64,000 nt of DNA from an uncultured Candidatus Saccharibacteria bacterium (GTDB lineage Bacteria; Patescibacteriota; Minisyncoccia; Phycocordibacterales; PALSA-1337): positions 38,790 to 102,789 of the forward strand of contig CAZBVQ010000002.1 in NCBI GenBank assembly GCA_964495685.1. Reading direction: 5' to 3'. The notes beneath the pieces are model-generated. The model was not told the DNA's origin, made no database searches, and saw only the letters and a program-made list of their open reading frames with translations. Within the stretch, counting starts at the first letter, position 1. Each line of letters begins with the position of its first letter. The position numbers were made by a program, and so were the translations under genes. Positions 1 to 64,000 of this stretch are shown here, piece by piece.

Positions 1-55
1 ATTACGGAGGAATACAAGCGGACCTTCTTTGATGATTATTTTACGCATCGTAGTT

Positions 56-874
56 CTATAGTAGCACAGGAATGTGGTGAGGCGGAATTATTTTCGTCCT
101 CTTGATCGACAATGCGCACGCACCAGTACCGAGCTCTATGCCAATGCGATGTGCAAGCGAGCGCATATAGGTACCACTTGAACACCTGACTCGAACCTTA
201 GCGACAGTATATATACGTTCCTGGGCAAGAATGTGGCGCCAACGATCCACTATTTCTTGCTGTCTGAAATCACCACGAACGTTAGCTAGAGCCGCATCAA
301 TACGTTCTCGCAGCACCTTTGAAGAAATAGGTTCAATTCCGAGCATCTCAATATCATATATCTCCACCTCTTTGACAGGCATCTCCTCTGGCAATTCACC
401 GGCGCGTGCCAATTCGTGCAACTGTTTTCCGCCCACAGTTTTCGATGAATAAGGCGGGTATTCTTGACCGAAGCGGCCTCTGTATTTAGTCAGTGTGTTA
501 TCAATCGACTCAGAATCAAGAACTCCGCCCTTCCCTTCCACAGCAAGTCCCAACGTATCATATGTATCAGTTTCGATACCAAACAATATCTCAACCTCAT
601 ATTCTTTGTCCAGTCCAAGATACTTTTCTTTGTTTTTACATTCATCGCCGATAAGAATCAAAAGCTCCCCTTCAGCCATCGGGTCAAGGCGGCCGGCGTA
701 GGTCATGGGAACTGACTTCCAAAAAGTGACTAAATTTTGGTCATCTTTTTTATCTGCATGAATGAGTTGCTCTGCCCGATAACGTTCGAGGGCTTCGAGG
801 GGAGTTTCGCCCAATTTCTTGTAAATAATAGTGTGTTTAAGCATATCATCAGTAATCATAGTGTAACCCACCAT
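56..874 (-). CDS. truB: tRNA pseudouridine(55) synthase TruB-like
   Basis: The 272 aa ORF has the motifs YAGRLDPMAEGELLILIG and GIETDTYDTLG and a C-terminal GTYMRSLAHRIG, typical of the TruB family. The exact start is uncertain. Confidence 0.75.
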   Translation of the reverse strand: MVGYTMITDDMLKHTIIYKKLGETPLEALERYRAEQLIHADKKDDQNLVTFWKSVPMTYAGRLDPMAEGELLILIGDECKNKEKYLGLDKEYEVEILFGIETDTYDTLGLAVEGKGGVLDSESIDNTLTKYRGRFGQEYPPYSSKTVGGKQLHELARAGELPEEMPVKEVEIYDIEMLGIEPISSKVLRERIDAALANVRGDFRQQEIVDRWRHILAQERIYTVAKVRVRCSSGTYMRSLAHRIGIELGTGACALSIKRTKIIPPHHIPVLL

Positions 875-949
875 ATCATATAACCGACCATCAAGAAAAC
901 CGCCCTTTCGAGCGGTTTTCTTGTTAACTCAGAGGGGTCCTTCGATGAT

Positions 950-3900
950 TTATTCCTCTGGAGCAACCTCCTTCGGAGCAAGTGTCCCTACCATCTCATT
1001 CTTCTCTGATCCCTTGAACCCTGTACCAGCCGGTACAAGACGTCCGATGATAACGTTTTCCATAAGACCGGTCAGATTGTCCTCCGCACCACGAACAGCG
1101 TTGCCGATGAGCACGCGAGTCGTGTGCTGGAATGAAGCTGCTGACAAGAAGCTCTTGCGTGAGAGAGATGTCTCGGTAATACCCATAACCATCTTCTCTA
1201 CTTTGGCGGCAGAACCACCAGCATCCTTGGCGAGAGTATTCTCTTCGGAAAGCTGAATATCATCGACGATCATGCCTTCAGTGAGGTTGGTATCGCCCGC
1301 ATCCTTGACGCGACGACGTGAGAACATCTGCTTCACGATGAGCTCAATGTGCTTGCGTGAGACTGTTTCACCCTGAAGTTCGTAGATCTTACCAACTTCG
1401 GTAATGACGTAATCCTTGGCACGCTCTTCACCACCAAACTCGAAGACTTCATCAATATCAGCTGAACCATCAGTGAGGAGATCACCCTTCTTGACCTTGT
1501 CGCCTACTTTGACCAGAACGGTACGGCGATACGGGAAGGTGTACTCGACCTGAGCGGCCTTCTTTTTCTTGACGTCTTCAAGCTCAGGAAGGACGGCAAT
1601 GACTTTCTCCTTGCCGAGATCCTTGACCTCAGTCACTACGCCATCGACACTGGCGACCACAGCCGGATTCTTGGGACGGCGCTTCTCGAAGATCTCCTCG
1701 ACACGAGGAAGACCCTGAGTAATATCTCCACCCTGTGAGGCAGCACCACCAGCGTGGAAGACACGCATGGTGAGCTGTGTACCTGGTTCACCGATGGCCT
1801 GAGCAGCTACGGTACCGACAGCTTCACCGATATCAATCAGGCGATTCTTACCGAGGTCGAGACCGTAACACTGGGCACAGACACCACGAACCGTCTTGCA
1901 TGAAAGTGGTGAGCGAACACGTACATCTATCGTTCCTGCCTCTTCGATGACTAGTGCATCAGCCTTGGACACGAGGTGACCCTTCTCGAACAATACCTTG
2001 CCATCCATTCCTTTGACATCTTCAGCGAGGATACGGCCACGAATGTTCTTTGAGAGTGGGATGGTCAGACCTGAAGCTGTCTGACGACGAATGGTGACTG
2101 CCTCTTTGGTGCCACAATCATCTTCAGAGACGATGACGTCTTGAGCGACCACGAAGAGCTTACGTGTGAGGTAACCGGCCTTGGCGGTATTGAGTGCCGT
2201 GTCAGTGAGACCTTTGCGTGAACCGTGTGTCGTAATGAAGTATTCAATCGGTGTGAGACCTTCCTTGGCACACGAAAGAATCGGAAACTCAATCGTACCA
2301 CCAGAGACTGAAGCGATGAGACCCTTCATACCTGCCATGATAGTGATCTGTGAGAGTGAGCCACGAGCGCCTGAGTTGACCATGTCATAGACTGGTCCAT
2401 TCTTGTCGAGCGATCCTGGGATAGTCTTCTCGACTTCACCCTTGGCATGCTGCCAGATCTCAATATGCTTACGAACACGCTCTTCTTCGGTCAAGAGACC
2501 TTCGTTGAACTGACCAGTGACAGTATCTGCCTTATCTTTGGCTCTCTTGATGATCTCATACTTGGCTTCTGGGATGACGATATCATCAATACCCCATGTC
2601 GTACCTGAATAGGTAGCATAGAAGAATCCGAATGACTTGATACGGTCAAGAATCGGGGCTACATTCTCGGCACTATGCAAGGTGATCATGTCGTCGATGA
2701 TAGCAGCGACACGCTTGCGACCAGATTCTTCGTTGATGAACGGATAGTCGATCGGCAATACGTTGTTGAAGAGAATACGACCAACGGTAGTTTCGAAGAT
2801 CGTCTCTTTGAACTTGGCATATTTGGCTTCCTTGGGAGCCAACACTTTGACCTTGGCACGAAGATCGATATCTCCGAAACTGTGTGCAAGCATGGCGGCC
2901 TCCGGCGACTCGAAGATCTTGCCAGTACCCTTGGCACCATCGACAACCTTGGTCACCCAGAAACAACCGAGCACGATATCGAGCAATTTGGCGACAACTG
3001 TTGGATCATTGTTACCTGGCTTGAGGATGTTCTTGTCTGAAGCCATGATTTCACGAGCTTCCATCTGTGCTTCATCTGAGAGTGGGACGTGGACAGCCAT
3101 CTGGTCACCGTCGAAGTCGGCATTGAATGCTGAACATACGAGTGGGTGGACTTGGATAGCGTTACCTTCGATGAGGATTGGCTGGAACGCCTGAATACCG
3201 AGACGGTGCAAGGTCGGTGCACGGTTGAGCAATACGTATTTGCCCTTGATCACCTCTTCGAGAATTTCCCAGACTTCCTTGGAACCATCATCGATAAGGC
3301 GATTGGCGCCGCGAATGTTGTAGGCCAACTCCCTCTTGAGGAGACCCGAGATGACGAACGGGCGGAACAATTCGAGTGCCATGTGCTTGGGCAAACCACA
3401 CTGGTTGAGTCTGAGTTCTGGTCCGACGACGATAACTGAACGACCTGAGTAGTCGACACGCTTACCGAGCAAGTTCTGGCGGAAAAGACCACGCTTGGAC
3501 TTGAGTGAGTCAGAGAGTGACTTGAGAGCACGCTTCTGAGCGGCGGCTGCAGCGGCACCAGCTGACGAACTGTGACGGATAGAGTTGTCGATGAGTGCGT
3601 CGACGGCTTCTTGGAGAATACGCTTCTCGTTACGGAGAATGACTTCTGGTGCATTGATCTCTTTGAGTTTCAAGAGACGATTGTTGCGGTTGATCACACG
3701 ACGATAGAGGTCGTTGACATCCGAAGTGGCATAGCGACCACCATCGAGGGCCACCATCGGACGGATACCCGGCGGAATGACTGGAATACGGATAAGGAAC
3801 ATCCATTCAGGGCGAAGCTTGGCCTTGATCATCTGTTTGACCAATGAGAGACGCTTGGAGAGCTTCTCACGATCAGCAGAACCAGCATCTTCGAGATGCT

Positions 3901-4621
3901 TCTCGAGCTCGGTCTGGAGCTTGGCAAGGTCGATTTTCTTGAGCAAATCATAGATGACTTCAGCGCCAATTCCTGCCTCGAAAATAGAGCCATACTTCAT
4001 GGCGTACTTGTGATAGGTAGTTTCATCCATAACGAAGCCAAGTGAGATCATTTCGATTTCACGACGAGCGTTGACGACGAGCTCCTTGAGAGCTTCCTTG
4101 GTCTTGTCGTCCTGAGCAGTCTTGAGCTTGCTCTTGTATTCACCGTCGAGTTCCTTCAAGAATGACTCCTTCTCTGATTCGTTGACCTTGGTGACGATGT
4201 AGCCAGCGAAGTAGACGACCTTCTCAAGATCAGCCGTAGTCATACCGAGAATGAGACCGATGCGTGACGGGACTGAACGGAGGAACCAAATATGCGACAC
4301 AGGAGAAGCGAGTTCGATGTGGCCCATGCGTTCACGGCGGACGATCGAACGAGTGATTTCGACGCCACACTTCTCACAGACGATACCCTTGTAGCGGATA
4401 CCGCGGTATTTGCCACAGTAACACTCATAGTCTCGGTCTGGACCGAAGATACGCTCATCGAAGAGACCACTCTTCTCACTGCGCTGAGTGCGATAGTTGA
4501 TGGTTTCCGGCTTGGTGACTTCACCGAATGACCATTCCAAGATCTTGTCGGGCGATGCCAGTGACAGCTTGACGATGTCGAACTGTGCGAGATCCATTGA
4601 TTTTTTGATTGGGGTTGTCAT
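950..4621 (-). CDS. rpoC: DNA-directed RNA polymerase subunit beta'
   Basis: 1223 aa. It has the N-terminal zinc-binding CYCGKY...CEKCGV segment and the NADFDGDQMAVHVPLS catalytic motif. Confidence 0.95.
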   Translation of the reverse strand: MTTPIKKSMDLAQFDIVKLSLASPDKILEWSFGEVTKPETINYRTQRSEKSGLFDERIFGPDRDYECYCGKYRGIRYKGIVCEKCGVEITRSIVRRERMGHIELASPVSHIWFLRSVPSRIGLILGMTTADLEKVVYFAGYIVTKVNESEKESFLKELDGEYKSKLKTAQDDKTKEALKELVVNARREIEMISLGFVMDETTYHKYAMKYGSIFEAGIGAEVIYDLLKKIDLAKLQTELEKHLEDAGSADREKLSKRLSLVKQMIKAKLRPEWMFLIRIPVIPPGIRPMVALDGGRYATSDVNDLYRRVINRNNRLLKLKEINAPEVILRNEKRILQEAVDALIDNSIRHSSSAGAAAAAAQKRALKSLSDSLKSKRGLFRQNLLGKRVDYSGRSVIVVGPELRLNQCGLPKHMALELFRPFVISGLLKRELAYNIRGANRLIDDGSKEVWEILEEVIKGKYVLLNRAPTLHRLGIQAFQPILIEGNAIQVHPLVCSAFNADFDGDQMAVHVPLSDEAQMEAREIMASDKNILKPGNNDPTVVAKLLDIVLGCFWVTKVVDGAKGTGKIFESPEAAMLAHSFGDIDLRAKVKVLAPKEAKYAKFKETIFETTVGRILFNNVLPIDYPFINEESGRKRVAAIIDDMITLHSAENVAPILDRIKSFGFFYATYSGTTWGIDDIVIPEAKYEIIKRAKDKADTVTGQFNEGLLTEEERVRKHIEIWQHAKGEVEKTIPGSLDKNGPVYDMVNSGARGSLSQITIMAGMKGLIASVSGGTIEFPILSCAKEGLTPIEYFITTHGSRKGLTDTALNTAKAGYLTRKLFVVAQDVIVSEDDCGTKEAVTIRRQTASGLTIPLSKNIRGRILAEDVKGMDGKVLFEKGHLVSKADALVIEEAGTIDVRVRSPLSCKTVRGVCAQCYGLDLGKNRLIDIGEAVGTVAAQAIGEPGTQLTMRVFHAGGAASQGGDITQGLPRVEEIFEKRRPKNPAVVASVDGVVTEVKDLGKEKVIAVLPELEDVKKKKAAQVEYTFPYRRTVLVKVGDKVKKGDLLTDGSADIDEVFEFGGEERAKDYVITEVGKIYELQGETVSRKHIELIVKQMFSRRRVKDAGDTNLTEGMIVDDIQLSEENTLAKDAGGSAAKVEKMVMGITETSLSRKSFLSAASFQHTTRVLIGNAVRGAEDNLTGLMENVIIGRLVPAGTGFKGSEKNEMVGTLAPKEVAPEE

Positions 4622-4661
4622 GATAATTAATTGAAATTAGTGATGATGCTGATTCAATGGA

Positions 4662-7600
4662 TTATTCCTCCTCGACTGAAGGTTTGTTGGTAAGCTCGAC
4701 ATTGAGTGCTAGACCACGAAGTGTCTTCAAGAGCACGTTGAATGACGCCGGCAGATTCGGATTACGAGGACGTTCACCCTTGACGATGGCGTCGAATGTC
4801 TGTGAACGACCGATGATATCGTCTGACTTGACGGTCAAGATTTCGCGGAGCGTATGAGCGGCACCGTGACCCAAGAGTGCCCAGACCTCCATTTCACCGA
4901 AGCGTTGACCACCTCCCTGCGCCTTACCACCGAGTGGCTGCTGGGTGATGAGTGAGTATGGACCGATCGAACGCATGTGGATCTTGTCCTCTACCATGTG
5001 GTGCAGCTTGAGGATATACATGTATCCGACAGCGATGGGCTGATTGAAGTATTCACCTGTACGACCGTCACGAAGCTTCATTTTGCCTGAAGCATCATAC
5101 CCGGCCTTGACGAGTTCGGCTTTGATCTCTTCTTCGGTAGCACCAGCGAACGGCGGGACGATGGCCTGGTAGCCGAGTGTGTGAGCAGCCAAACCGAGGT
5201 GCAATTCGAGGATCTGACCGAGGTTCATACGTGACGGCACACCAAGAGGAGTCAATATAACATCGATCGGTGTACCATCTTCCATGTACGGCATATCCTC
5301 TTCTGGCAAGATACGTGAGATAACACCCTTGTTACCGTGACGACCGGCCATCTTGTCACCGACAGAAATATTACGGACCTGAGCGACCTCGATATAGATA
5401 CGCTTGATAATACCTGATTCGAGCTTGTCACCCTTCTCACGTGAGAAGATTTTGACTGAAATGACACGACCACGCTTGCCGTTTTCCATGCGCTTGGACG
5501 TATCCTTCACGTCGCGAGCTTTCTCGCCGAAGATTGAGCGGAGGAGGCGCTCTTCTGGCGTCAGCTGAGTCTCACCTTTCGGGGAGATCTTACCGACCAG
5601 AATGTCACCGGGACGGACCTCGGCACCGATGCGGACAATACCTTCTTCAGTGAGGTTCTTGAGCTTGGCTTCACCGACGTTCGGAATATCACAGGTCGTG
5701 ACTTCTGGACCGAGCTTGGTATCACGGACGTTGACCACGAACTCTTCGATGTGGACTGAGCTCCACTTGCTATTCTTGACGACACGCTCTGAGAGAATGA
5801 TGGCGTCTTCGTAGTTGTTACCCGACCATGACATGAAGGCAACCAAGGCATTGTGACCGAGAGCTGCTTCACCACGATCTGACGTAGAAGTATCGGCAAG
5901 CACATCACCTTTCTTGACCTTGTCTCCCGGAGAAATGATGGGACGATGATGGAGAGCAGTGAAACCATTGGTACGAGAGAAGAGCACGAGATCGTATTCA
6001 TGCTTCTTGCCCTTCTTGGAGACGAAGATGATCTTGCGAGCGTCGACGTGAGTGACCTCACCGTCTTCCGGAGCAACGATCAGACGGCCTGTGTCGAGGA
6101 CTGCACGCTTCTCGATACCCGTTGCCACGAATGGCGCTTCGGGGACGAGACATGGGGTGGCCTGCTTCAACATGTTCGATCCCATGAGTGCGCGGTTGGC
6201 ATCATCGTGGTTGACGAATGGAATAAGTGAAGTCGCGATCGAGAATGCCTGGTTGGTAGCAACGTCGATATAGTCGACTTCTTTCTTGGCGGCCAGTGCT
6301 GGCTTACCGTTGATACGAACCTCGACTTCATTGACAGTAATAGAACCATCCTTATCGAATGGTGTAGCGGCGTGAGCAATGCGGTAGTTCTCTTCTTCGA
6401 GCGCATTCAAGTACACAATCTCCTTGGTGATCTTGCCATCCTTGACCTTGGCATACGGAGTCTCGATCATGCCGAAATCATTGATGCGGGCATACATGGC
6501 CAAGCGGAGCACCAGACCGATGTTCGGACCTTCTGGTGTGTGGATCGGACAGAGGCGACCGTAGTGAGACGGGTGCACGTCGCGGACTTCGAAGCCGGCA
6601 CGTTCACGTGAAAGACCGCCAGGACCGAGGGCAGTAAGCTGGCGCAAGTTCTCGATTTCGCCCAGGGTGTTGGTCTGCTCCATGAACTGGGAGAGCTGGT
6701 TGGTGGTGAAGAATTCCTTGATACGAGCCTGGAGCGGGCGCGGATAGATGAATGAGACCGGCAGAGTCACGTCTGGCTCAACCGTCGACATCTTGTCTTG
6801 AATGTTGCGCTTCATTTGAGTGAGACCGAGGCGAATACGCTGCTCGAGGAGCTCACCGACATAGCGGACACGGCGTGAACCGAGGTGATCGATATCGTCA
6901 GGCTGCATATCAGGAGTGACCGTCAAGGTGACAATGTGACCAATCGTGGTCGCGATATCGTCGAGAGAGAGGGTGCGGCGTTCGAGCTCCTTGTCTTCCA
7001 TAGACTTACCGAAACGCTTGTTGAAACGGAAACGACCAACGCGAGAGAGGTCATATCGATCTTCTTTGAGGAGAGCTTGCACGAATGAGCGAGCGTTGTC
7101 AGCGGTAGCGAGATCACCATCGCGGAGGCGCTTGTGAATCTCCATATAGGCCTCATCTTTGGTCTTGGCGTGGTCCTTGGCCAAGGTCATCTCGATCACT
7201 TTGCGAGCGTCTGGATTGCCCTTGAAAATATCGAGAATCTTCTCATTGGTCTCTGCGCCGAGGATGCGCAGGAGTGAGGTGACGGGGAATTTGCGCTTGC
7301 GATCGACACGGCAATAGATAGTGCCGTCGGTATCAGTCTCGATCTCCATCCAGACACCACGGGCAGGAATGACCTTGGCGCCAAAATAGTTCTTACCCTT
7401 CACCTCATTGCCAGTGAAGAAAATACCGAATGAACGAGCGAGCTGTGGCACGATGACACGCTCGACACCGTTGATGATGAAGGTACCATGGTCAGTCATG
7501 AGCGGGATCTCGGAGAGCATCATTTCTTGCTCTTTGGTGATGTTCAGGGACTTGTTCTTGAGGGTCACTTTGACCTTGATCTGACCTTCGAAGTTGAGCT

Positions 7601-7841
7601 TGTTCTCTTTGGTGTAGTGCTCGTTCCACTTCGGCAGTACGACCTCTGGAGAACCGATCGAGAGCTCGAACTTCTTCTCGGCGTAGTCCTTGATCGGCGA
7701 GAATTCCTTGAGCAGTGTAGCGATGCCATTTTCGAGAAGTTGGGTGAATGATACCAACTGTGACTCGACGAGGTGCGGCATCTCAGTGAGCGGATCCTTG
7801 TAGCGGGAAAAGTATTTCTTCGGACGGTTTGCGATAGTCAT
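4662..7841 (-). CDS. rpoB: DNA-directed RNA polymerase subunit beta
   Basis: Long ORF with RpoB-type sequence throughout, lying immediately upstream of rpoC. The track ORF begins 25 codons upstream. I place the start at the internal ATG (MTIANRPKK, minus-strand ATG at 7841..7839). Confidence 0.93.
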   Translation of the reverse strand: MTIANRPKKYFSRYKDPLTEMPHLVESQLVSFTQLLENGIATLLKEFSPIKDYAEKKFELSIGSPEVVLPKWNEHYTKENKLNFEGQIKVKVTLKNKSLNITKEQEMMLSEIPLMTDHGTFIINGVERVIVPQLARSFGIFFTGNEVKGKNYFGAKVIPARGVWMEIETDTDGTIYCRVDRKRKFPVTSLLRILGAETNEKILDIFKGNPDARKVIEMTLAKDHAKTKDEAYMEIHKRLRDGDLATADNARSFVQALLKEDRYDLSRVGRFRFNKRFGKSMEDKELERRTLSLDDIATTIGHIVTLTVTPDMQPDDIDHLGSRRVRYVGELLEQRIRLGLTQMKRNIQDKMSTVEPDVTLPVSFIYPRPLQARIKEFFTTNQLSQFMEQTNTLGEIENLRQLTALGPGGLSRERAGFEVRDVHPSHYGRLCPIHTPEGPNIGLVLRLAMYARINDFGMIETPYAKVKDGKITKEIVYLNALEEENYRIAHAATPFDKDGSITVNEVEVRINGKPALAAKKEVDYIDVATNQAFSIATSLIPFVNHDDANRALMGSNMLKQATPCLVPEAPFVATGIEKRAVLDTGRLIVAPEDGEVTHVDARKIIFVSKKGKKHEYDLVLFSRTNGFTALHHRPIISPGDKVKKGDVLADTSTSDRGEAALGHNALVAFMSWSGNNYEDAIILSERVVKNSKWSSVHIEEFVVNVRDTKLGPEVTTCDIPNVGEAKLKNLTEEGIVRIGAEVRPGDILVGKISPKGETQLTPEERLLRSIFGEKARDVKDTSKRMENGKRGRVISVKIFSREKGDKLESGIIKRIYIEVAQVRNISVGDKMAGRHGNKGVISRILPEEDMPYMEDGTPIDVILTPLGVPSRMNLGQILELHLGLAAHTLGYQAIVPPFAGATEEEIKAELVKAGYDASGKMKLRDGRTGEYFNQPIAVGYMYILKLHHMVEDKIHMRSIGPYSLITQQPLGGKAQGGGQRFGEMEVWALLGHGAAHTLREILTVKSDDIIGRSQTFDAIVKGERPRNPNLPASFNVLLKTLRGLALNVELTNKPSVEEE

Positions 7842-8125
7842 GATGTTTATAAAAATATTAAAACTGACCAGACACCGGACGACACTTCCATACAACACGC
7901 AAAAATCCCGTTTCAATGAAAACGGTTATTAAGATCACTTCGTACTAGTAAGTGATATTCACGAGGTAGGACTAATGATGGACCTATCTAATCCTCCGCT
8001 ATCGGCCCTCCGAAGCCTTGGCGTAGGAGGACGTTGCAGAACACAATCTGCGAAGTTGCCATGAGCTTATCACAAGCTCTTATCTCGGTCAAGTACAACG
8101 TACTGATTATCCACAATGGTCAATG

Positions 8126-8154
8126 TTGACAACTTGTATTTAACATGTAATAAT
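8126..8154 (+). promoter_or_regulatory. sigma70-like promoter candidate (TTGACA, 17 nt spacer, TGTAATAAT) upstream of the ndk-like gene
   Basis: TTGACA at 8126-8131 and an extended -10 TGTAATAAT at 8146-8154, about 70 nt upstream of the ATG at 8224. Confidence 0.4.
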
Positions 8155-8223
8155 CGCACAAACAGCCTTCTTGTGAATCTACATTATCGGATTCGCGGGA
8201 ATACAACAAAATAGGGAGTCCGT

Positions 8224-8739
8224 ATGGGTACCGAAAGAACGCTAATCTTTATTAAGCCAATGCCGAATGGCACACTTCTAACAGCCAGTGAAACGAATAA
8301 GTGGGCACAAATACTCGCTATGCTTTTGGGATTAGGTCGCGGGTTGTATGTCTTGGAATCATTCCTGAGCAAATTGGATGCCGCTACACTGAGATGCATC
8401 TATCCTGATCCGCCGAACACGGTGTGGCAAGCAACCCTTGTTCACTTATGCGATACAGAAGTACCCGTGTTCATTCTCGCCGGCGAAGACGCAATCGCCA
8501 AGATGAGCGCGCATATCGGAACCGATCCCGACCCGAATAAGTGCTCCGCTATTTCGGTCCGCCGGCTTATGACTGAGCTCGTCTCAAATCACAGCCCGAA
8601 CATCGAGGTTCTCAAAAATGGTCTCCCGCTTGGTGACGGACGAAAGTATTATTTTAACTGCGTCCACGTCAGCAGATCTAAGGAGGAATTTGCTAGGCAG
8701 TTTGCCGCACTGCAGAAGGCACGTGTCCTGAGAACATGA
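8224..8739 (+). CDS. nucleoside diphosphate kinase family protein (divergent)
   Basis: Aligns by eye to NDK: ERTLIFIKP matches ERTFIIIKP, GTDPDPNKCSAISVRRL matches GATNPADSxPGTIRGDF, and NCVHVSRSKEE matches NIIHGSDSVESAxRE with the catalytic His retained. It is very divergent. Confidence 0.55.
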   Translation: MGTERTLIFIKPMPNGTLLTASETNKWAQILAMLLGLGRGLYVLESFLSKLDAATLRCIYPDPPNTVWQATLVHLCDTEVPVFILAGEDAIAKMSAHIGTDPDPNKCSAISVRRLMTELVSNHSPNIEVLKNGLPLGDGRKYYFNCVHVSRSKEEFARQFAALQKARVLRT

Positions 8740-8762
8740 CCCCCTTACAGCACCTTTCGCAC

Positions 8763-8797
8763 GACCGCGACCTTCCGAGGCCGCGGTCATTTTTTAT
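8763..8797 (+). terminator. Rho-independent terminator (stem GACCGCG / CGCGGTC followed by a T-run)
   Basis: GC stem-loop followed by TTTTTTATTTC directly after the ndk-like stop. It sits between convergent genes and may act on both. Confidence 0.55.
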
Positions 8798-9507
8798 TTC
8801 TTCTTTTTCATTCGCCACTCATTCTGCTTAGCATGATGTCCGCTCAAGAGAATCTTCGGCACTCTATATTTCTTGCCTTTATATTCGATCACTTCAGGAC
8901 GGGTATAGACATCCGGGCTCGCGATACGTTCTTCTTCTATTGAAAGACTATCTCCTAGAACTCCGGGAATGCGACGCGTAATAGTGTCTATCATAATCAT
9001 CGCTGGTAATTCCCCGCCAGTAACAACGTATGGTCCAACCGAAATATCTATCATAGGAAAAGCTTTCTTTACGCGAGCATCAATGCCCTCATAACGTCCA
9101 CAGACAAAGATGATGTCTGTATATTTCTTGAACGTATCGGCCATTTCATTTGAAAATTGTTTACCAGCAGGGCTAAAGAAGACGATTTTAATCTTTTTTG
9201 TAGCCTCGGCTTTTTTAGGAAATAGAATACGTCGCTTACCTTTGGCGACCTTCATCGCGGCCTCGATTGCTCTGATTACTGGCAATGCCTCGATGACCAT
9301 TCCTGGTCCACCACCATATGGACGATCATCAACACGACGATCAGCATATGTCTGGGGTGTGCCCTTCTTCTTGGATACGGTAAAGTCACGCGGATTGTAG
9401 TATTTGAGTGCAATCAATCCCTTTTCTTGGGCACGCTTCAAAATTGAGGCATTGAGATATGACTCGGTGCTTTCTGGGAAGAGAGTTATGAGGTGATAGG
9501 TGGTCAT
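8794..9507 (-). CDS. trmD: tRNA (guanine37-N1)-methyltransferase TrmD
   Basis: TrmD-like sequence throughout (YHLITLFPE..., RPYGGGPGMV, ...SGHHAKQNEWR). The start is set at the internal ATG MTTYHL (9507..9505). The 38 upstream codons do not resemble TrmD. Confidence 0.9.
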   Translation of the reverse strand: MTTYHLITLFPESTESYLNASILKRAQEKGLIALKYYNPRDFTVSKKKGTPQTYADRRVDDRPYGGGPGMVIEALPVIRAIEAAMKVAKGKRRILFPKKAEATKKIKIVFFSPAGKQFSNEMADTFKKYTDIIFVCGRYEGIDARVKKAFPMIDISVGPYVVTGGELPAMIMIDTITRRIPGVLGDSLSIEEERIASPDVYTRPEVIEYKGKKYRVPKILLSGHHAKQNEWRMKKKK

Positions 9508-9572
9508 GGTAACAAAAAATCGGGTACAGAGACTGTACCACGATTTCGAAAGTCTGTCACTATTACCAAAAA

Positions 9573-9761
9573 TCATTTCTCTAGACAACAGACCCAACCG
9601 AGTTTGCGGGTATTTTTCCAACCATCGGCTCGCAACTCTTTCACCACGCCAGCCAATGATCTACATCGAGCACCGGGCAAGATCTGTGTGTAAGAGCCAC
9701 ACTTACCACATGTCACTGTTGCCGTAATAACTATTTTACTTTTTGTCTTTTCCATAATCAA
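9573..9761 (-). CDS. small hypothetical protein with a CxxC motif (CGKCGSY) in the slot where rimM usually lies
   Basis: 62 codon ORF between the KH-protein gene and trmD. It uses a TTG/ATT start in the track, with an ATG two codons in. No recognisable family. Confidence 0.3.
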   Translation of the reverse strand: MIMEKTKSKIVITATVTCGKCGSYTQILPGARCRSLAGVVKELRADGWKNTRKLGWVCCLEK

Positions 9762-9802
9762 TCCTCATCACCATCTATTTGAAAGATAACACGCCATATT
9801 CA

Positions 9803-9833
9803 AAAAATCGAGCTTCCGCCCGATTTTTTGTTT
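9803..9833 (-). terminator. hairpin flanked by A and T runs between the KH-protein gene and the small ORF/trmD
   Basis: Sequence AAAAAATCGAGCTTCCGCCCGATTTTTTG with a short stem ATCG/CGAT flanked by A and T tracts. It could work in either direction. Confidence 0.4.
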
Positions 9834-9850
9834 TTGACTAGACTGAGGTT

Positions 9851-10192
9851 TTAATCCAACTTGAGATCTGCCATAGCTTCATCGACGGTCTTCGAATTCG
9901 GCGTAGAAAGCGGAACTGAACCCATGCGCTCAGGTGACTTGAGACCACCGACCGGCTCGTTGATCTTGAGGTTGACGCGACTATTGTTCTTCATACCGAC
10001 GACACGGAGGAGTGTACGGACCGCCTTGGCAGTATTGCCCTGACGACCGATAATCTTGCCCATATCTGCGGCGCCCACCTCAAGAGTGAGAAGTACACCC
10101 ATCTCATCGACAGTGCGAGTCGTCTTGACCTCGTTCGGATTGTCTACTAATGCTTTGATAACGTAATCGAGGAACTCTTGGTCTTTCTGCAT
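9851..10192 (-). CDS. KH-domain RNA-binding protein (YlqC/UPF0109-like)
   Basis: 113 aa. The MGKIIGRQGNTAKAVRTLL motif is typical of KH-domain proteins encoded next to rpsP. Confidence 0.8.
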   Translation of the reverse strand: MQKDQEFLDYVIKALVDNPNEVKTTRTVDEMGVLLTLEVGAADMGKIIGRQGNTAKAVRTLLRVVGMKNNSRVNLKINEPVGGLKSPERMGSVPLSTPNSKTVDEAMADLKLD

Positions 10193-10293
10193 AATCGTTA
10201 GATTTACTTCGTAATCGTACAGTTCGCTGTACTGTCCATTAGTGTACCAAATTAAGATGGGTTGAGCAAAAGTTGTTCACAGTTTTGGCGATA

Positions 10294-10317
10294 CAAAAAA
10301 TCCCCTCATCGGGGATC
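10294..10317 (-). terminator. minus-strand hairpin plus U-run immediately after the rpsP stop (attenuator or terminator)
   Basis: Stem ATCCCC / GGGGAT with loop TCATC, followed on the minus strand by TTTTTT. Confidence 0.45.
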
Positions 10318-10318
10318 T

Positions 10319-10669
10319 TTATGCAGCTGGTGCTGGAGCTGGTTGTGCTGCAGGAGCGGCCTCTGCTTTTGCCTCTTCAACCTTCTTGATAGGAGTATGT
10401 TTGGGCAACGCGTTGAGTTTCTTGCCAGTAATGACTTTGTTTGAGACGAGGAAATTGTGGAGGGTAACAGAAAGCTGAGCACCTTTGGACATCCAGTGTT
10501 TGATAGCATCAACATCGAGCTGATCTACCTTGTTCTTGATGCGTGTATCATACCAACCGAGATTCTTGAGGAACTTACCACTCTTCGGGCCATTCTTGGA
10601 ATCAGTCAAAACCACACGAAACGTAGGTTCGTGTATGCGTCCGACGCGCTGTAGACGTATCATTAACAT
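10319..10669 (-). CDS. rpsP: 30S ribosomal protein S16
   Basis: MLMIRLQRVGRIHEPTFRVVLTDSKNGPKSGKFLKNLGWYD is an S16 signature. It has an Ala/Pro-rich C-terminal tail. The start is set at the internal ATG at 10669. Confidence 0.9.
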   Translation of the reverse strand: MLMIRLQRVGRIHEPTFRVVLTDSKNGPKSGKFLKNLGWYDTRIKNKVDQLDVDAIKHWMSKGAQLSVTLHNFLVSNKVITGKKLNALPKHTPIKKVEEAKAEAAPAAQPAPAPAA

Positions 10670-10713
10670 GTCGCCGTATACTAACAGAATGCCTGAAAAT
10701 GCGCAACTCAAAT

Positions 10714-10753
10714 CCTAGGCCGGGCCTAGAAATGATTCTAGGCCCGGCCTAGA
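10714..10753. repeat. two inverted copies of the palindromic element CTAGGCCGGGCCTAG / CTAGGCCCGGCCTAG separated by AAATGATT
   Basis: Read directly. Copy 1 is at about 10717-10731 and copy 2 at 10739-10753. The second copy supplies the TAG stop codon of the cysteine desulfurase gene (10751..10749, minus strand). Confidence 0.9.
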
Positions 10754-11909
10754 AAAAAACGCTTCGAATGGCCTTGGTTGCAGCGCGTATATCCCCTTTG
10801 GTGGTCCATCTACCGAAGGAGAAACGGAGTGAAGTGCCGCTATCCACCTTCATGGCCCTCAATACATATGACTCTTCGGCGTCTCGAAGACACGAACTTT
10901 TGGTCGAACAAGCAATGCCACGAGCATCGAGCTGGAAGAGGAAAAATTCGTTATCAATTCCAGGAATAGATACGTTCGCAATATGAGGAGACTGCATATC
11001 CTCATCACCACCATTGACCTGAATGTCAGGCCGGATCTCTTTGAGCTCATTGATGAACATGTCGCGCAACGTTTTGATACGATCCGTTTCTTCAATCCGC
11101 TCTTCGACTGCCAACGTGACCGCTTTGGCGAATCCAGCAATCCCCGGAACATTCTCAGTACCTGACCTGAGCCCCTTCTCTTGTCCCCCACCGTACGTGG
11201 TAGCTCGAATGGGTATACCCCGCTTCACATAGAGACAACCCATACCGCGAGGACCGTATACTTTGCCCGCATCGAGCGTCAGGAGATCTACCCCGAGCTT
11301 CTCGACCAATACGTCTTGGAATAGAAATGCCTGTGCCGCATCAGTATGAAGCATTGGGTACTTGGATTCTAGGCCGGGCCTAGCATTTCGTTCCTTGCGT
11401 ACGAGATGTGCGACCTCGGCGATCGGTTGGATTGAACCGACTTCATTGTTGACCATCATGATGGATACCAGCACCGTATGTGGCTTGAATGATTTCTTGA
11501 GTTCATTCAAGTCGACGATCCCGTGAATGTCCACAGGAATCTGGGTAACCTCACACCCCCACCCCTCTAGAGCGGCGGTCATCTCTAGAATAGAGGAATG
11601 TTCGATAGCGGAAATGATGACATGTGGTCGCTCGATACCAGCTACCCGAGCGGCCTGAATGACACCGCTCAGTGCTAGATTGTTGGCTTCAGTACCACCA
11701 GAAGTGAAAATAATCTCATCTGGCTGGGCATGTATAGCAGAAGCAACGGATGCACGCGAAGCCGCCACTACTTTCTTGGCGGCAACACCCTCCTTGTATA
11801 AGGAAGATGGGTTTGCGTATGCAGATGCAGCATATACACCAATCTCCTTGGTAACTCGTGGATCGATGGGTGTCAGTGATGCGTAATCGAGATATATGCG
11901 TCGGGCCAT
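10749..11909 (-). CDS. cysteine desulfurase (NifS/IscS family, PLP-dependent)
   Basis: NifS/IscS-type sequence: TSGGTEANN, HTDAAQAF, and a SxHK-like region. The start is set at the internal ATG MARRIYLDYASL. It carries an in-frame palindromic-repeat insertion encoding NARPGLES just before HTDAAQ. Confidence 0.85.
   Translation of the reverse strand: MARRIYLDYASLTPIDPRVTKEIGVYAASAYANPSSLYKEGVAAKKVVAASRASVASAIHAQPDEIIFTSGGTEANNLALSGVIQAARVAGIERPHVIISAIEHSSILEMTAALEGWGCEVTQIPVDIHGIVDLNELKKSFKPHTVLVSIMMVNNEVGSIQPIAEVAHLVRKERNARPGLESKYPMLHTDAAQAFLFQDVLVEKLGVDLLTLDAGKVYGPRGMGCLYVKRGIPIRATTYGGGQEKGLRSGTENVPGIAGFAKAVTLAVEERIEETDRIKTLRDMFINELKEIRPDIQVNGGDEDMQSPHIANVSIPGIDNEFFLFQLDARGIACSTKSSCLRDAEESYVLRAMKVDSGTSLRFSFGRWTTKGDIRAATKAIRSVFF
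11369..11383. repeat. copy of the CTAGGCCGGGCCTAG palindrome inside the cysteine desulfurase CDS, in frame
   Basis: Identical 15-mer with the same flank GATT...CTAGC. On the minus strand it is translated as A-R-P-G-L-E. Confidence 0.9.
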
Positions 11910-11939
11910 ACCTAGAATGTAACACATATTTTCAGGGAG

Positions 11940-11976
11940 ACAAAAAGGCGCGCCTCCCAAGAACATGGAGGCGCGA
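11940..11976 (-). terminator. minus-strand GC hairpin (CGCGCCTCC / GGAGGCGCG) plus U-run, about 30 nt upstream of the nifS-like start
   Basis: Read on the minus strand: stem, loop ATGTTCTTG, stem, then CTTTTTG. It may be an attenuator of a long leader or the terminator of an unannotated RNA. Confidence 0.45.
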
Positions 11977-12320
11977 GTGGACGGAAGAGATAACTCACAC
12001 TGTGGGAATGTGTCTGCCGCAACGAGAACGGGCTACCCTGCATCCAGCGAGTCGCCAACGCAGTCCCCTGGAATCGCACTGGACACCACGTATGGTTGCA
12101 GATGTACGTCCATTGGTAAGAGTTGCTGTCCTCCATGAAGGAGTATTGTCGGGACGGCGGATCCAGTACATAGAGGATGCACCCAATATGATGAGGCACG
12201 AGACAACGCCTTCGAACTGATAGAATGAACTTTTCATAGCTGACCATACAATACGTCATATGCACACTGAATACAAGCATTAGTCATACAGGTGTCTATC
12301 CGCGCCACCGACTCTACACA

Positions 12321-12836
12321 ATGTTCATTTGTTATATTTTGAGATACACTATGTGCATGTTGAATCTATCCACGAATCCACTACTGATCGGCTTCGTCAT
12401 CTTGGCGGTCGCCACCCTCATCCTCCTTGGTCTCGTCATCTGGATGTACATCCGCATGCGTCGATTCCTGATCGTCGTCGATGCACATAGTATCAGTGAT
12501 TCACTGACACATGTGTCTCATAGTCTCAAGGAGCTCCAGCATTTTCGTGATGACATGGAAGGATATCTCACCGACGTCGAACGTCGTCTACGCAAAAGCA
12601 TACAGTCGGTCCACACGATCCGTTTCAATCCATTCAAAGGTACCGGCGGCGGGGGCAATCAGAGTTTCGCTACGACATTAGTCAATGAAAATGGCGACGG
12701 GGTCATCATTTCGAGTCTCTATTCACGTGACCACGTAAGCGTATTCTCCAAACCTGTCATCAAACATGGTTCTGATTATGAACTCTCCGTAGAGGAACGT
12801 GAATCCTTGGAACATGCCAAAAAAGGCCTAGAATAA
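12321..12836 (+). CDS. DUF4446-like membrane-anchored protein
   Basis: N-terminal transmembrane segment, then RFNPFKGTGGGGNQSFATTLVNENGDGVIISSLYSRDH, which resembles the DUF4446 consensus. Its last codons GGC-CTA-GAA-TAA lie in a half-copy of the palindromic repeat. Confidence 0.55.
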   Translation: MFICYILRYTMCMLNLSTNPLLIGFVILAVATLILLGLVIWMYIRMRRFLIVVDAHSISDSLTHVSHSLKELQHFRDDMEGYLTDVERRLRKSIQSVHTIRFNPFKGTGGGGNQSFATTLVNENGDGVIISSLYSRDHVSVFSKPVIKHGSDYELSVEERESLEHAKKGLE

Positions 12837-13063
12837 GGCCTCCCTGATTCGTATGACTTATTCACAAGGGGCAAGCTTGACAAGCTATTTACTTTCCTTG
12901 TCATATGTGCTATGATGTTGTCAGGTCGTATGAGGTGTAGATCTCATACATGCTCGTTGACATCGAGTATGAAGCAGTCTGTGGCCATGAGGCAGTGCGG
13001 ACTATAACGACTCTCAACAAACCCTTTCCTTCCCTGGAAAGACAACACAGAAAGGAGCAAACG

Positions 13064-13975
13064 ATGAAAACTCGTTTCCTCGCGATCTTCGTGATCGCTC
13101 TCTGCTTTCGTGCTGTCAACACGGAAGCTGCGGTAGGGTCACCCCTACCCAACAGGCTGTCAATTGGCAGTGACGCCGCCCTCAAAGAAGGGGCGGTAAC
13201 AAACGGGTCGCGGTCGGCAACTACGTTGCTCTATTACACCAATAATGCTGGGCAGCTAAAAGTTGCACAACTTCCTCAAGGACAACTACAATTTGTGTCA
13301 TACGAAGCATTTCGGATGTATGCAATAAGCAATGCAAGTAAGGTCTTTAACGCATGGAAAACAAACATGGACGGTGGAACAACACTACGCTGGATAGCCC
13401 TTATCGGCTATATCGAACCTGTCGAAGGGAACGCCTTCTACAGTTTGATATCTGATGTAAAAATTGGTCCAATATCGACAATCACCTCGAATTTGTTTGC
13501 GACATCCCTGAATCTGACGAATAACAGCGTGATTGTGCCGGTCTCTGGTCTGCAAGGGTTTAGTGTCGAAGTGCGTGGAGTGTACACAAATCATTGGCCA
13601 ACCACGTCTGGACGTACAGGGATCAACATCGTCCAACCGCCGCCGCCAGAACTCACCACAAACAATGTCGTGGTGATGAATCCTTGGTATTGTCGTGGAA
13701 CGAACGCCACCGAAGTCCGAATTTCTATTTCAGCTGGAGGCACCACGGCATGGTACACACAATCGGGTGATCGGTTGGGCCCTAGCACCTTGAGCATGAC
13801 GAACAACCTCAGTTGTTCGTTTGCGCGCGGAGCAATCGTCCAAATCGAATCCTCGACGAACCTGACCTCATGGTCAACGGTCACCAACTTTTCTGATCTC
13901 GGAAAAGTCGGCTTCATCTCGATACCAATCAACCGCAACCGACCCAGAGAATTTTTCCGGGTCGGTACACGATAA
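13064..13975 (+). CDS. secreted hypothetical protein (signal peptide MKTRFLAIFVIALCFRAVNTEAA)
   Basis: The start is set at the ATG preceded by AAAGGAG. It is Thr/Asn-rich with no recognisable domain. Confidence 0.5.
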   Translation: MKTRFLAIFVIALCFRAVNTEAAVGSPLPNRLSIGSDAALKEGAVTNGSRSATTLLYYTNNAGQLKVAQLPQGQLQFVSYEAFRMYAISNASKVFNAWKTNMDGGTTLRWIALIGYIEPVEGNAFYSLISDVKIGPISTITSNLFATSLNLTNNSVIVPVSGLQGFSVEVRGVYTNHWPTTSGRTGINIVQPPPPELTTNNVVVMNPWYCRGTNATEVRISISAGGTTAWYTQSGDRLGPSTLSMTNNLSCSFARGAIVQIESSTNLTSWSTVTNFSDLGKVGFISIPINRNRPREFFRVGTR

Positions 13976-14012
13976 GCTCCCACGCGACACACTGCGAGGG
14001 AGCTTATTTATA
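13975..14012 (+). terminator. Rho-independent terminator (AGCTCCC ... GGGAGCT followed by TATTTATAT)
   Basis: Stem-loop beginning at the stop codon, positioned between convergent genes. Confidence 0.5.
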
Positions 14013-14014
14013 TA

Positions 14015-15913
14015 TTAGATTTCCTCAAGAGAAGAATTCACTATTTGGAGTTTAACTGAGCTTGTTTTTGCACCAGCAGCACCCTTTGAACATGTCAGAT
14101 TAAAAATGTACCTATCGGCAGGAACTCCTGTTGTATTAAACAACCCCGAACCACTTTCGTTACCTGCATCAGGCACAATCTGTGAAGGTGCTGTGGTGAT
14201 AAAATAACACGTATCAAACTCTGACGCCGGATCAATATTCCACTGCAACCTAAATGGCTGTCCTGAAACAACCCTCAGTGATTTGTACAGTGCCGAATAA
14301 TCACTGGTATCCGAATAATCAACCGTCGTCGGCGCTTCATCATTGCGTGTAATCATGAGCTTGAGACCAGATGAAATTCCAGCGACTCCTTCGACATCAA
14401 CACTCGGACACATGACATTCGTAGAGGTATGACTCGCACTATCAGTGACTGTCACACTGGGACCGAATCCATCATCCGTAAATGGTATATTAATCGAATT
14501 TGATCCCGACGCCCCATTCCAATAATACGTATAGGGTGCAGTACCTCCACTAGCAACAGCAGTGAAAGTCACTTTATTTCCAGACACTATCGGACCAGTC
14601 GGACTCTTGGAACAACTCACCGAGACGCCACCAGGATTGACTGGCGGACAATTGGAGGTGCCCGTAACACAGAGTGACACACCGGGCGCGGTTGATGATG
14701 CCGCGAAATTGAGCCATCCTAGCGCACTCGACTCCCATGCATATCCAGAAAAATCGCCCGACGATGGATTGTAGGCCACGCCACCCGAACCGCTCACATG
14801 ATTGCTTCCAGAGAGATGAAGCCATCCTGAAGCAGCATCTTCGGTAACCATCGACAGTATACGAGCCCAACCAGTCACTTTGCCATTGAAGAGGTCCACG
14901 CGTGGTGTGCAAATACTCGAGACACCCGTCGGCAGATCCGCACCAACACCTCCCTGCGCAACTGGTTTGTCATAGGTAGACTCAGATGATGGACATCCCG
15001 TCACATCAGAAGCATTGAAACTCACCCACCCAACATTGGGTGACCAACCGTATCCACTGAAGAGTCCCACGGTCGGCGATGTAGTCGTAGCCACACGGAC
15101 ACTATAATAACTTCCTGCTTTTTGTTGATATAACTGCTGAATTTCTGGTACTGTCAATGCCCGATTGTATACAACAACATCGTCTACCTGGGCTCCACCG
15201 AGTGACGATCCAGCATATGATGAGCCAATGGCCATTTGAGTTGTATTAAGAGCCGCGGTCGATACGGTGTTTGATGTACTTACTGATGCACCATCACCGT
15301 ATATATAATGCGTGGCGCCACTACGAACAGAACACAGCTGATGCCATGTATTGTCACTCAAAGTAATGAAAATGCCATAAGGTGCAGCTGACTCTCGCAC
15401 ACCACCGCCCCACGAATTAGGTATGTTCGCGTTTCTCCCCAGCCACATGCCAGAACTATAGTTTTTGTCGAGAAGACGTTCGTTGTGTCCGTTGACAACA
15501 CCGTCATCCTTGAACCAAACACACACTGTAAAATCGGTGAGCGTCGCAGTAAACGTTGTCAGTACATAATCATTGACACCATCCAATATGAGTGCCTGAG
15601 GACCGGCAACGCCAGTCGTGAAGACTGGACTACCATTCAATGTACCGTTGTAGCCATTACCGCTCGAATCATTACCCGTCGCATTATCGAACGTATATTT
15701 TGCAACCAAACCATAAATAGGTGCCCCTGCATCAGTGTTCGACGCATTGAAACTCACCCAGCCAATATTGGACGACCATGCCCATCCAGTCAGATCATAC
15801 GCCGCGTGAGCACGTGGAATGCTGAAACTACCCAAACACACACATACGACAACCGAGGCAATGAGAGCTACAACCTTGTTAATTGGCATAAAAATAGGGG
15901 TTATGAAAAACAC
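14015..15913 (-). CDS. large secreted protein with a LamG/concanavalin-like domain and three GW..S.N(I/V)GW(V/L)SF repeats
   Basis: 632 aa with an N-terminal signal/TM segment. Repeats: GWAWSSNIGWVSFNAS, GYGWSPNVGWVSFNAS and GYAWESSALGWLNFAAS. The LamG-like stretch is LDGVNDYV...WHQLCSV. Start codon uncertain (GTG at 15913 or ATG at 15889). Confidence 0.55.
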   Translation of the reverse strand: MFFITPIFMPINKVVALIASVVVCVCLGSFSIPRAHAAYDLTGWAWSSNIGWVSFNASNTDAGAPIYGLVAKYTFDNATGNDSSGNGYNGTLNGSPVFTTGVAGPQALILDGVNDYVLTTFTATLTDFTVCVWFKDDGVVNGHNERLLDKNYSSGMWLGRNANIPNSWGGGVRESAAPYGIFITLSDNTWHQLCSVRSGATHYIYGDGASVSTSNTVSTAALNTTQMAIGSSYAGSSLGGAQVDDVVVYNRALTVPEIQQLYQQKAGSYYSVRVATTTSPTVGLFSGYGWSPNVGWVSFNASDVTGCPSSESTYDKPVAQGGVGADLPTGVSSICTPRVDLFNGKVTGWARILSMVTEDAASGWLHLSGSNHVSGSGGVAYNPSSGDFSGYAWESSALGWLNFAASSTAPGVSLCVTGTSNCPPVNPGGVSVSCSKSPTGPIVSGNKVTFTAVASGGTAPYTYYWNGASGSNSINIPFTDDGFGPSVTVTDSASHTSTNVMCPSVDVEGVAGISSGLKLMITRNDEAPTTVDYSDTSDYSALYKSLRVVSGQPFRLQWNIDPASEFDTCYFITTAPSQIVPDAGNESGSGLFNTTGVPADRYIFNLTCSKGAAGAKTSSVKLQIVNSSLEEI

Positions 15914-15993
15914 TTATATACCCCATCATTTTAACGCACAATCCATATAGAAACGAATATATGTGGGGATAAATTGGGGCGCGTCCCGATACA

Positions 15994-18237
15994 TTATGCC
16001 TGAGGCCACGATTCGACAATAAGTAGATTGCCGCCTTCTGATCCGGTGCCAGCGAAACCGCAATCAGCCCATATTTCTTCGGTCACATAGGGCATGAATG
16101 GGTGCATCAACTTGAGTGATGTGTTGAGCGCGTGGAGCAAGAATTGGACGCGTGACACCGCTGCCGCATCATTGGTAGCAATGATTGGCTTGCTCTCCTC
16201 GAGAATCTTGTCTGCTAATTCATGCCAGATGTAGTGATAGAGCTTCTCACCGACGAGGTAGAACTTGAATTCATCCATTTCTTTGGTGACTTCTGCAATA
16301 AGTGAATTCAAGCGCTTGAGATGTTCAAGGTCAGCAGGAGCCCAGGATGTGAAAGAAGAGTCGTAACTCACCGGAGTAGCCGCTGGCGCATTGTAACGTT
16401 CCCCTTCTGCAGTAGAAATAATGAAGCGCGCAATATTCCACATCTTGTTCGAAAAATTTTTGTAACCTTTGACCTTATCCTCCGATAATTTCATGTCATT
16501 GCCAGGACCCGTACCAATGATCAGCGACAGGCGTGTAGCGTCAGCGCCGTACTTCTTGATCATGTCGAGCGGATCGATGATATTATCGAGCGACTTCGAC
16601 ATTTTCCTGCCCTTACCGTCACGGACAAGGCCATGGAGATAGACAGTCTTGAATGGTACATCACCAAGAAGGCAGCCCGTCATGAGTATCATGCGCGCTA
16701 CCCAGAAAAAGAGGATATCATAGCCTGTTTCCAACACGCTGGTAGGATGAAATGCGGCGAGATCCCCTGTCTTTTCAGGCCAGCCGAGCGTTGAAAACGT
16801 CCACAAACCAGATGAGAACCACGTGTCGAGCGTATCTTCGTCCTGTATCCACCCTTCACCTTCTGGCGCTTCAATTCCAACGTAAATTTCCTGCTCAGAC
16901 TTTTGATTTCCCTTATACCACACCGGTATGCGATGCCCATACCAGATCTGCCTCGAAATGCACCAGTCGCGCAAATTGTCGATCCAGTGATAATAGGTCT
17001 TTTCGAAACGTTCAGGAATGATCTTGATGGCACCTGACTCTACTGCTTGATGCATAATCTGCTTGAGGGTGACCTCCTGCCCTTGCTTGATGCCCGGAAT
17101 CGCTGAATGTGGAATCTTGAATGGCTTATTTACTGCAATAAACCACTGCAATTTCGGCAACGGTTCAATAACTCCACCAGTACGCTCTGCGGTCGCAATA
17201 TTCTGCGTTATATCTTCAGTCTTTTCGATCAAAGAATGCTCCTCAAGCCACTTGATGACGGCCTCACGGGCAGGTGCGACCTTGAGTCCAGCAACAATGC
17301 CAGTGTTTGGCATCATTTTTGCAAATTCATCAATGACTTGGATCGATGGTAGGTCGTGACGCTTGGCAATCTCAGCGTCGACGAAACTATGAGCTGGTGT
17401 GACACCGACGGCACCGGTGCCGAACTCCTTGTCGACTTCAGCGTCACCGACGATCTTGATAGTCAGCTGTGCACCCGCAAAATCAACCTTGTATTCAGAG
17501 CCAATATATTTCTTGTACCGAACATCATCAGGATGGACAGCTACAGCAACATCACCAACCTTGGTCTCAGGACGAGTGGTGGCGATAGAAATAGGAAAAT
17601 CCTTGGTGTATTTGAATGTATATAATTTCGCTTTGCGCTCTTCGTAAACAATTTCATCATCAGAAATAGTTGTCTGCCCTTTTGGATCCCAATTGATGAT
17701 GCGATGACCACGATAAATGAGTCCAAGATCGTGCATGGCCTTGAATGCGGTACGTACGGCAAAATTCCTCTTGTCATCCAAGGTAAAAGCTTCACGTGAC
17801 CAATCGATAGACGCACCCATTTTACGAACCTGATTAACGATAGTATCATGACTCTCCTGGGCAAATGCATTGACGCGTTTAAGAAGCTCCTCACGACCAA
17901 GATCGTGACGGCGTTTGCCCTCTTTTTTTTCAATTTCCTTTTCAACTTTAGACTGAGTAGCAATAGCGGCATGGTCGGTCCCTGGAAGCCACAATGTCTT
18001 GTAGCCCTGCATGCGCTTGTAACGAATCATAATGTCCTCAATTGCCAACATGGCGGCATGACCCATGTGAAGAGTGCCGGTCACGTTGGGCGGAGGTAAT
18101 ACGATACTGAACGGCTGGCCTTGCTGGTTGCGTGGAGGAAGGGTGTCTGGATTAAAAAAGCCACTCTCTTGCCAGAGCTTATAAATGCGATCTTCAGTTG
18201 ATGCCGGATCATACGGCTTGAGGAATTTCTGGTGCAT
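15994..18237 (-). CDS. valS: valine--tRNA ligase (short form)
   Basis: PPPNVTGTLHMGHA (HIGH motif) and GRKMSKSLDN (KMSKS motif). At 747 aa it is shorter than typical ValS, lacking the C-terminal coiled coil. Confidence 0.88.
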   Translation of the reverse strand: MHQKFLKPYDPASTEDRIYKLWQESGFFNPDTLPPRNQQGQPFSIVLPPPNVTGTLHMGHAAMLAIEDIMIRYKRMQGYKTLWLPGTDHAAIATQSKVEKEIEKKEGKRRHDLGREELLKRVNAFAQESHDTIVNQVRKMGASIDWSREAFTLDDKRNFAVRTAFKAMHDLGLIYRGHRIINWDPKGQTTISDDEIVYEERKAKLYTFKYTKDFPISIATTRPETKVGDVAVAVHPDDVRYKKYIGSEYKVDFAGAQLTIKIVGDAEVDKEFGTGAVGVTPAHSFVDAEIAKRHDLPSIQVIDEFAKMMPNTGIVAGLKVAPAREAVIKWLEEHSLIEKTEDITQNIATAERTGGVIEPLPKLQWFIAVNKPFKIPHSAIPGIKQGQEVTLKQIMHQAVESGAIKIIPERFEKTYYHWIDNLRDWCISRQIWYGHRIPVWYKGNQKSEQEIYVGIEAPEGEGWIQDEDTLDTWFSSGLWTFSTLGWPEKTGDLAAFHPTSVLETGYDILFFWVARMILMTGCLLGDVPFKTVYLHGLVRDGKGRKMSKSLDNIIDPLDMIKKYGADATRLSLIIGTGPGNDMKLSEDKVKGYKNFSNKMWNIARFIISTAEGERYNAPAATPVSYDSSFTSWAPADLEHLKRLNSLIAEVTKEMDEFKFYLVGEKLYHYIWHELADKILEESKPIIATNDAAAVSRVQFLLHALNTSLKLMHPFMPYVTEEIWADCGFAGTGSEGGNLLIVESWPQA

Positions 18238-18298
18238 AGCAGGACGGCCTGACAGCTATACTCTAGCAAAATTGGGCCAAAAAATCACCTGCAGGCAA

Positions 18299-18321
18299 CA
18301 AAAAAAGGGGTGAGAGCCCCC
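18299..18321 (-). terminator. minus-strand hairpin GGGG-CTCTCA-CCCC followed by a U-run
   Basis: Read on the minus strand downstream of the 18387..18782 ORF. Confidence 0.4.
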
Positions 18322-18386
18322 TCGGAGTGAACTATGGGTTACGCAGCCTGCCCAGCATGCGTTGACCTCAAATTCCTCGAGAGCTC

Positions 18387-18782
18387 TCAACCCAAATGTG
18401 GGTGAAGGAGATGATGGTGACCATCTCCTTCATTGTCATGATGACCGATATACCGCGGCTTAGTGAGCCATCTAACGACTACCATTCGGCGACGTACCAA
18501 GAGCCAGCCGACGATAATCGTGGGTATCACCCAAAGCCACGTTTCCGGAATAATTGCGACCGAAGCCGCATATTCCGTCCATCCCTCCTGCAACTGCGGT
18601 GCTGGATGGTACCGGACGAACGCAACAACCGCCGCGTTCCCATTTGTTCCTCCTGGTGCCTGTGCCGGGTCGAGCACGAATGCTTGGACCGGCATGACCA
18701 GTAGGGCCAATAGGACAACCCAGACCGTGTGCACGATCTTCATGGTGAGCCTTTCGCTTTGTAGGAGTTCGGACGATCCCAT
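18387..18782 (-). CDS. hypothetical membrane protein with a His-rich C-terminus
   Basis: Hydrophobic segments and an HHDNEGDGHHHLLHPHLG tail. No family recognised. Likely start MKIVHTVW. Confidence 0.35.
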   Translation of the reverse strand: MGSSELLQSERLTMKIVHTVWVVLLALLVMPVQAFVLDPAQAPGGTNGNAAVVAFVRYHPAPQLQEGWTEYAASVAIIPETWLWVIPTIIVGWLLVRRRMVVVRWLTKPRYIGHHDNEGDGHHHLLHPHLG

Positions 18783-18814
18783 GACCGTACTCGCTCCGAC
18801 TATTTAACGTGATG

Positions 18815-19231
18815 CTAAACTATTTGCGCATCTTTGTCAAGCAGCTTATCCACAGTCCAGATACCCCCTCCGGCGAATACGATACTTAGCGTGGCCAATG
18901 CCAGACCGAAATCACGTACACCGATGGCACTGAGGCCGAGTGTGAGCGTAATGCTAAAAAGATGCAATCCGAGGAGGAGTGCAGATGTACGTGAGAAAAA
19001 ACCTATCAAGAGTGCTAGACCGAAGACGATCTCGAACGCACCATTGAAGTGAACGAGAGCAGCTGCCGAAAGATGCGACATGCTGATCGCGAAATCAGGG
19101 ACGAAACTCAACCACGCGCCAGTGTTGATGAGCTGCTGAGAGCCGAACCAGAGGAAGACCAAGGCCAGAGCGATGCGTACAATCGTCGGGCCAATTCCAG
19201 CCATAGTGATACGTGAAAATGTAGGATTCAT
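18815..19231 (-). CDS. DoxX-family membrane protein
   Basis: Four predicted TM helices. The pattern VRIALALVFLWFGSQQL is DoxX-like. Confidence 0.65.
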   Translation of the reverse strand: MNPTFSRITMAGIGPTIVRIALALVFLWFGSQQLINTGAWLSFVPDFAISMSHLSAAALVHFNGAFEIVFGLALLIGFFSRTSALLLGLHLFSITLTLGLSAIGVRDFGLALATLSIVFAGGGIWTVDKLLDKDAQIV

Positions 19232-19236
19232 GTGAT

Positions 19237-19692
19237 TTATTTGCTGAGTGTACCGATCTTGAATGAGGCGAGCTCATTGGTAGGGCGACGTTCACCGCCA
19301 TGTTGACCGTCGAACGCTTCTGAACCATCACGGCCACAGAGACCGATGATGGCCTGCTGACCACCGGGATGCCTGCTGATCCACGCAGTCACATCGTAGA
19401 CACTACCGTCGACAGTCGTCCAGCAGTTCGAGGCAACGGCGTGCTTGGCGATATCAGCCATGGTGTACGTACCGGCTGTGGTGGTAGGAGTAAGTGGCTT
19501 ACCATCTGGGCCAGTGGTCGGCTGAACCGATGTGTCAGGACCAGTGGTCGGTGCCTGCCAGCCAGATGAAGATCCTCCGCTGACCGCGGCGATAATAATA
19601 GCGATCACGATACATACGACGGCGAATATGATGGCTGAAAGGTATTTCTTGGGCATAGATATAATGTACGTAAATAAATTATAGAAGTTCAC
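19237..19692 (-). CDS. membrane-anchored cytochrome b5-like haem-binding domain protein
   Basis: YTMADIAKHAVASNCWTTVDGSVYDVTAWISRHPGG...GRDGSEAF matches the cyt-b5 HPGG motif. GTG start with GGAGGT 9 nt upstream. N-terminal TM helix. Confidence 0.7.
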   Translation of the reverse strand: MNFYNLFTYIISMPKKYLSAIIFAVVCIVIAIIIAAVSGGSSSGWQAPTTGPDTSVQPTTGPDGKPLTPTTTAGTYTMADIAKHAVASNCWTTVDGSVYDVTAWISRHPGGQQAIIGLCGRDGSEAFDGQHGGERRPTNELASFKIGTLSK

Positions 19693-19740
19693 TGGAAAGG
19701 ACCTCCGACGTTGCTGAGCTAGAATTAATTATAAAATCTA

Positions 19741-20004
19741 TCAGCGAATAGAAACTGCAATTAGATTTACTACGTTGATCACGATTGAGATAATACCAAG
19801 TGTCATACTCGCCATACCTAAAATTCGGGAGCCACCCTTTCTTGCTTGAAATCCAAGCCATGTACCAATAGCAGTAGCCACCAAGCCGATCAAGATAGCT
19901 AGCAATGCGGTCAGATGGAGACTGAGCATTCCCATCCAAACCCATGGAAAGAAAAATAATACTATAATTATTAAACCGATAACACCTTTGAATGATGGGC
20001 TCAT
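19741..20004 (-). CDS. small two-TM membrane protein (DUF4190-like)
   Basis: 87 aa, strongly hydrophobic, with a repeated G..A.ILG pattern. Confidence 0.4.
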   Translation of the reverse strand: MSPSFKGVIGLIIIVLFFFPWVWMGMLSLHLTALLAILIGLVATAIGTWLGFQARKGGSRILGMASMTLGIISIVINVVNLIAVSIR

Positions 20005-20041
20005 GTTTTTAGCTTATTTATTAGTAAGAACATATTATCAC

Positions 20042-20114
20042 AGAAAACTTAGTAGCCCTACGGGGAATCGAACCCCGCTTCCTGCCTTGAGAAGGCAGTG
20101 TCCTAGCCGATAGA
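20042..20114 (-). tRNA. tRNA-Glu (anticodon CUC)
   Basis: Cloverleaf folded by hand. Acceptor GGCCCUA / UAGGGCU. D stem GUCU / GGAC. Anticodon stem CUGCC / GGCAG with loop UUCUCAA. T arm CGGGG-UUCGAUU-CCCCG. Confidence 0.75.
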
Positions 20115-20148
20115 CGATAGGGCCGTGAAAAACAAAGTAACACGATTT

Positions 20149-21489
20149 TTACTTTTTCTCAAGCCACTCACGTTCTTGGCGTGCCACGAGACGAGAGGCG
20201 TCCGCAGGGTTGTCCATGAGTGACGTCACGATGCGCTCCATACGGATAGATTGCGATCCTTTGACCAGAATGACATCACCAGATGAGATCAGTAGCTTGA
20301 TATAGTCAGCAGCTTCGACTGAAGTATCGAATGATGTGACCTTCTCAGCAGCCAAACCTGCTTTGATCGCCTCATCAGCAGTCGCACGAGAACGTTGACC
20401 AACCGTAATGAGGAGGTCTGCCACACCGATGACTTCCCTACCAATCTTGCGATGTTCCTCAGCGGCATACTGACCGAGCTCGAGCATATCACCGAGTGCG
20501 GCGATCTTCCTGCCCGAAGTTTGGATAGATGCGAGTGTACGGAGCGCCGAAATGACCGCATCAGGCGATGAATTATATGTGTCATCAATGATAGTTGCTC
20601 CATTCAGACCAGCAATGATCCTCATACGACTCTTGGGTGCTTCGTAGTGATGCAAGCCTTGAATGATATCGGCTGTCGACACATTCTTGGCCAGACCGAC
20701 TGCTGCAGCAGCGAGAAGTGGGTACAGGTAGGAGTGACCGATGATGCCAGGAATGGAAACGGTGGAACTAGTGCCATTCATATTCAAGGTGAAAGAGAGG
20801 CCTGAGGGCGTATTATCTGTATAAGTAACAACTCCTGCCGAACCACGGACCATCGACTGCTCAGATGTACCAAACGAGATTACCTTCACATTCTTGCCCG
20901 CGACTCGCTCTGCGAGTGTCATGACTTTGGGATTATCAGCAAACAAGACCAGTGTACCCCCTGGTTTGACCGCAGTCGCCAGTGCAGCTTTCTCTTCGAA
21001 CACATGTTCTGGTGATTCGAAAAATTCCACGTGGACTGGCGTGCTACTGACTTGCGTTATCACTGAAATGTCAGGATGCAGCCACTGCGCTACACGACGA
21101 ATATCACCCGGATGATCAGCGCCCATTTCGAGCACCAGACAATCAGGATATTCTTTCTTGACTAGAATGAGTTTGAGGCCTTCGAACATGTTGCGCATCC
21201 ATGCTCGAGCATCGCGCCAGGCATTGGGTACGCCGATGACGGTCAGAGGCAGGCCGATCTCACTATTGAAACTCTTGTCACTCTTGCGAACGTAGCACAA
21301 CTCGCCACCATCGATCCCGCAGAGGTTGCCGTGACTCAGTACGTCATAGATAGCATCCTTGGTAGATGTCTTGCCGACACTGCCAGTTACCGCCACGATG
21401 AAGGGCTTGTATTTGGCCAGAATGAGGCGTGATTCGAGAATCAGCACGGCGACTACGGCTTTCTTAAGGAAATTCATAGGTGGAGACAT
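20149..21489 (-). CDS. murF: Mur ligase family protein, MurF-like, lacking the usual N-terminal domain
   Basis: VTGSVGKTSTKD P-loop about 30 aa from the start. Central and C-terminal Mur-ligase domains are present. Position is downstream of ftsI in the dcw cluster. Start ambiguous (21489, 21477, or TTG 21576). Confidence 0.65.
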   Translation of the reverse strand: MSPPMNFLKKAVVAVLILESRLILAKYKPFIVAVTGSVGKTSTKDAIYDVLSHGNLCGIDGGELCYVRKSDKSFNSEIGLPLTVIGVPNAWRDARAWMRNMFEGLKLILVKKEYPDCLVLEMGADHPGDIRRVAQWLHPDISVITQVSSTPVHVEFFESPEHVFEEKAALATAVKPGGTLVLFADNPKVMTLAERVAGKNVKVISFGTSEQSMVRGSAGVVTYTDNTPSGLSFTLNMNGTSSTVSIPGIIGHSYLYPLLAAAAVGLAKNVSTADIIQGLHHYEAPKSRMRIIAGLNGATIIDDTYNSSPDAVISALRTLASIQTSGRKIAALGDMLELGQYAAEEHRKIGREVIGVADLLITVGQRSRATADEAIKAGLAAEKVTSFDTSVEAADYIKLLISSGDVILVKGSQSIRMERIVTSLMDNPADASRLVARQEREWLEKK

Positions 21490-21572
21490 TATAGGCCAAA
21501 TTCGTAGATATATAAAGTAAAAACAGCGGAACCGATTGATTCCGCTGTTGCGAGACTGTTGTGTGTAGTGAC

Positions 21573-22415
21573 TCAATCCCGTGTCAGATCATAGAGCACG
21601 TGAAAGTCCTGGATGAGAGGCTGATCGAAGCCAAGTTCCACTGGCGCGCTCCTGATCGTGAATCCGGATGATCCGAAGCGCTTCACCCAATTTTCCTTCG
21701 TCTCAAATGTACCAGGGACCGACACATCCGCATCGTACGGAACACGGTTGTAGAACCAATCATTGAGCAGCGTGAGTGCGAAATCAACTTCGGTATCATG
21801 AGCGGGTACCGTTTCGATGACCACCAGATGACCACCTGGCTTGATGATACGGTGGAGTTGGGCCAGGATGATTTCGTTATTGACCTCATGGTGCAAGACA
21901 TTGGTCATCAAGCCACCACTGAAGAAGTGATCCTGATAACAGACGCCTTGATCGTCCGAGATGGCGAACGGGAACCGTGCACCTTCGAACAGATACTGCC
22001 GCGCGTCACAGCCGTACATATCGAGACCGAGTCGGGTACAGAGCATCTGGGTCACTTCACCTCGACCACACCCAAAATCAATTCCCCGCCCCTTCATATT
22101 CGATAGATAGGAAGAGACTTGATTGAAGATAATTTGCGCGCGACTGGCCAACCCCTCGGTAAAGGCTTCCGGGAATTTCATATTGCCCATCTTTTGCCAG
22201 GACAGATAATTCCTTGCCGTCGTCTCAGTCATCTCCACGTTCTTCATCTGCTGAACGCGACGGACCATCTCCGCAGCAAGCGCGAGAGCTTTGCGATGAC
22301 TCATCCCCAGTGATGTGAATGCGATGACGAGGTCACCCTTGAACCGATTAGCGACTCCAGGCACCTTGATGGCCGCCTTCAACTTCCTCTGCATTTGTTC
22401 GATGTGTGGGCGCAT
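21573..22415 (-). CDS. class I SAM-dependent methyltransferase
   Basis: IDFGCGRGEVTQ (motif I) and LVVIETV. It lies between ftsI and murF. Start set at MRPHIEQ. Confidence 0.65.
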   Translation of the reverse strand: MRPHIEQMQRKLKAAIKVPGVANRFKGDLVIAFTSLGMSHRKALALAAEMVRRVQQMKNVEMTETTARNYLSWQKMGNMKFPEAFTEGLASRAQIIFNQVSSYLSNMKGRGIDFGCGRGEVTQMLCTRLGLDMYGCDARQYLFEGARFPFAISDDQGVCYQDHFFSGGLMTNVLHHEVNNEIILAQLHRIIKPGGHLVVIETVPAHDTEVDFALTLLNDWFYNRVPYDADVSVPGTFETKENWVKRFGSSGFTIRSAPVELGFDQPLIQDFHVLYDLTRD

Positions 22416-22521
22416 AGCCCCTCCATTTCTTTGTTGGTTAAAACCTTTTGTCTCAAGCACACAAACATGCCAAAGAACTCACTACATATGAGTAACACAA
22501 AATACTATATTCGTCAATATA

Positions 22522-24240
22522 CTATCTATCCGGCGGCACGTTGTAGTAGTCGATCAGGAACTTGCTGAGCTCACCGAACGGCTCTGCCAACGTCTCAGAC
22601 GCATACTGAGCTCCTTTGGGATACTTCTGATAGAGGAAGACGATGAAGCGCGGATTATAAGCCGGGAAATAGCCGAAGAATGAGTGCAAATAGCGATCTG
22701 GATAGTATGTCTTGGTCGCCGGATCCGCCACCTGAGCAGTACCCGTCTTGGCAGCGATACTATAGTGTTCCATTTTGAGTGCACCTTTACGGAGTGCTTC
22801 ATCCACAACTTTGACCAACATACGCGTCACCGTGTCAGCTGTCTCCACCTTCATGACTTGAGGACCATCAGTCGGAGTGATGAGCTTCTTGGTACCGTCG
22901 ACGTAGTCAATTTCTTTGACCAGATGCGGCTGTACCAGTCGACCACTATTGGCAAGAACCGCCAGACCACGTGTCATGGCCACCGGTGAGAGTGCAATAC
23001 CTTGACCATATGCCATGGTCGCAATTTCGATATCACGCCCTGTCTTCAAGTTGGGCGTCAGACCCGCAGTCTCATTGGGCTGATCGACGCCCGTCTTCGA
23101 GCCGAAACCGAAGGCTGTGAAGTATCGTACGAAATCGCTCTTCCCTACTTCTAGGGCCACCGTGGCTGCTCCCACATTCAAGGACTGACTAAGAATTTCC
23201 TGCACCGGTGTCACTGGCCCGCGTGCCTTACCATCGAAGTTCGCAATCGTCTTGCCAGAAAGTGTCATCGTGCCCGTGTCGTCATATGTCGATGTCGGCT
23301 TGATGGCACCCGTATCGAGACCTGTCGCCACCGTGAGCGGCTTCATGATCGATCCCATTTCATATGCATGCTCGACAAGTGGATTCGACAGGACACTGAC
23401 ATCTTTGAGTTTGGAAATGTCATTGGGGTCGAAGGCGGGTACCGAAGCCATAGCGAAGATTTCACCCGTCTTGGGGTCCATGATGATTCCACCAATCTCA
23501 TCCGATTTCCACTGTGTATGTATTTTGACTAGAATTTTCTCGAGATATCCCTGCACCGTCGGCTCGATGGTCGTGACAATATCGCCAGCCGTATCTTCTT
23601 CATCTCCACCGACGACTGAGTCATGAATGTTGGTGAACAATTGCGCGAACACATTGGCGGAGACACCGACATGAGTACGATTGAGTATGTTCTCATACGA
23701 ACGTTCGAGTCCGTAACGACCTTGGACAGCACCATCACTTTCACCGACAATACCGAGTGTGTGTGCGGCCAATCCAGCGCCCGGATACGAACGGACCATG
23801 TCCTTGCTCACGGACACCCCTTTGAGTGACAACCCCTGGATCGATTGCGCAACGGTCGCATCAATTTTCTTGGCCAATTCCTCATACGGATCAGTTGCAT
23901 CCGCCGTCTTTTTCAAGAACTGATCATGATCGATAGGTAGATACTGCGTGATTGCTTGATACGTCCCTTCTGGGTCAGTAATACTTTTGGGACTTATAGA
24001 CAGCGAATAGGTAGCCGTCAATGTTGCCGCTGAAGGATGCGTACCATCCTTGGCCGTGAAGGCAATTGAGCCACGATCGAATGTACTGGCAGATGGCTTC
24101 ACATACTGTTTCTGGGCTTTGCTGGCATATTCCTGACCGTGAATGATCTGGATGTTATAGAGCACCGCGACAATACCAAGGGCGGCACACACGATGCCGC
24201 CGAGAATGATCCGTGCACGTAGTCGTTGATTAGAGTTCAT
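22522..24240 (-). CDS. ftsI: penicillin-binding protein / FtsI-type transpeptidase
   Basis: N-terminal TM segment. SIMKP (SxxK), SQSLN (SxN) and KTGTA (KTG) motifs are present. Confidence 0.85.
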   Translation of the reverse strand: MNSNQRLRARIILGGIVCAALGIVAVLYNIQIIHGQEYASKAQKQYVKPSASTFDRGSIAFTAKDGTHPSAATLTATYSLSISPKSITDPEGTYQAITQYLPIDHDQFLKKTADATDPYEELAKKIDATVAQSIQGLSLKGVSVSKDMVRSYPGAGLAAHTLGIVGESDGAVQGRYGLERSYENILNRTHVGVSANVFAQLFTNIHDSVVGGDEEDTAGDIVTTIEPTVQGYLEKILVKIHTQWKSDEIGGIIMDPKTGEIFAMASVPAFDPNDISKLKDVSVLSNPLVEHAYEMGSIMKPLTVATGLDTGAIKPTSTYDDTGTMTLSGKTIANFDGKARGPVTPVQEILSQSLNVGAATVALEVGKSDFVRYFTAFGFGSKTGVDQPNETAGLTPNLKTGRDIEIATMAYGQGIALSPVAMTRGLAVLANSGRLVQPHLVKEIDYVDGTKKLITPTDGPQVMKVETADTVTRMLVKVVDEALRKGALKMEHYSIAAKTGTAQVADPATKTYYPDRYLHSFFGYFPAYNPRFIVFLYQKYPKGAQYASETLAEPFGELSKFLIDYYNVPPDR

Positions 24241-24565
24241 GACCCGAAAGAGCAATACGTCCAAGTGATGTGGTGCGGGAGATGAACGTGCTCACCGGTG
24301 CCTGATCGAGACCATGGGTTTTGATGGAATCAGGAGTGATACTGTGTGACAAAGCGATGTATTGAGTATCCAATGTATTGATGGCGGCATCGATAGTGGC
24401 AGTTTGCGTACCGACCTGTTGCAGTGCAATAGTGTGTGAAATAACACGATAGAGATTGAATGCGTAGACCAGTACCATCATGGCACAGACGGCCAGAAGA
24501 GCCAGATTAATCTGGCGACGATATCCGTGTATGGTTGTGTATGTGTGTACTATTACTTTGGTCAT
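24230..24565 (-). CDS. FtsL-like small single-TM cell-division protein (putative)
   Basis: Position between rsmH and ftsI, with one TM helix (INLALLAVCAMMVLVYAF). Confidence 0.4.
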   Translation of the reverse strand: MTKVIVHTYTTIHGYRRQINLALLAVCAMMVLVYAFNLYRVISHTIALQQVGTQTATIDAAINTLDTQYIALSHSITPDSIKTHGLDQAPVSTFISRTTSLGRIALSGHEL

Positions 24566-24573
24566 ATGCGTTG

Positions 24574-25485
24574 TTATAAAAAAGGTTTCTCTATAATGCG
24601 AAGCTTGGCACTCCGTGAACGAGGATTCTCAGCAATTTCTTGATCGCAGGCCGTAATGGGCTTCTTGGTGATAATCTGTGCCCCATTCACCGCTAATTCT
24701 TTGTAAAAATCTTTGACGATACGGTCTTCGAGACTATGGAATGAGATGATGGCCATGCGTCCACCGCGATTGAGGGCTGCGTATCCTTTTGCCAGACCTT
24801 CCTTGAGTGCATTCAGTTCATCGTTGACTGCAATACGTAGTGCCTGGAATGTCTTGGTAGCTGGATGAAGTTTGGCTCGACGATAGAACGGCGGAACTGA
24901 TGATTTGATGATTTCAGCCAGCTCAAGTGTCGTTTCAATATGCTTCTTGGTTCGATAATTCACGATGGCTCGTGCGATCTTGCGCGCAAATCGTTCTTCA
25001 CCATAGCCGAAAATGATATTGGCAATGACTTCTTCGTCCCATTCATTGACGATGGTAGTCGCCGTGAATGGATAACTTGCCGGATCACCCATAGTCATGA
25101 GCAAGGGCTCATCTTTCTGGAACGTGAAGCCACGTCCTGAGGTGTCGAGTTCGTCAGATGAGATACCGAGATCCATGAGTACCATATCGACGCCGGGGAT
25201 GGCGTGATTGGTGAGGACTGCATCGAGTTTACGGTAGTCGACATTCTCGAGAATGAGCTTGGTGGCGAGACCAGCTAGCATCTTGCCCGCTCGATCGATA
25301 GCATGTAGATCGCGATCGAGACCGATGATGGTCAGATTGCCGCCACATGCCTTGGCGATAGCCAGTGCATGACCGGCGCCACCGAGTGTGCAGTCGAGAT
25401 ATATCGACGACTCATTTGTGACTCTTCCCGGGACAAGGTCCCGGACTATTTCATGTAAAAGTACTGGTACGTGTACAGTTTCCAT
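24574..25485 (-). CDS. rsmH: 16S rRNA (cytosine1402-N4)-methyltransferase RsmH (MraW)
   Basis: VPVLLHEIV, LDCTLGGAGHA and GVDMVLMDLGISS motifs. Confidence 0.9.
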   Translation of the reverse strand: METVHVPVLLHEIVRDLVPGRVTNESSIYLDCTLGGAGHALAIAKACGGNLTIIGLDRDLHAIDRAGKMLAGLATKLILENVDYRKLDAVLTNHAIPGVDMVLMDLGISSDELDTSGRGFTFQKDEPLLMTMGDPASYPFTATTIVNEWDEEVIANIIFGYGEERFARKIARAIVNYRTKKHIETTLELAEIIKSSVPPFYRRAKLHPATKTFQALRIAVNDELNALKEGLAKGYAALNRGGRMAIISFHSLEDRIVKDFYKELAVNGAQIITKKPITACDQEIAENPRSRSAKLRIIEKPFL

Positions 25486-25488
25486 ATG

Positions 25489-25929
25489 CTAGACCGCGCT
25501 TTCGCGACCAAGTTTGTCAGCCAAAGCATCAGCTTTGAGCTCGACTTCATGGACATACCTGTCCCACGCTTCTTCGTTCCACAGCTCGACTCGATCTTTG
25601 ACGCCGACGAAGGCAACCTTCGATACAAGCTGTGCTCGTTCGCGCAAATACTCGGGGATGAGCATGCGACCGACAGCGTCTACCTCGACCTCAACCGCTC
25701 GACCCAGAAGATAGCGGTTGAAGCCGCGGTTATCCGATGAGAGCATCGAAGATTCAGACACCGACAAACGTCCAGAAACTTTTTCCCATTCGCTCACCGT
25801 GAAGATGAACAAACAAGAATCGAGACCAGGCGTAACTACCACCGTCTTCCCCATTTCCTTGCGGAACTTGGACGGAAGAGACAAGCGGTTTTTGTCGTCG
25901 ATAGTGTGTCTATATTCCCCGATTAACAT
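25489..25929 (-). CDS. mraZ: transcriptional regulator MraZ
   Basis: Duplicated DDKNRLSLP / DRVELW MraZ halves at the head of the dcw cluster. Confidence 0.88.
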   Translation of the reverse strand: MLIGEYRHTIDDKNRLSLPSKFRKEMGKTVVVTPGLDSCLFIFTVSEWEKVSGRLSVSESSMLSSDNRGFNRYLLGRAVEVEVDAVGRMLIPEYLRERAQLVSKVAFVGVKDRVELWNEEAWDRYVHEVELKADALADKLGRESAV

Positions 25930-26038
25930 TGGATTGTGGAGATGTCGTAGATAGGAGCTGTTACCTATTTACCACTTCTTCCCACTTGATGGATATTATA
26001 TCCCACTTTACCCAAAAAAGCATGCAAAATAAGGTGTG

Positions 26039-26165
26039 GATAAGTAGAGGCATATCCCCACACGACATAATTCCTTCCTGACAAGCCGAAAATGTAGCCA
26101 GCGATCAGCGCTTTGAGGCTTGGAAGGAAGGAATTATGTCGTGTGGGGATATGCCTCGATAAGTA
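26039..26165. mobile_element. MITE-like element: 32-bp perfect terminal inverted repeats (GAGGCATATCCCCACACGACATAATTCCTTCC) around a 47-bp core, flanked by 8-bp direct repeats GATAAGTA
   Basis: Arm 1 at 26047-26078, arm 2 at 26126-26157. GATAAGTA at 26039-26046 and 26158-26165 is a TSD-like pair. Confidence 0.45.
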
Positions 26166-26166
26166 T

Positions 26167-26204
26167 CCAGGCCCGGCCTAGAAATATTTCTAGGCCGGGC
26201 CTGG
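26167..26204. repeat. 38-bp perfect palindrome CCAGGCCCGGCCTAGAAATATTTCTAGGCCGGGCCTGG (two inverted repeat units) plus a degenerate tail CTAGGGCCTGG at 26221-26231
   Basis: Read directly. Same family as 10714-10753. Confidence 0.9.
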
Positions 26205-26234
26205 AATCAGAACTTGGAATCTAGGGCCTGGAAC

Positions 26235-27704
26235 CTACCCCACATACCCCGCTCCACGTTCATACAACGTAAGCTGTGTCTGTTTCAAATTGTTGAGAAT
26301 AGACATGATGTACTTCCATGAAGCCATGATTTCATCAGTCGAAGCGAACAATGTCTGATCACCAACGAAGGCGTCATGAATGAGTCGCTCGTAGTCATTG
26401 GGAATCATGTCGAACGAGGCCGCATCACTGTACTTGAATTTGAGCGTCTTGGACTCCGTGGTGAAATCGTAACCTGGTTTCTTGACGAAGAAGCGAACGC
26501 GGATACCCTCATCCGGCTGTATACGGAAGGTCAGAATATTCTGCTGATTGCCGTTGACGCCATCCTTCTGACTTTCTCGTCCGCCATGACCTCGGCGAAG
26601 GTGGATACTTTTTGATTTGGGACTTTCTTTGAAATAAATGTCTACTTCGGCCTTCGTGTCGGCGAGCCCCTTGCCACTTTCGAGATAAAAAGGCACCCCC
26701 TTCCATCGCGGTGAGGCAATATGTGCCTGAATACGGAAATAGGTCTCTGTTTGTGAACTCGGCGAGATGCCTATCTCTTGCATATAACCCATGTACTGAC
26801 CTCGAACGACATGCGTGCCGATAGACCGTGCCGTCATCAGCTTCAATTTCGCCAATACCTTGGCACGTTCCTGACGAATATCACTAGCCTTGAATGAACG
26901 GGGTGGCTCCATCGCGATGATAGCGAGCATCATCAGCATATGATTCTGACCCACGTCCTTGAGTGCACCGATCGGATCGTAGAATGCACCACGTCCTTCC
27001 ATACCATTCTTCTCGAACAGCTTGATGTGGACCTTGTCGATGAATTCCCTGTTCCACAATGGCTCGAACATGGAATTGGCGAAACGAAATGCCGTGATGT
27101 TCTGTAATACCTCCTTCGCCAAATAATGATCGATGCGGAAGATCTGCTCTTCCTTGAAAAGCGCACCGAGTAATTTGTCCAAATGACGGGCCGTCTCACT
27201 ATCACTGCCGAAAGGCTTCTCGATCAGAATACGAGTCCACCCCGTACCATCGTCGCATGATTGGGCCAATCCTGAATGCGCAATATTACTCAAAATTTTC
27301 TCGTACAGGGTCGGCGGAACTGAGAGATGGTACAGCTTGTTGGAGCATTGACCCCATCGATCATCGATGCCTTTCATCTTGGTCGCCAGACGCGCATAGG
27401 CACCCGTGTCATCGAACATGCCTTGTTCGTAGACCATATGATCCAAGAAATGTTTGATGTCCTCCTCTTTGTATTGACCCGGTTTCACATTCATGCGACC
27501 ACGAATGTACTCACGAAATTCTTCACGACTGAAAACGCGCCGCGAAAAACCGATAATAGCAAATCGTTGTGGTAACAGCTGCTTTGCGTAGAGATTGAGC
27601 AGTGCAGGAATGAGTTTGCGCGCAGCCAAATCACCGGTGATACCGAATATCACGAAAATAGTCGGATGAAGTGCCGTTATTGATGAAGTACGAGTCTGTA
27701 TCAT
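26235..27704 (-). CDS. zwf: glucose-6-phosphate 1-dehydrogenase
   Basis: GITGDLAARKLIPAL NADP-binding motif, RIDHYLAKE, and a G6PD-like C-terminal domain. Confidence 0.9.
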   Translation of the reverse strand: MIQTRTSSITALHPTIFVIFGITGDLAARKLIPALLNLYAKQLLPQRFAIIGFSRRVFSREEFREYIRGRMNVKPGQYKEEDIKHFLDHMVYEQGMFDDTGAYARLATKMKGIDDRWGQCSNKLYHLSVPPTLYEKILSNIAHSGLAQSCDDGTGWTRILIEKPFGSDSETARHLDKLLGALFKEEQIFRIDHYLAKEVLQNITAFRFANSMFEPLWNREFIDKVHIKLFEKNGMEGRGAFYDPIGALKDVGQNHMLMMLAIIAMEPPRSFKASDIRQERAKVLAKLKLMTARSIGTHVVRGQYMGYMQEIGISPSSQTETYFRIQAHIASPRWKGVPFYLESGKGLADTKAEVDIYFKESPKSKSIHLRRGHGGRESQKDGVNGNQQNILTFRIQPDEGIRVRFFVKKPGYDFTTESKTLKFKYSDAASFDMIPNDYERLIHDAFVGDQTLFASTDEIMASWKYIMSILNNLKQTQLTLYERGAGYVG

Positions 27705-27728
27705 GGCAGCAATGTACCATGAATTGAA

Positions 27729-27932
27729 CTAAAAATCTTCTCCCCACTTCTGCCATTTGGGGTATAGCTCACCGGCAATGAATACACACGGCAAAATAAT
27801 GATACCTGAGATAGCCCACAGGAAAAAATGAAGAGCGACCGGTATGATTGCCCACGCGGCTGAGGCCATTTCTTTCCAGACCTCCCAGAGTGTTGAAAAC
27901 ACCATTTTGATAGCTTCTCCGAATGATTCCAT
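27729..27932 (-). CDS. small hydrophobic hypothetical protein upstream of zwf
   Basis: 67 aa with one clear TM segment. No family recognised. Confidence 0.3.
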   Translation of the reverse strand: MESFGEAIKMVFSTLWEVWKEMASAAWAIIPVALHFFLWAISGIIILPCVFIAGELYPKWQKWGEDF

Positions 27933-28016
27933 ATGAGCGTCGCCCGTGCCTCTCGACTACGGCGTATGGAAACATATCCTAGCGCGGAGTTATCGCTTCT
28001 GCAATAGTCACATTTG

Positions 28017-28087
28017 TCGGGGCGCCGAGAATCGAACTCGGACCTCACGCACCCGAAGCGTGTATACTACCACTATACTACGCCCCG
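28017..28087 (-). tRNA. tRNA-Pro (anticodon CGG)
   Basis: Acceptor CGGGGCG / CGCCCCG. Anticodon arm CACGC-UUCGGGU-GCGUG. T arm CCGAG-UUCGAUU-CUCGG. Unusual D arm GUAUA-GUGGUAG-UAUAC. Confidence 0.7.
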
Positions 28088-28090
28088 ATG

Positions 28091-28163
28091 TGGACCATAG
28101 CGGACTCGAACCGCTCACCTCACCCATGCCATGGGTGCGCTCTACCAGATGAGCTAATGGCCC
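28091..28163 (-). tRNA. tRNA-Ala (anticodon GGC)
   Basis: G3:U70 pair present. Anticodon arm CACCC-AUGGCAU-GGGUG. D arm GCUC / GAGC. T arm AGCGG-UUCGAGU-CCGCU. Confidence 0.75.
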
Positions 28164-28316
28164 TTCGTTGTAACAAGGCCAATCTAACACATATTTGAGT
28201 AATTTTCAAAAATAACGTAAACTTCGAAACGTACTCCTTGTAGATTCATGAGATGTGATACTCGGCACCACGTGGGCTTCGCCCGCCGAAGCTCCGAGCT
28301 TTGTGAGGAGCGAAGG

Positions 28317-28387
28317 CGGGCTGTAGTATAGTGGTAGTATACATCCATGGGGTGGATGCGGTCCGGGTTCGATTCCCGGCAGCCCGA
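28317..28387 (+). tRNA. tRNA-Pro (anticodon GGG)
   Basis: Acceptor CGGGCUG / CAGCCCG. Same unusual D arm as tRNA-Pro(CGG). Anticodon arm CAUCC-AUGGGGU-GGAUG. T arm CCGGG-UUCGAUU-CCCGG. Confidence 0.7.
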
Positions 28388-28403
28388 CAATAATACGCCC
28401 GAG

Positions 28404-28477
28404 GCACCCTTAGCTCAGTTGGCTAGAGCGCACCCTTCACACGGGTGAGGTCATAGGTTCGAGCCCTATAGGGTGCA
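28404..28477 (+). tRNA. tRNA-Val (anticodon CAC)
   Basis: Acceptor GCACCCU / AGGGUGC. D arm GCUC-AGUUGGCUA-GAGC. Anticodon arm CACCC-UUCACAC-GGGUG. T arm AUAGG-UUCGAGC-CCUAU. Confidence 0.8.
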
Positions 28478-28561
28478 CAGATATTAGACAACCACAAACC
28501 AATTCAAGACAGTATTATGGTATACTATCTTCACGGTTCGTTTATCAACTAATCAACTCCC

Positions 28562-28786
28562 ATGAAGACAACACACGTTATCGCCTTCATTCTGACGATC
28601 ATCGGTGGCCTCAATTGGCTCCTCGTTGCATTCAACTGGAACCTTGTCGATGCCATCTTCGGCGTCGGAAGTACTGGTTCGATGATCGTCTACATTCTTG
28701 TTGGTCTGTCAGCCATCTGGCTCATCATCGATCACAAGAAGAGCTGTAGCTGCTGCGTCAAAGACAGCACTCCGTCTCAGATGTAG
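28562..28786 (+). CDS. DUF378-family small membrane protein
   Basis: IIGGLNWLLVAFNWNLVDAIFG...IVYILVGLSAIW fits the DUF378 pattern. Confidence 0.6.
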   Translation: MKTTHVIAFILTIIGGLNWLLVAFNWNLVDAIFGVGSTGSMIVYILVGLSAIWLIIDHKKSCSCCVKDSTPSQM

Positions 28787-28804
28787 TCACTGCTACATAT
28801 GTAC

Positions 28805-28831
28805 AAAAAACCACCTTGCGGTGGTTTTTTG
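28805..28831 (+). terminator. Rho-independent terminator (AAAAAACCACC-TTGC-GGTGGTTTTTT)
   Basis: Perfect stem with flanking A and T runs after the DUF378 gene. Confidence 0.65.
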
Positions 28832-29006
28832 TTTGCTATTTCTGGTCACATCCGCAATCGCAGGTCTTGCCTGAGTGAGGATGATTGCATGACGAGCATA
28901 CAGGTGCATCTGCCATATGTGTAATAAAACATGAGGGCTGATAAAGCGACCTTTGGCATATTATTATACCGCGCTACACATAGAAGTGGAAGTGGGCCTA
29001 ACATCA

Positions 29007-29036
29007 AATAAAATAAGCCCTGATGGGCTTATTTTC
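29007..29036 (-). terminator. hairpin AAATAAGCCC-TGAT-GGGCTTATTT just downstream of tRNA-Ala(UGC)
   Basis: Perfect 10-bp stem flanked by A and T runs. It could act in either direction. Confidence 0.55.
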
Positions 29037-29041
29037 ATGTG

Positions 29042-29114
29042 TGGACCCGAGAGGAATCGAACCTCCGACCTTTGCTTTGCAAAAGCACTGCTCTACCAAC
29101 TGAGCTACGGGCCC
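29042..29114 (-). tRNA. tRNA-Ala (anticodon UGC)
   Basis: Acceptor GGGCCCG / CGGGUCC with G3:U70. Anticodon loop UUUGCAA. T arm GGAGG-UUCGAUU-CCUCU. Confidence 0.8.
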
Positions 29115-29156
29115 ATTACAGGGACCGAAAGACTATACCGTATTTCATGCCATTTT

Positions 29157-29351
29157 TCAATCACCTATATCCTTGGGTGTCTTATCGGCAAACGTCTGTT
29201 TCAGTCCGCACCACGGACAGAACCATTCATCACGAGCAGGTGCATCACCAATACTCCACCATTTCGAACACGAAGCACAGCGGAAATGTGAGAGTTTCTC
29301 TAGCGAGAATGTGCCTGATTCATTTGTAGCGCTCATGCGACGGATAGGCAT
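29157..29351 (-). CDS. small zinc-ribbon protein (CASC...CPWC)
   Basis: 64 aa ORF five nt downstream of ddl with a Cx2C-x16-Cx2C arrangement. No family assignment. Confidence 0.4.
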   Translation of the reverse strand: MPIRRMSATNESGTFSLEKLSHFRCASCSKWWSIGDAPARDEWFCPWCGLKQTFADKTPKDIGD

Positions 29352-29355
29352 AGCA

Positions 29356-30339
29356 TCAACGATAGTTACGAGCCCGGGAAATCAGATGATCGACCAATTC
29401 ATGCAAATCACTTCCGACCGCACGGAGCGCTTTGGGCACCAACGACTCCCCCGTCAAACCAGGAAGTGTATTGACTTCGAGCACATAAATCCCGCGTCGT
29501 GGGTGAATAATGAAATCAGAGCGTGAATACTGCTTGAGGCCGAGTGCACGATGGATGCGTGCCGACACATCCTCGAGTGCTGTTTTGATCGACTGAGGAA
29601 AAGTAGCAGGAACAATCTCCTCCGACTTGCCCTGATACTTCGCTTGGTAGTCAAAGAAACCACTATGAGGACGAATCTCGATCGGCGGTAACGCGTATAT
29701 TTCATGACCTCGAAATCCTTCGATTACCCCACACGTAGCCTCAATGCCAGGAATGAATTCTTCTACAAGAATGGTGTCTCCGTGTTCTGCGGCATTTGAT
29801 AAACCGGCAATCAGTTCGGGCAACGTACGTACGACAGAAACACCCACCGACGAGCCGCTCGAGGCTGGTTTGACTACGGCTGGGAAAACAAATGTTGTGA
29901 ATAATTCTTGCGCAACCGCATCTCCTTCATTCCTGATACGGTGAGAAGGAACCTCAGTCCAGTATGGACTCTTGATACCATGGCTCGCCAATGCCTTTTT
30001 GGTCAGAATTTTGTTCATACCCACCGCTGATGCCAATGAACCCGAACCAGTGAACGGCATACGATGCGCCTCGAGGAATGCCTGTATCTTGCCATCCTCT
30101 CCATATGCTCCATGGAGAGCGTTGAAAGCGACATCAATCTTCGATGCAATATCATGTGCTGGAAATGCCACACCGTCCAGATGCCAAACACCGTTCTTGT
30201 CTATGAGAATATCACGAGCTTCGTAGAGATGGTCGAGTCGTTTGCGGAGTGCATCGAGCACTGCTGCACCAGAATTGAGCGATACATCATATTCGTTACT
30301 TGGACCGCCACGAAGTACACCAATGCGAGGTTTGTGCAT
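29356..30339 (-). CDS. ddl: D-alanine--D-alanine ligase
   Basis: ATP-grasp ligase with the Ddl-typical N-terminus RIGVLRGGPSNEYDVSLNSG and a C-terminal EVNTLPGLT. Confidence 0.9.
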   Translation of the reverse strand: MHKPRIGVLRGGPSNEYDVSLNSGAAVLDALRKRLDHLYEARDILIDKNGVWHLDGVAFPAHDIASKIDVAFNALHGAYGEDGKIQAFLEAHRMPFTGSGSLASAVGMNKILTKKALASHGIKSPYWTEVPSHRIRNEGDAVAQELFTTFVFPAVVKPASSGSSVGVSVVRTLPELIAGLSNAAEHGDTILVEEFIPGIEATCGVIEGFRGHEIYALPPIEIRPHSGFFDYQAKYQGKSEEIVPATFPQSIKTALEDVSARIHRALGLKQYSRSDFIIHPRRGIYVLEVNTLPGLTGESLVPKALRAVGSDLHELVDHLISRARNYR

Positions 30340-30372
30340 GATGTATATTATAGTCTAAATCATATATACTCA

Positions 30373-30422
30373 CAAAAAAGGTGCTGGGAAGGAAATCCGG
30401 TAGGACTTCCCACTCCCAGCAC
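30373..30422 (-). terminator. minus-strand terminator: long hairpin GTGCTGGGA...TCCCAGCAC followed by a U-run
   Basis: Read on the minus strand between the uvrC stop and the ddl start. Confidence 0.5.
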
Positions 30423-30574
30423 TTGGAAAGGTCTTGGCGTGATGCAAGCGACCTAGGAGTACTCCTTGGTGTACTCCTTCAACGTTGTGATTTTTCCATC
30501 GCCCGACACAATCGCCTCCAAGAAAACACTCCCGAAGGATGGTCTGGCAATCCATTTTTCATTACTATACTACC

Positions 30575-31822
30575 TCACGTGAACTTCCTCCGCAAACGGT
30601 GGAACTTAATGGTAAACCGGTGCGCTTCTGCATTGAGTGCGACAATCTCCTTTTCGTATCGTGAAATAAGTTCTGGGTTTCCTATCAATCGGGCCGCTTT
30701 GTGCCGTTCATCTTTGGTGACAGCGATGACAGGTATCGAAACACGGCGGGCTTTGAGCACAGCCTCCGCATGTGCACGATGTGTCTCATTACCGTCGACA
30801 AGAATGAGATCTGGGTACGTCCATTCCGAGTGATTGAGGCGACGCGAAAGTATTTCTACCAGACCACCAATATCATCGTTACTCTGACGAGACATCTTGA
30901 ACGTACGGTACTGATTCGGTGCCAATTCCCCATTTTCAGAGACGACGAATGCTCCGACCACATTTGTACCCGAGAGATGCGCGACGTCATATGCCTCGAT
31001 GCGGAATGGTTCTTTTCGGATTTCGGATTTCGTATTTGTCTCGGATTTCGAATTTCGGATTTCGTTTTTAATTAAAGCAATATCATTGATATGATCCAGT
31101 GCGTAGATCAGCTTCTTCACTTGATCCGCCTCCTCGAATCTCATAGCCTTGGCAGCCGCATGCATCTCTTTCTCCAAACGTGCTTTGACCGTATCTTTCT
31201 TGCCTTCGAAGAAAAGAATCAAGTTATCAATCGTGTATTTGTATCGACGGCGTGCATTGGTATCATCCTCGCGAGGCGAACGACCAAGAGCGCGGTAGAA
31301 CGCATCATGTCGAGCGTCAAATGATTTCTTGTCCTTGAATGGGAACAATTTACGGAGAATTTTGAGAGCTTCTTTGATCAAACCTCCGTGTGGGTAGGGA
31401 CCAAAATAGCGTTTGATACGATAATCAATCGTCCCATCAGTCAGTGCACTATCAAAATCACGTGCACGTGCAAGGAATACACGCGGCCACACTTCGTCGG
31501 TAATAACAACATACTGTGAACTTTTATCATCACGCTCATCAACATTGTAATAGGGTTGATAGCGTTTGATTAGGGTGCTTTCAAGAATGATAGCTTCGAG
31601 TACCGAGTCAGTTTCCTGCCACCTGACCCCTGTAGCTTTGGTGATCATGTCGACAATACGTGGTCCACGCGTTTCGATAAGATCAGCCGCAAAGTAACTC
31701 CGTGTACGATCACGAAGTGACGTGGCGCGCCCAATATACAGTGGTCGACCTTTGGCATTGACGAAGGTGTATACACCCGGCTCGTCGGGCAACTTGACTT
31801 TGGCCAATTCTTGACTAGTCAT
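30575..31822 (-). CDS. uvrC: excinuclease ABC subunit C (short form without the C-terminal HhH region)
   Basis: GIY-YIG N-terminus (PGVYTFVNAKGRPLYIGRATSLRDR), a UVR-like motif (FEEADQVKKLIYAL), and an RNase H-like endonuclease region (EAYDVAHLSG). It contains an in-frame heptamer-repeat insertion. Start set at MTSQELAK (31822). Confidence 0.8.
   Translation of the reverse strand: MTSQELAKVKLPDEPGVYTFVNAKGRPLYIGRATSLRDRTRSYFAADLIETRGPRIVDMITKATGVRWQETDSVLEAIILESTLIKRYQPYYNVDERDDKSSQYVVITDEVWPRVFLARARDFDSALTDGTIDYRIKRYFGPYPHGGLIKEALKILRKLFPFKDKKSFDARHDAFYRALGRSPREDDTNARRRYKYTIDNLILFFEGKKDTVKARLEKEMHAAAKAMRFEEADQVKKLIYALDHINDIALIKNEIRNSKSETNTKSEIRKEPFRIEAYDVAHLSGTNVVGAFVVSENGELAPNQYRTFKMSRQSNDDIGGLVEILSRRLNHSEWTYPDLILVDGNETHRAHAEAVLKARRVSIPVIAVTKDERHKAARLIGNPELISRYEKEIVALNAEAHRFTIKFHRLRRKFT
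31014..31069. repeat. tandem heptamer array (CGGATTT and variants, about 7 units) inside the uvrC CDS
   Basis: Read directly. It contains the 16-mer TTCGAATTTCGGATTT, also found at 44901-44916 inside tktC. Translated in frame as a K/S/E/I/R/N-rich linker. Confidence 0.85.
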
Positions 31823-31851
31823 GAAATACAGAGTACAGTATTCCTTGAACT

Positions 31852-32340
31852 GTGGCAATCACGCCACAAAGAAGCCCCTTGTTACTTATGCCTCATACTA
31901 TTTCTGACCTCAGAGAAAGTGCGCGCTTTGACCCCGAAGGAGACACCTCCTTCTTTATCTTCTGCACCATCGTCAGGTTGGTGACCCTGGGATTTCTGTC
32001 CTGTATCACCGTGGGCGCCTGCTGGAACATTGTTACCCACTTCACGACGACGATGATAGTCATCGTGTCGAGTGTCGCTCTCATCCTACTCATTTATTTT
32101 TTGGGACCCGATGATGATGATTGGTCAAATCGGAGTATTGCAAGCGCACTACTCGTCGTACTGACACTCGCGAGCTTACTCGTCGTCTTGACGGTGTCGA
32201 GCATCTCGATCATCCTCCATTCCTGGAGTGCATTCGGTACATGGGTAGCGCTCACCGTAGCGTATCCGGCGTATTGCCGAATCATACGTCCAGTGATGCG
32301 GTTGTGCATAGATCTCCCCGAGGCACTAGCAGGACGATAA
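31852..32340 (+). CDS. hypothetical multi-TM membrane protein
   Basis: Hydrophobic stretches with a DDDD segment. Start uncertain (MPHTIS at 31888 possible). No family recognised. Confidence 0.35.
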   Translation: MAITPQRSPLLLMPHTISDLRESARFDPEGDTSFFIFCTIVRLVTLGFLSCITVGACWNIVTHFTTTMIVIVSSVALILLIYFLGPDDDDWSNRSIASALLVVLTLASLLVVLTVSSISIILHSWSAFGTWVALTVAYPAYCRIIRPVMRLCIDLPEALAGR

Positions 32341-32380
32341 TGAGATGTATGAAACTAAGTACCCTTGGATGATTCACTTG

Positions 32381-32408
32381 AGCCCAGCGGCAGCGCTGGG
32401 TTTTTTTA
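32381..32408 (+). terminator. Rho-independent terminator (CCCAGCG-GCAG-CGCTGGG followed by TTTTTTT)
   Basis: Sits between the convergent membrane-protein gene and uvrA. Confidence 0.6.
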
Positions 32409-32409
32409 T

Positions 32410-35187
32410 TTATTTCTTGAGAACCTTCTTCAAATATTTACCCGTATAACTCTTGTCGCTTTGCGCCACATCTTCCGGAGTTCCCTTTGCCACAATCTTG
32501 CCACCACGTTCTCCACCTTCAGGACCAATATCTATGACATAGTCAGCATTTTTGACCAAATCGAGGTTGTGCTCGATGACCACCACCGTATTTCCTTTGT
32601 CTACCAATTTTTGCAAAATATCGATCAATTTCTTCACGTCTTCGTAATGCAATCCGACTGTCGGCTCATCTAGCAAGTAAATAGTCTTCTGGAGATGGGC
32701 ACGATACAGCTCAGATGAAATTTTGACGCGCTGCGCTTCACCACCTGACAATGTAGTAGCTGATTGTCCCAACTTCACATAGCCGAGTCCCACATCCATC
32801 AAGCTTTGCAAACGATCTTCAACCGCAGGAATATCTTTGAAAAATTCGAGAGCCTCTTCGATGGTCAATTCGAGTACTTCATGAATATTTTTCTTGCGAT
32901 ACTTAATCTCAAGTGTCTCTTTGGTGAATCGCTTACCGTTACAGACATCACAGGTCACATAGACTGTCGGCAAGAAGTGCATTTCTACAGCGATCTCACC
33001 GTTACCTTCACAGGCTTCACAGCGACCACCAGGACGATTGAATGAGAAACGCCCCGCTCCCCAACCACGCGCACGCGCTTCAGCTTCTGATGCAAACAAA
33101 TCACGAATATGTGTCCATGATCCGGTGTAGGTTGCTGGATTTGAACGTGGTGTGCGGCCGATCGGACTTTGGTCTATAAGAATGACGCGACCAGCATATT
33201 CGGTGCCTTTAAATTCTTTGCAGTTGATCGGCTCATCTGTACGTTTACGCATCTCATAACGTGAAGAAAGATTGCGGTGGAGGATCTCGTACATAAAAGA
33301 AGACTTGCCAGAACCAGAAACTCCGGTGATGACATTCAAGCAACCCAGTGGCACGTCCACATTCATGTCCTTGATATTGAATGCATGACCGTTGCGGATC
33401 ATAATCTTTCCTTTTGGCTCACGGCGTGTAGCAGGCACTTCTATCTTCTCTTCGCCACGCAAGTACGCCAGAGTCAGTGAGCCAGATGCGTTCTTCTTGG
33501 CAGTCAGGAGATCATCGAGATAACCAGAAACAACAACTTTGCCACCATGCACACCAGCACCAGGACCGATGTCTACTATATAGTCAGAGGCGAACATGGT
33601 ATCTTCATCGTGCTCAACGACCAAGATGGTATTACCGAGGTCACGCAAATGAAGGAGTGTCTTGATGAGACGATCGTTGTCACGCTGATGAAGACCGATA
33701 GTCGGTTCATCCAATACGTACAGCGCTCCGACAAGACCTGAGCCAAGCTGTGAGGCCAGACGAATACGCTGAGCCTCTCCTCCAGAAAGTGTGTTGGCGC
33801 GACGATCGAGCGTCAGATATTCGATACCGACATTGACCATGAATGAAAGGCGGGCCTGAATTTCCTTGAGGACCACCTTGGAGATTTCTTTTTCCGCATC
33901 TGTGAGTTTGATGTGCTTGAAATATTCAATAGCATGCTCAATAGACATCGAAGTGGTATCAACGATGTTTTTGTCACCAATTTTGACATGAAGAGCTTCT
34001 TCACGCAGTCGAACTCCATTACATGCCTTACAAATCTCTTCTGCAAACAATCCTTCTGTACCCAATCCGTTACATACTGAACATGCGCCATACGGTGAAT
34101 TGAAGGAGAACAGACGAGGTTCGATTTCTGGATATGAAAAACCATCGTAGGGACACATGAATTTGACTGACATCAAAGTTTCATCTGGTCCAGCAGCCGA
34201 GAGATCCTCGTCGGGAACCGGCGTCGGACTCTGCTGAGTCCGCGCCTGCTTCTCGGCCGTCTTCACGGCCTCCGAAGGCTTCCCGCCGACGACTCTCGGC
34301 TGCTGTCCCCACGGATACTCTATTCGAATCAGTCCTTCAGCTTCATGGACAGCTCGCTCTATAGCTTCGGAGAGACGTTCACGAGCATTACCAGACTGTT
34401 TGGCATCTTTGAACTCACTGACGAATATCTCATCGACCAGCACATCGATGTCATGCTTTTTGTTCTTCTCGAGAATAATCTGGTCACGAAGACGCTGGAT
34501 CTTGCCGTCAATACGTACGCGATCATATCCTTTGCCGAGCATGTCGTAGAGCATCTGGTAGTACTCACCTTTACGACCAACGACGACTGGAGCATAGATA
34601 CGAATTTTGGCATCACTAATGCTGACACCATAGACTTTCTTGGCCTGCGTAGCACGAGTGGTGACAGTCTCCATTATGGTATTGAGAATCTCTTCTTGCG
34701 AAATGCGATGAATGATACGGCCACAGGTCAAACAATGAGGTTTACCGACACGCGCAAAGAGGATACGAAGGTAATCATAAATCTCCGTGATTGTGGCGAC
34801 TGTTGAACGTGGATTGTTCGAACGAGACTTTTGATCAATGGAAATAGCCGGAGAAAGTCCTGAAATCTCATCGACGTCAGGCTTCTGCATTTTATGAAGA
34901 AACTGTCGCGCATATGCTGAAAGTGACTCGACGTAGCGACGCTGTCCTTCGGCAAAAATAGTATCAAACGCGAGCGATGATTTGCCCGAACCAGAGAGAC
35001 CTGTCACGGCAATCATGGTGTTGCGTGGCATCTCGACCGTAATATTTTTGAGGTTATGCGTGCGCGCACCTTTAACGACGATTTTTTCTTCGCCAATGAC
35101 TGGCCTGCCTTCCGAAGCCTTGCGTCGCTCGTCCGAAACGTGTCGCGAAGGAGAGACGGAGGAGGCATGTTTGCGTGCTGCGGTCAT
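32410..35187 (-). CDS. uvrA: excinuclease ABC subunit A
   Basis: 925 aa with two ABC ATPase modules ([10 protein letters not shown] and [10 protein letters not shown]), zinc-finger cysteine clusters and two LSGGEAQR signatures. Confidence 0.95.
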
Positions 35188-35247
35188 AATGGGCGGAGAA
35201 TATCACGAAAACCGCAAAAAATCAACCGGAGTATCCCTACCCTCGTT

Positions 35248-35262
35248 CTAGGCCGGGCCTAG
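35248..35262. repeat. copy of CTAGGCCGGGCCTAG between the uvrA start and the response-regulator stop
   Basis: Identical 15-mer with the TTCTAGG...CTAGAATCC flank. Confidence 0.9.
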
Positions 35263-35269
35263 AATCCTC

Positions 35270-36052
35270 CTATCGAGTCAATCCCCTGACCTCTTCGACG
35301 ATCTGATCGAGTGAAGCGGCCGCTTTGACCAAGAATTTCTGTGCTCCAAGCACCTTGGCACGCTCGATATCGCTCTGTTTGTTGAGGTTGGAAAGTATCA
35401 TGGCTGGAACAGTCTTGAGACGAGGGTCCATCTTGGCCTTCTGGAGAATATCGAAACCACTCATTCCTGGCATCAAAAGATCCAAGATTATAGCATCGGG
35501 TACATGATCGGTGAGATACTGCAGTGCTTCTTGACCATTCTTGGCATGAAAGAGATCGAAGCCGGAAGCGATGAGCTTCTTGGAGAGAATACTACCGATG
35601 AGTTTGTCGTCTTCAACCCAGAGGATCTTCTTCTTTGATCCAGCATCATCGACACTATCAGACGAAGTATATCCGAAAAGTGTATTGACTCGTTTGATGA
35701 TTTCACGGCTATCAGCGTGCATATCCAGAATGAATTCTCGGACTGCACCTTGTGGTACACGAGCCATATTGATAGGTACACCTTGAGTCGAGAGCAGGAA
35801 TACAGGGATTTTAGCGAGGAGAGCTTCGGATTGTTTCTTGGCGAGAATCTGGTATCCATCCATGCCCGGCAACACAATGTCCACCAGGATGAGGTGCGGC
35901 AATGTATCGTAAATACTTTTCATGCCAGCAGTACCGTCAGTGGCAAGTGACGCACTGTAACCTTCTTTCTTGAGAGCTTCGACGACACGACCTCCGAAGA
36001 CGGCTTCGCCTTCGATAACAAGAATCTTCTCTTTCTTGGGAGTAGTTGCCAT
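35270..36052 (-). CDS. response regulator with two tandem receiver (REC) domains and no output domain
   Basis: Two CheY-like units (KILVIEGEAV...LILVDIVLPGMDG and KILWVEDDKL...AIILDLLMPGMSG). Confidence 0.75.
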   Translation of the reverse strand: MATTPKKEKILVIEGEAVFGGRVVEALKKEGYSASLATDGTAGMKSIYDTLPHLILVDIVLPGMDGYQILAKKQSEALLAKIPVFLLSTQGVPINMARVPQGAVREFILDMHADSREIIKRVNTLFGYTSSDSVDDAGSKKKILWVEDDKLIGSILSKKLIASGFDLFHAKNGQEALQYLTDHVPDAIILDLLMPGMSGFDILQKAKMDPRLKTVPAMILSNLNKQSDIERAKVLGAQKFLVKAAASLDQIVEEVRGLTR

Positions 36053-36095
36053 GTATATAGTCTATCACATATGCTAGACTCACCTATACACATCC

Positions 36096-36177
36096 GCCGG
36101 GGTGGTGAAATTGGTAGACACGCATGCCTTAGGAGCATGTAGAGCAATCTGTGGAGGTTCGAGTCCTCTCCCCGGCA
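36096..36177 (+). tRNA. tRNA-Leu (anticodon UAG), type II with a long variable arm
   Basis: Acceptor GCCGGGG / CCCCGGC. 3-bp D stem. Anticodon arm CAUGC-CUUAGGA-GCAUG. T arm GGAGG-UUCGAGU-CCUCU. Confidence 0.8.
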
Positions 36178-36308
36178 CATGAGCGAAGCGAATGGCAAGA
36201 GCAAGACACCTGCGTGTCTTGCGGGAGAAGGACTCGAAAAGGCTGAGTATATTTCTGAGGAGCTTTGCTCCGAAGAAATACGAAGCCTGTACTGCGCCTG
36301 TAAGGCGA

Positions 36309-36327
36309 GAGTCCTCTCCCCGGCACA
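36309..36327 (+). repeat. 19-bp perfect direct repeat of the tRNA-Leu 3' end (GAGTCCTCTCCCCGGCACA), 129 bp downstream of the tRNA
   Basis: Identical to 36161-36179. The region between contains no tRNA 5' half. Confidence 0.85.
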
Positions 36328-36331
36328 AACA

Positions 36332-37087
36332 CTACTTCCTCGAATCCCCCTTTATGGTGGCAATCGCCTCCTGCACCGTCGTCATGAATTGTGCAGGGAA
36401 AATAATAGTTGAGTTCTTCTCAGTAGCAATCTCCGCCATGGTCTGAAGTGTGCGTAGCTGGAGAGCGACTGGATGTTGAGCGATAAGATCAGCTGCTTCA
36501 CCGAGCTTCCGTGCAGCCTGGAATTCACCTTCTGCCGCCACGATCTTGGCACGACGTTCACGTTCTGCTTCTGCTTCCTTGGCCATAGCGCGCTGCATGT
36601 TGTCAGGAAGAACAATGTCTTTGATTTCGACAGCAGTCACTTGTGCGCCCCACGGTTCGGTATGAGCATCGATGACATCTTTGATCTGTACATTGATATC
36701 TGCAGTCTGTGACAAAAGCTGATCAAGTGAAAATCGTCCAACAATGTTACGCACCGTTGTCTGACTGATCTGATTGACCGCATCATAAACATTCTCGATG
36801 GCCACCACTGACTTTTGCGGATCTACGATATGGTAATACGCGACGGCAGCAATATCGATAGAGACGTTGTCCTTCGTAATGATTTTCTGCGAAGGAATAT
36901 TCATAGTGATCGTACGCAAAGTGACCTTGGTCATACGCTCGAATATCGGCACCAGAATAATGAGTCCTGGACCACGCACGCCCGTACACTTGCCGAGGAA
37001 GAAGATAACGCCGCGATCATACTCCTTTACTACTTTGAGTGATAATGCAAGGAGAATGATGACGACTACAATGATGGTATATAGCAT
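36332..37087 (-). CDS. SPFH/band-7 (stomatin/HflC-like) membrane protein
   Basis: N-terminal TM segment, SPFH core, and a coiled-coil tail ([22 protein letters not shown]). Confidence 0.85.
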
Positions 37088-37108
37088 AAATAGAGTATAG
37101 CGCGTTTT

Positions 37109-37639
37109 TTATTTTCCGCCAGACTCGAAATCTTGTGTCATTTTGAAAGTCACTTTCCCTCTCAATTTGCCACCCAAGCCTTTGGACTCTATGGATGACA
37201 TAGCTGCATAAAGATCCAGTAATGCCTCGGGCGACTTGTCGAGTTTGTATCTATTAAGTGTATAGCCATTTTTGAGATACTCTCGCAATACACCAGTAGC
37301 CCAGATGCGGAACTGGGTAGCCTTCTTTGAATTGACGCGGTAGCCGACGGCGATGATAGCATCGAGGTTGTAGCATTCAATTTGGCGTTTTACGGTTCTA
37401 CCACCCTCTTTTTGAACTTGTTCCAAAATGGAACAAGTTGAATTTTTTATTAATTCACCTTCTCCATATATATTCTGAAGATGCTTAGTTATAGCTTGTG
37501 AGTTTACATCAAATAATTCTGCTATCTGTCCCTGCGTCGCCCAAATCGTATCCTTCTCCACATCAGCTCGTAATTCTATATTCCCATCCTTACCTTCATA
37601 GATAATAATGTTATTCTTTGTGATCGTCTTTGTATTCAT
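37109..37639 (-). CDS. RhuM-family protein, N-terminal portion only (possibly a truncated remnant)
   Basis: ATQFRIWATGVLREYLKNGY is the RhuM-family signature. The ORF is about half the length of typical family members. Confidence 0.55.
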   Translation of the reverse strand: MNTKTITKNNIIIYEGKDGNIELRADVEKDTIWATQGQIAELFDVNSQAITKHLQNIYGEGELIKNSTCSILEQVQKEGGRTVKRQIECYNLDAIIAVGYRVNSKKATQFRIWATGVLREYLKNGYTLNRYKLDKSPEALLDLYAAMSSIESKGLGGKLRGKVTFKMTQDFESGGK

Positions 37640-37873
37640 AGTACTTTAAATTAACTAATAAAAAAACCTGATGACGTATGTATCATCAAGTATTTGTGTG
37701 TATTGAGGAGGAATTTCAGGTGGGAGAGCCGTTAAAAAGTTAGTTGATTAATGCATGAATTATATCACGGCTTTCGAAAAATTCCGGCTAGTTCAAATTT
37801 ACTGTTATTTCTAGTCACTCCCCAAAGCGACATACACCGGCGGAATCACTGATGGGCTTTGGGTGGTCTAAAC

Positions 37874-37898
37874 AAAAATCGGCCCGAGGCCGATTTTT
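37874..37898. terminator. perfect bidirectional terminator hairpin AAAAATCGGCC-CGA-GGCCGATTTTT
   Basis: 11-bp perfect stem with symmetric A and T runs between two minus-strand genes. Confidence 0.65.
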
Positions 37899-38090
37899 GT
37901 AATTTACCTTCTACTCTTCTTTGAAGTTTTTTTCTTTTTAGAAGATCCTTTCTTTTTCGTAGCCTTTTTCTTTTTTGCCATATATGTGGAGAAAATGTTA
38001 TTAAGGTCGACAGCCTTTAATTGATATGTAAATTATTGTATCACACATCCATTGAAAACAATCTTACTTTTTAAAATAAAATTTAATTTA

Positions 38091-38729
38091 TTATTTTTTT
38101 AACGCACTAAATTTATACTCCCACCCCGGCTGCCACTTGAACTTCGTGATCACCAACGTCTCTAGCGGCACCCCATTCACCACATGCTCAATACCATACT
38201 GCGTCGCACGATGACCGATCACCATGACACGCTTGCCTTGATAGTTCTTGATCAAATCCTCCAAGAATGACCTCATGCGCGCCGTCGTCTGCGTGTAGCT
38301 CTCACCGTTTGGAAATGGTGTCTCGATGCGCTTCGGCTTCTCCACATCCACCTGCTCGCTTGGCGCCTGCGTCAGATCGCCATAGTTACATTCACGAAGC
38401 CGGGCGTCCTGAATAATCGGCCATTTGGAACCAAAACCAATCTCGGCACTCTTGTATGCCCGCTGTAGATCCGAGCAGAAAATAGCGTCGAAGTGGTCTT
38501 CCTTGTAACGTTCTCCCATTTCCTTGGATTGCTGAATACCGAGAGGCGACAAGGCTACGTCATTGTGGCCAGATGACAAATGGGCTTCGTTATCAAATGT
38601 GGTGCCGTGAGCTTCGAAGATGAGGGTGAGTATGGGTGTAGGATAGTGTGATTTGAGGCTTATTTCTAGGCCTGTTTTTTGATATTGACAATATACTATA
38701 TTATATGTTAACATGTTATTGGCGGTCAA
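38091..38729 (-). CDS. histidine phosphatase (phosphoglycerate-mutase-like) family protein
   Basis: HGTT...SPLG...GHRATQ pattern, with the catalytic RHG replaced by AHG. It has an unusual 30-aa N-terminal extension that contains a half-copy (TCTAGGCCTG, 38655-38664) of the palindromic repeat. Confidence 0.6.
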   Translation of the reverse strand: MTANNMLTYNIVYCQYQKTGLEISLKSHYPTPILTLIFEAHGTTFDNEAHLSSGHNDVALSPLGIQQSKEMGERYKEDHFDAIFCSDLQRAYKSAEIGFGSKWPIIQDARLRECNYGDLTQAPSEQVDVEKPKRIETPFPNGESYTQTTARMRSFLEDLIKNYQGKRVMVIGHRATQYGIEHVVNGVPLETLVITKFKWQPGWEYKFSALKK

Positions 38730-38752
38730 ACATTCAAAACTGGAACGAAACT

Positions 38753-39250
38753 ATGAAAAGATTGAAAATCCTTGTGTTCGATGACAACGAAAATCATCGT
38801 AAAGCTGCCGGTGCGCAGCTCGGAAAGAAGCACGACTTGGAGGTTGTCGGGACCTACCGTGAAGCGGAGAAAGCCCTCGAGAATTTCGACGGCAAAACCA
38901 AGCTCTTCGACGCCGTTCTCACTGACTTACTCGTCCCCCCATCGGACCGGTCACAAACCACTCCAACACATGCTGGACAGGAAATGCCGATCGGGGTCTT
39001 CATCGGCCTCGCCGCGGCGGTCAACGCTGGTGCGAAACATGTCGTTGTTTTTACTGACATGAATCACCATAATCACCCGGCCTCGGCGTGCCTCGACCCG
39101 TTCGGGCGCACCCCATTCATGGTGAACGGCTGCAAGGTGGTCTTCAGCAATTCGCCAAATTGGATGTGCGAGCACAAAGGCCAGACAGTCAAAAACTGGG
39201 CCCACGCGCTTGAGTACATCCTCAAGACCCCGGCAAAAACTGGATCGTGA
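38753..39250 (+). CDS. receiver (CheY-like) domain protein, atypical
   Basis: KILVFDDNENHRKAAGAQL...FDAVLTDLLVPP resembles an REC fold. No output domain. Confidence 0.4.
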   Translation: MKRLKILVFDDNENHRKAAGAQLGKKHDLEVVGTYREAEKALENFDGKTKLFDAVLTDLLVPPSDRSQTTPTHAGQEMPIGVFIGLAAAVNAGAKHVVVFTDMNHHNHPASACLDPFGRTPFMVNGCKVVFSNSPNWMCEHKGQTVKNWAHALEYILKTPAKTGS

Positions 39251-39332
39251 CACAACGTCACACGAGCCGAAAGTGCTCATCACAAAACTTTTCACCCCGC
39301 CTGGCGCACTGCCGAGCGGGGTTTTTACTTAC

Positions 39333-39821
39333 TTATTTTTTCAGTAAAGCATCCCTTAGATTAGCAATTAACGTCATCTTTCCTCTGTTATCAGACAAGA
39401 GATAACCAGCATATTTCAACTCATTAAAACGACCATGCGCAACATGATTTCTAAGATCTTGGACCTGTCGCATAAGCTTAATAAATGGATCATTTTTCTC
39501 GGTATGCAATTCCTCAATAATTTTAATTTTTTCACCGAAATGAAGTTTTGAAATTATTATTTCCATAGCTTCTTTACGTGCACCCACATAAACTTCTGGT
39601 TCAATAATCAGTGATTCCGCTTCCCGCTCAACGAAATATGCAATCCAGAATACAAAATCAACCGCATCAAATTGATCATTTGATAATGAGAACCGCTCGC
39701 GCACCATTTTTTTAGCAATGTCTTTTTCGAGGCCACTAAAATCAATTCCATACTTGGCAGCGAACTTAATCAAGTCTGCAGGATTTCCATCTACAATTTT
39801 CTTTAATTCCTCTTCTGTCAT
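39333..39821 (-). CDS. hypothetical protein with a C-terminal HEPN-like R-x4-H motif (LRNHVAHGRF, HepT/DUF86-like)
   Basis: Motif read directly. The ORF start overlaps the uvrB 3' end by about 56 nt. An internal ATG at 39707 (MVRERF) would avoid the overlap. Confidence 0.35.
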   Translation of the reverse strand: MTEEELKKIVDGNPADLIKFAAKYGIDFSGLEKDIAKKMVRERFSLSNDQFDAVDFVFWIAYFVEREAESLIIEPEVYVGARKEAMEIIISKLHFGEKIKIIEELHTEKNDPFIKLMRQVQDLRNHVAHGRFNELKYAGYLLSDNRGKMTLIANLRDALLKK

Positions 39822-41913
39822 TTTTTAAGCTATTATTTCTCTTCCCCACCCCCTTCTCCTTCTTAGCCTTTTTTACTTCAGCAGCACTCCTCCTCTCCAA
39901 CTCAATCAACTCATCCCGTATAAGTGCCGCCGTCTCGAAATCCAACATCTTCACCGCCTCCTCCATAGCCTCCTGCTTCTGCTTCATCAGCAACTTGGGA
40001 TTGGTGCGCGCCAGTTCTTCATCGAGCTTCACGAGCTCATTCACGGCCTTATCATGCTCGGTGCGCAACTGATCGGTAATATCATGAATGGCCTTCTTGA
40101 TGGTCTGGGGGGTGATGCCATGCTCAGTATTGTAGGCAATTTGGAGAGCTCGTCGACGGTTGGTCTCCTTGATGGCATTGTCCATGGAGCCGGTGAGGTT
40201 GTCGGCATAAAGGATGACACGACCAGCAGCGTTACGAGCGGCACGACCGATGGTCTGGATGAGTGAAGTTTCGGAGCGCAGGAATCCTTCCTTGTCAGCA
40301 TCGAGGATACCGATGAGCGACACCTCGGGCAGGTCGAGTCCTTCACGCAGGAGATTGACGCCGACGAGGATGTCGTACTTCCCTTTGCGGAAATCGGTGA
40401 GAATAGTGATGCGCTCGATGGTCTTGACGTCACTGTGGAGATAGGCGGCCTTGATGTTTTTCTCCTTGAGAAACTCAGAAAGATCCTCGGCCATTTTCTT
40501 GGTCAAGGTCGTCGCCAAGACACGATCACCTTTGGCGATGGTCTTCTCCGCTTCATCGATGAAGTCGAAGATTTGACCTTTGTAATTGCCAGACTCCCGT
40601 ATCGGTCGTATCTCGACGATAGGATCAGTGAGCCCCGTCGGACGAATGACTTGCTCTGCCACCTGCTTACTCATTTCCTTCTCATACTTCCCTGGTGTCG
40701 CTGAGGTAAAAATCATCGGACCCACACGCTCCAAGAATTCATCGAACTTGAGTGGTCGGTTATCTTTTGCACTCGGCAGACGGAATCCATGTTCCACCAA
40801 CGTATTCTTGCGCGATGCATCACCGGCATACATACCATTGAGTTGCGGAATGGTCACATGCGATTCATCGACAATGGTGAGGAAGTCCGCCACCATCTTG
40901 CCTGTCTTGGGATCTTTCTTTTTAGGGAAATAGGACAGAAGCGTATCTGGTGGTTCGCCCGGCATCATTCCCGAGAAATGACGTGAGTAGTTCTCGATAC
41001 CGTTGGTGTAGCCAATTTCTTTGATCATCGAGAGATCGTACTTCACGCGGCGCTTGAGGCGCTCGGCTTCGAGCATCTTGCCAGCTTTCTCAAGCTCTTT
41101 GAGTCGCGCGACCAATTCTGCCTGAATAGTTTTGTACGCACGCTCACTCTGCTCATCAGTCGAGATGAAGTGCTTGGCCGGAAATATGAAAACGGTTTCG
41201 TGAGTGGCGCGTACCGATCGTGAGACTGGATCAAGTTCAGTGATAGTAGAAATGGCACTGCCTTCATATTCCAGACGATAAATAGTCTTCTCATTCACCG
41301 GCATAATCTCGATAGTATTACCGATGGCACGGAAATTGCCCGAATTGACATCGGCCGTGGTGCGCTCGAAATGAATGTCGATGAGTTTACGGATAAGTTC
41401 GGCACGCGAGAGTTCCATGCCAACTTTGAGTTTGAGATTCACTTTCTCGTATTCTTCAGGACTACCCAAACCATATATGCAAGAAACCGATGCCACGATG
41501 ATGACATCTTTCCTGGTGAGAAGTGCCTGCGTCGATGCGTGGCGCAATCGCTCGATCTCCTCGTTGATCATGGCCTCCTTTTCTATGTACGTATCGCTGG
41601 AAGGAATGTAAGCCTCAGGCTGATAGTAGTCATAGTACGAAACGAAGTAATGCACGGCATTGTTGGGGAAAAATTCGCGGTACTCCTGGGCGAGCTGAGC
41701 TGCCAGCGTCTTGTTGTGAGCAATGACGAGTGTTGGTTTGCCATACTGCGCGATGACATTGGCGGCGGTGAATGTTTTGCCGGAGCCGGTCACGCCGAGG
41801 AGGGTCTGCGGATCAAGACCCTTTTTGAGCCCCTCCACCAACGCAGAAATAGCCCGAGGCTGATCGCCGGCGGGTGTGAGGGTGGTTGCGAGTTTGAAGG
41901 GTGAAGAGCTCAT
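39766..41913 (-). CDS. uvrB: excinuclease ABC subunit B
   Basis: TPAGDQPRAI, GVTGSGKTFT Walker A, helicase motifs, and a C-terminal UVR motif (FETAALIRDELIELE) followed by a basic tail of about 45 aa. Start set at MSSSPFKL. Confidence 0.95.
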   Translation of the reverse strand: MSSSPFKLATTLTPAGDQPRAISALVEGLKKGLDPQTLLGVTGSGKTFTAANVIAQYGKPTLVIAHNKTLAAQLAQEYREFFPNNAVHYFVSYYDYYQPEAYIPSSDTYIEKEAMINEEIERLRHASTQALLTRKDVIIVASVSCIYGLGSPEEYEKVNLKLKVGMELSRAELIRKLIDIHFERTTADVNSGNFRAIGNTIEIMPVNEKTIYRLEYEGSAISTITELDPVSRSVRATHETVFIFPAKHFISTDEQSERAYKTIQAELVARLKELEKAGKMLEAERLKRRVKYDLSMIKEIGYTNGIENYSRHFSGMMPGEPPDTLLSYFPKKKDPKTGKMVADFLTIVDESHVTIPQLNGMYAGDASRKNTLVEHGFRLPSAKDNRPLKFDEFLERVGPMIFTSATPGKYEKEMSKQVAEQVIRPTGLTDPIVEIRPIRESGNYKGQIFDFIDEAEKTIAKGDRVLATTLTKKMAEDLSEFLKEKNIKAAYLHSDVKTIERITILTDFRKGKYDILVGVNLLREGLDLPEVSLIGILDADKEGFLRSETSLIQTIGRAARNAAGRVILYADNLTGSMDNAIKETNRRRALQIAYNTEHGITPQTIKKAIHDITDQLRTEHDKAVNELVKLDEELARTNPKLLMKQKQEAMEEAVKMLDFETAALIRDELIELERRSAAEVKKAKKEKGVGKRNNSLKNDRRGIKENCRWKSCRLD

Positions 41914-42085
41914 GAACATCAATAAGAATGTCACATTTTGGGAAGTAAGAATACTTGACTTATAACTATATAATATGTTATAATCGTGAAGTAAGCTCAT
42001 TGAGATCACCGAGTCAAGTTCACTTCAGGAATTGGTCCCTCCATGGTGAAGGGGTCAAAACTGTAGTGAACAAGTTGAAAACAAT

Positions 42086-42484
42086 ATGAACACGATAAAA
42101 AGTTCCTTCGTATGGATAGCTGGGCTGATCCTCGTCAGCATCACACTCGTCGGTTTTATCAAATTGGTCAACTGGTCCGGTAAAGAGAGCCGGAGACACT
42201 TCGATGAAACCCACCTGACCATTAATGATGGTATCGGGTACCACGTTGAACGCAAGGACGGAGGTATCGCCGATCTGAAAGGTTGGCGCGTACATAGTAA
42301 TTGCCCGAGCGTCCTGGGCGATCTGAATCTGCTCGTGATCACGAACAGTGGTCGAGTAGCTCAGGTATTCACAGGAAAACCTATCGAACCCGGGACGAAA
42401 GTGTTAATTAAGGGCATCACGCACAAGGTCGTCTCGACGGCGGTAGGTGAGATCAGCTTCCTAACCGCTGAAGTGGCGAAGTAA
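42086..42484 (+). CDS. hypothetical N-terminally membrane-anchored protein
   Basis: 132 aa with a signal/TM segment. No family recognised. Confidence 0.4.
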   Translation: MNTIKSSFVWIAGLILVSITLVGFIKLVNWSGKESRRHFDETHLTINDGIGYHVERKDGGIADLKGWRVHSNCPSVLGDLNLLVITNSGRVAQVFTGKPIEPGTKVLIKGITHKVVSTAVGEISFLTAEVAK

Positions 42485-42490
42485 CCCAAT

Positions 42491-42533
42491 AGCGCATCGT
42501 CCCCTCCCGGGCGGTGCGCTGGTTTTTTATATC
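42491..42533 (+). terminator. terminator module AGCGCATCGTCCCCTCCCGGGCGGTGCGCTGGTTTTTTATATC (copy 1)
   Basis: Stem GCGCAUCG / CGGUGCGC with a T-run. An almost identical copy is at 43066-43108. Confidence 0.6.
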
Positions 42534-42625
42534 AAAGTGTTTTACCACATGTTGACAAGAAATAAACCGTATGATTATATTCAACTAAACAACAGCAACA
42601 CAAACCGAAAACCTATCTCTGCCCT

Positions 42626-43054
42626 ATGAAAAGATCACAGCTCATCCTCACTATGGGTGGCCCTATGCCAGTCGAAAGTCTCAGCAACTTGTGCAGTGCC
42701 CTGATGACCATCATGAGTGCAACTGAGGAATGGCTTGAGGGGTGCGCGTCCACCGATTCATCAATGACCATAATCTGGCAGGTGGTCGCCAAAAGACCCG
42801 GCGCCGCAAGTTGCCAAGTATTTATCACTGAGCTATCTGGCTCGTGCATCTTGGGCAATTTGAGTCAGTATGGACAACACGCGCTATCCACTTCTGAACG
42901 TGTCGTCCTGGCCACTCATGGATTCGAGATCACCAACATGAAAGCGGCACCAGGTAAAACTTCGGCAAGCACTGGAATCGGCGAAAAGCTTACCGCCCAA
43001 AAACTTGCTGATATTCTCAATGCACAAGTCCTTAAGAAAAAATATGCTTCCTAG
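42626..43054 (+). CDS. hypothetical protein
   Basis: 142 aa ORF followed by the duplicated terminator module. No SD and no family. Weak. Confidence 0.3.
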   Translation: MKRSQLILTMGGPMPVESLSNLCSALMTIMSATEEWLEGCASTDSSMTIIWQVVAKRPGAASCQVFITELSGSCILGNLSQYGQHALSTSERVVLATHGFEITNMKAAPGKTSASTGIGEKLTAQKLADILNAQVLKKKYAS

Positions 43055-43065
43055 ACGCGTCCATC

Positions 43066-43108
43066 AAGCGCATCGTTCCCTCCCGGGCGGTGCGCTGGTT
43101 TTTTATAT
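43066..43108 (+). terminator. terminator module (copy 2, one mismatch relative to copy 1)
   Basis: AGCGCATCGTTCCCTCCCGGGCGGTGCGCTGGTTTTTTATATC. Confidence 0.6.
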
Positions 43109-43263
43109 CCCGCTTCGCTTCCTCCTCCGCTAAAGCTACAGAGGACAAGCAAGTTTCGCAGGACAAACAAAAAACCGCGCGCCATTCCAGAAATTCTGGA
43201 GTTGCGGCGCGCGGAATCAAGTCGCCATCGGCGGATCACGGTCCGCCATTAATAGCGACAAAA

Positions 43264-43860
43264 CTACAACCCAGGGTCACCATCAGTGAAGACCTCGACC
43301 CATTCCGAACCATTGAATCGGCATTGGAACCGTCCAGTGGCATGAGCGCATGGGCGCCAGCCACTAGAGCCGACGACTCGCTCTGCCAATTCGAAGCCAT
43401 GTTCGCTCGAATAGGCCTCACCCGGCGGCAATGTTTGGAGTTGGAGTGGTAGCGGCAATTCTTGTGCCGCACGCAATGAGTGTAATGCGTTGACTGCTTG
43501 TAATCCTTGAATACGTGATGCCATATATTTTCTTTCAACTTTTGGTTTGACCGGAATATCGTAGACGGGAAGACGCCGATGTACCGTAGGGATCAAGTTG
43601 AGGTTCCCTGACACGTACACACGACGCCTCCCGCCAAAAGTGTTATTGAGTGCCACGACCAACAAGGTGTTGGTCTTCCTGCTGAGCGCCGACTGTCGTA
43701 GGCGAGATTTCTCCAGGAGATAAAGGATGGAGTTCCCACTGACCGCGCCGACGAATAAATCGACGGCCGTCCAGCGTCCACCCGTGCCTGCCTCGGTTTG
43801 AGTTCCTGAGTAGCAGATAGCCACCTTCAGTTGGTTTTTTGGTGGCATACAACTGCGCAC
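43264..43860 (-). CDS. hypothetical ORF in a GC-richer, poorly coding region
   Basis: 198 codons with a GTG start. No recognisable family. Overlapping ORFs on both strands. Low confidence that it is a real gene. Confidence 0.2.
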   Translation of the reverse strand: MRSCMPPKNQLKVAICYSGTQTEAGTGGRWTAVDLFVGAVSGNSILYLLEKSRLRQSALSRKTNTLLVVALNNTFGGRRRVYVSGNLNLIPTVHRRLPVYDIPVKPKVERKYMASRIQGLQAVNALHSLRAAQELPLPLQLQTLPPGEAYSSEHGFELAERVVGSSGWRPCAHATGRFQCRFNGSEWVEVFTDGDPGL

Positions 43861-44161
43861 CGTCAGGAGTCATCGTACGATGATTGATCATGATGATAGG
43901 AGGGGGTTGTAGTTGTGGAAGAACTGTATTTCATCTTCATTCCTCGAGCACACGCTCGAGGATAGACGAAACCGGGCTCCTTTCGTTTGGAGCCCGTCGC
44001 TGTAACTAATTGAGAGAATTCGTTACAAAGACTGACTCCAAACACGTGCCCAGGTAATAAGCACGCGTGAAGTTGATGTCATCTTTGTAAAGTGGCAATT
44101 CATATGTTGTATACAAAATGGTAGCACTGCCACCAAAAAATGCAAGGAGTTATACACAGTA

Positions 44162-44192
44162 TAAAAAGGGGGGATCTGCTGCCAGACCCCCC
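44162..44192 (-). terminator. minus-strand terminator GGGGGGTCTG-GCAG-CAGATCCCCCC followed by a U-run
   Basis: Read on the minus strand, about 270 nt downstream of the tktC stop. Confidence 0.5.
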
Positions 44193-44455
44193 GTGTTCGC
44201 ACCTGACCGATCAATGATGTAGATGGTGCCGATCTTCAACTATCGCATCCCCAACACGTTCTGTAGTACGACGGAAAGGGTGTACCACGGATTGTCGTAA
44301 CTCCAGTTCGAGTTGTTCCTGACCAGTAACGTTCCCAAAGAAACTCAGGAATGATCCTCTTTGGCCGTAGAACTGACCGTCCATACACTCGCGATTGCGA
44401 GGTCTGACTTCATCAATCGTACAGAAGCTATTATATGACTCTTATTATTGATTGT

Positions 44456-45523
44456 CTACTTCCTCAACATCACCCTCTGAGCCGCCGCATATATATCCTT
44501 TTCGCCCATACCATAGTGTTCGATAAGCTCATCCGGCTTCCCTGTCTGACCAAACTGATTTTTAACACCAACAAATTCTATCGGCACAGGAAAATGTGCA
44601 GCCAAACATTCTGCTACCGCTGATCCCAGCCCTCCAGCAATCTGATGCTCTTCAACGGTAACAATTCCGCGAGTCTCATGAGCGAGTTTGATAACCGCAT
44701 GTTCGTCGAGCGGTTTGATCGTATGCACATTGAGCACTATTACTTCCTTCCCTTCTTCTTCCAGCTTCTGTGCGACCTTGAGTGCCTTGAACAAGAGTGC
44801 GCCTGTAGCGATGATGCCGACAGATTGTTTACTATTTTGTATGTTGAATTTGGAATTTGTTTCGGATTTTCCTCCGTCGGTACGCCCCGCTGGGCGCGTA
44901 CTTCGAATTTCGGATTTAAATACTATCTGCACCTTCCCTATCTCAAATGGCGTATCTTCGGTGGTAATTATCGGTGTCTTCTCGCGAGCTAGACGAATAT
45001 AGGTCGGGTCTGGAGTTTTCGCAGCAGCCAGAGTCGCCTTCTTGGCTTGAATGGCATCACAGGGTGAAATGACTACCATGCGCGGCAAGACACGGGTGAT
45101 GGCGATATCTTCGAGTGCTTGGTGACTTCCCCCATCGGGACCCACGGAAACACCTGCGTGTGAACCAGCAATCTTGACCGGCTGATTGTTGTAACAAATA
45201 GTCGTGCGAATCTGTTCCCAATTCCTGCCTGGACTGAAAACGGCGTATGAACTGACGAATGGGATTTTACCCATAGCGGCCATTCCAGATGCGACACTGA
45301 CCAGATTTTGTTCAGCCACACCGATCTCCACGAATCGTTCTGGGAATTTCTCTTTGAACTTCAACATCTGCGTCGACTCTGTAAGGTCTGCGCATAGACC
45401 GACAATATTCTTGTCCATTTCAGCCGCCTTCAAAAGCCCTTCACCAAATCCTTTACGAATAGGAACTTGCTCGACTGCTGGGTCGAAGAGTTTTTGATTG
45501 AGTTTGAGGGAGGGGTTGAGCAT
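44456..45523 (-). CDS. transketolase, C-terminal (pyrimidine-binding) subunit, with an in-frame insertion
   Basis: Transketolase C-terminal half (VAEQNLVSVASGMA...HTIKPLD). It carries a roughly 27-aa insertion (RSTRPAGRTDGGKSETNSKFNIQNSKQ) encoded by repeat DNA at 44846-44920. Confidence 0.85.
   Translation of the reverse strand: MLNPSLKLNQKLFDPAVEQVPIRKGFGEGLLKAAEMDKNIVGLCADLTESTQMLKFKEKFPERFVEIGVAEQNLVSVASGMAAMGKIPFVSSYAVFSPGRNWEQIRTTICYNNQPVKIAGSHAGVSVGPDGGSHQALEDIAITRVLPRMVVISPCDAIQAKKATLAAAKTPDPTYIRLAREKTPIITTEDTPFEIGKVQIVFKSEIRSTRPAGRTDGGKSETNSKFNIQNSKQSVGIIATGALLFKALKVAQKLEEEGKEVIVLNVHTIKPLDEHAVIKLAHETRGIVTVEEHQIAGGLGSAVAECLAAHFPVPIEFVGVKNQFGQTGKPDELIEHYGMGEKDIYAAAQRVMLRK
44846..44920. 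repeat. repeat element inside tktC: GAATTTG/CGGATTT heptamers flanking a GC hairpin (GTACGCC...GGCGCGTAC); shares TTCGAATTTCGGATTT with the uvrC array
   Basis: Read directly. Confidence 0.8.
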
Positions 45524-45918
45524 TAATTTTTCAAATCAATATTCATAGGAGTTACCTGGTAGGAAGGATTCTGTGGATACTGATATGGTGGCGGAGCACA
45601 ACAAGTTTGGAACGTTCTGGTCATTTGATACACAAAAAATCCTCCATAGATAATCATAAGCACGAGTATGAACCAGAATAATCCACTTTTATGTTCTGGT
45701 TTAAATTGATAACGCCTCTTCAAGATCATATACACAACAAGCAAAATGATATCTACACAAACAACAATCCAGAATAGCCAGAGGAAGCCATCAGGATAGA
45801 ACGAACTATACGTTATAAGTTTTTCAAGCGAATTGTTTTGTATTATGAGAATGATTATCCATGGCAAAATTACTAGAACAGTATTTATTGTTAAAAGGGT
45901 TTTGCGTAATTTATTCAT
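45523..45918 (-). CDS. hypothetical multi-TM membrane protein encoded between the two transketolase halves
   Basis: 131 aa, very hydrophobic, with a Pro/Tyr/Gln-rich C-terminus. Confidence 0.45.
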   Translation of the reverse strand: MNKLRKTLLTINTVLVILPWIIILIIQNNSLEKLITYSSFYPDGFLWLFWIVVCVDIILLVVYMILKRRYQFKPEHKSGLFWFILVLMIIYGGFFVYQMTRTFQTCCAPPPYQYPQNPSYQVTPMNIDLKN

Positions 45919-45924
45919 AGTAAT

Positions 45925-46806
45925 TTAATTATGATGTGGGCTCTTAATCCTACCCCCAAGCGTCCTCACACCCTCGAGCGCCTTCCTCGCCGTCTCTATC
46001 TCCTCCGGAGTCGTCGGTGGCTTACCATGCCATTCGAACTTACGTTCAAATGCTGGCACACCCTTCGAGGCAATGGTATTGGCAATAATAACTGACGGCT
46101 TATCAAACACCGCCTGCGCCTGACCTATAGCCGCATCTATAGCGCGGAAATTGTGACCATCAATCTCCTGCACATGCCAATTCCAGGCACGCCATTTGTC
46201 GGCCAATGGATTGAGCGGCATGATATCTTCGGTGAATCCATCTATCTGAATATTGTTGCGATCGATGATAGCAGTGAGATTTTGTAGTTTCTCTTTGCCC
46301 GCAAGCATGGCACCTTCCCAGCTGTTGCCTGCATTGAGTTCCCCGTCACTCATCAGACAGTAGAATTGTTTGCCTGAGGTCTTGCCATTGTCGATCCTAT
46401 CCGCCAGTGCCATACCAACTGTTTGTGACAAACCTGAACCGAGCGGACCCGATGATGTCTCTAGTCCCGGCAACCATTCACGATGAGGGTGTCCCTGTAA
46501 TTTTGAACCGAACTTCCTTAGTGTCTTCAATTCTGATACAGGAAAATAGCCGGCGTGCGCCATAGTGGCATACAAGACGGGTGCGATGTGGCCATTGGAA
46601 AGCACGACACGATCGCGATACGACCAGTCAGGCTTCTTGGGATCATGCTTGAGCGCATGGAAATAGAGATAGGTGAAAATATCAGCCATGTCGAGCGGAC
46701 CGGCGGTGTGGCCAGAACCAGCTTCGATGAGTGACTCGAGAATAGAGCGACGGATGTCCAGCGCCTTCTTTTCGAGGAGTTTTACCTTGTCATCGGTGAG
46801 GGACAT
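45925..46806 (-). CDS. transketolase, N-terminal (TPP-binding) subunit
   Basis: GSGHTAGPLDMADI...GHPH...GPLGSGLSQTVGMA motifs of the transketolase N-terminal half. Start set at MSLTDDK. Confidence 0.85.
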   Translation of the reverse strand: MSLTDDKVKLLEKKALDIRRSILESLIEAGSGHTAGPLDMADIFTYLYFHALKHDPKKPDWSYRDRVVLSNGHIAPVLYATMAHAGYFPVSELKTLRKFGSKLQGHPHREWLPGLETSSGPLGSGLSQTVGMALADRIDNGKTSGKQFYCLMSDGELNAGNSWEGAMLAGKEKLQNLTAIIDRNNIQIDGFTEDIMPLNPLADKWRAWNWHVQEIDGHNFRAIDAAIGQAQAVFDKPSVIIANTIASKGVPAFERKFEWHGKPPTTPEEIETARKALEGVRTLGGRIKSPHHN

Positions 46807-46851
46807 TACTACATAAGTATACCACAAGCAGCATCACCACTATCTCGATTT

Positions 46852-47511
46852 TTACCTAACCGCCTTGAACCTCTGTATCGCTTCCAAATAGTTATCTGCA
46901 TTGAAAATAGCTGAGCCGACCACAAGACGAGTAGCTCCAGCGTCGACCAACTGCTTTGCATTATCGAGTGACACACCACCATCCACCGATATAATCATAC
47001 CTGGATAAGCTGCGCGCACTTCTCGGATCTTATCAATCACTTTGGTATCAAACGGCTGATGTTGAAATCCCACAGTATCAATACCCATAAGCTGAATGAA
47101 TGTCACCGCACCTTCTGGAATATCCTTGACTGGTGTTTCGATATTGAACGCCAGCCCGACTTCGACACGCCCCTTGAGTATCTCGATTGCTTTTCTGACA
47201 TCTCCTTTTGCCTCAGCATGAATGATGATCCGTGTCGCACCTGCCTGTACCCAATTTTCGACGACTTCTTCTGGCCGATTTGCCATCAGATCTATCTCGA
47301 AATTGAGCTTCTGCCAACCAGGTAGACCATCTTCCTCAGTGATGATTCTTTCGAATGAGTCGTCATGCTTACGATACGGCCAACTCGGTTGTGGCGTGAA
47401 CTGCCCGTCACAGACATCTATCTGCACCGTTTTGACAAAATCCTTAATAAGCTCCACTTTTTCTTGGAGCTCTGCGAAATCTTTGGGAAGTATGGCGGGA
47501 ATTAGTTCCAT
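46852..47511 (-). CDS. rpe: ribulose-phosphate 3-epimerase
   Basis: IPAILPKDFAELQEKV...IDVCDGQF and a TIM-barrel Rpe pattern. Confidence 0.88.
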   Translation of the reverse strand: MELIPAILPKDFAELQEKVELIKDFVKTVQIDVCDGQFTPQPSWPYRKHDDSFERIITEEDGLPGWQKLNFEIDLMANRPEEVVENWVQAGATRIIIHAEAKGDVRKAIEILKGRVEVGLAFNIETPVKDIPEGAVTFIQLMGIDTVGFQHQPFDTKVIDKIREVRAAYPGMIISVDGGVSLDNAKQLVDAGATRLVVGSAIFNADNYLEAIQRFKAVR

Positions 47512-47518
47512 GACATTT

Positions 47519-47533
47519 CTAGGCCGGGCCTAG
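47519..47533. repeat. copy of CTAGGCCGGGCCTAG in the 25-nt spacer between rpiB and rpe
   Basis: Identical 15-mer, 5 nt from the rpiB stop and about 7 nt from the rpe start. Confidence 0.9.
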
Positions 47534-47536
47534 GAA

Positions 47537-48004
47537 TTATTCAATCGCATCTATCTGTTCAATCCGTCTCTGGTGTCTCTCATCTCCACTGAAAGGTGTA
47601 CTCAACCAAACTCCCACAGCATCACATGCTCCATCTGCATCGACATATCGCGCACCTATGGAAAGTACATTGGCATCATTGTGCTCGCGTGACTTCTTCA
47701 GGATATCCTGATCCCCACCATACCAGACCGCAGCACGGACTCCGGGGAAGCGATTGGCGACCATGGCTTCACCCTGCCCTGATGCACCGAAAATGATGGC
47801 TTTGGTATTCCCGGTAATATCTTCGGCGACTTTGAGCGCAGCGGCCGACATGAAAACGGGATAATCATCGCCGTCTACCAGCTCATGCGCCCCCACGTCG
47901 AGAACGGTGTACATATCTGCATGTTCACGTGCCAGAAATGCTTTGACGGCTTCTTTGGCGGCGAAACCAGCGTGATCGGAGGCGAGGATGATAGTGGTGT
48001 TCAT
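47537..48004 (-). CDS. rpiB: ribose-5-phosphate isomerase B
   Basis: MNTTIILASDHAGF and an RpiB/LacAB fold of 155 aa. Confidence 0.88.
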   Translation of the reverse strand: MNTTIILASDHAGFAAKEAVKAFLAREHADMYTVLDVGAHELVDGDDYPVFMSAAALKVAEDITGNTKAIIFGASGQGEAMVANRFPGVRAAVWYGGDQDILKKSREHNDANVLSIGARYVDADGACDAVGVWLSTPFSGDERHQRRIEQIDAIE

Positions 48005-48103
48005 GCCCCTATCTTAGCACACTAGTTTTCTTTTTGTTCACCAACTAATAGAGCCCCCGAGACGATCGTCACAGCAAGCATTCCAGGCGTAGCTACCTAT
48101 AAC

Positions 48104-48478
48104 CTATTGATTTGGATACCTAACATTTGAAGTAGACGTATCATTCACATAAACTGTCGCTGGTTTTTCTAGTCGATTACAACGTCTGCCGAGAGATAAT
48201 TGCAGATCGCAATTAGTACCGAAAACATATACGGCTCCAACTGATACCAGAATAATTACTACAAATGTCACGCTTCTAATCGTGAGACTCTGAATAGCGA
48301 AAATCAAATGACCGATAAGCCAGGCCAAAAATAAAGCCAGAAACGGTGACAACAAGAATACTGGTATCAAAAACTCTCCACCATCTGTTACTTGGTCCGA
48401 GATAAGAATCAAAACAACCGCACTGAGAGCAAAAGCTGGTAACAAACCAATAACTACTCGCTTAAAGATATTTGTCAT
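48104..48478 (-). CDS. hypothetical multi-TM membrane protein
   Basis: 124 aa, hydrophobic. Preceded by conserved leader element copy 1. Confidence 0.45.
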   Translation of the reverse strand: MTNIFKRVVIGLLPAFALSAVVLILISDQVTDGGEFLIPVFLLSPFLALFLAWLIGHLIFAIQSLTIRSVTFVVIILVSVGAVYVFGTNCDLQLSLGRRCNRLEKPATVYVNDTSTSNVRYPNQ

Positions 48479-48483
48479 GTTTT

Positions 48484-48562
48484 TTAATTATTACACTAAC
48501 CTCCCCGCTCTGATCACCTGCCCCACCACTGTATACATGTACCCATCTCATTATCACGTTAG
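48484..48562 (-). promoter_or_regulatory. conserved leader element, copy 1 (in gene orientation: ...GTATAC..GTGG.GCA.GTGATCA.AGCGGGGAG.TTA...TAATAATTAA then ATG)
   Basis: About 80% identical to 49469-49547 over roughly 50 nt. Contains TGATCA and GTATAC palindromes. Confidence 0.5.
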
Positions 48563-48566
48563 AACT

Positions 48567-49466
48567 TTATCTCGTAATGGTGAAATACTTATCACTCGTA
48601 TCGACAATGCCTCTTCCTCCTCCATAATTTGTCACCCCAATTTCTATTTTATAGTTACCTGGAGAAAGGCTGAATCTGTCCTCGGGCAAACTCGATGTCT
48701 TACCTATACACATAGTAGTCGCAGGAGTAAAAATAAAGACTCCTTGTTTCGCTGAAACTTCTCCATCAACAGGATCACAGAAATCAGAGAAGTCTGTCCC
48801 CGATCTAAGTCTGATAGCAACTTTGGCGTCATTAGATAAACCCGATGATGTCCACTTGATCGATTTTGATTCAGACATTTTCCAGATCTCTCCGCCATTA
48901 GGAGAAATAATGGTTATGGAAGGGACTGAAACAGGCTGTGTCACGGGACTATTAGTCGTCTCACTTACTTTAGGTTGAGCTGAGATTGTAAACAGCTCGC
49001 TCTTATTCCCTACCCCCACAATTTCTCCAGTTGAATAAAGACCTATGCGATATTTACCAGGCTGTACAACTCCTTGAACTTCGTCGCCTTGAATAATCCA
49101 GCTAAACGAGCCTGAGTTTGGCGATCCTTGAGAAATTTTTCGAACCGTATTGCCATTCTGGTCAATAAGATTAATGCCAATCCCTGCCGTATTAATGTCC
49201 ATTCCCAATCCACTGGAATTCCAATTAATCTTCAAATTGTCTCCAATTTTATATGTCTCTCCGTTTTTCGGCGAAGTAATCATAATTGAAGGCGAAGCAG
49301 CTGGTTGTGATGTTACTGAGGCATCATCAGTTTGATTAACTTGGGGTTGCTGTTGGTCAATACTTACTGATTTTTTAATAAATGCAAAATAACCGACAGC
49401 AACTAAAAGAACAATTATAAGTACAATCAACCAAATATTTACTGATCCCTTTTGTGTATTCTTCAT
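48567..49466 (-). CDS. secreted/anchored protein with two tandem beta-sandwich-like repeats
   Basis: N-terminal TM segment. Repeat units ITSPKNGETYKIGDNLKINWNSSG...GKYRIGLYS...ELFTI and IISPNGGEIWKMSESKSIKWTSSG...GNYKIEIGV...KYFTI. Confidence 0.5.
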   Translation of the reverse strand: MKNTQKGSVNIWLIVLIIVLLVAVGYFAFIKKSVSIDQQQPQVNQTDDASVTSQPAASPSIMITSPKNGETYKIGDNLKINWNSSGLGMDINTAGIGINLIDQNGNTVRKISQGSPNSGSFSWIIQGDEVQGVVQPGKYRIGLYSTGEIVGVGNKSELFTISAQPKVSETTNSPVTQPVSVPSITIISPNGGEIWKMSESKSIKWTSSGLSNDAKVAIRLRSGTDFSDFCDPVDGEVSAKQGVFIFTPATTMCIGKTSSLPEDRFSLSPGNYKIEIGVTNYGGGRGIVDTSDKYFTITR

Positions 49467-49468
49467 AA

Positions 49469-49547
49469 ATTTAAATTATTAAATTAATCTCCCCGCCTTG
49501 ATCACATGCTCCACAAGCGTATACGTATACCCCATTTCGTTGTTATA
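49469..49547 (-). promoter_or_regulatory. conserved leader element, copy 2
   Basis: See copy 1. It lies immediately upstream of the ATG at 49466. Confidence 0.5.
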
Positions 49548-49768
49548 CCATGCGGGTAATTTTTCCCTGTTTTTTGTCATATTGCAGAAATTATATCATG
49601 AGTTCAATCTTTAAATCTCCGTTCGCCCGTCTTTTGAAACAGCAAAAATTTGTAGTCTCAAAAGGCGAGCGAGAGATAAAATATGCTGTCAATGTTCTTG
49701 CTTTACATGATAAACAAACACTTGTTTAATAGCAAGCGCTGAAATATGGCCTGAACACTGCTTAATTC

Positions 49769-50740
49769 CTAGCAATGAACAGCTCTTGTTCTTGGAATCT
49801 TGTATTTCTTGTGTCTCTGGTTTCTTGGTACATTTCTGAAGGAATCGTAACGACGCTGGAGATCGGGACCGGTCATCATCGTATAAATCATCGAACTCTC
49901 AAGACTTGAGTGACCGAGAATATTTGAAACGTCTGAATTTGATCCGCCCTTGTTCACAATATCTCGACCCATATAATGTCGCATTGAGTGCGCATTCATT
50001 GTTGGTATACCAGCACGGTTAGAATTAGTGCGGAGCATTTCAGCCACGTTGAAGGTGGTCATTCTTTTTCCTCTCACATCATTCTGACCACACTTTGAAA
50101 CTGTAACAAATAGCGCATCGAGGTCTTCAAAGCTAAATAGTTTATATAAATGTTTTCTCTTGCTTACCCACTTTTTGAGGAGAGCATTTGTGGTTGGTGT
50201 CCAAAAAATTTCACGAATCGGTCTACGACCGCGTGATTTTTCTGTGCGTATGAGCGCTTTGCGATTATCCAAATCAAGATCGCCAACATTTAAAGAAACG
50301 ATCTCGCCGTTTCGAGCGCCCGTATCCCAGAGTAATGATATGACTGCCCTGTTTCTAATGTGATGAGGATTATTACCCTTTGGAATAGAGTTAAGTAATT
50401 TTTTGAAACCTTGTTCAGTTGCAATTCGAGGTATGTTGTACTCTTTCTTGGGGGTTGGAATAAGAAATTCATTAATAACTTTAAAGCCTTGAAGGTTATA
50501 AAATTCAAAGAATTTCTTGAGGGCCAAGGTGACAATACGAATGCCGTTTCTTTTCCAGCCGAGCTCTGTCATCAAATTCAAATAATCCATCACGTGCTGA
50601 ATAGTGATGTTTTCTATATGCGGATTTTTGAGATAGAGACAAAAGATGCGAAGCACTTTGTCGTATCGTTTGACCGTATGACCGGTCACTTTGATCTGTC
50701 TCCAACCGCTGAATTGGTCGATAGCGTCTTTGAATAGCAT
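49769..50740 (-). CDS. tyrosine-type site-specific recombinase/integrase
   Basis: C-terminal catalytic region AHSMRHYMG...LGHSSLESSMIYT (R..H..R..Y residues) and an N-terminal SAM-like domain. Confidence 0.85.
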   Translation of the reverse strand: MLFKDAIDQFSGWRQIKVTGHTVKRYDKVLRIFCLYLKNPHIENITIQHVMDYLNLMTELGWKRNGIRIVTLALKKFFEFYNLQGFKVINEFLIPTPKKEYNIPRIATEQGFKKLLNSIPKGNNPHHIRNRAVISLLWDTGARNGEIVSLNVGDLDLDNRKALIRTEKSRGRRPIREIFWTPTTNALLKKWVSKRKHLYKLFSFEDLDALFVTVSKCGQNDVRGKRMTTFNVAEMLRTNSNRAGIPTMNAHSMRHYMGRDIVNKGGSNSDVSNILGHSSLESSMIYTMMTGPDLQRRYDSFRNVPRNQRHKKYKIPRTRAVHC

Positions 50741-51154
50741 ACATGGCCAACCAAAAAGCCCACTCGATGCTACTCAAAGTGGACTTCTGGTGGCCGTCTG
50801 CTCATAGAGCTTATTGCCATTCCCTAGCTAGGGAGACATAACCTCGCGGTCACATCATCAACATTTTCCCCTATCCTTTAGGAAATAGCAAGGTCATGTT
50901 TTGATCAAAAGTCCATCGGTAGCATCAGGTCATTCTGACCCTGATCCCTTACGGGGCGATGGAGCATATTCGGTTGTCACTACATCCTAGTGTAGTGCCT
51001 TTCCATTGTCAAGAAGGATATTTCATTGGATAGTAATATGGAGAGCAGAACATCAAAATAGTCAATTAAAATAAGGCTTTTTTGAGATATATAAAGAAAA
51101 GTCACATCACCTTTTAAGCAATGCGACTGTGTTTTTCGGAAAATGATCTATTTG

Positions 51155-52153
51155 TCAGAGCTTTTCCCGAATCTGCTCCAAAAAGGCAGCGATGCTCATA
51201 TCCAAGGCCGGTAAATGCCCTTGAGCGTCAATTTCGATAGGTAATGATACCCTCGGATTCTTGCTCAAAAGCTCACTTATCGTCATTTTGGACCCCATAA
51301 GGCTGAAGATTTCGATGCTGATATCAAGGCAAAGCCTCGACAAGTCTCGTGCTCCTTCAGTCGGCAGACTTGCCCACTCCTCGATCCTGCCGAATGGAAG
51401 GATGTATGGATAAGCACAACTGAAACCGTCTGGGGTTCGGACCGGCATCAAACTTTGCGATGTCTGCTCACCGATGACACGTCCACAGTTCGGACTGAAT
51501 GGGATGAGGTCGTGATCGGGAATCCAATCAATGAGATCTTTGATCGGATGCACCATCACAATCTCGCCGGTAAATACTTCCTGAATAGTTGATCGTGAGC
51601 CATTACAACAGAATCCGAGAATGATCGCCGTAACCTTGATACTTCTGCTTTCAAGCTCATGGAGGACAAACTTGAGTGTGCCTCCAGTGAATGCACCGTC
51701 TTCAATTAGCACGATTGAACGACCGGCGATCTTCTCGGTTAGCTCATCAAGCTGTGTCCCCAGCGGATCGAATCCTGGACGCGGACCATACCCTATCATC
51801 ACTCCGTCTGAATTAAACAACCGATTGATGTTGAGGAGTAAACCTTCGCTTTTTGGATTTGAGTCTGCGATCTCGAAGCAGGTGCTGAGAACTGCTTGCT
51901 GACTGAGGTCGGTGATACGACCATCGACTTGTTCCCAGATTTTTCGCCGAAGCTCATTCATCTCGATTGTGTCGATCGTGATGCTTGGCAGAGCTCGTTG
52001 TATCTTTTTAAACAAACCGATGTGGAAGCGCTCAAACAATAAATCATCCGGCTGTGGGACAGCAAAGCCTTTTGCACGGAATGACTGAAGCCGACTGGCA
52101 ACATCGTAGGTAACCACATAGGTTCCACGACGATCCGAATGGATTTCTGACAT
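51155..52153 (-). CDS. phosphoribosyltransferase (PRTase)-domain protein of unknown specificity
   Basis: PRPP-binding motif SIVLIEDGAFTGGTL in the middle of a 332 aa protein. The flanking regions match no family I recognise. Confidence 0.5.
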   Translation of the reverse strand: MSEIHSDRRGTYVVTYDVASRLQSFRAKGFAVPQPDDLLFERFHIGLFKKIQRALPSITIDTIEMNELRRKIWEQVDGRITDLSQQAVLSTCFEIADSNPKSEGLLLNINRLFNSDGVMIGYGPRPGFDPLGTQLDELTEKIAGRSIVLIEDGAFTGGTLKFVLHELESRSIKVTAIILGFCCNGSRSTIQEVFTGEIVMVHPIKDLIDWIPDHDLIPFSPNCGRVIGEQTSQSLMPVRTPDGFSCAYPYILPFGRIEEWASLPTEGARDLSRLCLDISIEIFSLMGSKMTISELLSKNPRVSLPIEIDAQGHLPALDMSIAAFLEQIREKL

Positions 52154-52235
52154 GGAAACCTCCTATGGTTGAATTGTTTATGGAAAAGAACTGATTGAAA
52201 TCAGTTCTCAGTGTATCTCTATATCAATGAATTAG

Positions 52236-52559
52236 CTAATTATTCCCCTCATCCTTCATTCGATCGATGAGCATTTTGTATCCGCCACAGCCTTCTTTGA
52301 GCCAACGATTAATTTTGGTGATTGTCACGGGAGACTCGCCTGACTCCTCTTGAATCTGAGAAAAAGGAACGCCTGCATCAAGCTTCTTGGCAACCTCCCA
52401 GCGCATGGCAAATTCTCGGAGATCACGCTCACTCATCAGGTCACGGAAGAATGCTTTGAGTTCATCCTCGTTTTTGAGCGACAAAAAAGCCTTGATCAAA
52501 TCGGGAGATTTTTGTTGTATCTCAGCCCATATTCCGTTTTTTTCTTCATCAGGAATCAT
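52236..52559 (-). CDS. TrpR-like YerC/YecD family DNA-binding protein
   Basis: FFRDLMSERDLREFAMRWEVAKKL...GESPVTITKINRWLKEGCGGY is close to the YerC/YecD consensus. Confidence 0.75.
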   Translation of the reverse strand: MIPDEEKNGIWAEIQQKSPDLIKAFLSLKNEDELKAFFRDLMSERDLREFAMRWEVAKKLDAGVPFSQIQEESGESPVTITKINRWLKEGCGGYKMLIDRMKDEGNN

Positions 52560-52577
52560 ATTTAATAAATTATAACA

Positions 52578-53330
52578 TTACTTCCCTTTCCAGTGAACCA
52601 CTCGATTTTCGATAAACATCATTATTTTGTTCAATACAAATCCGATGACACCAGTCATGAGTATAGCTGCGTACATATCAGCTGTTTGGTACACAAGTTG
52701 AGCATCAATAATACGTTTTCCAAGACCTGCTTCAGTACCGATAAACATTTCAGTAACGATGACGATTATGAGGGAGAGTGAGATCGCGACACGGAAGCCC
52801 GAAAAGATTTGTGGCAATGCTTCAGGAAAAATGACCTTCCGGAAAAGTTCAAATCCTTTCACTTTCATTGTTTTGGCAACACGCACACGTAACTCTTTGC
52901 CGAGGTGTACTCCGTACATTGAGTTAATAAGGATCACCAGACCAGCTCCCCATGCAGTGACGGCAAATTTAGCCTGATCGCCAATTCCAAATACAAGAAG
53001 AAATAGAGGAAACAATGCTGTTGTCGGAATGCCTCGAAAAAACTCAACAGTGAATTCAAGAGCATTGTAAATCTTACTTGAATAGCCCATGAGAAGTCCG
53101 AGTGGTACTCCAATAATTGCCGCAACAGCAAAGCCAACCAGAACACGATATAGTGTGTGCCCTATGTCATTCAACATTGTTCCATTTTGGATTGAATCAA
53201 TAAGGTGGATAAATACATCATATGGAGATGCTAGGAATAGAGGACTGACAAGTTGTAAATATGAAATTACCCACCAGAGGCAGAGTAGAATTATCGGTAT
53301 CAGAACGTAATATAATTTCTTATTTTTCAT
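52578..53330 (-). CDS. ABC transporter permease (nitrate/sulfonate/taurine/ThiX type)
   Basis: Six TM segments and a binding-protein-dependent transport motif (ALNSMYG...). Confidence 0.85.
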   Translation of the reverse strand: MKNKKLYYVLIPIILLCLWWVISYLQLVSPLFLASPYDVFIHLIDSIQNGTMLNDIGHTLYRVLVGFAVAAIIGVPLGLLMGYSSKIYNALEFTVEFFRGIPTTALFPLFLLVFGIGDQAKFAVTAWGAGLVILINSMYGVHLGKELRVRVAKTMKVKGFELFRKVIFPEALPQIFSGFRVAISLSLIIVIVTEMFIGTEAGLGKRIIDAQLVYQTADMYAAILMTGVIGFVLNKIMMFIENRVVHWKGK

Positions 53331-54072
53331 ATTCGAAAGTATTTAGAATTGCATTACGAAGCTCGGTAAATTCAGGACTTGAAAGCATATCGAGGGTTCT
53401 TGGGCGTGGAAGTTTTACCTCAAAAATCTTTTTTATACTCGCGGGGCGAGGAGAAAGTACTACTACTTTATCGGCCAGAAAAATTGCCTCGTCTATATCA
53501 TGACTTACAAATAAAGTAGTTATCTTTTTCTCTTGCCAAATATCGAGAAGCTCCAATTCCATCTTTCGCGTGGTTGAATAATCAAGAGCAGAAAATGGCT
53601 CATCCATAATCAGAATATCTGGGTCATAGGCAATAGAGCGACATATAGAAACAAGCTGACGTTGACCGCCAGAGAGTTCGTAGACAAACCTATCTTTTGA
53701 GTGAAGTAGACCCACCTTGTTCAATAAGTGCTCAGCGATTTTTTGCTGCTTATCCTTATTGACTCTCGCAATCTCGAGTGGAAAAACAATATTTTCCAAA
53801 ACTGTCCGCCAAGGGAATAGGCTCTCGTTATAATTCTGAAATACAAAACCCACTTGAGCATCTTTAGGATTTTTGCCGCTTACCTTTACTTCACCTGATT
53901 CAGGGATTTCAATTCCAGCAACAATATTGAGTAGAGTTGTTTTACCTGATCCATTCGGGCCGAAAACAGTTACGAATTCACCTTTATTCACCTCAAGGTC
54001 AATGCCGTCAATAACTCTGGTATCACCAGAATCTTTTTTAAAGGTTTTTGCTATTCCGGCAAGTGAAATCAT
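53320..54072 (-). CDS. ABC transporter ATP-binding protein
   Basis: GPNGSGKTTL Walker A, LSGGQRQLVSICRS signature, ILIMDEPFSALD Walker B. Confidence 0.9.
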   Translation of the reverse strand: MISLAGIAKTFKKDSGDTRVIDGIDLEVNKGEFVTVFGPNGSGKTTLLNIVAGIEIPESGEVKVSGKNPKDAQVGFVFQNYNESLFPWRTVLENIVFPLEIARVNKDKQQKIAEHLLNKVGLLHSKDRFVYELSGGQRQLVSICRSIAYDPDILIMDEPFSALDYSTTRKMELELLDIWQEKKITTLFVSHDIDEAIFLADKVVVLSPRPASIKKIFEVKLPRPRTLDMLSSPEFTELRNAILNTFEYEK

Positions 54073-54078
54073 TACAGT

Positions 54079-55035
54079 CTATTTGTAATACGCATTGGTC
54101 AAATCTGGTTTTGATGTGAACTCTCCAGAGGCGACTAAAATGTCAAGTAATTTAGCAACAAGAGTTTTATCTATCTGCTGCGAATTTCTAAAGTAAGTCA
54201 TCCCGAGAACATCAACTACTTTCTGATCTAGCTTGAAAAGTGTCCTCGTCATATCCCTTACGTCTTTATCATTTGTATGGAGATAATCGAAAGCCCGATC
54301 AAAAGCATTTACAACTTTCTTAGCCTCACGAGGATGATTATTCACAAATTGAGTGCTTACGAGCGCTACCCCTAATGGACTGTGCTCTAATTGTTCAGAA
54401 TAGACTGAACCATAAATCTTCCTTATTCCACCACTTGTAAGTGCGATAGATATTGTAGGTTCATATGTGAATAAGGCGTCAATTGAACCTGCTGTAAGCG
54501 CAGTGAGGTGTTGTGGTGGTGGTAATTGTACAAATTGGATTGTGGAAGAATCTATGCCCTTTTCCTTAAGAAAAAGTTTGAACATATTTGAAGCACTCGT
54601 GCCTGGAAATACCCCAATCTTTTTGCCCTTCAAATCCTCGAGAGTCTTAATGGTAGAGTTTTCTTTTACCAAAAGGGAGTCAAACGGCACATCGCTCGTA
54701 ATATCAGTTAGAGCGATAATTTTCATTTTGCCAGGATCAACCATTTCAGCATTCAGATATGGAAGTATAGATATTTCAGGAGTGAGATCTATGTCTCCCC
54801 GAGCAAGCGCATCAACAATTTGATTTGAGGTCTGAAGTTGTGTGGCTTGAACAGTGATACCCTGATCTTCAAAAAACTTTTTCTGTTGAGCTATTTCTAA
54901 AGGAAGTTGGCTGGCTGTTATAGGTAGATATCCAATTTTTACCACATAGTCTGAGGGTTTATTTGAGCTTCCGATCCGAACAGCTACTAAAGCCAACACT
55001 ACTACGATTCCTATTATCCAAAATGATTTTTTCAT
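54079..55035 (-). CDS. ABC substrate-binding protein, NMT1/THI5/SsuA-like (paralogue 1)
   Basis: Signal peptide, then IGYLPITASQLPL. The C-terminal SKPDLTNAYYK is shared with the paralogue at 56931. Confidence 0.8.
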   Translation of the reverse strand: MKKSFWIIGIVVVLALVAVRIGSSNKPSDYVVKIGYLPITASQLPLEIAQQKKFFEDQGITVQATQLQTSNQIVDALARGDIDLTPEISILPYLNAEMVDPGKMKIIALTDITSDVPFDSLLVKENSTIKTLEDLKGKKIGVFPGTSASNMFKLFLKEKGIDSSTIQFVQLPPPQHLTALTAGSIDALFTYEPTISIALTSGGIRKIYGSVYSEQLEHSPLGVALVSTQFVNNHPREAKKVVNAFDRAFDYLHTNDKDVRDMTRTLFKLDQKVVDVLGMTYFRNSQQIDKTLVAKLLDILVASGEFTSKPDLTNAYYK

Positions 55036-55165
55036 GCTAATAAAATTAATGTTTTTTGATAAAATCTGAATTCTAAAGGCTTGCAACATTCTACCACAAA
55101 TGATGCCCCGTGTGTAGTTTTTTTAGGATTTTTGGACTCTAATCAAAAGAAGGACAATTAGAATA

Positions 55166-55864
55166 CTATTGCATAGCACTGTCCTTACCTAGAATCGCCT
55201 TATTTAAATACATGAAAGGAATGTTCACCAACCCGACCAACCACTTGATTGCTGTTTGTCCGATTATAAGAGGCATGATTGGTAATGTACCCAGAAATGC
55301 TATTGGAATAAATATCAAACTATCCAGAAGTAATGCAGGTATAGAACTGAATACATTTCTAGACCACAAATGCTTACCATTGGTAAATTTCTTGAACCAT
55401 GAATACACATAGGCATCGAAGTTTTCGGTAATAAGAAATGCTATCCAGCTTGCAATTGTAATTCTTGGAACTAAATTGAAGATCTGCTCCCATGATCCCT
55501 GAAGTGTCCAAAATGGTGCCGCAGGAAATTTGACTCCAAGCCAGAAAAAGAACATCATCGCTATCTGAGATACAAAAGCGATCATAATCATCTTAGAGAC
55601 TTCCCTTCTCCCAAATTTTTCATTCACTATGTCAGTGAAGAGATATGTAATAGAAAAAACAAGAACCCCACTTGGCCCGTAGAATGCACCAAACCCGAGA
55701 TCGAAAGCGGAAATCTTTGCAGCCAAAACTTGTGCAACCAACACAAATGTCACATACAATCCAATAAGTAAATCAGATCTATTGTATTTTCGGGCATACC
55801 AGCTTCCGAGAAGTGTAAAACTGGTAATACCCACAATCCAGATTATTAGTAGATATATGCTCAT
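55166..55864 (-). CDS. queuosine-precursor transporter YhhQ (DUF165) family
   Basis: VFSITYLFTDIVNEKFGRREVSKMIMIAFVSQIAMMFFFW matches the YhhQ core. Multi-TM. Confidence 0.7.
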   Translation of the reverse strand: MSIYLLIIWIVGITSFTLLGSWYARKYNRSDLLIGLYVTFVLVAQVLAAKISAFDLGFGAFYGPSGVLVFSITYLFTDIVNEKFGRREVSKMIMIAFVSQIAMMFFFWLGVKFPAAPFWTLQGSWEQIFNLVPRITIASWIAFLITENFDAYVYSWFKKFTNGKHLWSRNVFSSIPALLLDSLIFIPIAFLGTLPIMPLIIGQTAIKWLVGLVNIPFMYLNKAILGKDSAMQ

Positions 55865-55871
55865 ATGCTGT

Positions 55872-56591
55872 TTATTTTAACTTAATCCTATAATTTATCC
55901 AAACAAAACCATCTTCGCTTCTTTCATGTCTCTCTACCACCTGATATCCATAGTCGTTTATCATTTTTTCTATTATCTCAAAATCGTGACGAGGCTCTAA
56001 GGTATGTGCACTTTGAAGATTGGCGTGCGGTAAATGAATGATCCCTTCTCTACTCAAGAAAATTTTTGCCTCAGTAAAAAATCGCTTGTGTAATGTAAAA
56101 TCATTATCGTATAGAGCCTGGTCAATAAAATCATTGCCCGCAGGAAAATTTACAAAAGGTAAATTTGCAATAATGAGATCATATTTTTTACTTGGATAAT
56201 TTGAGAAAAGGTTAGATGAAAAAACTGTTATCTTGTCCTGTAAACCATTAAGCAATACATTGTGTTCGGCGCACTCAACCGCTTGAGGATTAATGTCAGA
56301 GCAATCTACGTGCACCGCACCAGCAAGTGACGCAACGATTGATTGGACTCCAGTGCCACATCCAATGTCTGCGACATTGAAGCCTCTTAAATCGCCGAAT
56401 GTTTCAAAAACAGACTTTGAGCTTGGTGCATGATCTGGAGGAAATACAGTTGGAAATACATCTATAAGAACTGACTTATCTTCAAAATTTATTTTGGTAC
56501 GATAAATACCTTCTATGGATTTATTTTTTAGGAATGAGGAAAATTTCTTAGTGTGCTCTGGATTAATTTTTGTTATAGGGTCTAAGGTCAT
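55872..56591 (-). CDS. class I SAM-dependent methyltransferase (HemK/RsmC-like, NLPF variant of the NPPY motif)
   Basis: ADIGCGTGVQS (motif I) and DLIIANLPF (motif IV). Confidence 0.65.
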   Translation of the reverse strand: MTLDPITKINPEHTKKFSSFLKNKSIEGIYRTKINFEDKSVLIDVFPTVFPPDHAPSSKSVFETFGDLRGFNVADIGCGTGVQSIVASLAGAVHVDCSDINPQAVECAEHNVLLNGLQDKITVFSSNLFSNYPSKKYDLIIANLPFVNFPAGNDFIDQALYDNDFTLHKRFFTEAKIFLSREGIIHLPHANLQSAHTLEPRHDFEIIEKMINDYGYQVVERHERSEDGFVWINYRIKLK

Positions 56592-56597
56592 GATCGT

Positions 56598-56918
56598 TTA
56601 GTCTTCTATCCAAACCTGTGCTGGGCGATGAGCATCAGAATGCTTTATATCTATGAATATTTTTAGATATTTCGGTTTAATCGATTCTTTCACTTGAGAA
56701 AATACTTCATGCGCCAGTTCTTCAGCTGTAATTTTATTTCTTGCAATCTCATTAACCGCTCGCTCAGCATCAACATACTCAAGTGCTCTTTTTTTGGGAT
56801 GATATTCAATGACAACATCTCCTGAAAATTCCTTGTCAGTGACAGAGCAAATAGCCTTAAAGGGTATGAATATCTTTGTGCCGCTAATCTTATAGCCCAA
56901 TGGTATTGTCCCGATCAT
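56598..56918 (-). CDS. QueF-like T-fold protein (possible preQ0 reductase homologue, divergent)
   Basis: Parallels unimodular QueF: CSVTDKE vs CPKTGQPD, VVIEYHP vs IEYIP, KPKYLKIF vs DPRYIEVW. It lacks the ESKSLKLY motif. Context is next to a YhhQ-family gene. Confidence 0.35.
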   Translation of the reverse strand: MIGTIPLGYKISGTKIFIPFKAICSVTDKEFSGDVVIEYHPKKRALEYVDAERAVNEIARNKITAEELAHEVFSQVKESIKPKYLKIFIDIKHSDAHRPAQVWIED

Positions 56919-56930
56919 TGTTTTTCCAAT

Positions 56931-57890
56931 CTAAGGCTTATAGAAAAAATTTGAGAGATCCGGTTTTGATTTAAGTTCGCCTATCGAGATCAGCCAATTA
57001 AGCCACTCGTCATTTTTCTGAATATCGATTGTTCTACCAAATCTAGTAGGTAGAATTGACATCAGGCTTGTGGCATCCTCACTGATGTTTGACTTTTCAG
57101 CTATGAGTTTCTTTGTTGCGACCTCATTGTTCAAAGCGTAGTCGTTAGCCTTCTGAAAAACCTCGACAACATCTTTCGCAAGAGACGCATGTCCTTCTAT
57201 GAATTTCTCTGAGATGATACCGACAGCAAAAGGTGAATCAGGTACATTTTCAGTATAGAGAGATCCTGAAACCTTTCGTGCAATTCCTTTTGAAATCGCT
57301 ACTGAAGTATTTGGTTCATATGAATACAACGCATCAACAGACCCAACTTCGAGGGCTTGAAGATAATTTTGTGGAGAAAGAGGAATGATTTCTACCTTTG
57401 ACACGTCAACTGAGTTTTTTACGAGTGAAGCTTTCAAGATGTTTGTTGCGGTACTGCCCGGAAACACTGCAACTTTTTTGCCATCGAGATCCTTAAGTGT
57501 TTTTATTGATGAATCAATCTTAGTTATGACAGCATCACCTGGATCTTTAGTAAAATTCATTATCGAAAATCCCTTTACCCCCTTTGGATCAATAAGCTGG
57601 GCAACATATACGGGGATACTTGAAATGTTAGGCACTAGATCAACATCGTTTCGGACAACTGCTTCAAGGGCTTGATTGGAACTCTGGAAAGGGATGATCT
57701 CAACTTTTATTCCAGCTTTTTGAAAAAGATTTTGCTGCTCAACAATCCATATAGGTAAGGCTGCGATCGTTGCGGTTGGTAAGTACCCGATCTTGACTGT
57801 TGTGTCATCTTTCGGCTGCTTAAAAAATGCAAAACCAACTACGATAACGATAACAATCACTATTAATGCCCACAAATATTTTTTAGTCAT
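56931..57890 (-). CDS. ABC substrate-binding protein, NMT1/THI5/SsuA-like (paralogue 2)
   Basis: Same architecture as paralogue 1 (IGYLPTATIAALPI, SKPDLSNFFYKP). Confidence 0.8.
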   Translation of the reverse strand: MTKKYLWALIVIVIVIVVGFAFFKQPKDDTTVKIGYLPTATIAALPIWIVEQQNLFQKAGIKVEIIPFQSSNQALEAVVRNDVDLVPNISSIPVYVAQLIDPKGVKGFSIMNFTKDPGDAVITKIDSSIKTLKDLDGKKVAVFPGSTATNILKASLVKNSVDVSKVEIIPLSPQNYLQALEVGSVDALYSYEPNTSVAISKGIARKVSGSLYTENVPDSPFAVGIISEKFIEGHASLAKDVVEVFQKANDYALNNEVATKKLIAEKSNISEDATSLMSILPTRFGRTIDIQKNDEWLNWLISIGELKSKPDLSNFFYKP

Positions 57891-57943
57891 AAAAGTTAGT
57901 AATAAATCTATGGCTCTAGGGCCAATCTATATAATTTGTTATA

Positions 57944-58564
57944 ATGCGACCATATTACCATAAAAATATGGAAACGGGAAGCAATTTCTTAGCTGAACAT
58001 AAAGGGAAAATAGTTACCGTTTTCGGCGGTTTTTCAGAGGTATCAAGTGATCAATCCGCAGACATATCGAGGCTTGGGCTATTCCTCAGTAGCCAAAACA
58101 GTTCGGCTTCTTTTTTGATTGGAGGAGTGGTTGGATATCTCAAATCATTTATAAAAGATATACCGGAAAGAAGTTCGAGAATCTGTCTTATAGGATCAAC
58201 TCAGGGAAAGGAAAAGGGATTTCATTCTGAATATGAAAATGAGCTACCCTCTTTATTTTTTGATGGATATTTTGGAAAAAAGAAAATGTTATTTGATGCA
58301 AGGGTTGCGAGTTTTTTAATCTTGCCTGATGGAGGCACGAGCCTCGGTGCGTTAACAGAGCTAATCGAAGCTATTGATCAGGTAAAATCTTTTGACCTAC
58401 TTGTTGATCAGACACCTCGACCTATAGTTTTTTATGGAAAACATTGGAAAGCTTTTTTGGAAAGTATAATCTATCCACGAATAAACGGTGTCACCAAAAG
58501 CTGCATTCATTTTGTCGACGAGGGTGATTACAAAAGTGCAGCAAAAATGCTAAAATTGATGTGA
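57944..58564 (+). CDS. LOG-family (TIGR00730-like) Rossmann-fold protein
   Basis: VFGG near the N-terminus and ILPDGGTSLGALTELIEAI (PGGxGTxxE motif). Confidence 0.55.
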   Translation: MRPYYHKNMETGSNFLAEHKGKIVTVFGGFSEVSSDQSADISRLGLFLSSQNSSASFLIGGVVGYLKSFIKDIPERSSRICLIGSTQGKEKGFHSEYENELPSLFFDGYFGKKKMLFDARVASFLILPDGGTSLGALTELIEAIDQVKSFDLLVDQTPRPIVFYGKHWKAFLESIIYPRINGVTKSCIHFVDEGDYKSAAKMLKLM

Positions 58565-59364
58565 TTTATATGGACTACGATTTCAAAAAACTAGACTACG
58601 GGAAAATAGAGACGAAAATTGTATCTTTTATTAAAGATATAGTTGGAGAAAAAAGTGTGGTCATGGGATTAAGTGGTGGCATTGATTCTTCTGTATCCTG
58701 TGCCCTTGCTGTGAAAGCTTTAGGAAAAGAGCGGGTGAAAGTAATTATTGTTAAAAATACCCAATTTACCAAGGAAGGCATCGATACCGCTCGAGCTTAC
58801 GCGAAGAGCCTGGATGTCCATGTCCAGGAGGTGGACTGCGAAGGTATACGCGATACGTTATTAAAAAATCTTGAAATAAGGAACCCTGATCTAATTCTTC
58901 AGGCGTCCATCGATGTTCGCATATGCGATTTGATTATACGCACAGTCGCTCAAACAGAGAATCGTCTTTATATGGGCACAATAAACAGCACCGAACGCAT
59001 TGTTGGCTGGTATCCGAAAGGAACATTAGTTGGAGATTTTTGCCCCATTAGCGGCCTCTTAAAACAACAACTCAAGGGAATCGCCGAATATATGGGTCTT
59101 GAACAATTAGCGGAGGGTGTTTCAAATGACGCAAGCATTGTATGTGGAGGTTGTGGTGAATTGCCCGAATTTAGGGGTATTCCCTACACAACTTTGGACA
59201 CAGCACTTTATATTTACGAGACAACGACACAGGAAAATCTTTTACAAAAACTTGCTGAATGTGGAATTACTGGTGACCAATGGAGTAAGATTTTGAAAAG
59301 AATTGAGTCAGTTTCTCACAAAAACGATGTATTTCCAAAATTTTGCAGAGTTAATATAAAGTAA
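58561..59364 (+). CDS. nadE: NH3-dependent NAD+ synthetase
   Basis: PP-loop VMGLSGGIDSSV, then RICDLIIRTVAQTENRLYMGTINSTERIVGWYPKGTLVGDFCPISGLLKQQL, matching the NadE pattern (GTgNksE..GY.TkyGDg). Confidence 0.8.
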   Translation: MIYMDYDFKKLDYGKIETKIVSFIKDIVGEKSVVMGLSGGIDSSVSCALAVKALGKERVKVIIVKNTQFTKEGIDTARAYAKSLDVHVQEVDCEGIRDTLLKNLEIRNPDLILQASIDVRICDLIIRTVAQTENRLYMGTINSTERIVGWYPKGTLVGDFCPISGLLKQQLKGIAEYMGLEQLAEGVSNDASIVCGGCGELPEFRGIPYTTLDTALYIYETTTQENLLQKLAECGITGDQWSKILKRIESVSHKNDVFPKFCRVNIK

Positions 59365-59365
59365 G

Positions 59366-60247
59366 CTATCTTTTTATCCATCGCAGAAAATGGTCCGGTG
59401 CATATCCAATCACATAGTCAACCTCACAGCGTTTAAAGCCCGAGTGCACTTCATCAAATATCTCAGCTTCATCAAGTATGCCTGTTTTAGCACCTTCCTT
59501 AAGCATTGAATACTCTCCGCTGACATGATACACAGCTAGGGGTAGTTTTGTCATCTGTCGTGCTTGAAAAACTATATCAAGATAGAACATGGCTGGTTTA
59601 ACCATAACAATATTTGCCCCTTGTTCTTCATCCGCAACAATTTGAGCAAGTGCTTCTTTTGGATTTGAGTAATCAGTTTGATAATATTTTTTATCCTTGC
59701 CCTTGAGAGGTGATTGAATTGTGGCGCGATAAGGACCATACAAGGTGGAGGAAAACTTAGAACTATAGGCCATGATTTTAGTTTTCTGGCATTCATTTTT
59801 ATCGAGAGCCTCTCTCAGGATTTTTACTTGTTTATGAAGAGATAGGCAAGGTGCAATGTAATCGGCACCTGCTTGGGCAAAGGCAATTGCAAGTCTAGAT
59901 GCAAGTTCGTAGCTTTTTTCGTAATCTATTTCTCCATCATTCATGACAGTGCTGTGGCCATCTTCTGAATATGGGGAAAGACCTACATCGGCATATATAA
60001 CCACATCATCACCAAACCTATCCTTAGCACTCTTTATAAAGTTTTTTATCAACCCGGTGGTACAAGCATGATCCACTGATTTATTCTGAGTTGATCCAAA
60101 TACTAAAAAGTCATTAATCCCCTTCTGTAAATACTCATTTATATATTCCAAACCTGAAAATAAAGTATGATAATCCACTCCATTCATTGGAGATCTTTCT
60201 CTCATCTTAGCTTCTTCCTTTAGAAAAATACAAGCAATGTACTTCAT
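59366..60247 (-). CDS. hemB: porphobilinogen synthase (delta-aminolevulinate dehydratase)
   Basis: AQAGADYIAPC, KIMAYSSKFSSTLYGPYR, ANIVMVKPAMFYLDIV and YHVSGEYSM all match HemB blocks. The metal site reads DVGLSPYSEDGHS, a non-cysteine variant. Confidence 0.8.
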   Translation of the reverse strand: MKYIACIFLKEEAKMRERSPMNGVDYHTLFSGLEYINEYLQKGINDFLVFGSTQNKSVDHACTTGLIKNFIKSAKDRFGDDVVIYADVGLSPYSEDGHSTVMNDGEIDYEKSYELASRLAIAFAQAGADYIAPCLSLHKQVKILREALDKNECQKTKIMAYSSKFSSTLYGPYRATIQSPLKGKDKKYYQTDYSNPKEALAQIVADEEQGANIVMVKPAMFYLDIVFQARQMTKLPLAVYHVSGEYSMLKEGAKTGILDEAEIFDEVHSGFKRCEVDYVIGYAPDHFLRWIKR

Positions 60248-60257
60248 ATATTACTTA

Positions 60258-61541
60258 TTATTTAGACCTATTTTCAATTAACCACTCCCAGAGGGGAATG
60301 AACTGTACAGTGGCTCCGTCTTTTTTGACTTCACGCTTTTCATTCCAAGTAATTACAGTAAGCCTCGTAACGCCCAACTCTTGTCCGGCTTCTATGAGTG
60401 CTTTCACTTCTCTTTCTTCCACATCAGGAGTTGTAGATTCATAGGAGACTTGAATCAGCTCTGTGACCTGATAGCCTTTTCTGAGAATGAAATCTATTTC
60501 TCTGTCGTTTCGGGTTTTATAATAGAACAATTCGCGATTTGGTTCGTTTCCCTTTTTAACAAGTTCGACAAATACAAGATTCTCCATGAGCTTGCCGTTA
60601 TTTGGAGAATGCTGAACAGCTTTTGCGGTGACAAGTCCGTTATCGACCACATATGTCTTTCTTGGCGCAAGCATTCTTCCACTTGCTTTTGTGGAATGAC
60701 GCTCGAGAGAAAATATGAGATACGCTTCATTAAGATAGCCGAGATATTTTTCAAGCGTCACGCCGCTTTTAAAGCCGAGAATGTTTACCAGTTTTCGAAC
60801 GCTATATTGACTCGATACGTTGTTTATGAGGAATGATCCCAGGCTGTCTATCTGCTTTGAAAAACGAACTTTGTGTCTTTTTATAACATCCTTGAAGAGA
60901 ACGGCATCAAAAAGCACGTCTAGGTAACCGCGCGGGTCCACGCCTTTCGTCACCACTTCAGGATATCCACCATTAGTCATGTATTGGGTAACATATCCCT
61001 GGAGCTTTGCTTTTTCATCCGGCAATGAAAGTCGCTCCGGCTTTATCTCATACTGTTTTGCTTTGAGAATTTCAGTGAAGCTAAACGGTAATATCTCTAT
61101 GGGTATATGACGACCGGTAAGATGGGTAGCAAGTTCTTTTGAAAGAAGACTCGCATTTGATCCCGTAAGTACGAGGTTATACCCCGCACGATGGAGCCGA
61201 TTGGCAAAAAGTTCCCAGTTTGGAAGATTTTGTATTTCATCAAAAAGAATATATTTAGTGTCGCCGTATGCCTGCTTAAGTTCCGAAAGAAGTTCGTCGA
61301 GGTTTATTTTTTCCTCACCAGGAAGTGCCTCGTCATCAAAATTAAAGTATGCAAAATTCTTGCTTTTAAGAAGCATCAAAGCGAAGACAGATTTTCCTGC
61401 TCGTCGGGGACCGAGAATGACTTTTATGAGATCGGAGGCTATCCATTTTTCTGCATCCATCTCTTTTATTCGGGAAACGTAAGGAAGCGAGAGAAGCCTC
61501 TCCTTATCCTCTTTTTGCTTTGAAACTAAATCTTTTAGCAT
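60258..61541 (-). CDS. AAA+ ATPase with a DUF4143-type C-terminal domain
   Basis: ILGPRRAGKS Walker A, ILFDEIQ Walker B, 427 aa. Confidence 0.7.
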   Translation of the reverse strand: MLKDLVSKQKEDKERLLSLPYVSRIKEMDAEKWIASDLIKVILGPRRAGKSVFALMLLKSKNFAYFNFDDEALPGEEKINLDELLSELKQAYGDTKYILFDEIQNLPNWELFANRLHRAGYNLVLTGSNASLLSKELATHLTGRHIPIEILPFSFTEILKAKQYEIKPERLSLPDEKAKLQGYVTQYMTNGGYPEVVTKGVDPRGYLDVLFDAVLFKDVIKRHKVRFSKQIDSLGSFLINNVSSQYSVRKLVNILGFKSGVTLEKYLGYLNEAYLIFSLERHSTKASGRMLAPRKTYVVDNGLVTAKAVQHSPNNGKLMENLVFVELVKKGNEPNRELFYYKTRNDREIDFILRKGYQVTELIQVSYESTTPDVEEREVKALIEAGQELGVTRLTVITWNEKREVKKDGATVQFIPLWEWLIENRSK

Positions 61542-61639
61542 AGTATTTATATTGTACTGTGCATTTTAGCTCTTTTTTGCACAGTACACCTATTTTACTG
61601 GACAAAATGGTGGCAAGTCAAGGGGATAATAACCAAACT

Positions 61640-61665
61640 AAAACGCCAGAATTAGCTGGCGTTTT
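61640..61665. terminator. perfect hairpin AAAACGCCAG-AATTAG-CTGGCGTTTT
   Basis: 10-bp stem with A and T flanks in a 430-nt intergenic region. Confidence 0.55.
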
Positions 61666-62039
61666 CCAACGGTTTGTTAGTACACGGCTTCCGCCCACTA
61701 TCCCTGTGGTTGAAACTGCTTGGCCGTGCGAGCCTTCGGATTAAAATAGAGTGATCATTCTCTACCCTCCTCCTTATTTAAGCCAGGTAACAGCTCGATG
61801 AAATTGTCTGGCCGAGTACACGGACTTGGGATAAGATCCATGTGCCAAGGCTTTAATAGTAGCACGGGTAGAGTAAATGGCAATCATTAACTGGAATAAG
61901 AAGTAGCCTTATTCCAAACATTAGAATAAGCTGTTGGAATTCAAAATTTCGTATATAATATAGGCAACATATTGTGGGTGCAGGTTTCTTGTCTATGATC
62001 CACAGCCAATTAGTGCCGCGTTCGACACGCATTAATAAA

Positions 62040-62579
62040 ATGAATCCACAAAAAATATTTATTTATGGAGTTCCTGGTTCTGGAAAAACTACATTTTCTA
62101 TAAATTTAAAGGAGAAGATGGGTTACCCACTTGTTGAGGGGGATAATCTTCGGGTCTTAGCTCAAAAAGATAAAACCAAAAAAGAAGCTCCATTTGCTTA
62201 TATGGGGATTAGTGGTGCATTTCGAAAGTTCGGTGGTTTAACAGAAGAAAATGTAATAAAAGGTTTAAGAGCTGTACGGGAGAATATGATTACGTATATA
62301 GAGGAAGAAATAAAAAAATATCCTCATGAATTAATATTGGAATGTGCTTTTTTAGACCCAGAACAAGTAATAAACAAAGGTAGAGTTCTTTTATTGACTA
62401 AAATGGACGAAGACGGTCACAGAAAACAATTCTTTACTCACAGAGAAGAGAACGAAAAAAGTTTGGAACATTTTAAAGCCTCAAGAATTATTCAAGATTT
62501 TTTAATAAAAGAAGCAAAAAATTACCCAATTGAGATTATCGAAAATAATTTTGATTTTAAAGAGGTTGGAAAAGTATAA
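62040..62579 (+). CDS. P-loop NTPase/kinase-like protein (hypothetical)
   Basis: IFIYGVPGSGKTTFS Walker A. Start set at MNPQKIF. Confidence 0.5.
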   Translation: MNPQKIFIYGVPGSGKTTFSINLKEKMGYPLVEGDNLRVLAQKDKTKKEAPFAYMGISGAFRKFGGLTEENVIKGLRAVRENMITYIEEEIKKYPHELILECAFLDPEQVINKGRVLLLTKMDEDGHRKQFFTHREENEKSLEHFKASRIIQDFLIKEAKNYPIEIIENNFDFKEVGKV

Positions 62580-62684
62580 ATTACCATGTCTGCACTATCC
62601 TGAACCAATTCAGGTCTGATATACTGATTAACGAGGTTCTAACGTCGTCTAAGACTCGCAAGGATCAGGGTGTCACTGGTCGGC

Positions 62685-62709
62685 AAAAGGTCCCGAAAGG
62701 GACTTTTTG
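62685..62709 (+). terminator. terminator AAAAGGTCCC-GAAA-GGGACTTTTT
   Basis: GNRA-looped stem followed by a T-run after the kinase-like gene. Confidence 0.55.
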
Positions 62710-62761
62710 CTATCCGCCATATCTCCTATAGCCGATTGTAGCGGATTATAGCGGATTCGAA

Positions 62762-62941
62762 TTATTTCCCTGCAAAAGGCTGATCTCCTTCTCCTTTATT
62801 CGCAAAGTAGAAAGAGAAAGCCATGGAAGCGAGAACCATGAAGTCCTTAGCATCTATCTTTCCATAGAACATTCCTACAATCGTTGCCACTGCCATGAGG
62901 ATAAATACGATCTTTGATGCTGATGAGTATATGCTTTTCAT
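62762..62941 (-). CDS. small two-TM membrane protein (59 aa) immediately downstream of the amidase gene
   Basis: Hand-translated as MKSIYSSASKIVFILMAVATIVGMFYGKIDAKDFMVLASMAFSFYFANKGEGDQPFAGK. It is below the 60-aa cutoff of the ORF track. Confidence 0.3.
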   Translation of the reverse strand: MKSIYSSASKIVFILMAVATIVGMFYGKIDAKDFMVLASMAFSFYFANKGEGDQPFAGK

Positions 62942-62945
62942 AAAA

Positions 62946-63542
62946 TTATAATTGATTTAGTAAACTGATAATCTGATTTTTAATTGCTTCCTTACCGGTC
63001 GGAAACAGTCTTTTAAGAAGTTCCGTTCGGACGATCTCGGGCTTTTCCTTATAGTCCGTAATATCGCCGTGAATTAAAATATTTTTCTCATCGAGGACAA
63101 ACGCTGTGTCAGGGTTATTGGCAAATGACTGCACGAGCTTGGTTAGCTGTTCATACTGCCATTCAGTAATATTATTTTCACTTAGCTCCACTACACCATC
63201 GTGGTCAACGTCATACCCTGCCGCGAGTTCTATACCGATTGTGTATTGATTGGGATTGACCCAGAGATCCGGGAAGTTTTTCTCCATGATTCGCTGTGCT
63301 CGATCATTGGGATTACTTACAACGCCCGCGTGCCAAGCGATATCCGTGAGCTTTACAAGCTGTATGATTTCCCCAGTATTTCTTCCGATAACATAATGAG
63401 CTGATGATCGATTGGGTCTGTTTGCGTTGCACAACCATTCCACGGCACCTTTATAGGCTCCTAGGGTAAAATGAAGCACGACGGCTTTCTTCTTTGTGGG
63501 ACCAGCTGTGAAATTTGGGGATTGTTGAAATGGGACATTCAT
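62946..63542 (-). CDS. N-acetylmuramoyl-L-alanine amidase (Amidase_2/PGRP fold, endolysin-like)
   Basis: SAHYVIGRNTGEIIQLV...DIAWHAG matches the Amidase_2 core. Confidence 0.75.
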   Translation of the reverse strand: MNVPFQQSPNFTAGPTKKKAVVLHFTLGAYKGAVEWLCNANRPNRSSAHYVIGRNTGEIIQLVKLTDIAWHAGVVSNPNDRAQRIMEKNFPDLWVNPNQYTIGIELAAGYDVDHDGVVELSENNITEWQYEQLTKLVQSFANNPDTAFVLDEKNILIHGDITDYKEKPEIVRTELLKRLFPTGKEAIKNQIISLLNQL

Positions 63543-63546
63543 AAAA

Positions 63547-63750
63547 TTATTTGATTAAAAGGTTGATAATTCCGGTAATAAGCCCGGCAATCGAAGCAGA
63601 CATGACGATCCAGAAGAACTTCATAATCCACTCTTGATTCGTCTTCACCACGGCCAAATCTTCCTGAATATGGCTCAGGTGATTTTCCTTGATGTCTTTG
63701 ATTGAAGACTCGATTGTTTCTATTCGTTTTTCCATGTGTGGGAAGGACAT
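63547..63750 (-). CDS. holin-like small membrane protein
   Basis: 67 aa with a charged N-terminus, one TM helix (FFWIVMSASIAGLITGIINLLI) and a position immediately upstream of the amidase gene. Confidence 0.4.
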   Translation of the reverse strand: MSFPHMEKRIETIESSIKDIKENHLSHIQEDLAVVKTNQEWIMKFFWIVMSASIAGLITGIINLLIK

Positions 63751-64000
63751 TTGATTTAGTTTCTTTAGTATGCGTTCATAGGTGTATGTTTTATATTGTT
63801 TTGCTTTGCGTCTTGCTTTTCATATTCGTCTTTGTTGGCGGAGCCTTGCTTGGCTGGATTGGAATAATCATAGGCGGTGTTTTGGCTTTCATGGCGACGG
63901 CTGGTCTAGCTGTTCTTTTGGCGTACTTAGGAATTGGTTGATCGCCTTTGTACCTTGGGAGTTTAAAATTTGAATCCAATATTTTGCTCCGTTCAATGTT

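Follow-up and report, generated by a model that had tools for sequence, protein, structure and literature searches.

Repeat DNA read in frame within protein-coding genes is best known from Rickettsia. As recounted in PMC10969869, the Rickettsia palindromic elements (RPEs; Ogata et al. 2000) are about 150 bp long, fall into defined families, encode conserved peptides and were counted at 44 insertion sites in a single genome. Hairpin repeats of the REP/REPIN or terminator-like type, among them intragenic ERIC and SPRITE, also occur occasionally in ORFs (PMC10969869). In the Borg elements, going by the account in PMC9879509, in-ORF tandem repeats evolve fast, arise independently and create intrinsically disordered regions.

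Here we describe such a case in Patescibacteria, in which a different and simpler repeat, unable to add a stop codon in any frame, lies within tktC and uvrC in the 64-kb stretch of DNA analysed as a whole (the window). In the features that the RPE account provides, the likeness is in-frame repeat DNA in unrelated housekeeping enzymes of a reduced genome, at fold-compatible sites and with the host genes intact; in tktC the insertion keeps the reading frame of a conserved enzyme and lies where the structure tolerates it. Unlike the RPEs, with a palindromic unit of 100-150 bp in a multi-copy family, the tktC and uvrC segments are 7-nt tandem arrays of 45-96 nt, joined in tktC by a single-copy 22-nt hairpin between direct blocks. 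They amount to two loci in 64 kb, and their content differs between close relatives. With the Borg repeats, as far as that account describes them, they share being in-ORF tandem repeats that evolve fast, have independent origins and add predicted disorder. The Borg units are reportedly near-perfect copies with lengths divisible by three, whereas the unit here is 7 nt long and imperfectly copied, so that the peptide has a period of 7 aa per 21 nt. Here, too, the array sits on a chromosome of a bacterium, and one and the same unit turns up across genes and phyla, unlike in the Borgs.

Short GC hairpins of the REP type, normally intergenic and occasionally in frame, fit a palindrome in a nifS-like gene of the window (CTAGGCCGGGCCTAG) and another in relatives (AAGGTTnAACCTT). 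The tktC hairpin, unlike these, is embedded in a direct heptamer array and, being single-copy in the window, lacks the many, mostly extragenic copies of a REP/REPIN family; no transposase is known to be associated with it. Tandem heptanucleotides are found in cyanobacteria as well, where Mazel et al. in 1990 reportedly described short tandemly repeated repetitive (STRR) sequences as dispersed arrays forming a genome-wide, mainly intergenic repeat class; unit sequences and phylum differ from the present case. In contingency loci, slippage-prone short repeats switch genes on and off by frameshift. The arrays described here resemble them, and coding microsatellites in general, in being intragenic head-to-tail repeats (period 7) whose length and unit number vary between strains and relatives; unlike contingency loci, every variant that we saw is in frame and the gene encodes a core metabolic enzyme. 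A full-text literature search covering these DNA and peptide sequences as well as accounts of such repeats, whether in Patescibacteria or elsewhere among the phyla, returned nothing relevant. The tktC insert looks like a known kind of event that has not previously been described in this group.

The extra loop in TktC

The host gene and the features discussed below are collected in Table 1. TktC carries a Transket_pyr domain (residues 19-183, 2e-38) followed by a Transketolase_C domain (residues 225-344, 2.9e-26; PF02779 and PF02780), and the PP-domain subunit (PF00456) is encoded by a separate nearby gene, the arrangement of a split transketolase. The solved split transketolase 6yaj matches TktC at 1.5e-76 and is also the best Foldseek match (TM 0.77-0.90). 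More than 100 invariant columns are retained despite the extra segment.

The preliminary description placed an in-frame segment of about 27 residues between the FEIGK and GIIATG motifs of the conserved TktC. This is confirmed, in an otherwise intact protein: FEIGK lies at residues 193-197, and the peptide RSTRPAGRTDGGKSETNSKFNIQNSKQ occupies residues 207-233. Against 6yaj, residues 201-232 are unpaired where that chain has about 4 residues, which leaves about 28 without a partner. Other solved transketolases likewise have about 4 residues at this position, and more distant Paceibacteria relatives (55-70% identity) have a turn of 5-7 residues, e.g. FW-x-SEKPQ-VG, with basal loops such as FKSEKPDVG and FWESEKPQVG. 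Transketolases in general therefore do without the segment, and the net gain is about 26 aa, or 78 nt. The span first proposed, 44846-44920, takes in most of the insert and misses the 3' tail of the array, which runs to 44825.

Table 1. Coordinates of the genes, loop, repeat blocks and hairpins in the window
Feature	Position	Strand	Basis
tktC, C-terminal (Pyr + TKC domain) subunit of split transketolase, intact, 355 aa	44456..45523	-	Pfam, 6yaj, Foldseek
tktN, N-terminal (PP domain) subunit of split transketolase	45925..46827	-	Pfam Transketolase_N, 8.8e-61
Whole variable loop KSEIRSTRPAGRTDGGKSETNSKFNIQNSKQS, TktC residues 203-234, 32 aa	44822..44917	-	translation and AlphaFold
Net gain over the basal turn of 5-7 residues, about 26 codons	44831..44908, edges uncertain by a few bases	-	basal loops and 6yaj
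Left heptamer block AAATCCG AAATTCG AAGTACG (K S E I R S T)	44897..44917	-	lag-7 autocorrelation 0.79
27-nt GC-rich piece CGCCCAGCGGGGCGTACCGACGGAGGA (RPAGRTDGG)	44870..44896	-	DNA comparison with L004 and L006; absent from both of these closest relatives
Imperfect GC hairpin GTACGCCCCGCTGGGCGCGTAC, GTACGC-GCCC/AGCG/GGGC-GTAC (coding strand), 22 nt	44880..44901	.	single match in window
Right heptamer block AAATCCG AAAC AAATTCC AAATTCA ACATACA AAATAGT AAACAA (KSETNSKFNIQNSKQ)	44825..44869	-	lag-7 autocorrelation 0.61
Second heptamer locus: uvrC linker NEIRNSKSETNTKSEIRKEP, residues 265-284 of ORF 30575-31858	31007..31066	-	TRF period 7, 7.7 copies
nifS/iscS-like gene, in-frame NARPGLES encoded by palindrome CTAGGCCGGGCCTAG	11364..11387	-	repeat family different from the heptamers

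The structural model that had been proposed as a check locates the insert in a beta-hairpin turn at the start of the TKC domain, joining the strands 199-203 and 234-239. AlphaFold gives residues 208-230 a pLDDT below 50 in an otherwise confident fold (pTM 0.83), and the extra residues are probably floppy, being predicted as disordered. The model places them away from the thiamine-diphosphate site, in a loop that is probably at the surface. Pfam splits TktC at the insert. Loops of this kind disrupt domain models in this way and make Patescibacteria proteins look more divergent than they are, and alignments and trees built from such proteins can be misled.

A low-complexity region in a metagenome-assembled genome is where an assembly or gene-calling artefact might be suspected. 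That reading is effectively refuted. The 1068-nt gene is identical in the ENA scaffold and in Logan assemblies of two different runs, and this identity across three assemblies rules out the chimera against which the preliminary description had cautioned. The exact protein is present on seven contigs, and homologous variable loops, with the frame kept, are found in dozens of independent assemblies. Known kinds of intervening sequence were also considered. At 26 low-complexity residues the insert is too small for an intein, whose splicing domains have at least about 130 aa, and too small for a group I or II intron, for which no Rfam family was found at or near the site. Programmed frameshifting and an internal start were likewise set aside, since the insert offers neither an X_XXY_YYZ slippery site nor a start codon after the internal GGAGG.

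Heptamer blocks and the GC-rich hairpin

The loop DNA is an A-rich array with a period of 7 nt (AAATCCG/AAATTCG ... GAAACAAATTCC AAATTCA), broken by the 27-nt GC-rich piece. Its units run from AAATCCG/AAATTCG through GAAACAAATTC to AAATYCN. The left block is common to the relatives L006 and L208. The right-block motif AAATCCGAAACAAATTC recurs in L207, the variant AAATCCGAAACAAATCC in an Alcaligenaceae locus, and AAATCCGAAACAAATYCNAAAT in 8 viral contigs. The lag-7 autocorrelation at the heptamer loci, 0.61-0.79, is a value reached by 23 of about 64,000 45-nt segments, all of which fall at 31010-31073 in uvrC or 44824-44870 in tktC. The window thus has two heptamer loci, both intragenic and about 14 kb apart, and no intergenic source copy of the array was seen in it.

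The shared periodicity, confined to these two places, bears out the earlier proposal that the tktC segment belongs to the same heptamer family as uvrC. The two loci also have in common the exact 16-mer AAATCCGAAATTCGAA, which lies in the left block of tktC; one exact repeat of that length is near the chance expectation in 64 kb by our estimate, and the case for kinship therefore rests on shared periodicity, strand and reading rather than on the 16-mer alone. Both genes use one reading of the array (KSEIRN / KSETN[ST]K). We verified that (AAATYCG)n is free of stop codons in all six frames, as is the uvrC linker. The opposite strand would give the hydrophobic RISDFGF; the tktC array is read in the hydrophilic K/S/E/N/R orientation, and the hydrophobic reading was not found among the 120 TktC homologues listed. 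For uvrC, the heptamer array reported earlier is real; its linker varies in all 120 relatives, which makes it more a replacement than an insertion.

The third enzyme named in the preliminary description, the nifS-like one, does carry a palindrome-encoded in-frame repeat, of a different family from the heptamers. Compared with solved IscS/NifS chains, the palindrome brings in about 7 extra aa (NARPGLES), and it has six other copies in the window, all intergenic. The family CTAGGCC[C/G]GGCCTAG, with 7 copies of which 6 are intergenic, thus has the copy distribution of a REP/REPIN repeat.

The imperfect GC hairpin between heptamers is as first described. Among the sequences compared, only the 27-nt GC-rich piece is specific to this genome, and it completes the 22-nt hairpin within the array. 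The hairpin pattern has one match in the window, with no second copy, and none in 100 shuffles. As RNA, the sense strand folds at -22.7 kcal/mol (z -2.2) and the antisense strand at -31.9 kcal/mol (z -3.5); the self-complementary AATT core of the heptamer unit contributes to the antisense fold. A motif CCG[GA]CGGAGG, common to the insert, the loops of L130 and L132 and the PDGG-coding part of tktC, was set aside as near chance (about 3 expected in the DNA searched, by our estimate).

A hairpin or flexible peptide of this kind could be under selection, as an mRNA structure slowing translation at the Pyr/TKC boundary, as an RNA or terminator on the antisense strand, or as a linker tuning alpha2beta2 assembly. 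The position of both heptamer loci at or near domain boundaries (an early TKC turn in TktC, the linker before the C-terminal endonuclease domain in UvrC) is consistent with such a role, as are identical loop blocks between diverged genes, an antisense strand that folds better than its shuffles and a GC hairpin at the same relative place of the array in four lineages. In two of the relatives, L208 and L128, the GC cores can be aligned and show one stem change that looks compensatory, which hints at some constraint on the hairpin. We consider a selected function improbable nonetheless: the hairpin is missing altogether from the closest relatives, many relatives have no insertion, and neither the sequence nor the length of the loop is conserved. 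Rfam searches of the site, the whole window and eight cross-phylum loci returned nothing relevant, a terminator and promoter scan did not call the tktC hairpin, and part of the antisense fold stems from the heptamer unit itself. The TKC domain has no known catalytic role (PMC7661550). We found no evidence of a function of the insert, metabolic or regulatory.

The loop in relatives

Loop length ranges from 6 to 55 aa among the 120 TktC homologues listed (70-100% identity). In relatives of 70-92% identity the loop holds heptamer arrays with different GC hairpins or without any hairpin, and a 23-aa heptamer-coded loop is already present in the nearest relatives (92% and 88% identity). The number and content of the units differ among the window genome, L004, L006 and L207-L210, and heptamer-type loops are scattered across the neighbour-joining tree. 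Some loops are mosaics, with a 32-nt block identical in L004 and L209 and flanks only 69-78% identical. Close relatives differ piecemeal rather than by the presence or absence of one unit, and, with a loop so variable in length and content across a close clade, the repeat-element insertion of the preliminary description is no single clean insertion of a defined element. In the six closest relatives, the roughly 50 kb of DNA surrounding the gene contain almost no heptamer arrays outside the TktC loop, and no intergenic source copy was seen there; in 830 kb of other Paceibacteria and related metagenome DNA such arrays are rare, again with almost none outside the loop. The heptamer family is therefore not abundant in this clade.

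In other lineages the same loop is filled by palindromes of unrelated sequence, each of a kind that is dispersed through the genome in question as well. Three relatives (L140, L178 and L187) carry AAGGTTnAACCTT-N11-AAGGTTnAACCTT; this palindrome is also found within their TktN ORF and in further ORFs, and intergenic hairpins of terminator-like form are made by a close variant. In L127 the loop holds another palindrome, a long one (-29.9 kcal/mol). One turn of TktC is thus occupied by at least three hairpin-forming families that are unrelated to each other, which makes it a recurrent landing site and a natural experiment on how proteins of minimal genomes gain disordered segments. On a speculative and rather improbable reading, this recurrence and the palindromes within TktN and further ORFs would reflect a directed process, for instance recombination specific for hairpins or single strands, and not random insertion filtered by selection.

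Dispersed palindromes in frame, in nifS here and at the TktC loop of relatives, might suggest a canonical mobile element, that is, a MITE or REP-type unit inserted by a transposase such as the hairpin-specific Y1 enzyme proposed for the RPEs. Elsewhere, moreover, pairs of heptamer arrays flank a core in inverted orientation, the arrangement expected of terminal inverted repeats. For tktC we regard this as very improbable. Its heptamer blocks are direct and not inverted, comparison of the insert edges with basal and close-relative loops revealed neither terminal inverted repeats nor a target-site duplication, the window holds just one copy of the hairpin, and the differences between close relatives are piecemeal. 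Of the 'repeat element' in the preliminary description, the in-frame repeat DNA stands, and a transposon-like element is not supported.

Our preferred reading, to which we assign a probability of roughly 0.55, is that the tktC insert is tolerated repeat passenger DNA in a permissive loop, with no catalytic role and reshaped by slippage and indels. We infer both the neutrality of the array and its route of entry. The array would have been copied in by illegitimate recombination or template switching, and its entry may have been primed by the native K-S-E-K turn codons (AAATC-GAAAA), given their likeness to a repeat unit. Since then it would have grown, shrunk and been patched through slippage and through small indels whose lengths are multiples of three, and in this genome the GC-rich piece would have been added inside it. 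Its persistence would owe to the permissive site and to heptamers that are free of stops in six frames and encode, on this strand, a hydrophilic peptide predicted to be disordered.

Heptamer arrays beyond this genome

Across phyla, arrays were defined by at least 3 tandem AAATYCG units, often with AAAC AAATYC next. The uvrC array fits this 21-mer definition; the tktC array has two units plus AAGTACG, together with the AAATCCGAAACAAATTC motif. Species-representative genomes of many phyla contain AAATCCGAAATYCGAAATYCG at more than 120 loci, and 32 viral contigs have it as well; its arrays are often inverted around a GC-rich core and located in intergenic gaps.

An alternative is a purely in-situ origin, in which replication slippage expanded a coding microsatellite that started from the native turn codons AAATC-GAAAA. 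There would then have been no import, and the likeness to uvrC and to other phyla would reflect convergence on an easily expanded A-rich heptamer. Such an origin would explain why the array starts exactly at the conserved F-K-S-E codons TTT AAA TCC GAA, and it agrees with basal loops of the form GAATCGGAAAAATC or AAAAATCCAAAAG, with the lack of further copies near the gene in close relatives and with the absence of terminal inverted repeats and a target-site duplication. Other heptamer arrays of equal composition are also frequent. Against it, a lone 7-nt slip breaks the frame, so that only 21-nt steps survive, and the same array is found in a second gene 14 kb away. The composite AAATCCGAAACAAATYC motif, which goes beyond the unit alone, recurs in unrelated genomes and viral contigs. 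The dispersed palindromes in the same loop of other lineages indicate that import into this site does happen. We take the in-situ origin to be a serious, if unlikely, possibility.

On a wider reading, A-rich heptamer arrays, whether or not they enclose a GC hairpin core, might constitute a very widely distributed, six-frame-open repeat class, present in more than 10 phyla and in viral contigs. In streamlined Patescibacteria this class, alongside terminator-like palindromes specific to single lineages, would generally supply core enzymes with disordered insertions. This generalization is doubtful. Arrays of two composition-matched control heptamers gave 4 and 16 stretches in viral contigs, against 32, and are thus 2-8 times rarer than AAATYCG-type arrays yet fairly common, so the cross-phylum family may in part reflect how A-rich heptamer repeats behave in general, and not a single sequence lineage. 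An open-frame test on the cross-phylum loci yielded long spurious open frames in high-GC genomes.

The insertion in a turn of TktC

The tktC product carries Transket_pyr at residues 19-183 and Transketolase_C at 225-344, and a separate upstream ORF codes for the thiamine-diphosphate-binding N-terminal half; the enzyme is therefore a split transketolase. The nearest solved structure is that of the split enzyme from Carboxydothermus hydrogenoformans, whose C-terminal chain (6yaj) matches at E 1.5e-76. TktC residues 201-232 are unpartnered in this alignment, and the 6yaj chain has about 4 residues there. An AlphaFold model of TktC (55 homologues used; pTM 0.83) resembles both 6yaj and human transketolase, and places residues 208-230, with pLDDT below 50, in a turn between beta-strands 199-203 and 234-239. 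Since the Carboxydothermus enzyme has its Pyr domain at residues 1-162 and its TKC domain at 164-312, the insertion lies in a turn near the beginning of the TKC domain and, by homology, should be remote from the active site. TktC keeps over 100 columns that are invariant in the alignment, and the enzyme looks intact. The best 120 database homologues all come from Patescibacteria/Paceibacteria-type metagenomes.

The extra segment placed between FEIGK and GIIATG by the preliminary description is found at residues 207-233. The turn is short in relatives of 55-70% identity, such as FW-x-SEKPQ-VG or VF-x-PEIGLAH-VG, and their stretch from FEIGK to ATG comprises 23-25 residues as compared with 49 in the window. 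The heptamers and the GC hairpin described earlier are both present. The left block has a lag-7 autocorrelation of 0.79 and the right block one of 0.61; the latter value is reached by 23 of about 64,000 45-nt windows, only at 31010-31073 or 44824-44870, and the heptamer signal exceeds chance. The hairpin pattern has one match in the window and none in 100 shuffles. The sense RNA folds at -22.7 kcal/mol (z -2.2) and the antisense RNA at -31.9 kcal/mol (z -3.5), the self-complementary AATT core of the heptamer, pairing with G-U ends, supplying part of the antisense fold. Mis-assembly had been raised as an objection; the 1068-nt gene is identical in an ENA scaffold and in two Logan assemblies, each of a separate run, the exact protein is present on seven contigs, and the insertion is no artefact.

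Features of the window and of the compared loci (L-numbers: tktC loci of relatives or heptamer-array loci of other genomes and viral contigs)
Feature	Position	Sequence	Reading or fold
tktC ORF	44456-45523 (-)		355-aa protein
tktN ORF	45925-46827 (-)		N-terminal half
Variable loop of tktC	44822-44917
Net gain in tktC	roughly 44831-44908		~26 residues / 78 nt
Left heptamer block	44897-44917	AAATCCG AAATTCG AAGTACG	KSEIRST (coding strand)
GC-rich piece	44870-44896	CGCCCAGCGGGGCGTACCGACGGAGGA	RPAGRTDGG (coding strand)
Right heptamer block	44825-44869	AAATCCG AAAC AAATTCC AAATTCA ACATACA AAATAGT AAACAA	KSETNSKFNIQNSKQ (coding strand)
Imperfect hairpin	44880-44901	GTACGCGCCC-AGCG-GGGCGTAC	GC-rich piece and the GTACG before it
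Window loop, GC core		GTACGCGCCCAGCGGGGCGTAC	-21.2 kcal/mol
L207 loop, GC core		TCCGCCAGCTGGCGGA	-15.7 kcal/mol
L208 loop, GC core		TCCGCC...GGTGGA	-21.5 kcal/mol
L128 loop, GC core		CGCTTCGCC...GCGAGGCG	-18.9 kcal/mol
L004, L006, L209 loops		no GC core	-0.8 to -4.7 kcal/mol
uvrC ORF	30575-31858
Heptamer array in uvrC	31010-31073		NEIRNSKSETNTKSEIRKEP
nifS/iscS-like ORF	10749-11966
NARPGLES site	11364-11387	CTAGGCCGGGCCTAG	NARPGLES
15-nt palindrome copies	10715-10752, 11369-11383, 26167-26204, 35248-35262, 47519-47533	CTAGGCC[C/G]GGCCTAG
46-nt inverted repeat	26047-26157
AAGGTTnAACCTT/AAGGCTAAACCTT family, examples	L178 9521-9557, 10546-10582, 1989-2014
L130 loop	about 3070-3180 of locus	TACAGGGGATAG (12-nt direct repeat)
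AAATCCG arrays outside this genome	L007-L126 and L211-L248; e.g. L067 5129-5234, L231 5041-5175, L024 82-211
ORF between tktN and tktC	45523-45918 (-)		131 aa
Short ORFs downstream of tktC	42010-44455
43-nt direct repeat	42491-42533, 43067-43109
Terminator-like hairpins	43973-44192
tRNA cluster	28016-28478		Pro-CGG, Ala-GGC (-); Pro-GGG, Val-CAC (+)
Low-GC region	48001-64000

Variation of the loop among relatives

The long segment is not a general property of homologous proteins: beyond the short turns of 6yaj and of the more distant relatives, it is in the close clade that loop length varies, from 6 to 55 residues over 120 homologues (70-100% identity), between almost invariant FEIGK and VGIIATG flanks. 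About 15 of these 120 have recognisably heptamer-coded peptides (SEIRNPK, KSETNSK, IQNSK), interleaved with short or unrelated loops on a neighbour-joining tree of masked proteins. The DNA of eight members has a shared loop plan, TTT AAATCCG AAATYCG ..., then GAAACAAATTCN AAATYCN ..., of which the middle is empty in L004, L006, L209 and L210 and elsewhere holds a GC-rich hairpin that differs per lineage. In the two nearest relatives, at 92% and 88% identity, the loop has 23 residues and lacks the 27-nt GC piece, which is therefore the sole genome-specific part among the sequences compared. L004 and L209 have an identical 32-nt loop block despite flanks that are 69-78% identical, and the window loop has 33 nt in common with L004 and, with each of L006, L207 and L208, 17-19 nt; the tktC loops are mosaics. 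L208 and L128 have GC cores that can be aligned; a single pair, apparently a compensatory one, sets them apart, too little for a claim of conserved structure. Because the hairpin is missing in the nearest relatives and any insert is missing in many, a functional hairpin or linker is not favoured.

Other repeats occupy the same turn. The loop of L140, L178 and L187 is the palindrome AAGGTTnAACCTT-N11-AAGGTTnAACCTT (-15 to -22 kcal/mol; in reverse orientation in L187), which in these loci also lies within TktN and further ORFs. The loop of L127 is another long palindrome (-29.9 kcal/mol). At the peptide level, TPPFSKGDS-type sequences appear at this turn in several proteins. Hairpin-forming repeats of different families have therefore landed at this TktC turn again and again. 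The more interesting leads are this repeated occupation of a single turn by palindromes that are unrelated, and the cross-phylum breadth of the heptamer arrays. AAGGCTAAACCTT, a close variant of the AAGGTTnAACCTT palindrome, forms tight intergenic hairpins between A and T runs in the loci that carry the latter.

In the Paceibacteria loci L140, L143, L178, L179, L187, L198 and L202, in-frame AAGGTTnAACCTT-N11-AAGGTTnAACCTT was seen in TktN, TktC and other ORFs, and the variant AAGGCTAAACCTT-AAGGTTTAGCCTT as intergenic terminator-like hairpins. The L130 loop has a 12-nt direct repeat either side of a 29-nt GC-rich palindromic piece; this resembles a small insertion that duplicated its target, or else a local duplication.

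The heptamer in uvrC and in other genomes

The uvrC array comprises 7.7 copies of a 7-nt unit (Tandem Repeats Finder). It agrees with the tktC locus in coding strand and in kind of peptide, the exact 16-mer AAATCCGAAATTCGAA is common to both, and within the window lag-7 periodicity at this level is confined to these two loci. One common 16-mer in 64 kb is, by our own estimate, roughly the chance expectation; the kinship, already proposed in the preliminary description and upheld here, is therefore argued from the combined features. The uvrC linker ALIK ... FRIEAYD varies in sequence and length (~8-50 residues) in all 120 relatives compared, and the heptamer-coded linker of the window is merely a few residues above typical length. 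Judged by such alignments, the uvrC segment is better described as a replacement than as an insertion. The nifS/iscS-like gene has a repeat of another family: solved nifS/iscS homologues are about 7 residues shorter at NARPGLES, and a 15-nt perfect palindrome with 7 copies in 64 kb lies in frame in this gene, the six others being all intergenic. The intergenic copies adjoin gene ends and include two doublets with 23-nt spacing, and the family looks REP-like or terminator-like and distinct from the heptamer. The observation on tktC is confirmed, and its initial interpretation partly supported. The 46-nt inverted repeat (91% complementary, 19-nt spacer) adjoins the doublet at 26167-26204.

Both (AAATCCG)n and (AAATTCG)n have zero stop codons across all six frames. 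All three sense frames give the circular peptide KSEIRNP or KFEIRNS, and the three antisense frames RISDFGF or RISNFEF; the uvrC segment is open in six of six frames and the tktC loop in four of six. Every genic copy observed here uses the hydrophilic reading, as expected if selection acts on a surface loop.

The 21-mer AAATCCGAAATYCGAAATYCG has at least 120 matching stretches in species-representative genomes, those listed being from Verrucomicrobiota, Acidobacteriota, Planctomycetota, Chloroflexota, Bacteroidota, several Proteobacteria, Omnitrophota and Patescibacteria, and occurs in 32 viral contigs. For two control heptamers of matched composition the viral stretches numbered 4 and 16 against 32, only 2-8 times fewer; A-rich heptamer arrays are common as a class, and the AAATCCG type need not have a single origin. 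Inverted array pairs around a 26-119 nt core, GC-rich in many, number 25 among 220 arrays, and several of those examined sit in short intergenic gaps of GC-rich genomes. The composite motif AAATCCGAAACAAATYC was found again in cross-phylum arrays and eight viral contigs. Two Patescibacteria arrays appear to be genic, with the K/S/E reading: that of L068 lies within a 187-codon open frame, and that of L046, judged by eye from its sequence, also seems to be part of an ORF. We take these ORFs to encode putative dihydrouridine-synthase-like and endonuclease-Q-like proteins. Searches found no Rfam family matching the arrays and no paper with these heptamer strings.

Origin of the loop DNA and its surroundings

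Most likely, the tktC loop holds tolerated repeat DNA. It probably entered by illegitimate recombination or template switching, for which the native turn codons AAATC-GAAAA could provide microhomology, and would then have been remodelled through slippage and small in-frame indels. A purely in-situ origin of the array is a serious rival to such an entry. A transposon-like event is argued against, as the two heptamer blocks are direct rather than inverted, the insertion has no target-site duplication, the hairpin is single-copy in the window, and heptamer arrays are rare in the clade beyond the TktC loop.

The closest analogues of this tolerated repeat are Rickettsia palindromic elements (RPE), described in PMC10969869 as selfish repeats that sit in frame within enzymes of a reduced genome; Borg tandem repeats, which according to PMC9879509 give rise to disordered regions; and intragenic REP/ERIC-type hairpin copies. 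The tktC repeat differs from all of these in its 7-nt unit, which makes it independent of reading frame, in its imperfect copies, in the combination of array and hairpin, and in its low copy number. By definition the insert is a coding tandem repeat. It does not qualify as a MITE, as a REP element or as an RPE.

The strongly hydrophobic ORF between tktN and tktC abuts the tktC start and has no recorded Pfam match. The same junction holds a 128-aa ORF in L004, nothing in L006, an HTH gene in L208 and a ParE-toxin gene in L210; the junction of the transketolase halves is therefore also variable. The 2.4 kb downstream of tktC has short ORFs only, without Pfam matches, a 98% identical direct repeat resembling a GC hairpin with a T run after it, and a number of hairpins of terminator-like form. 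GC content falls from ~0.45-0.52 to ~0.37-0.44 in the last 16 kb; this region may have been acquired or may differ in composition. The divergent tRNA cluster explains the window's two longest inverted repeats.
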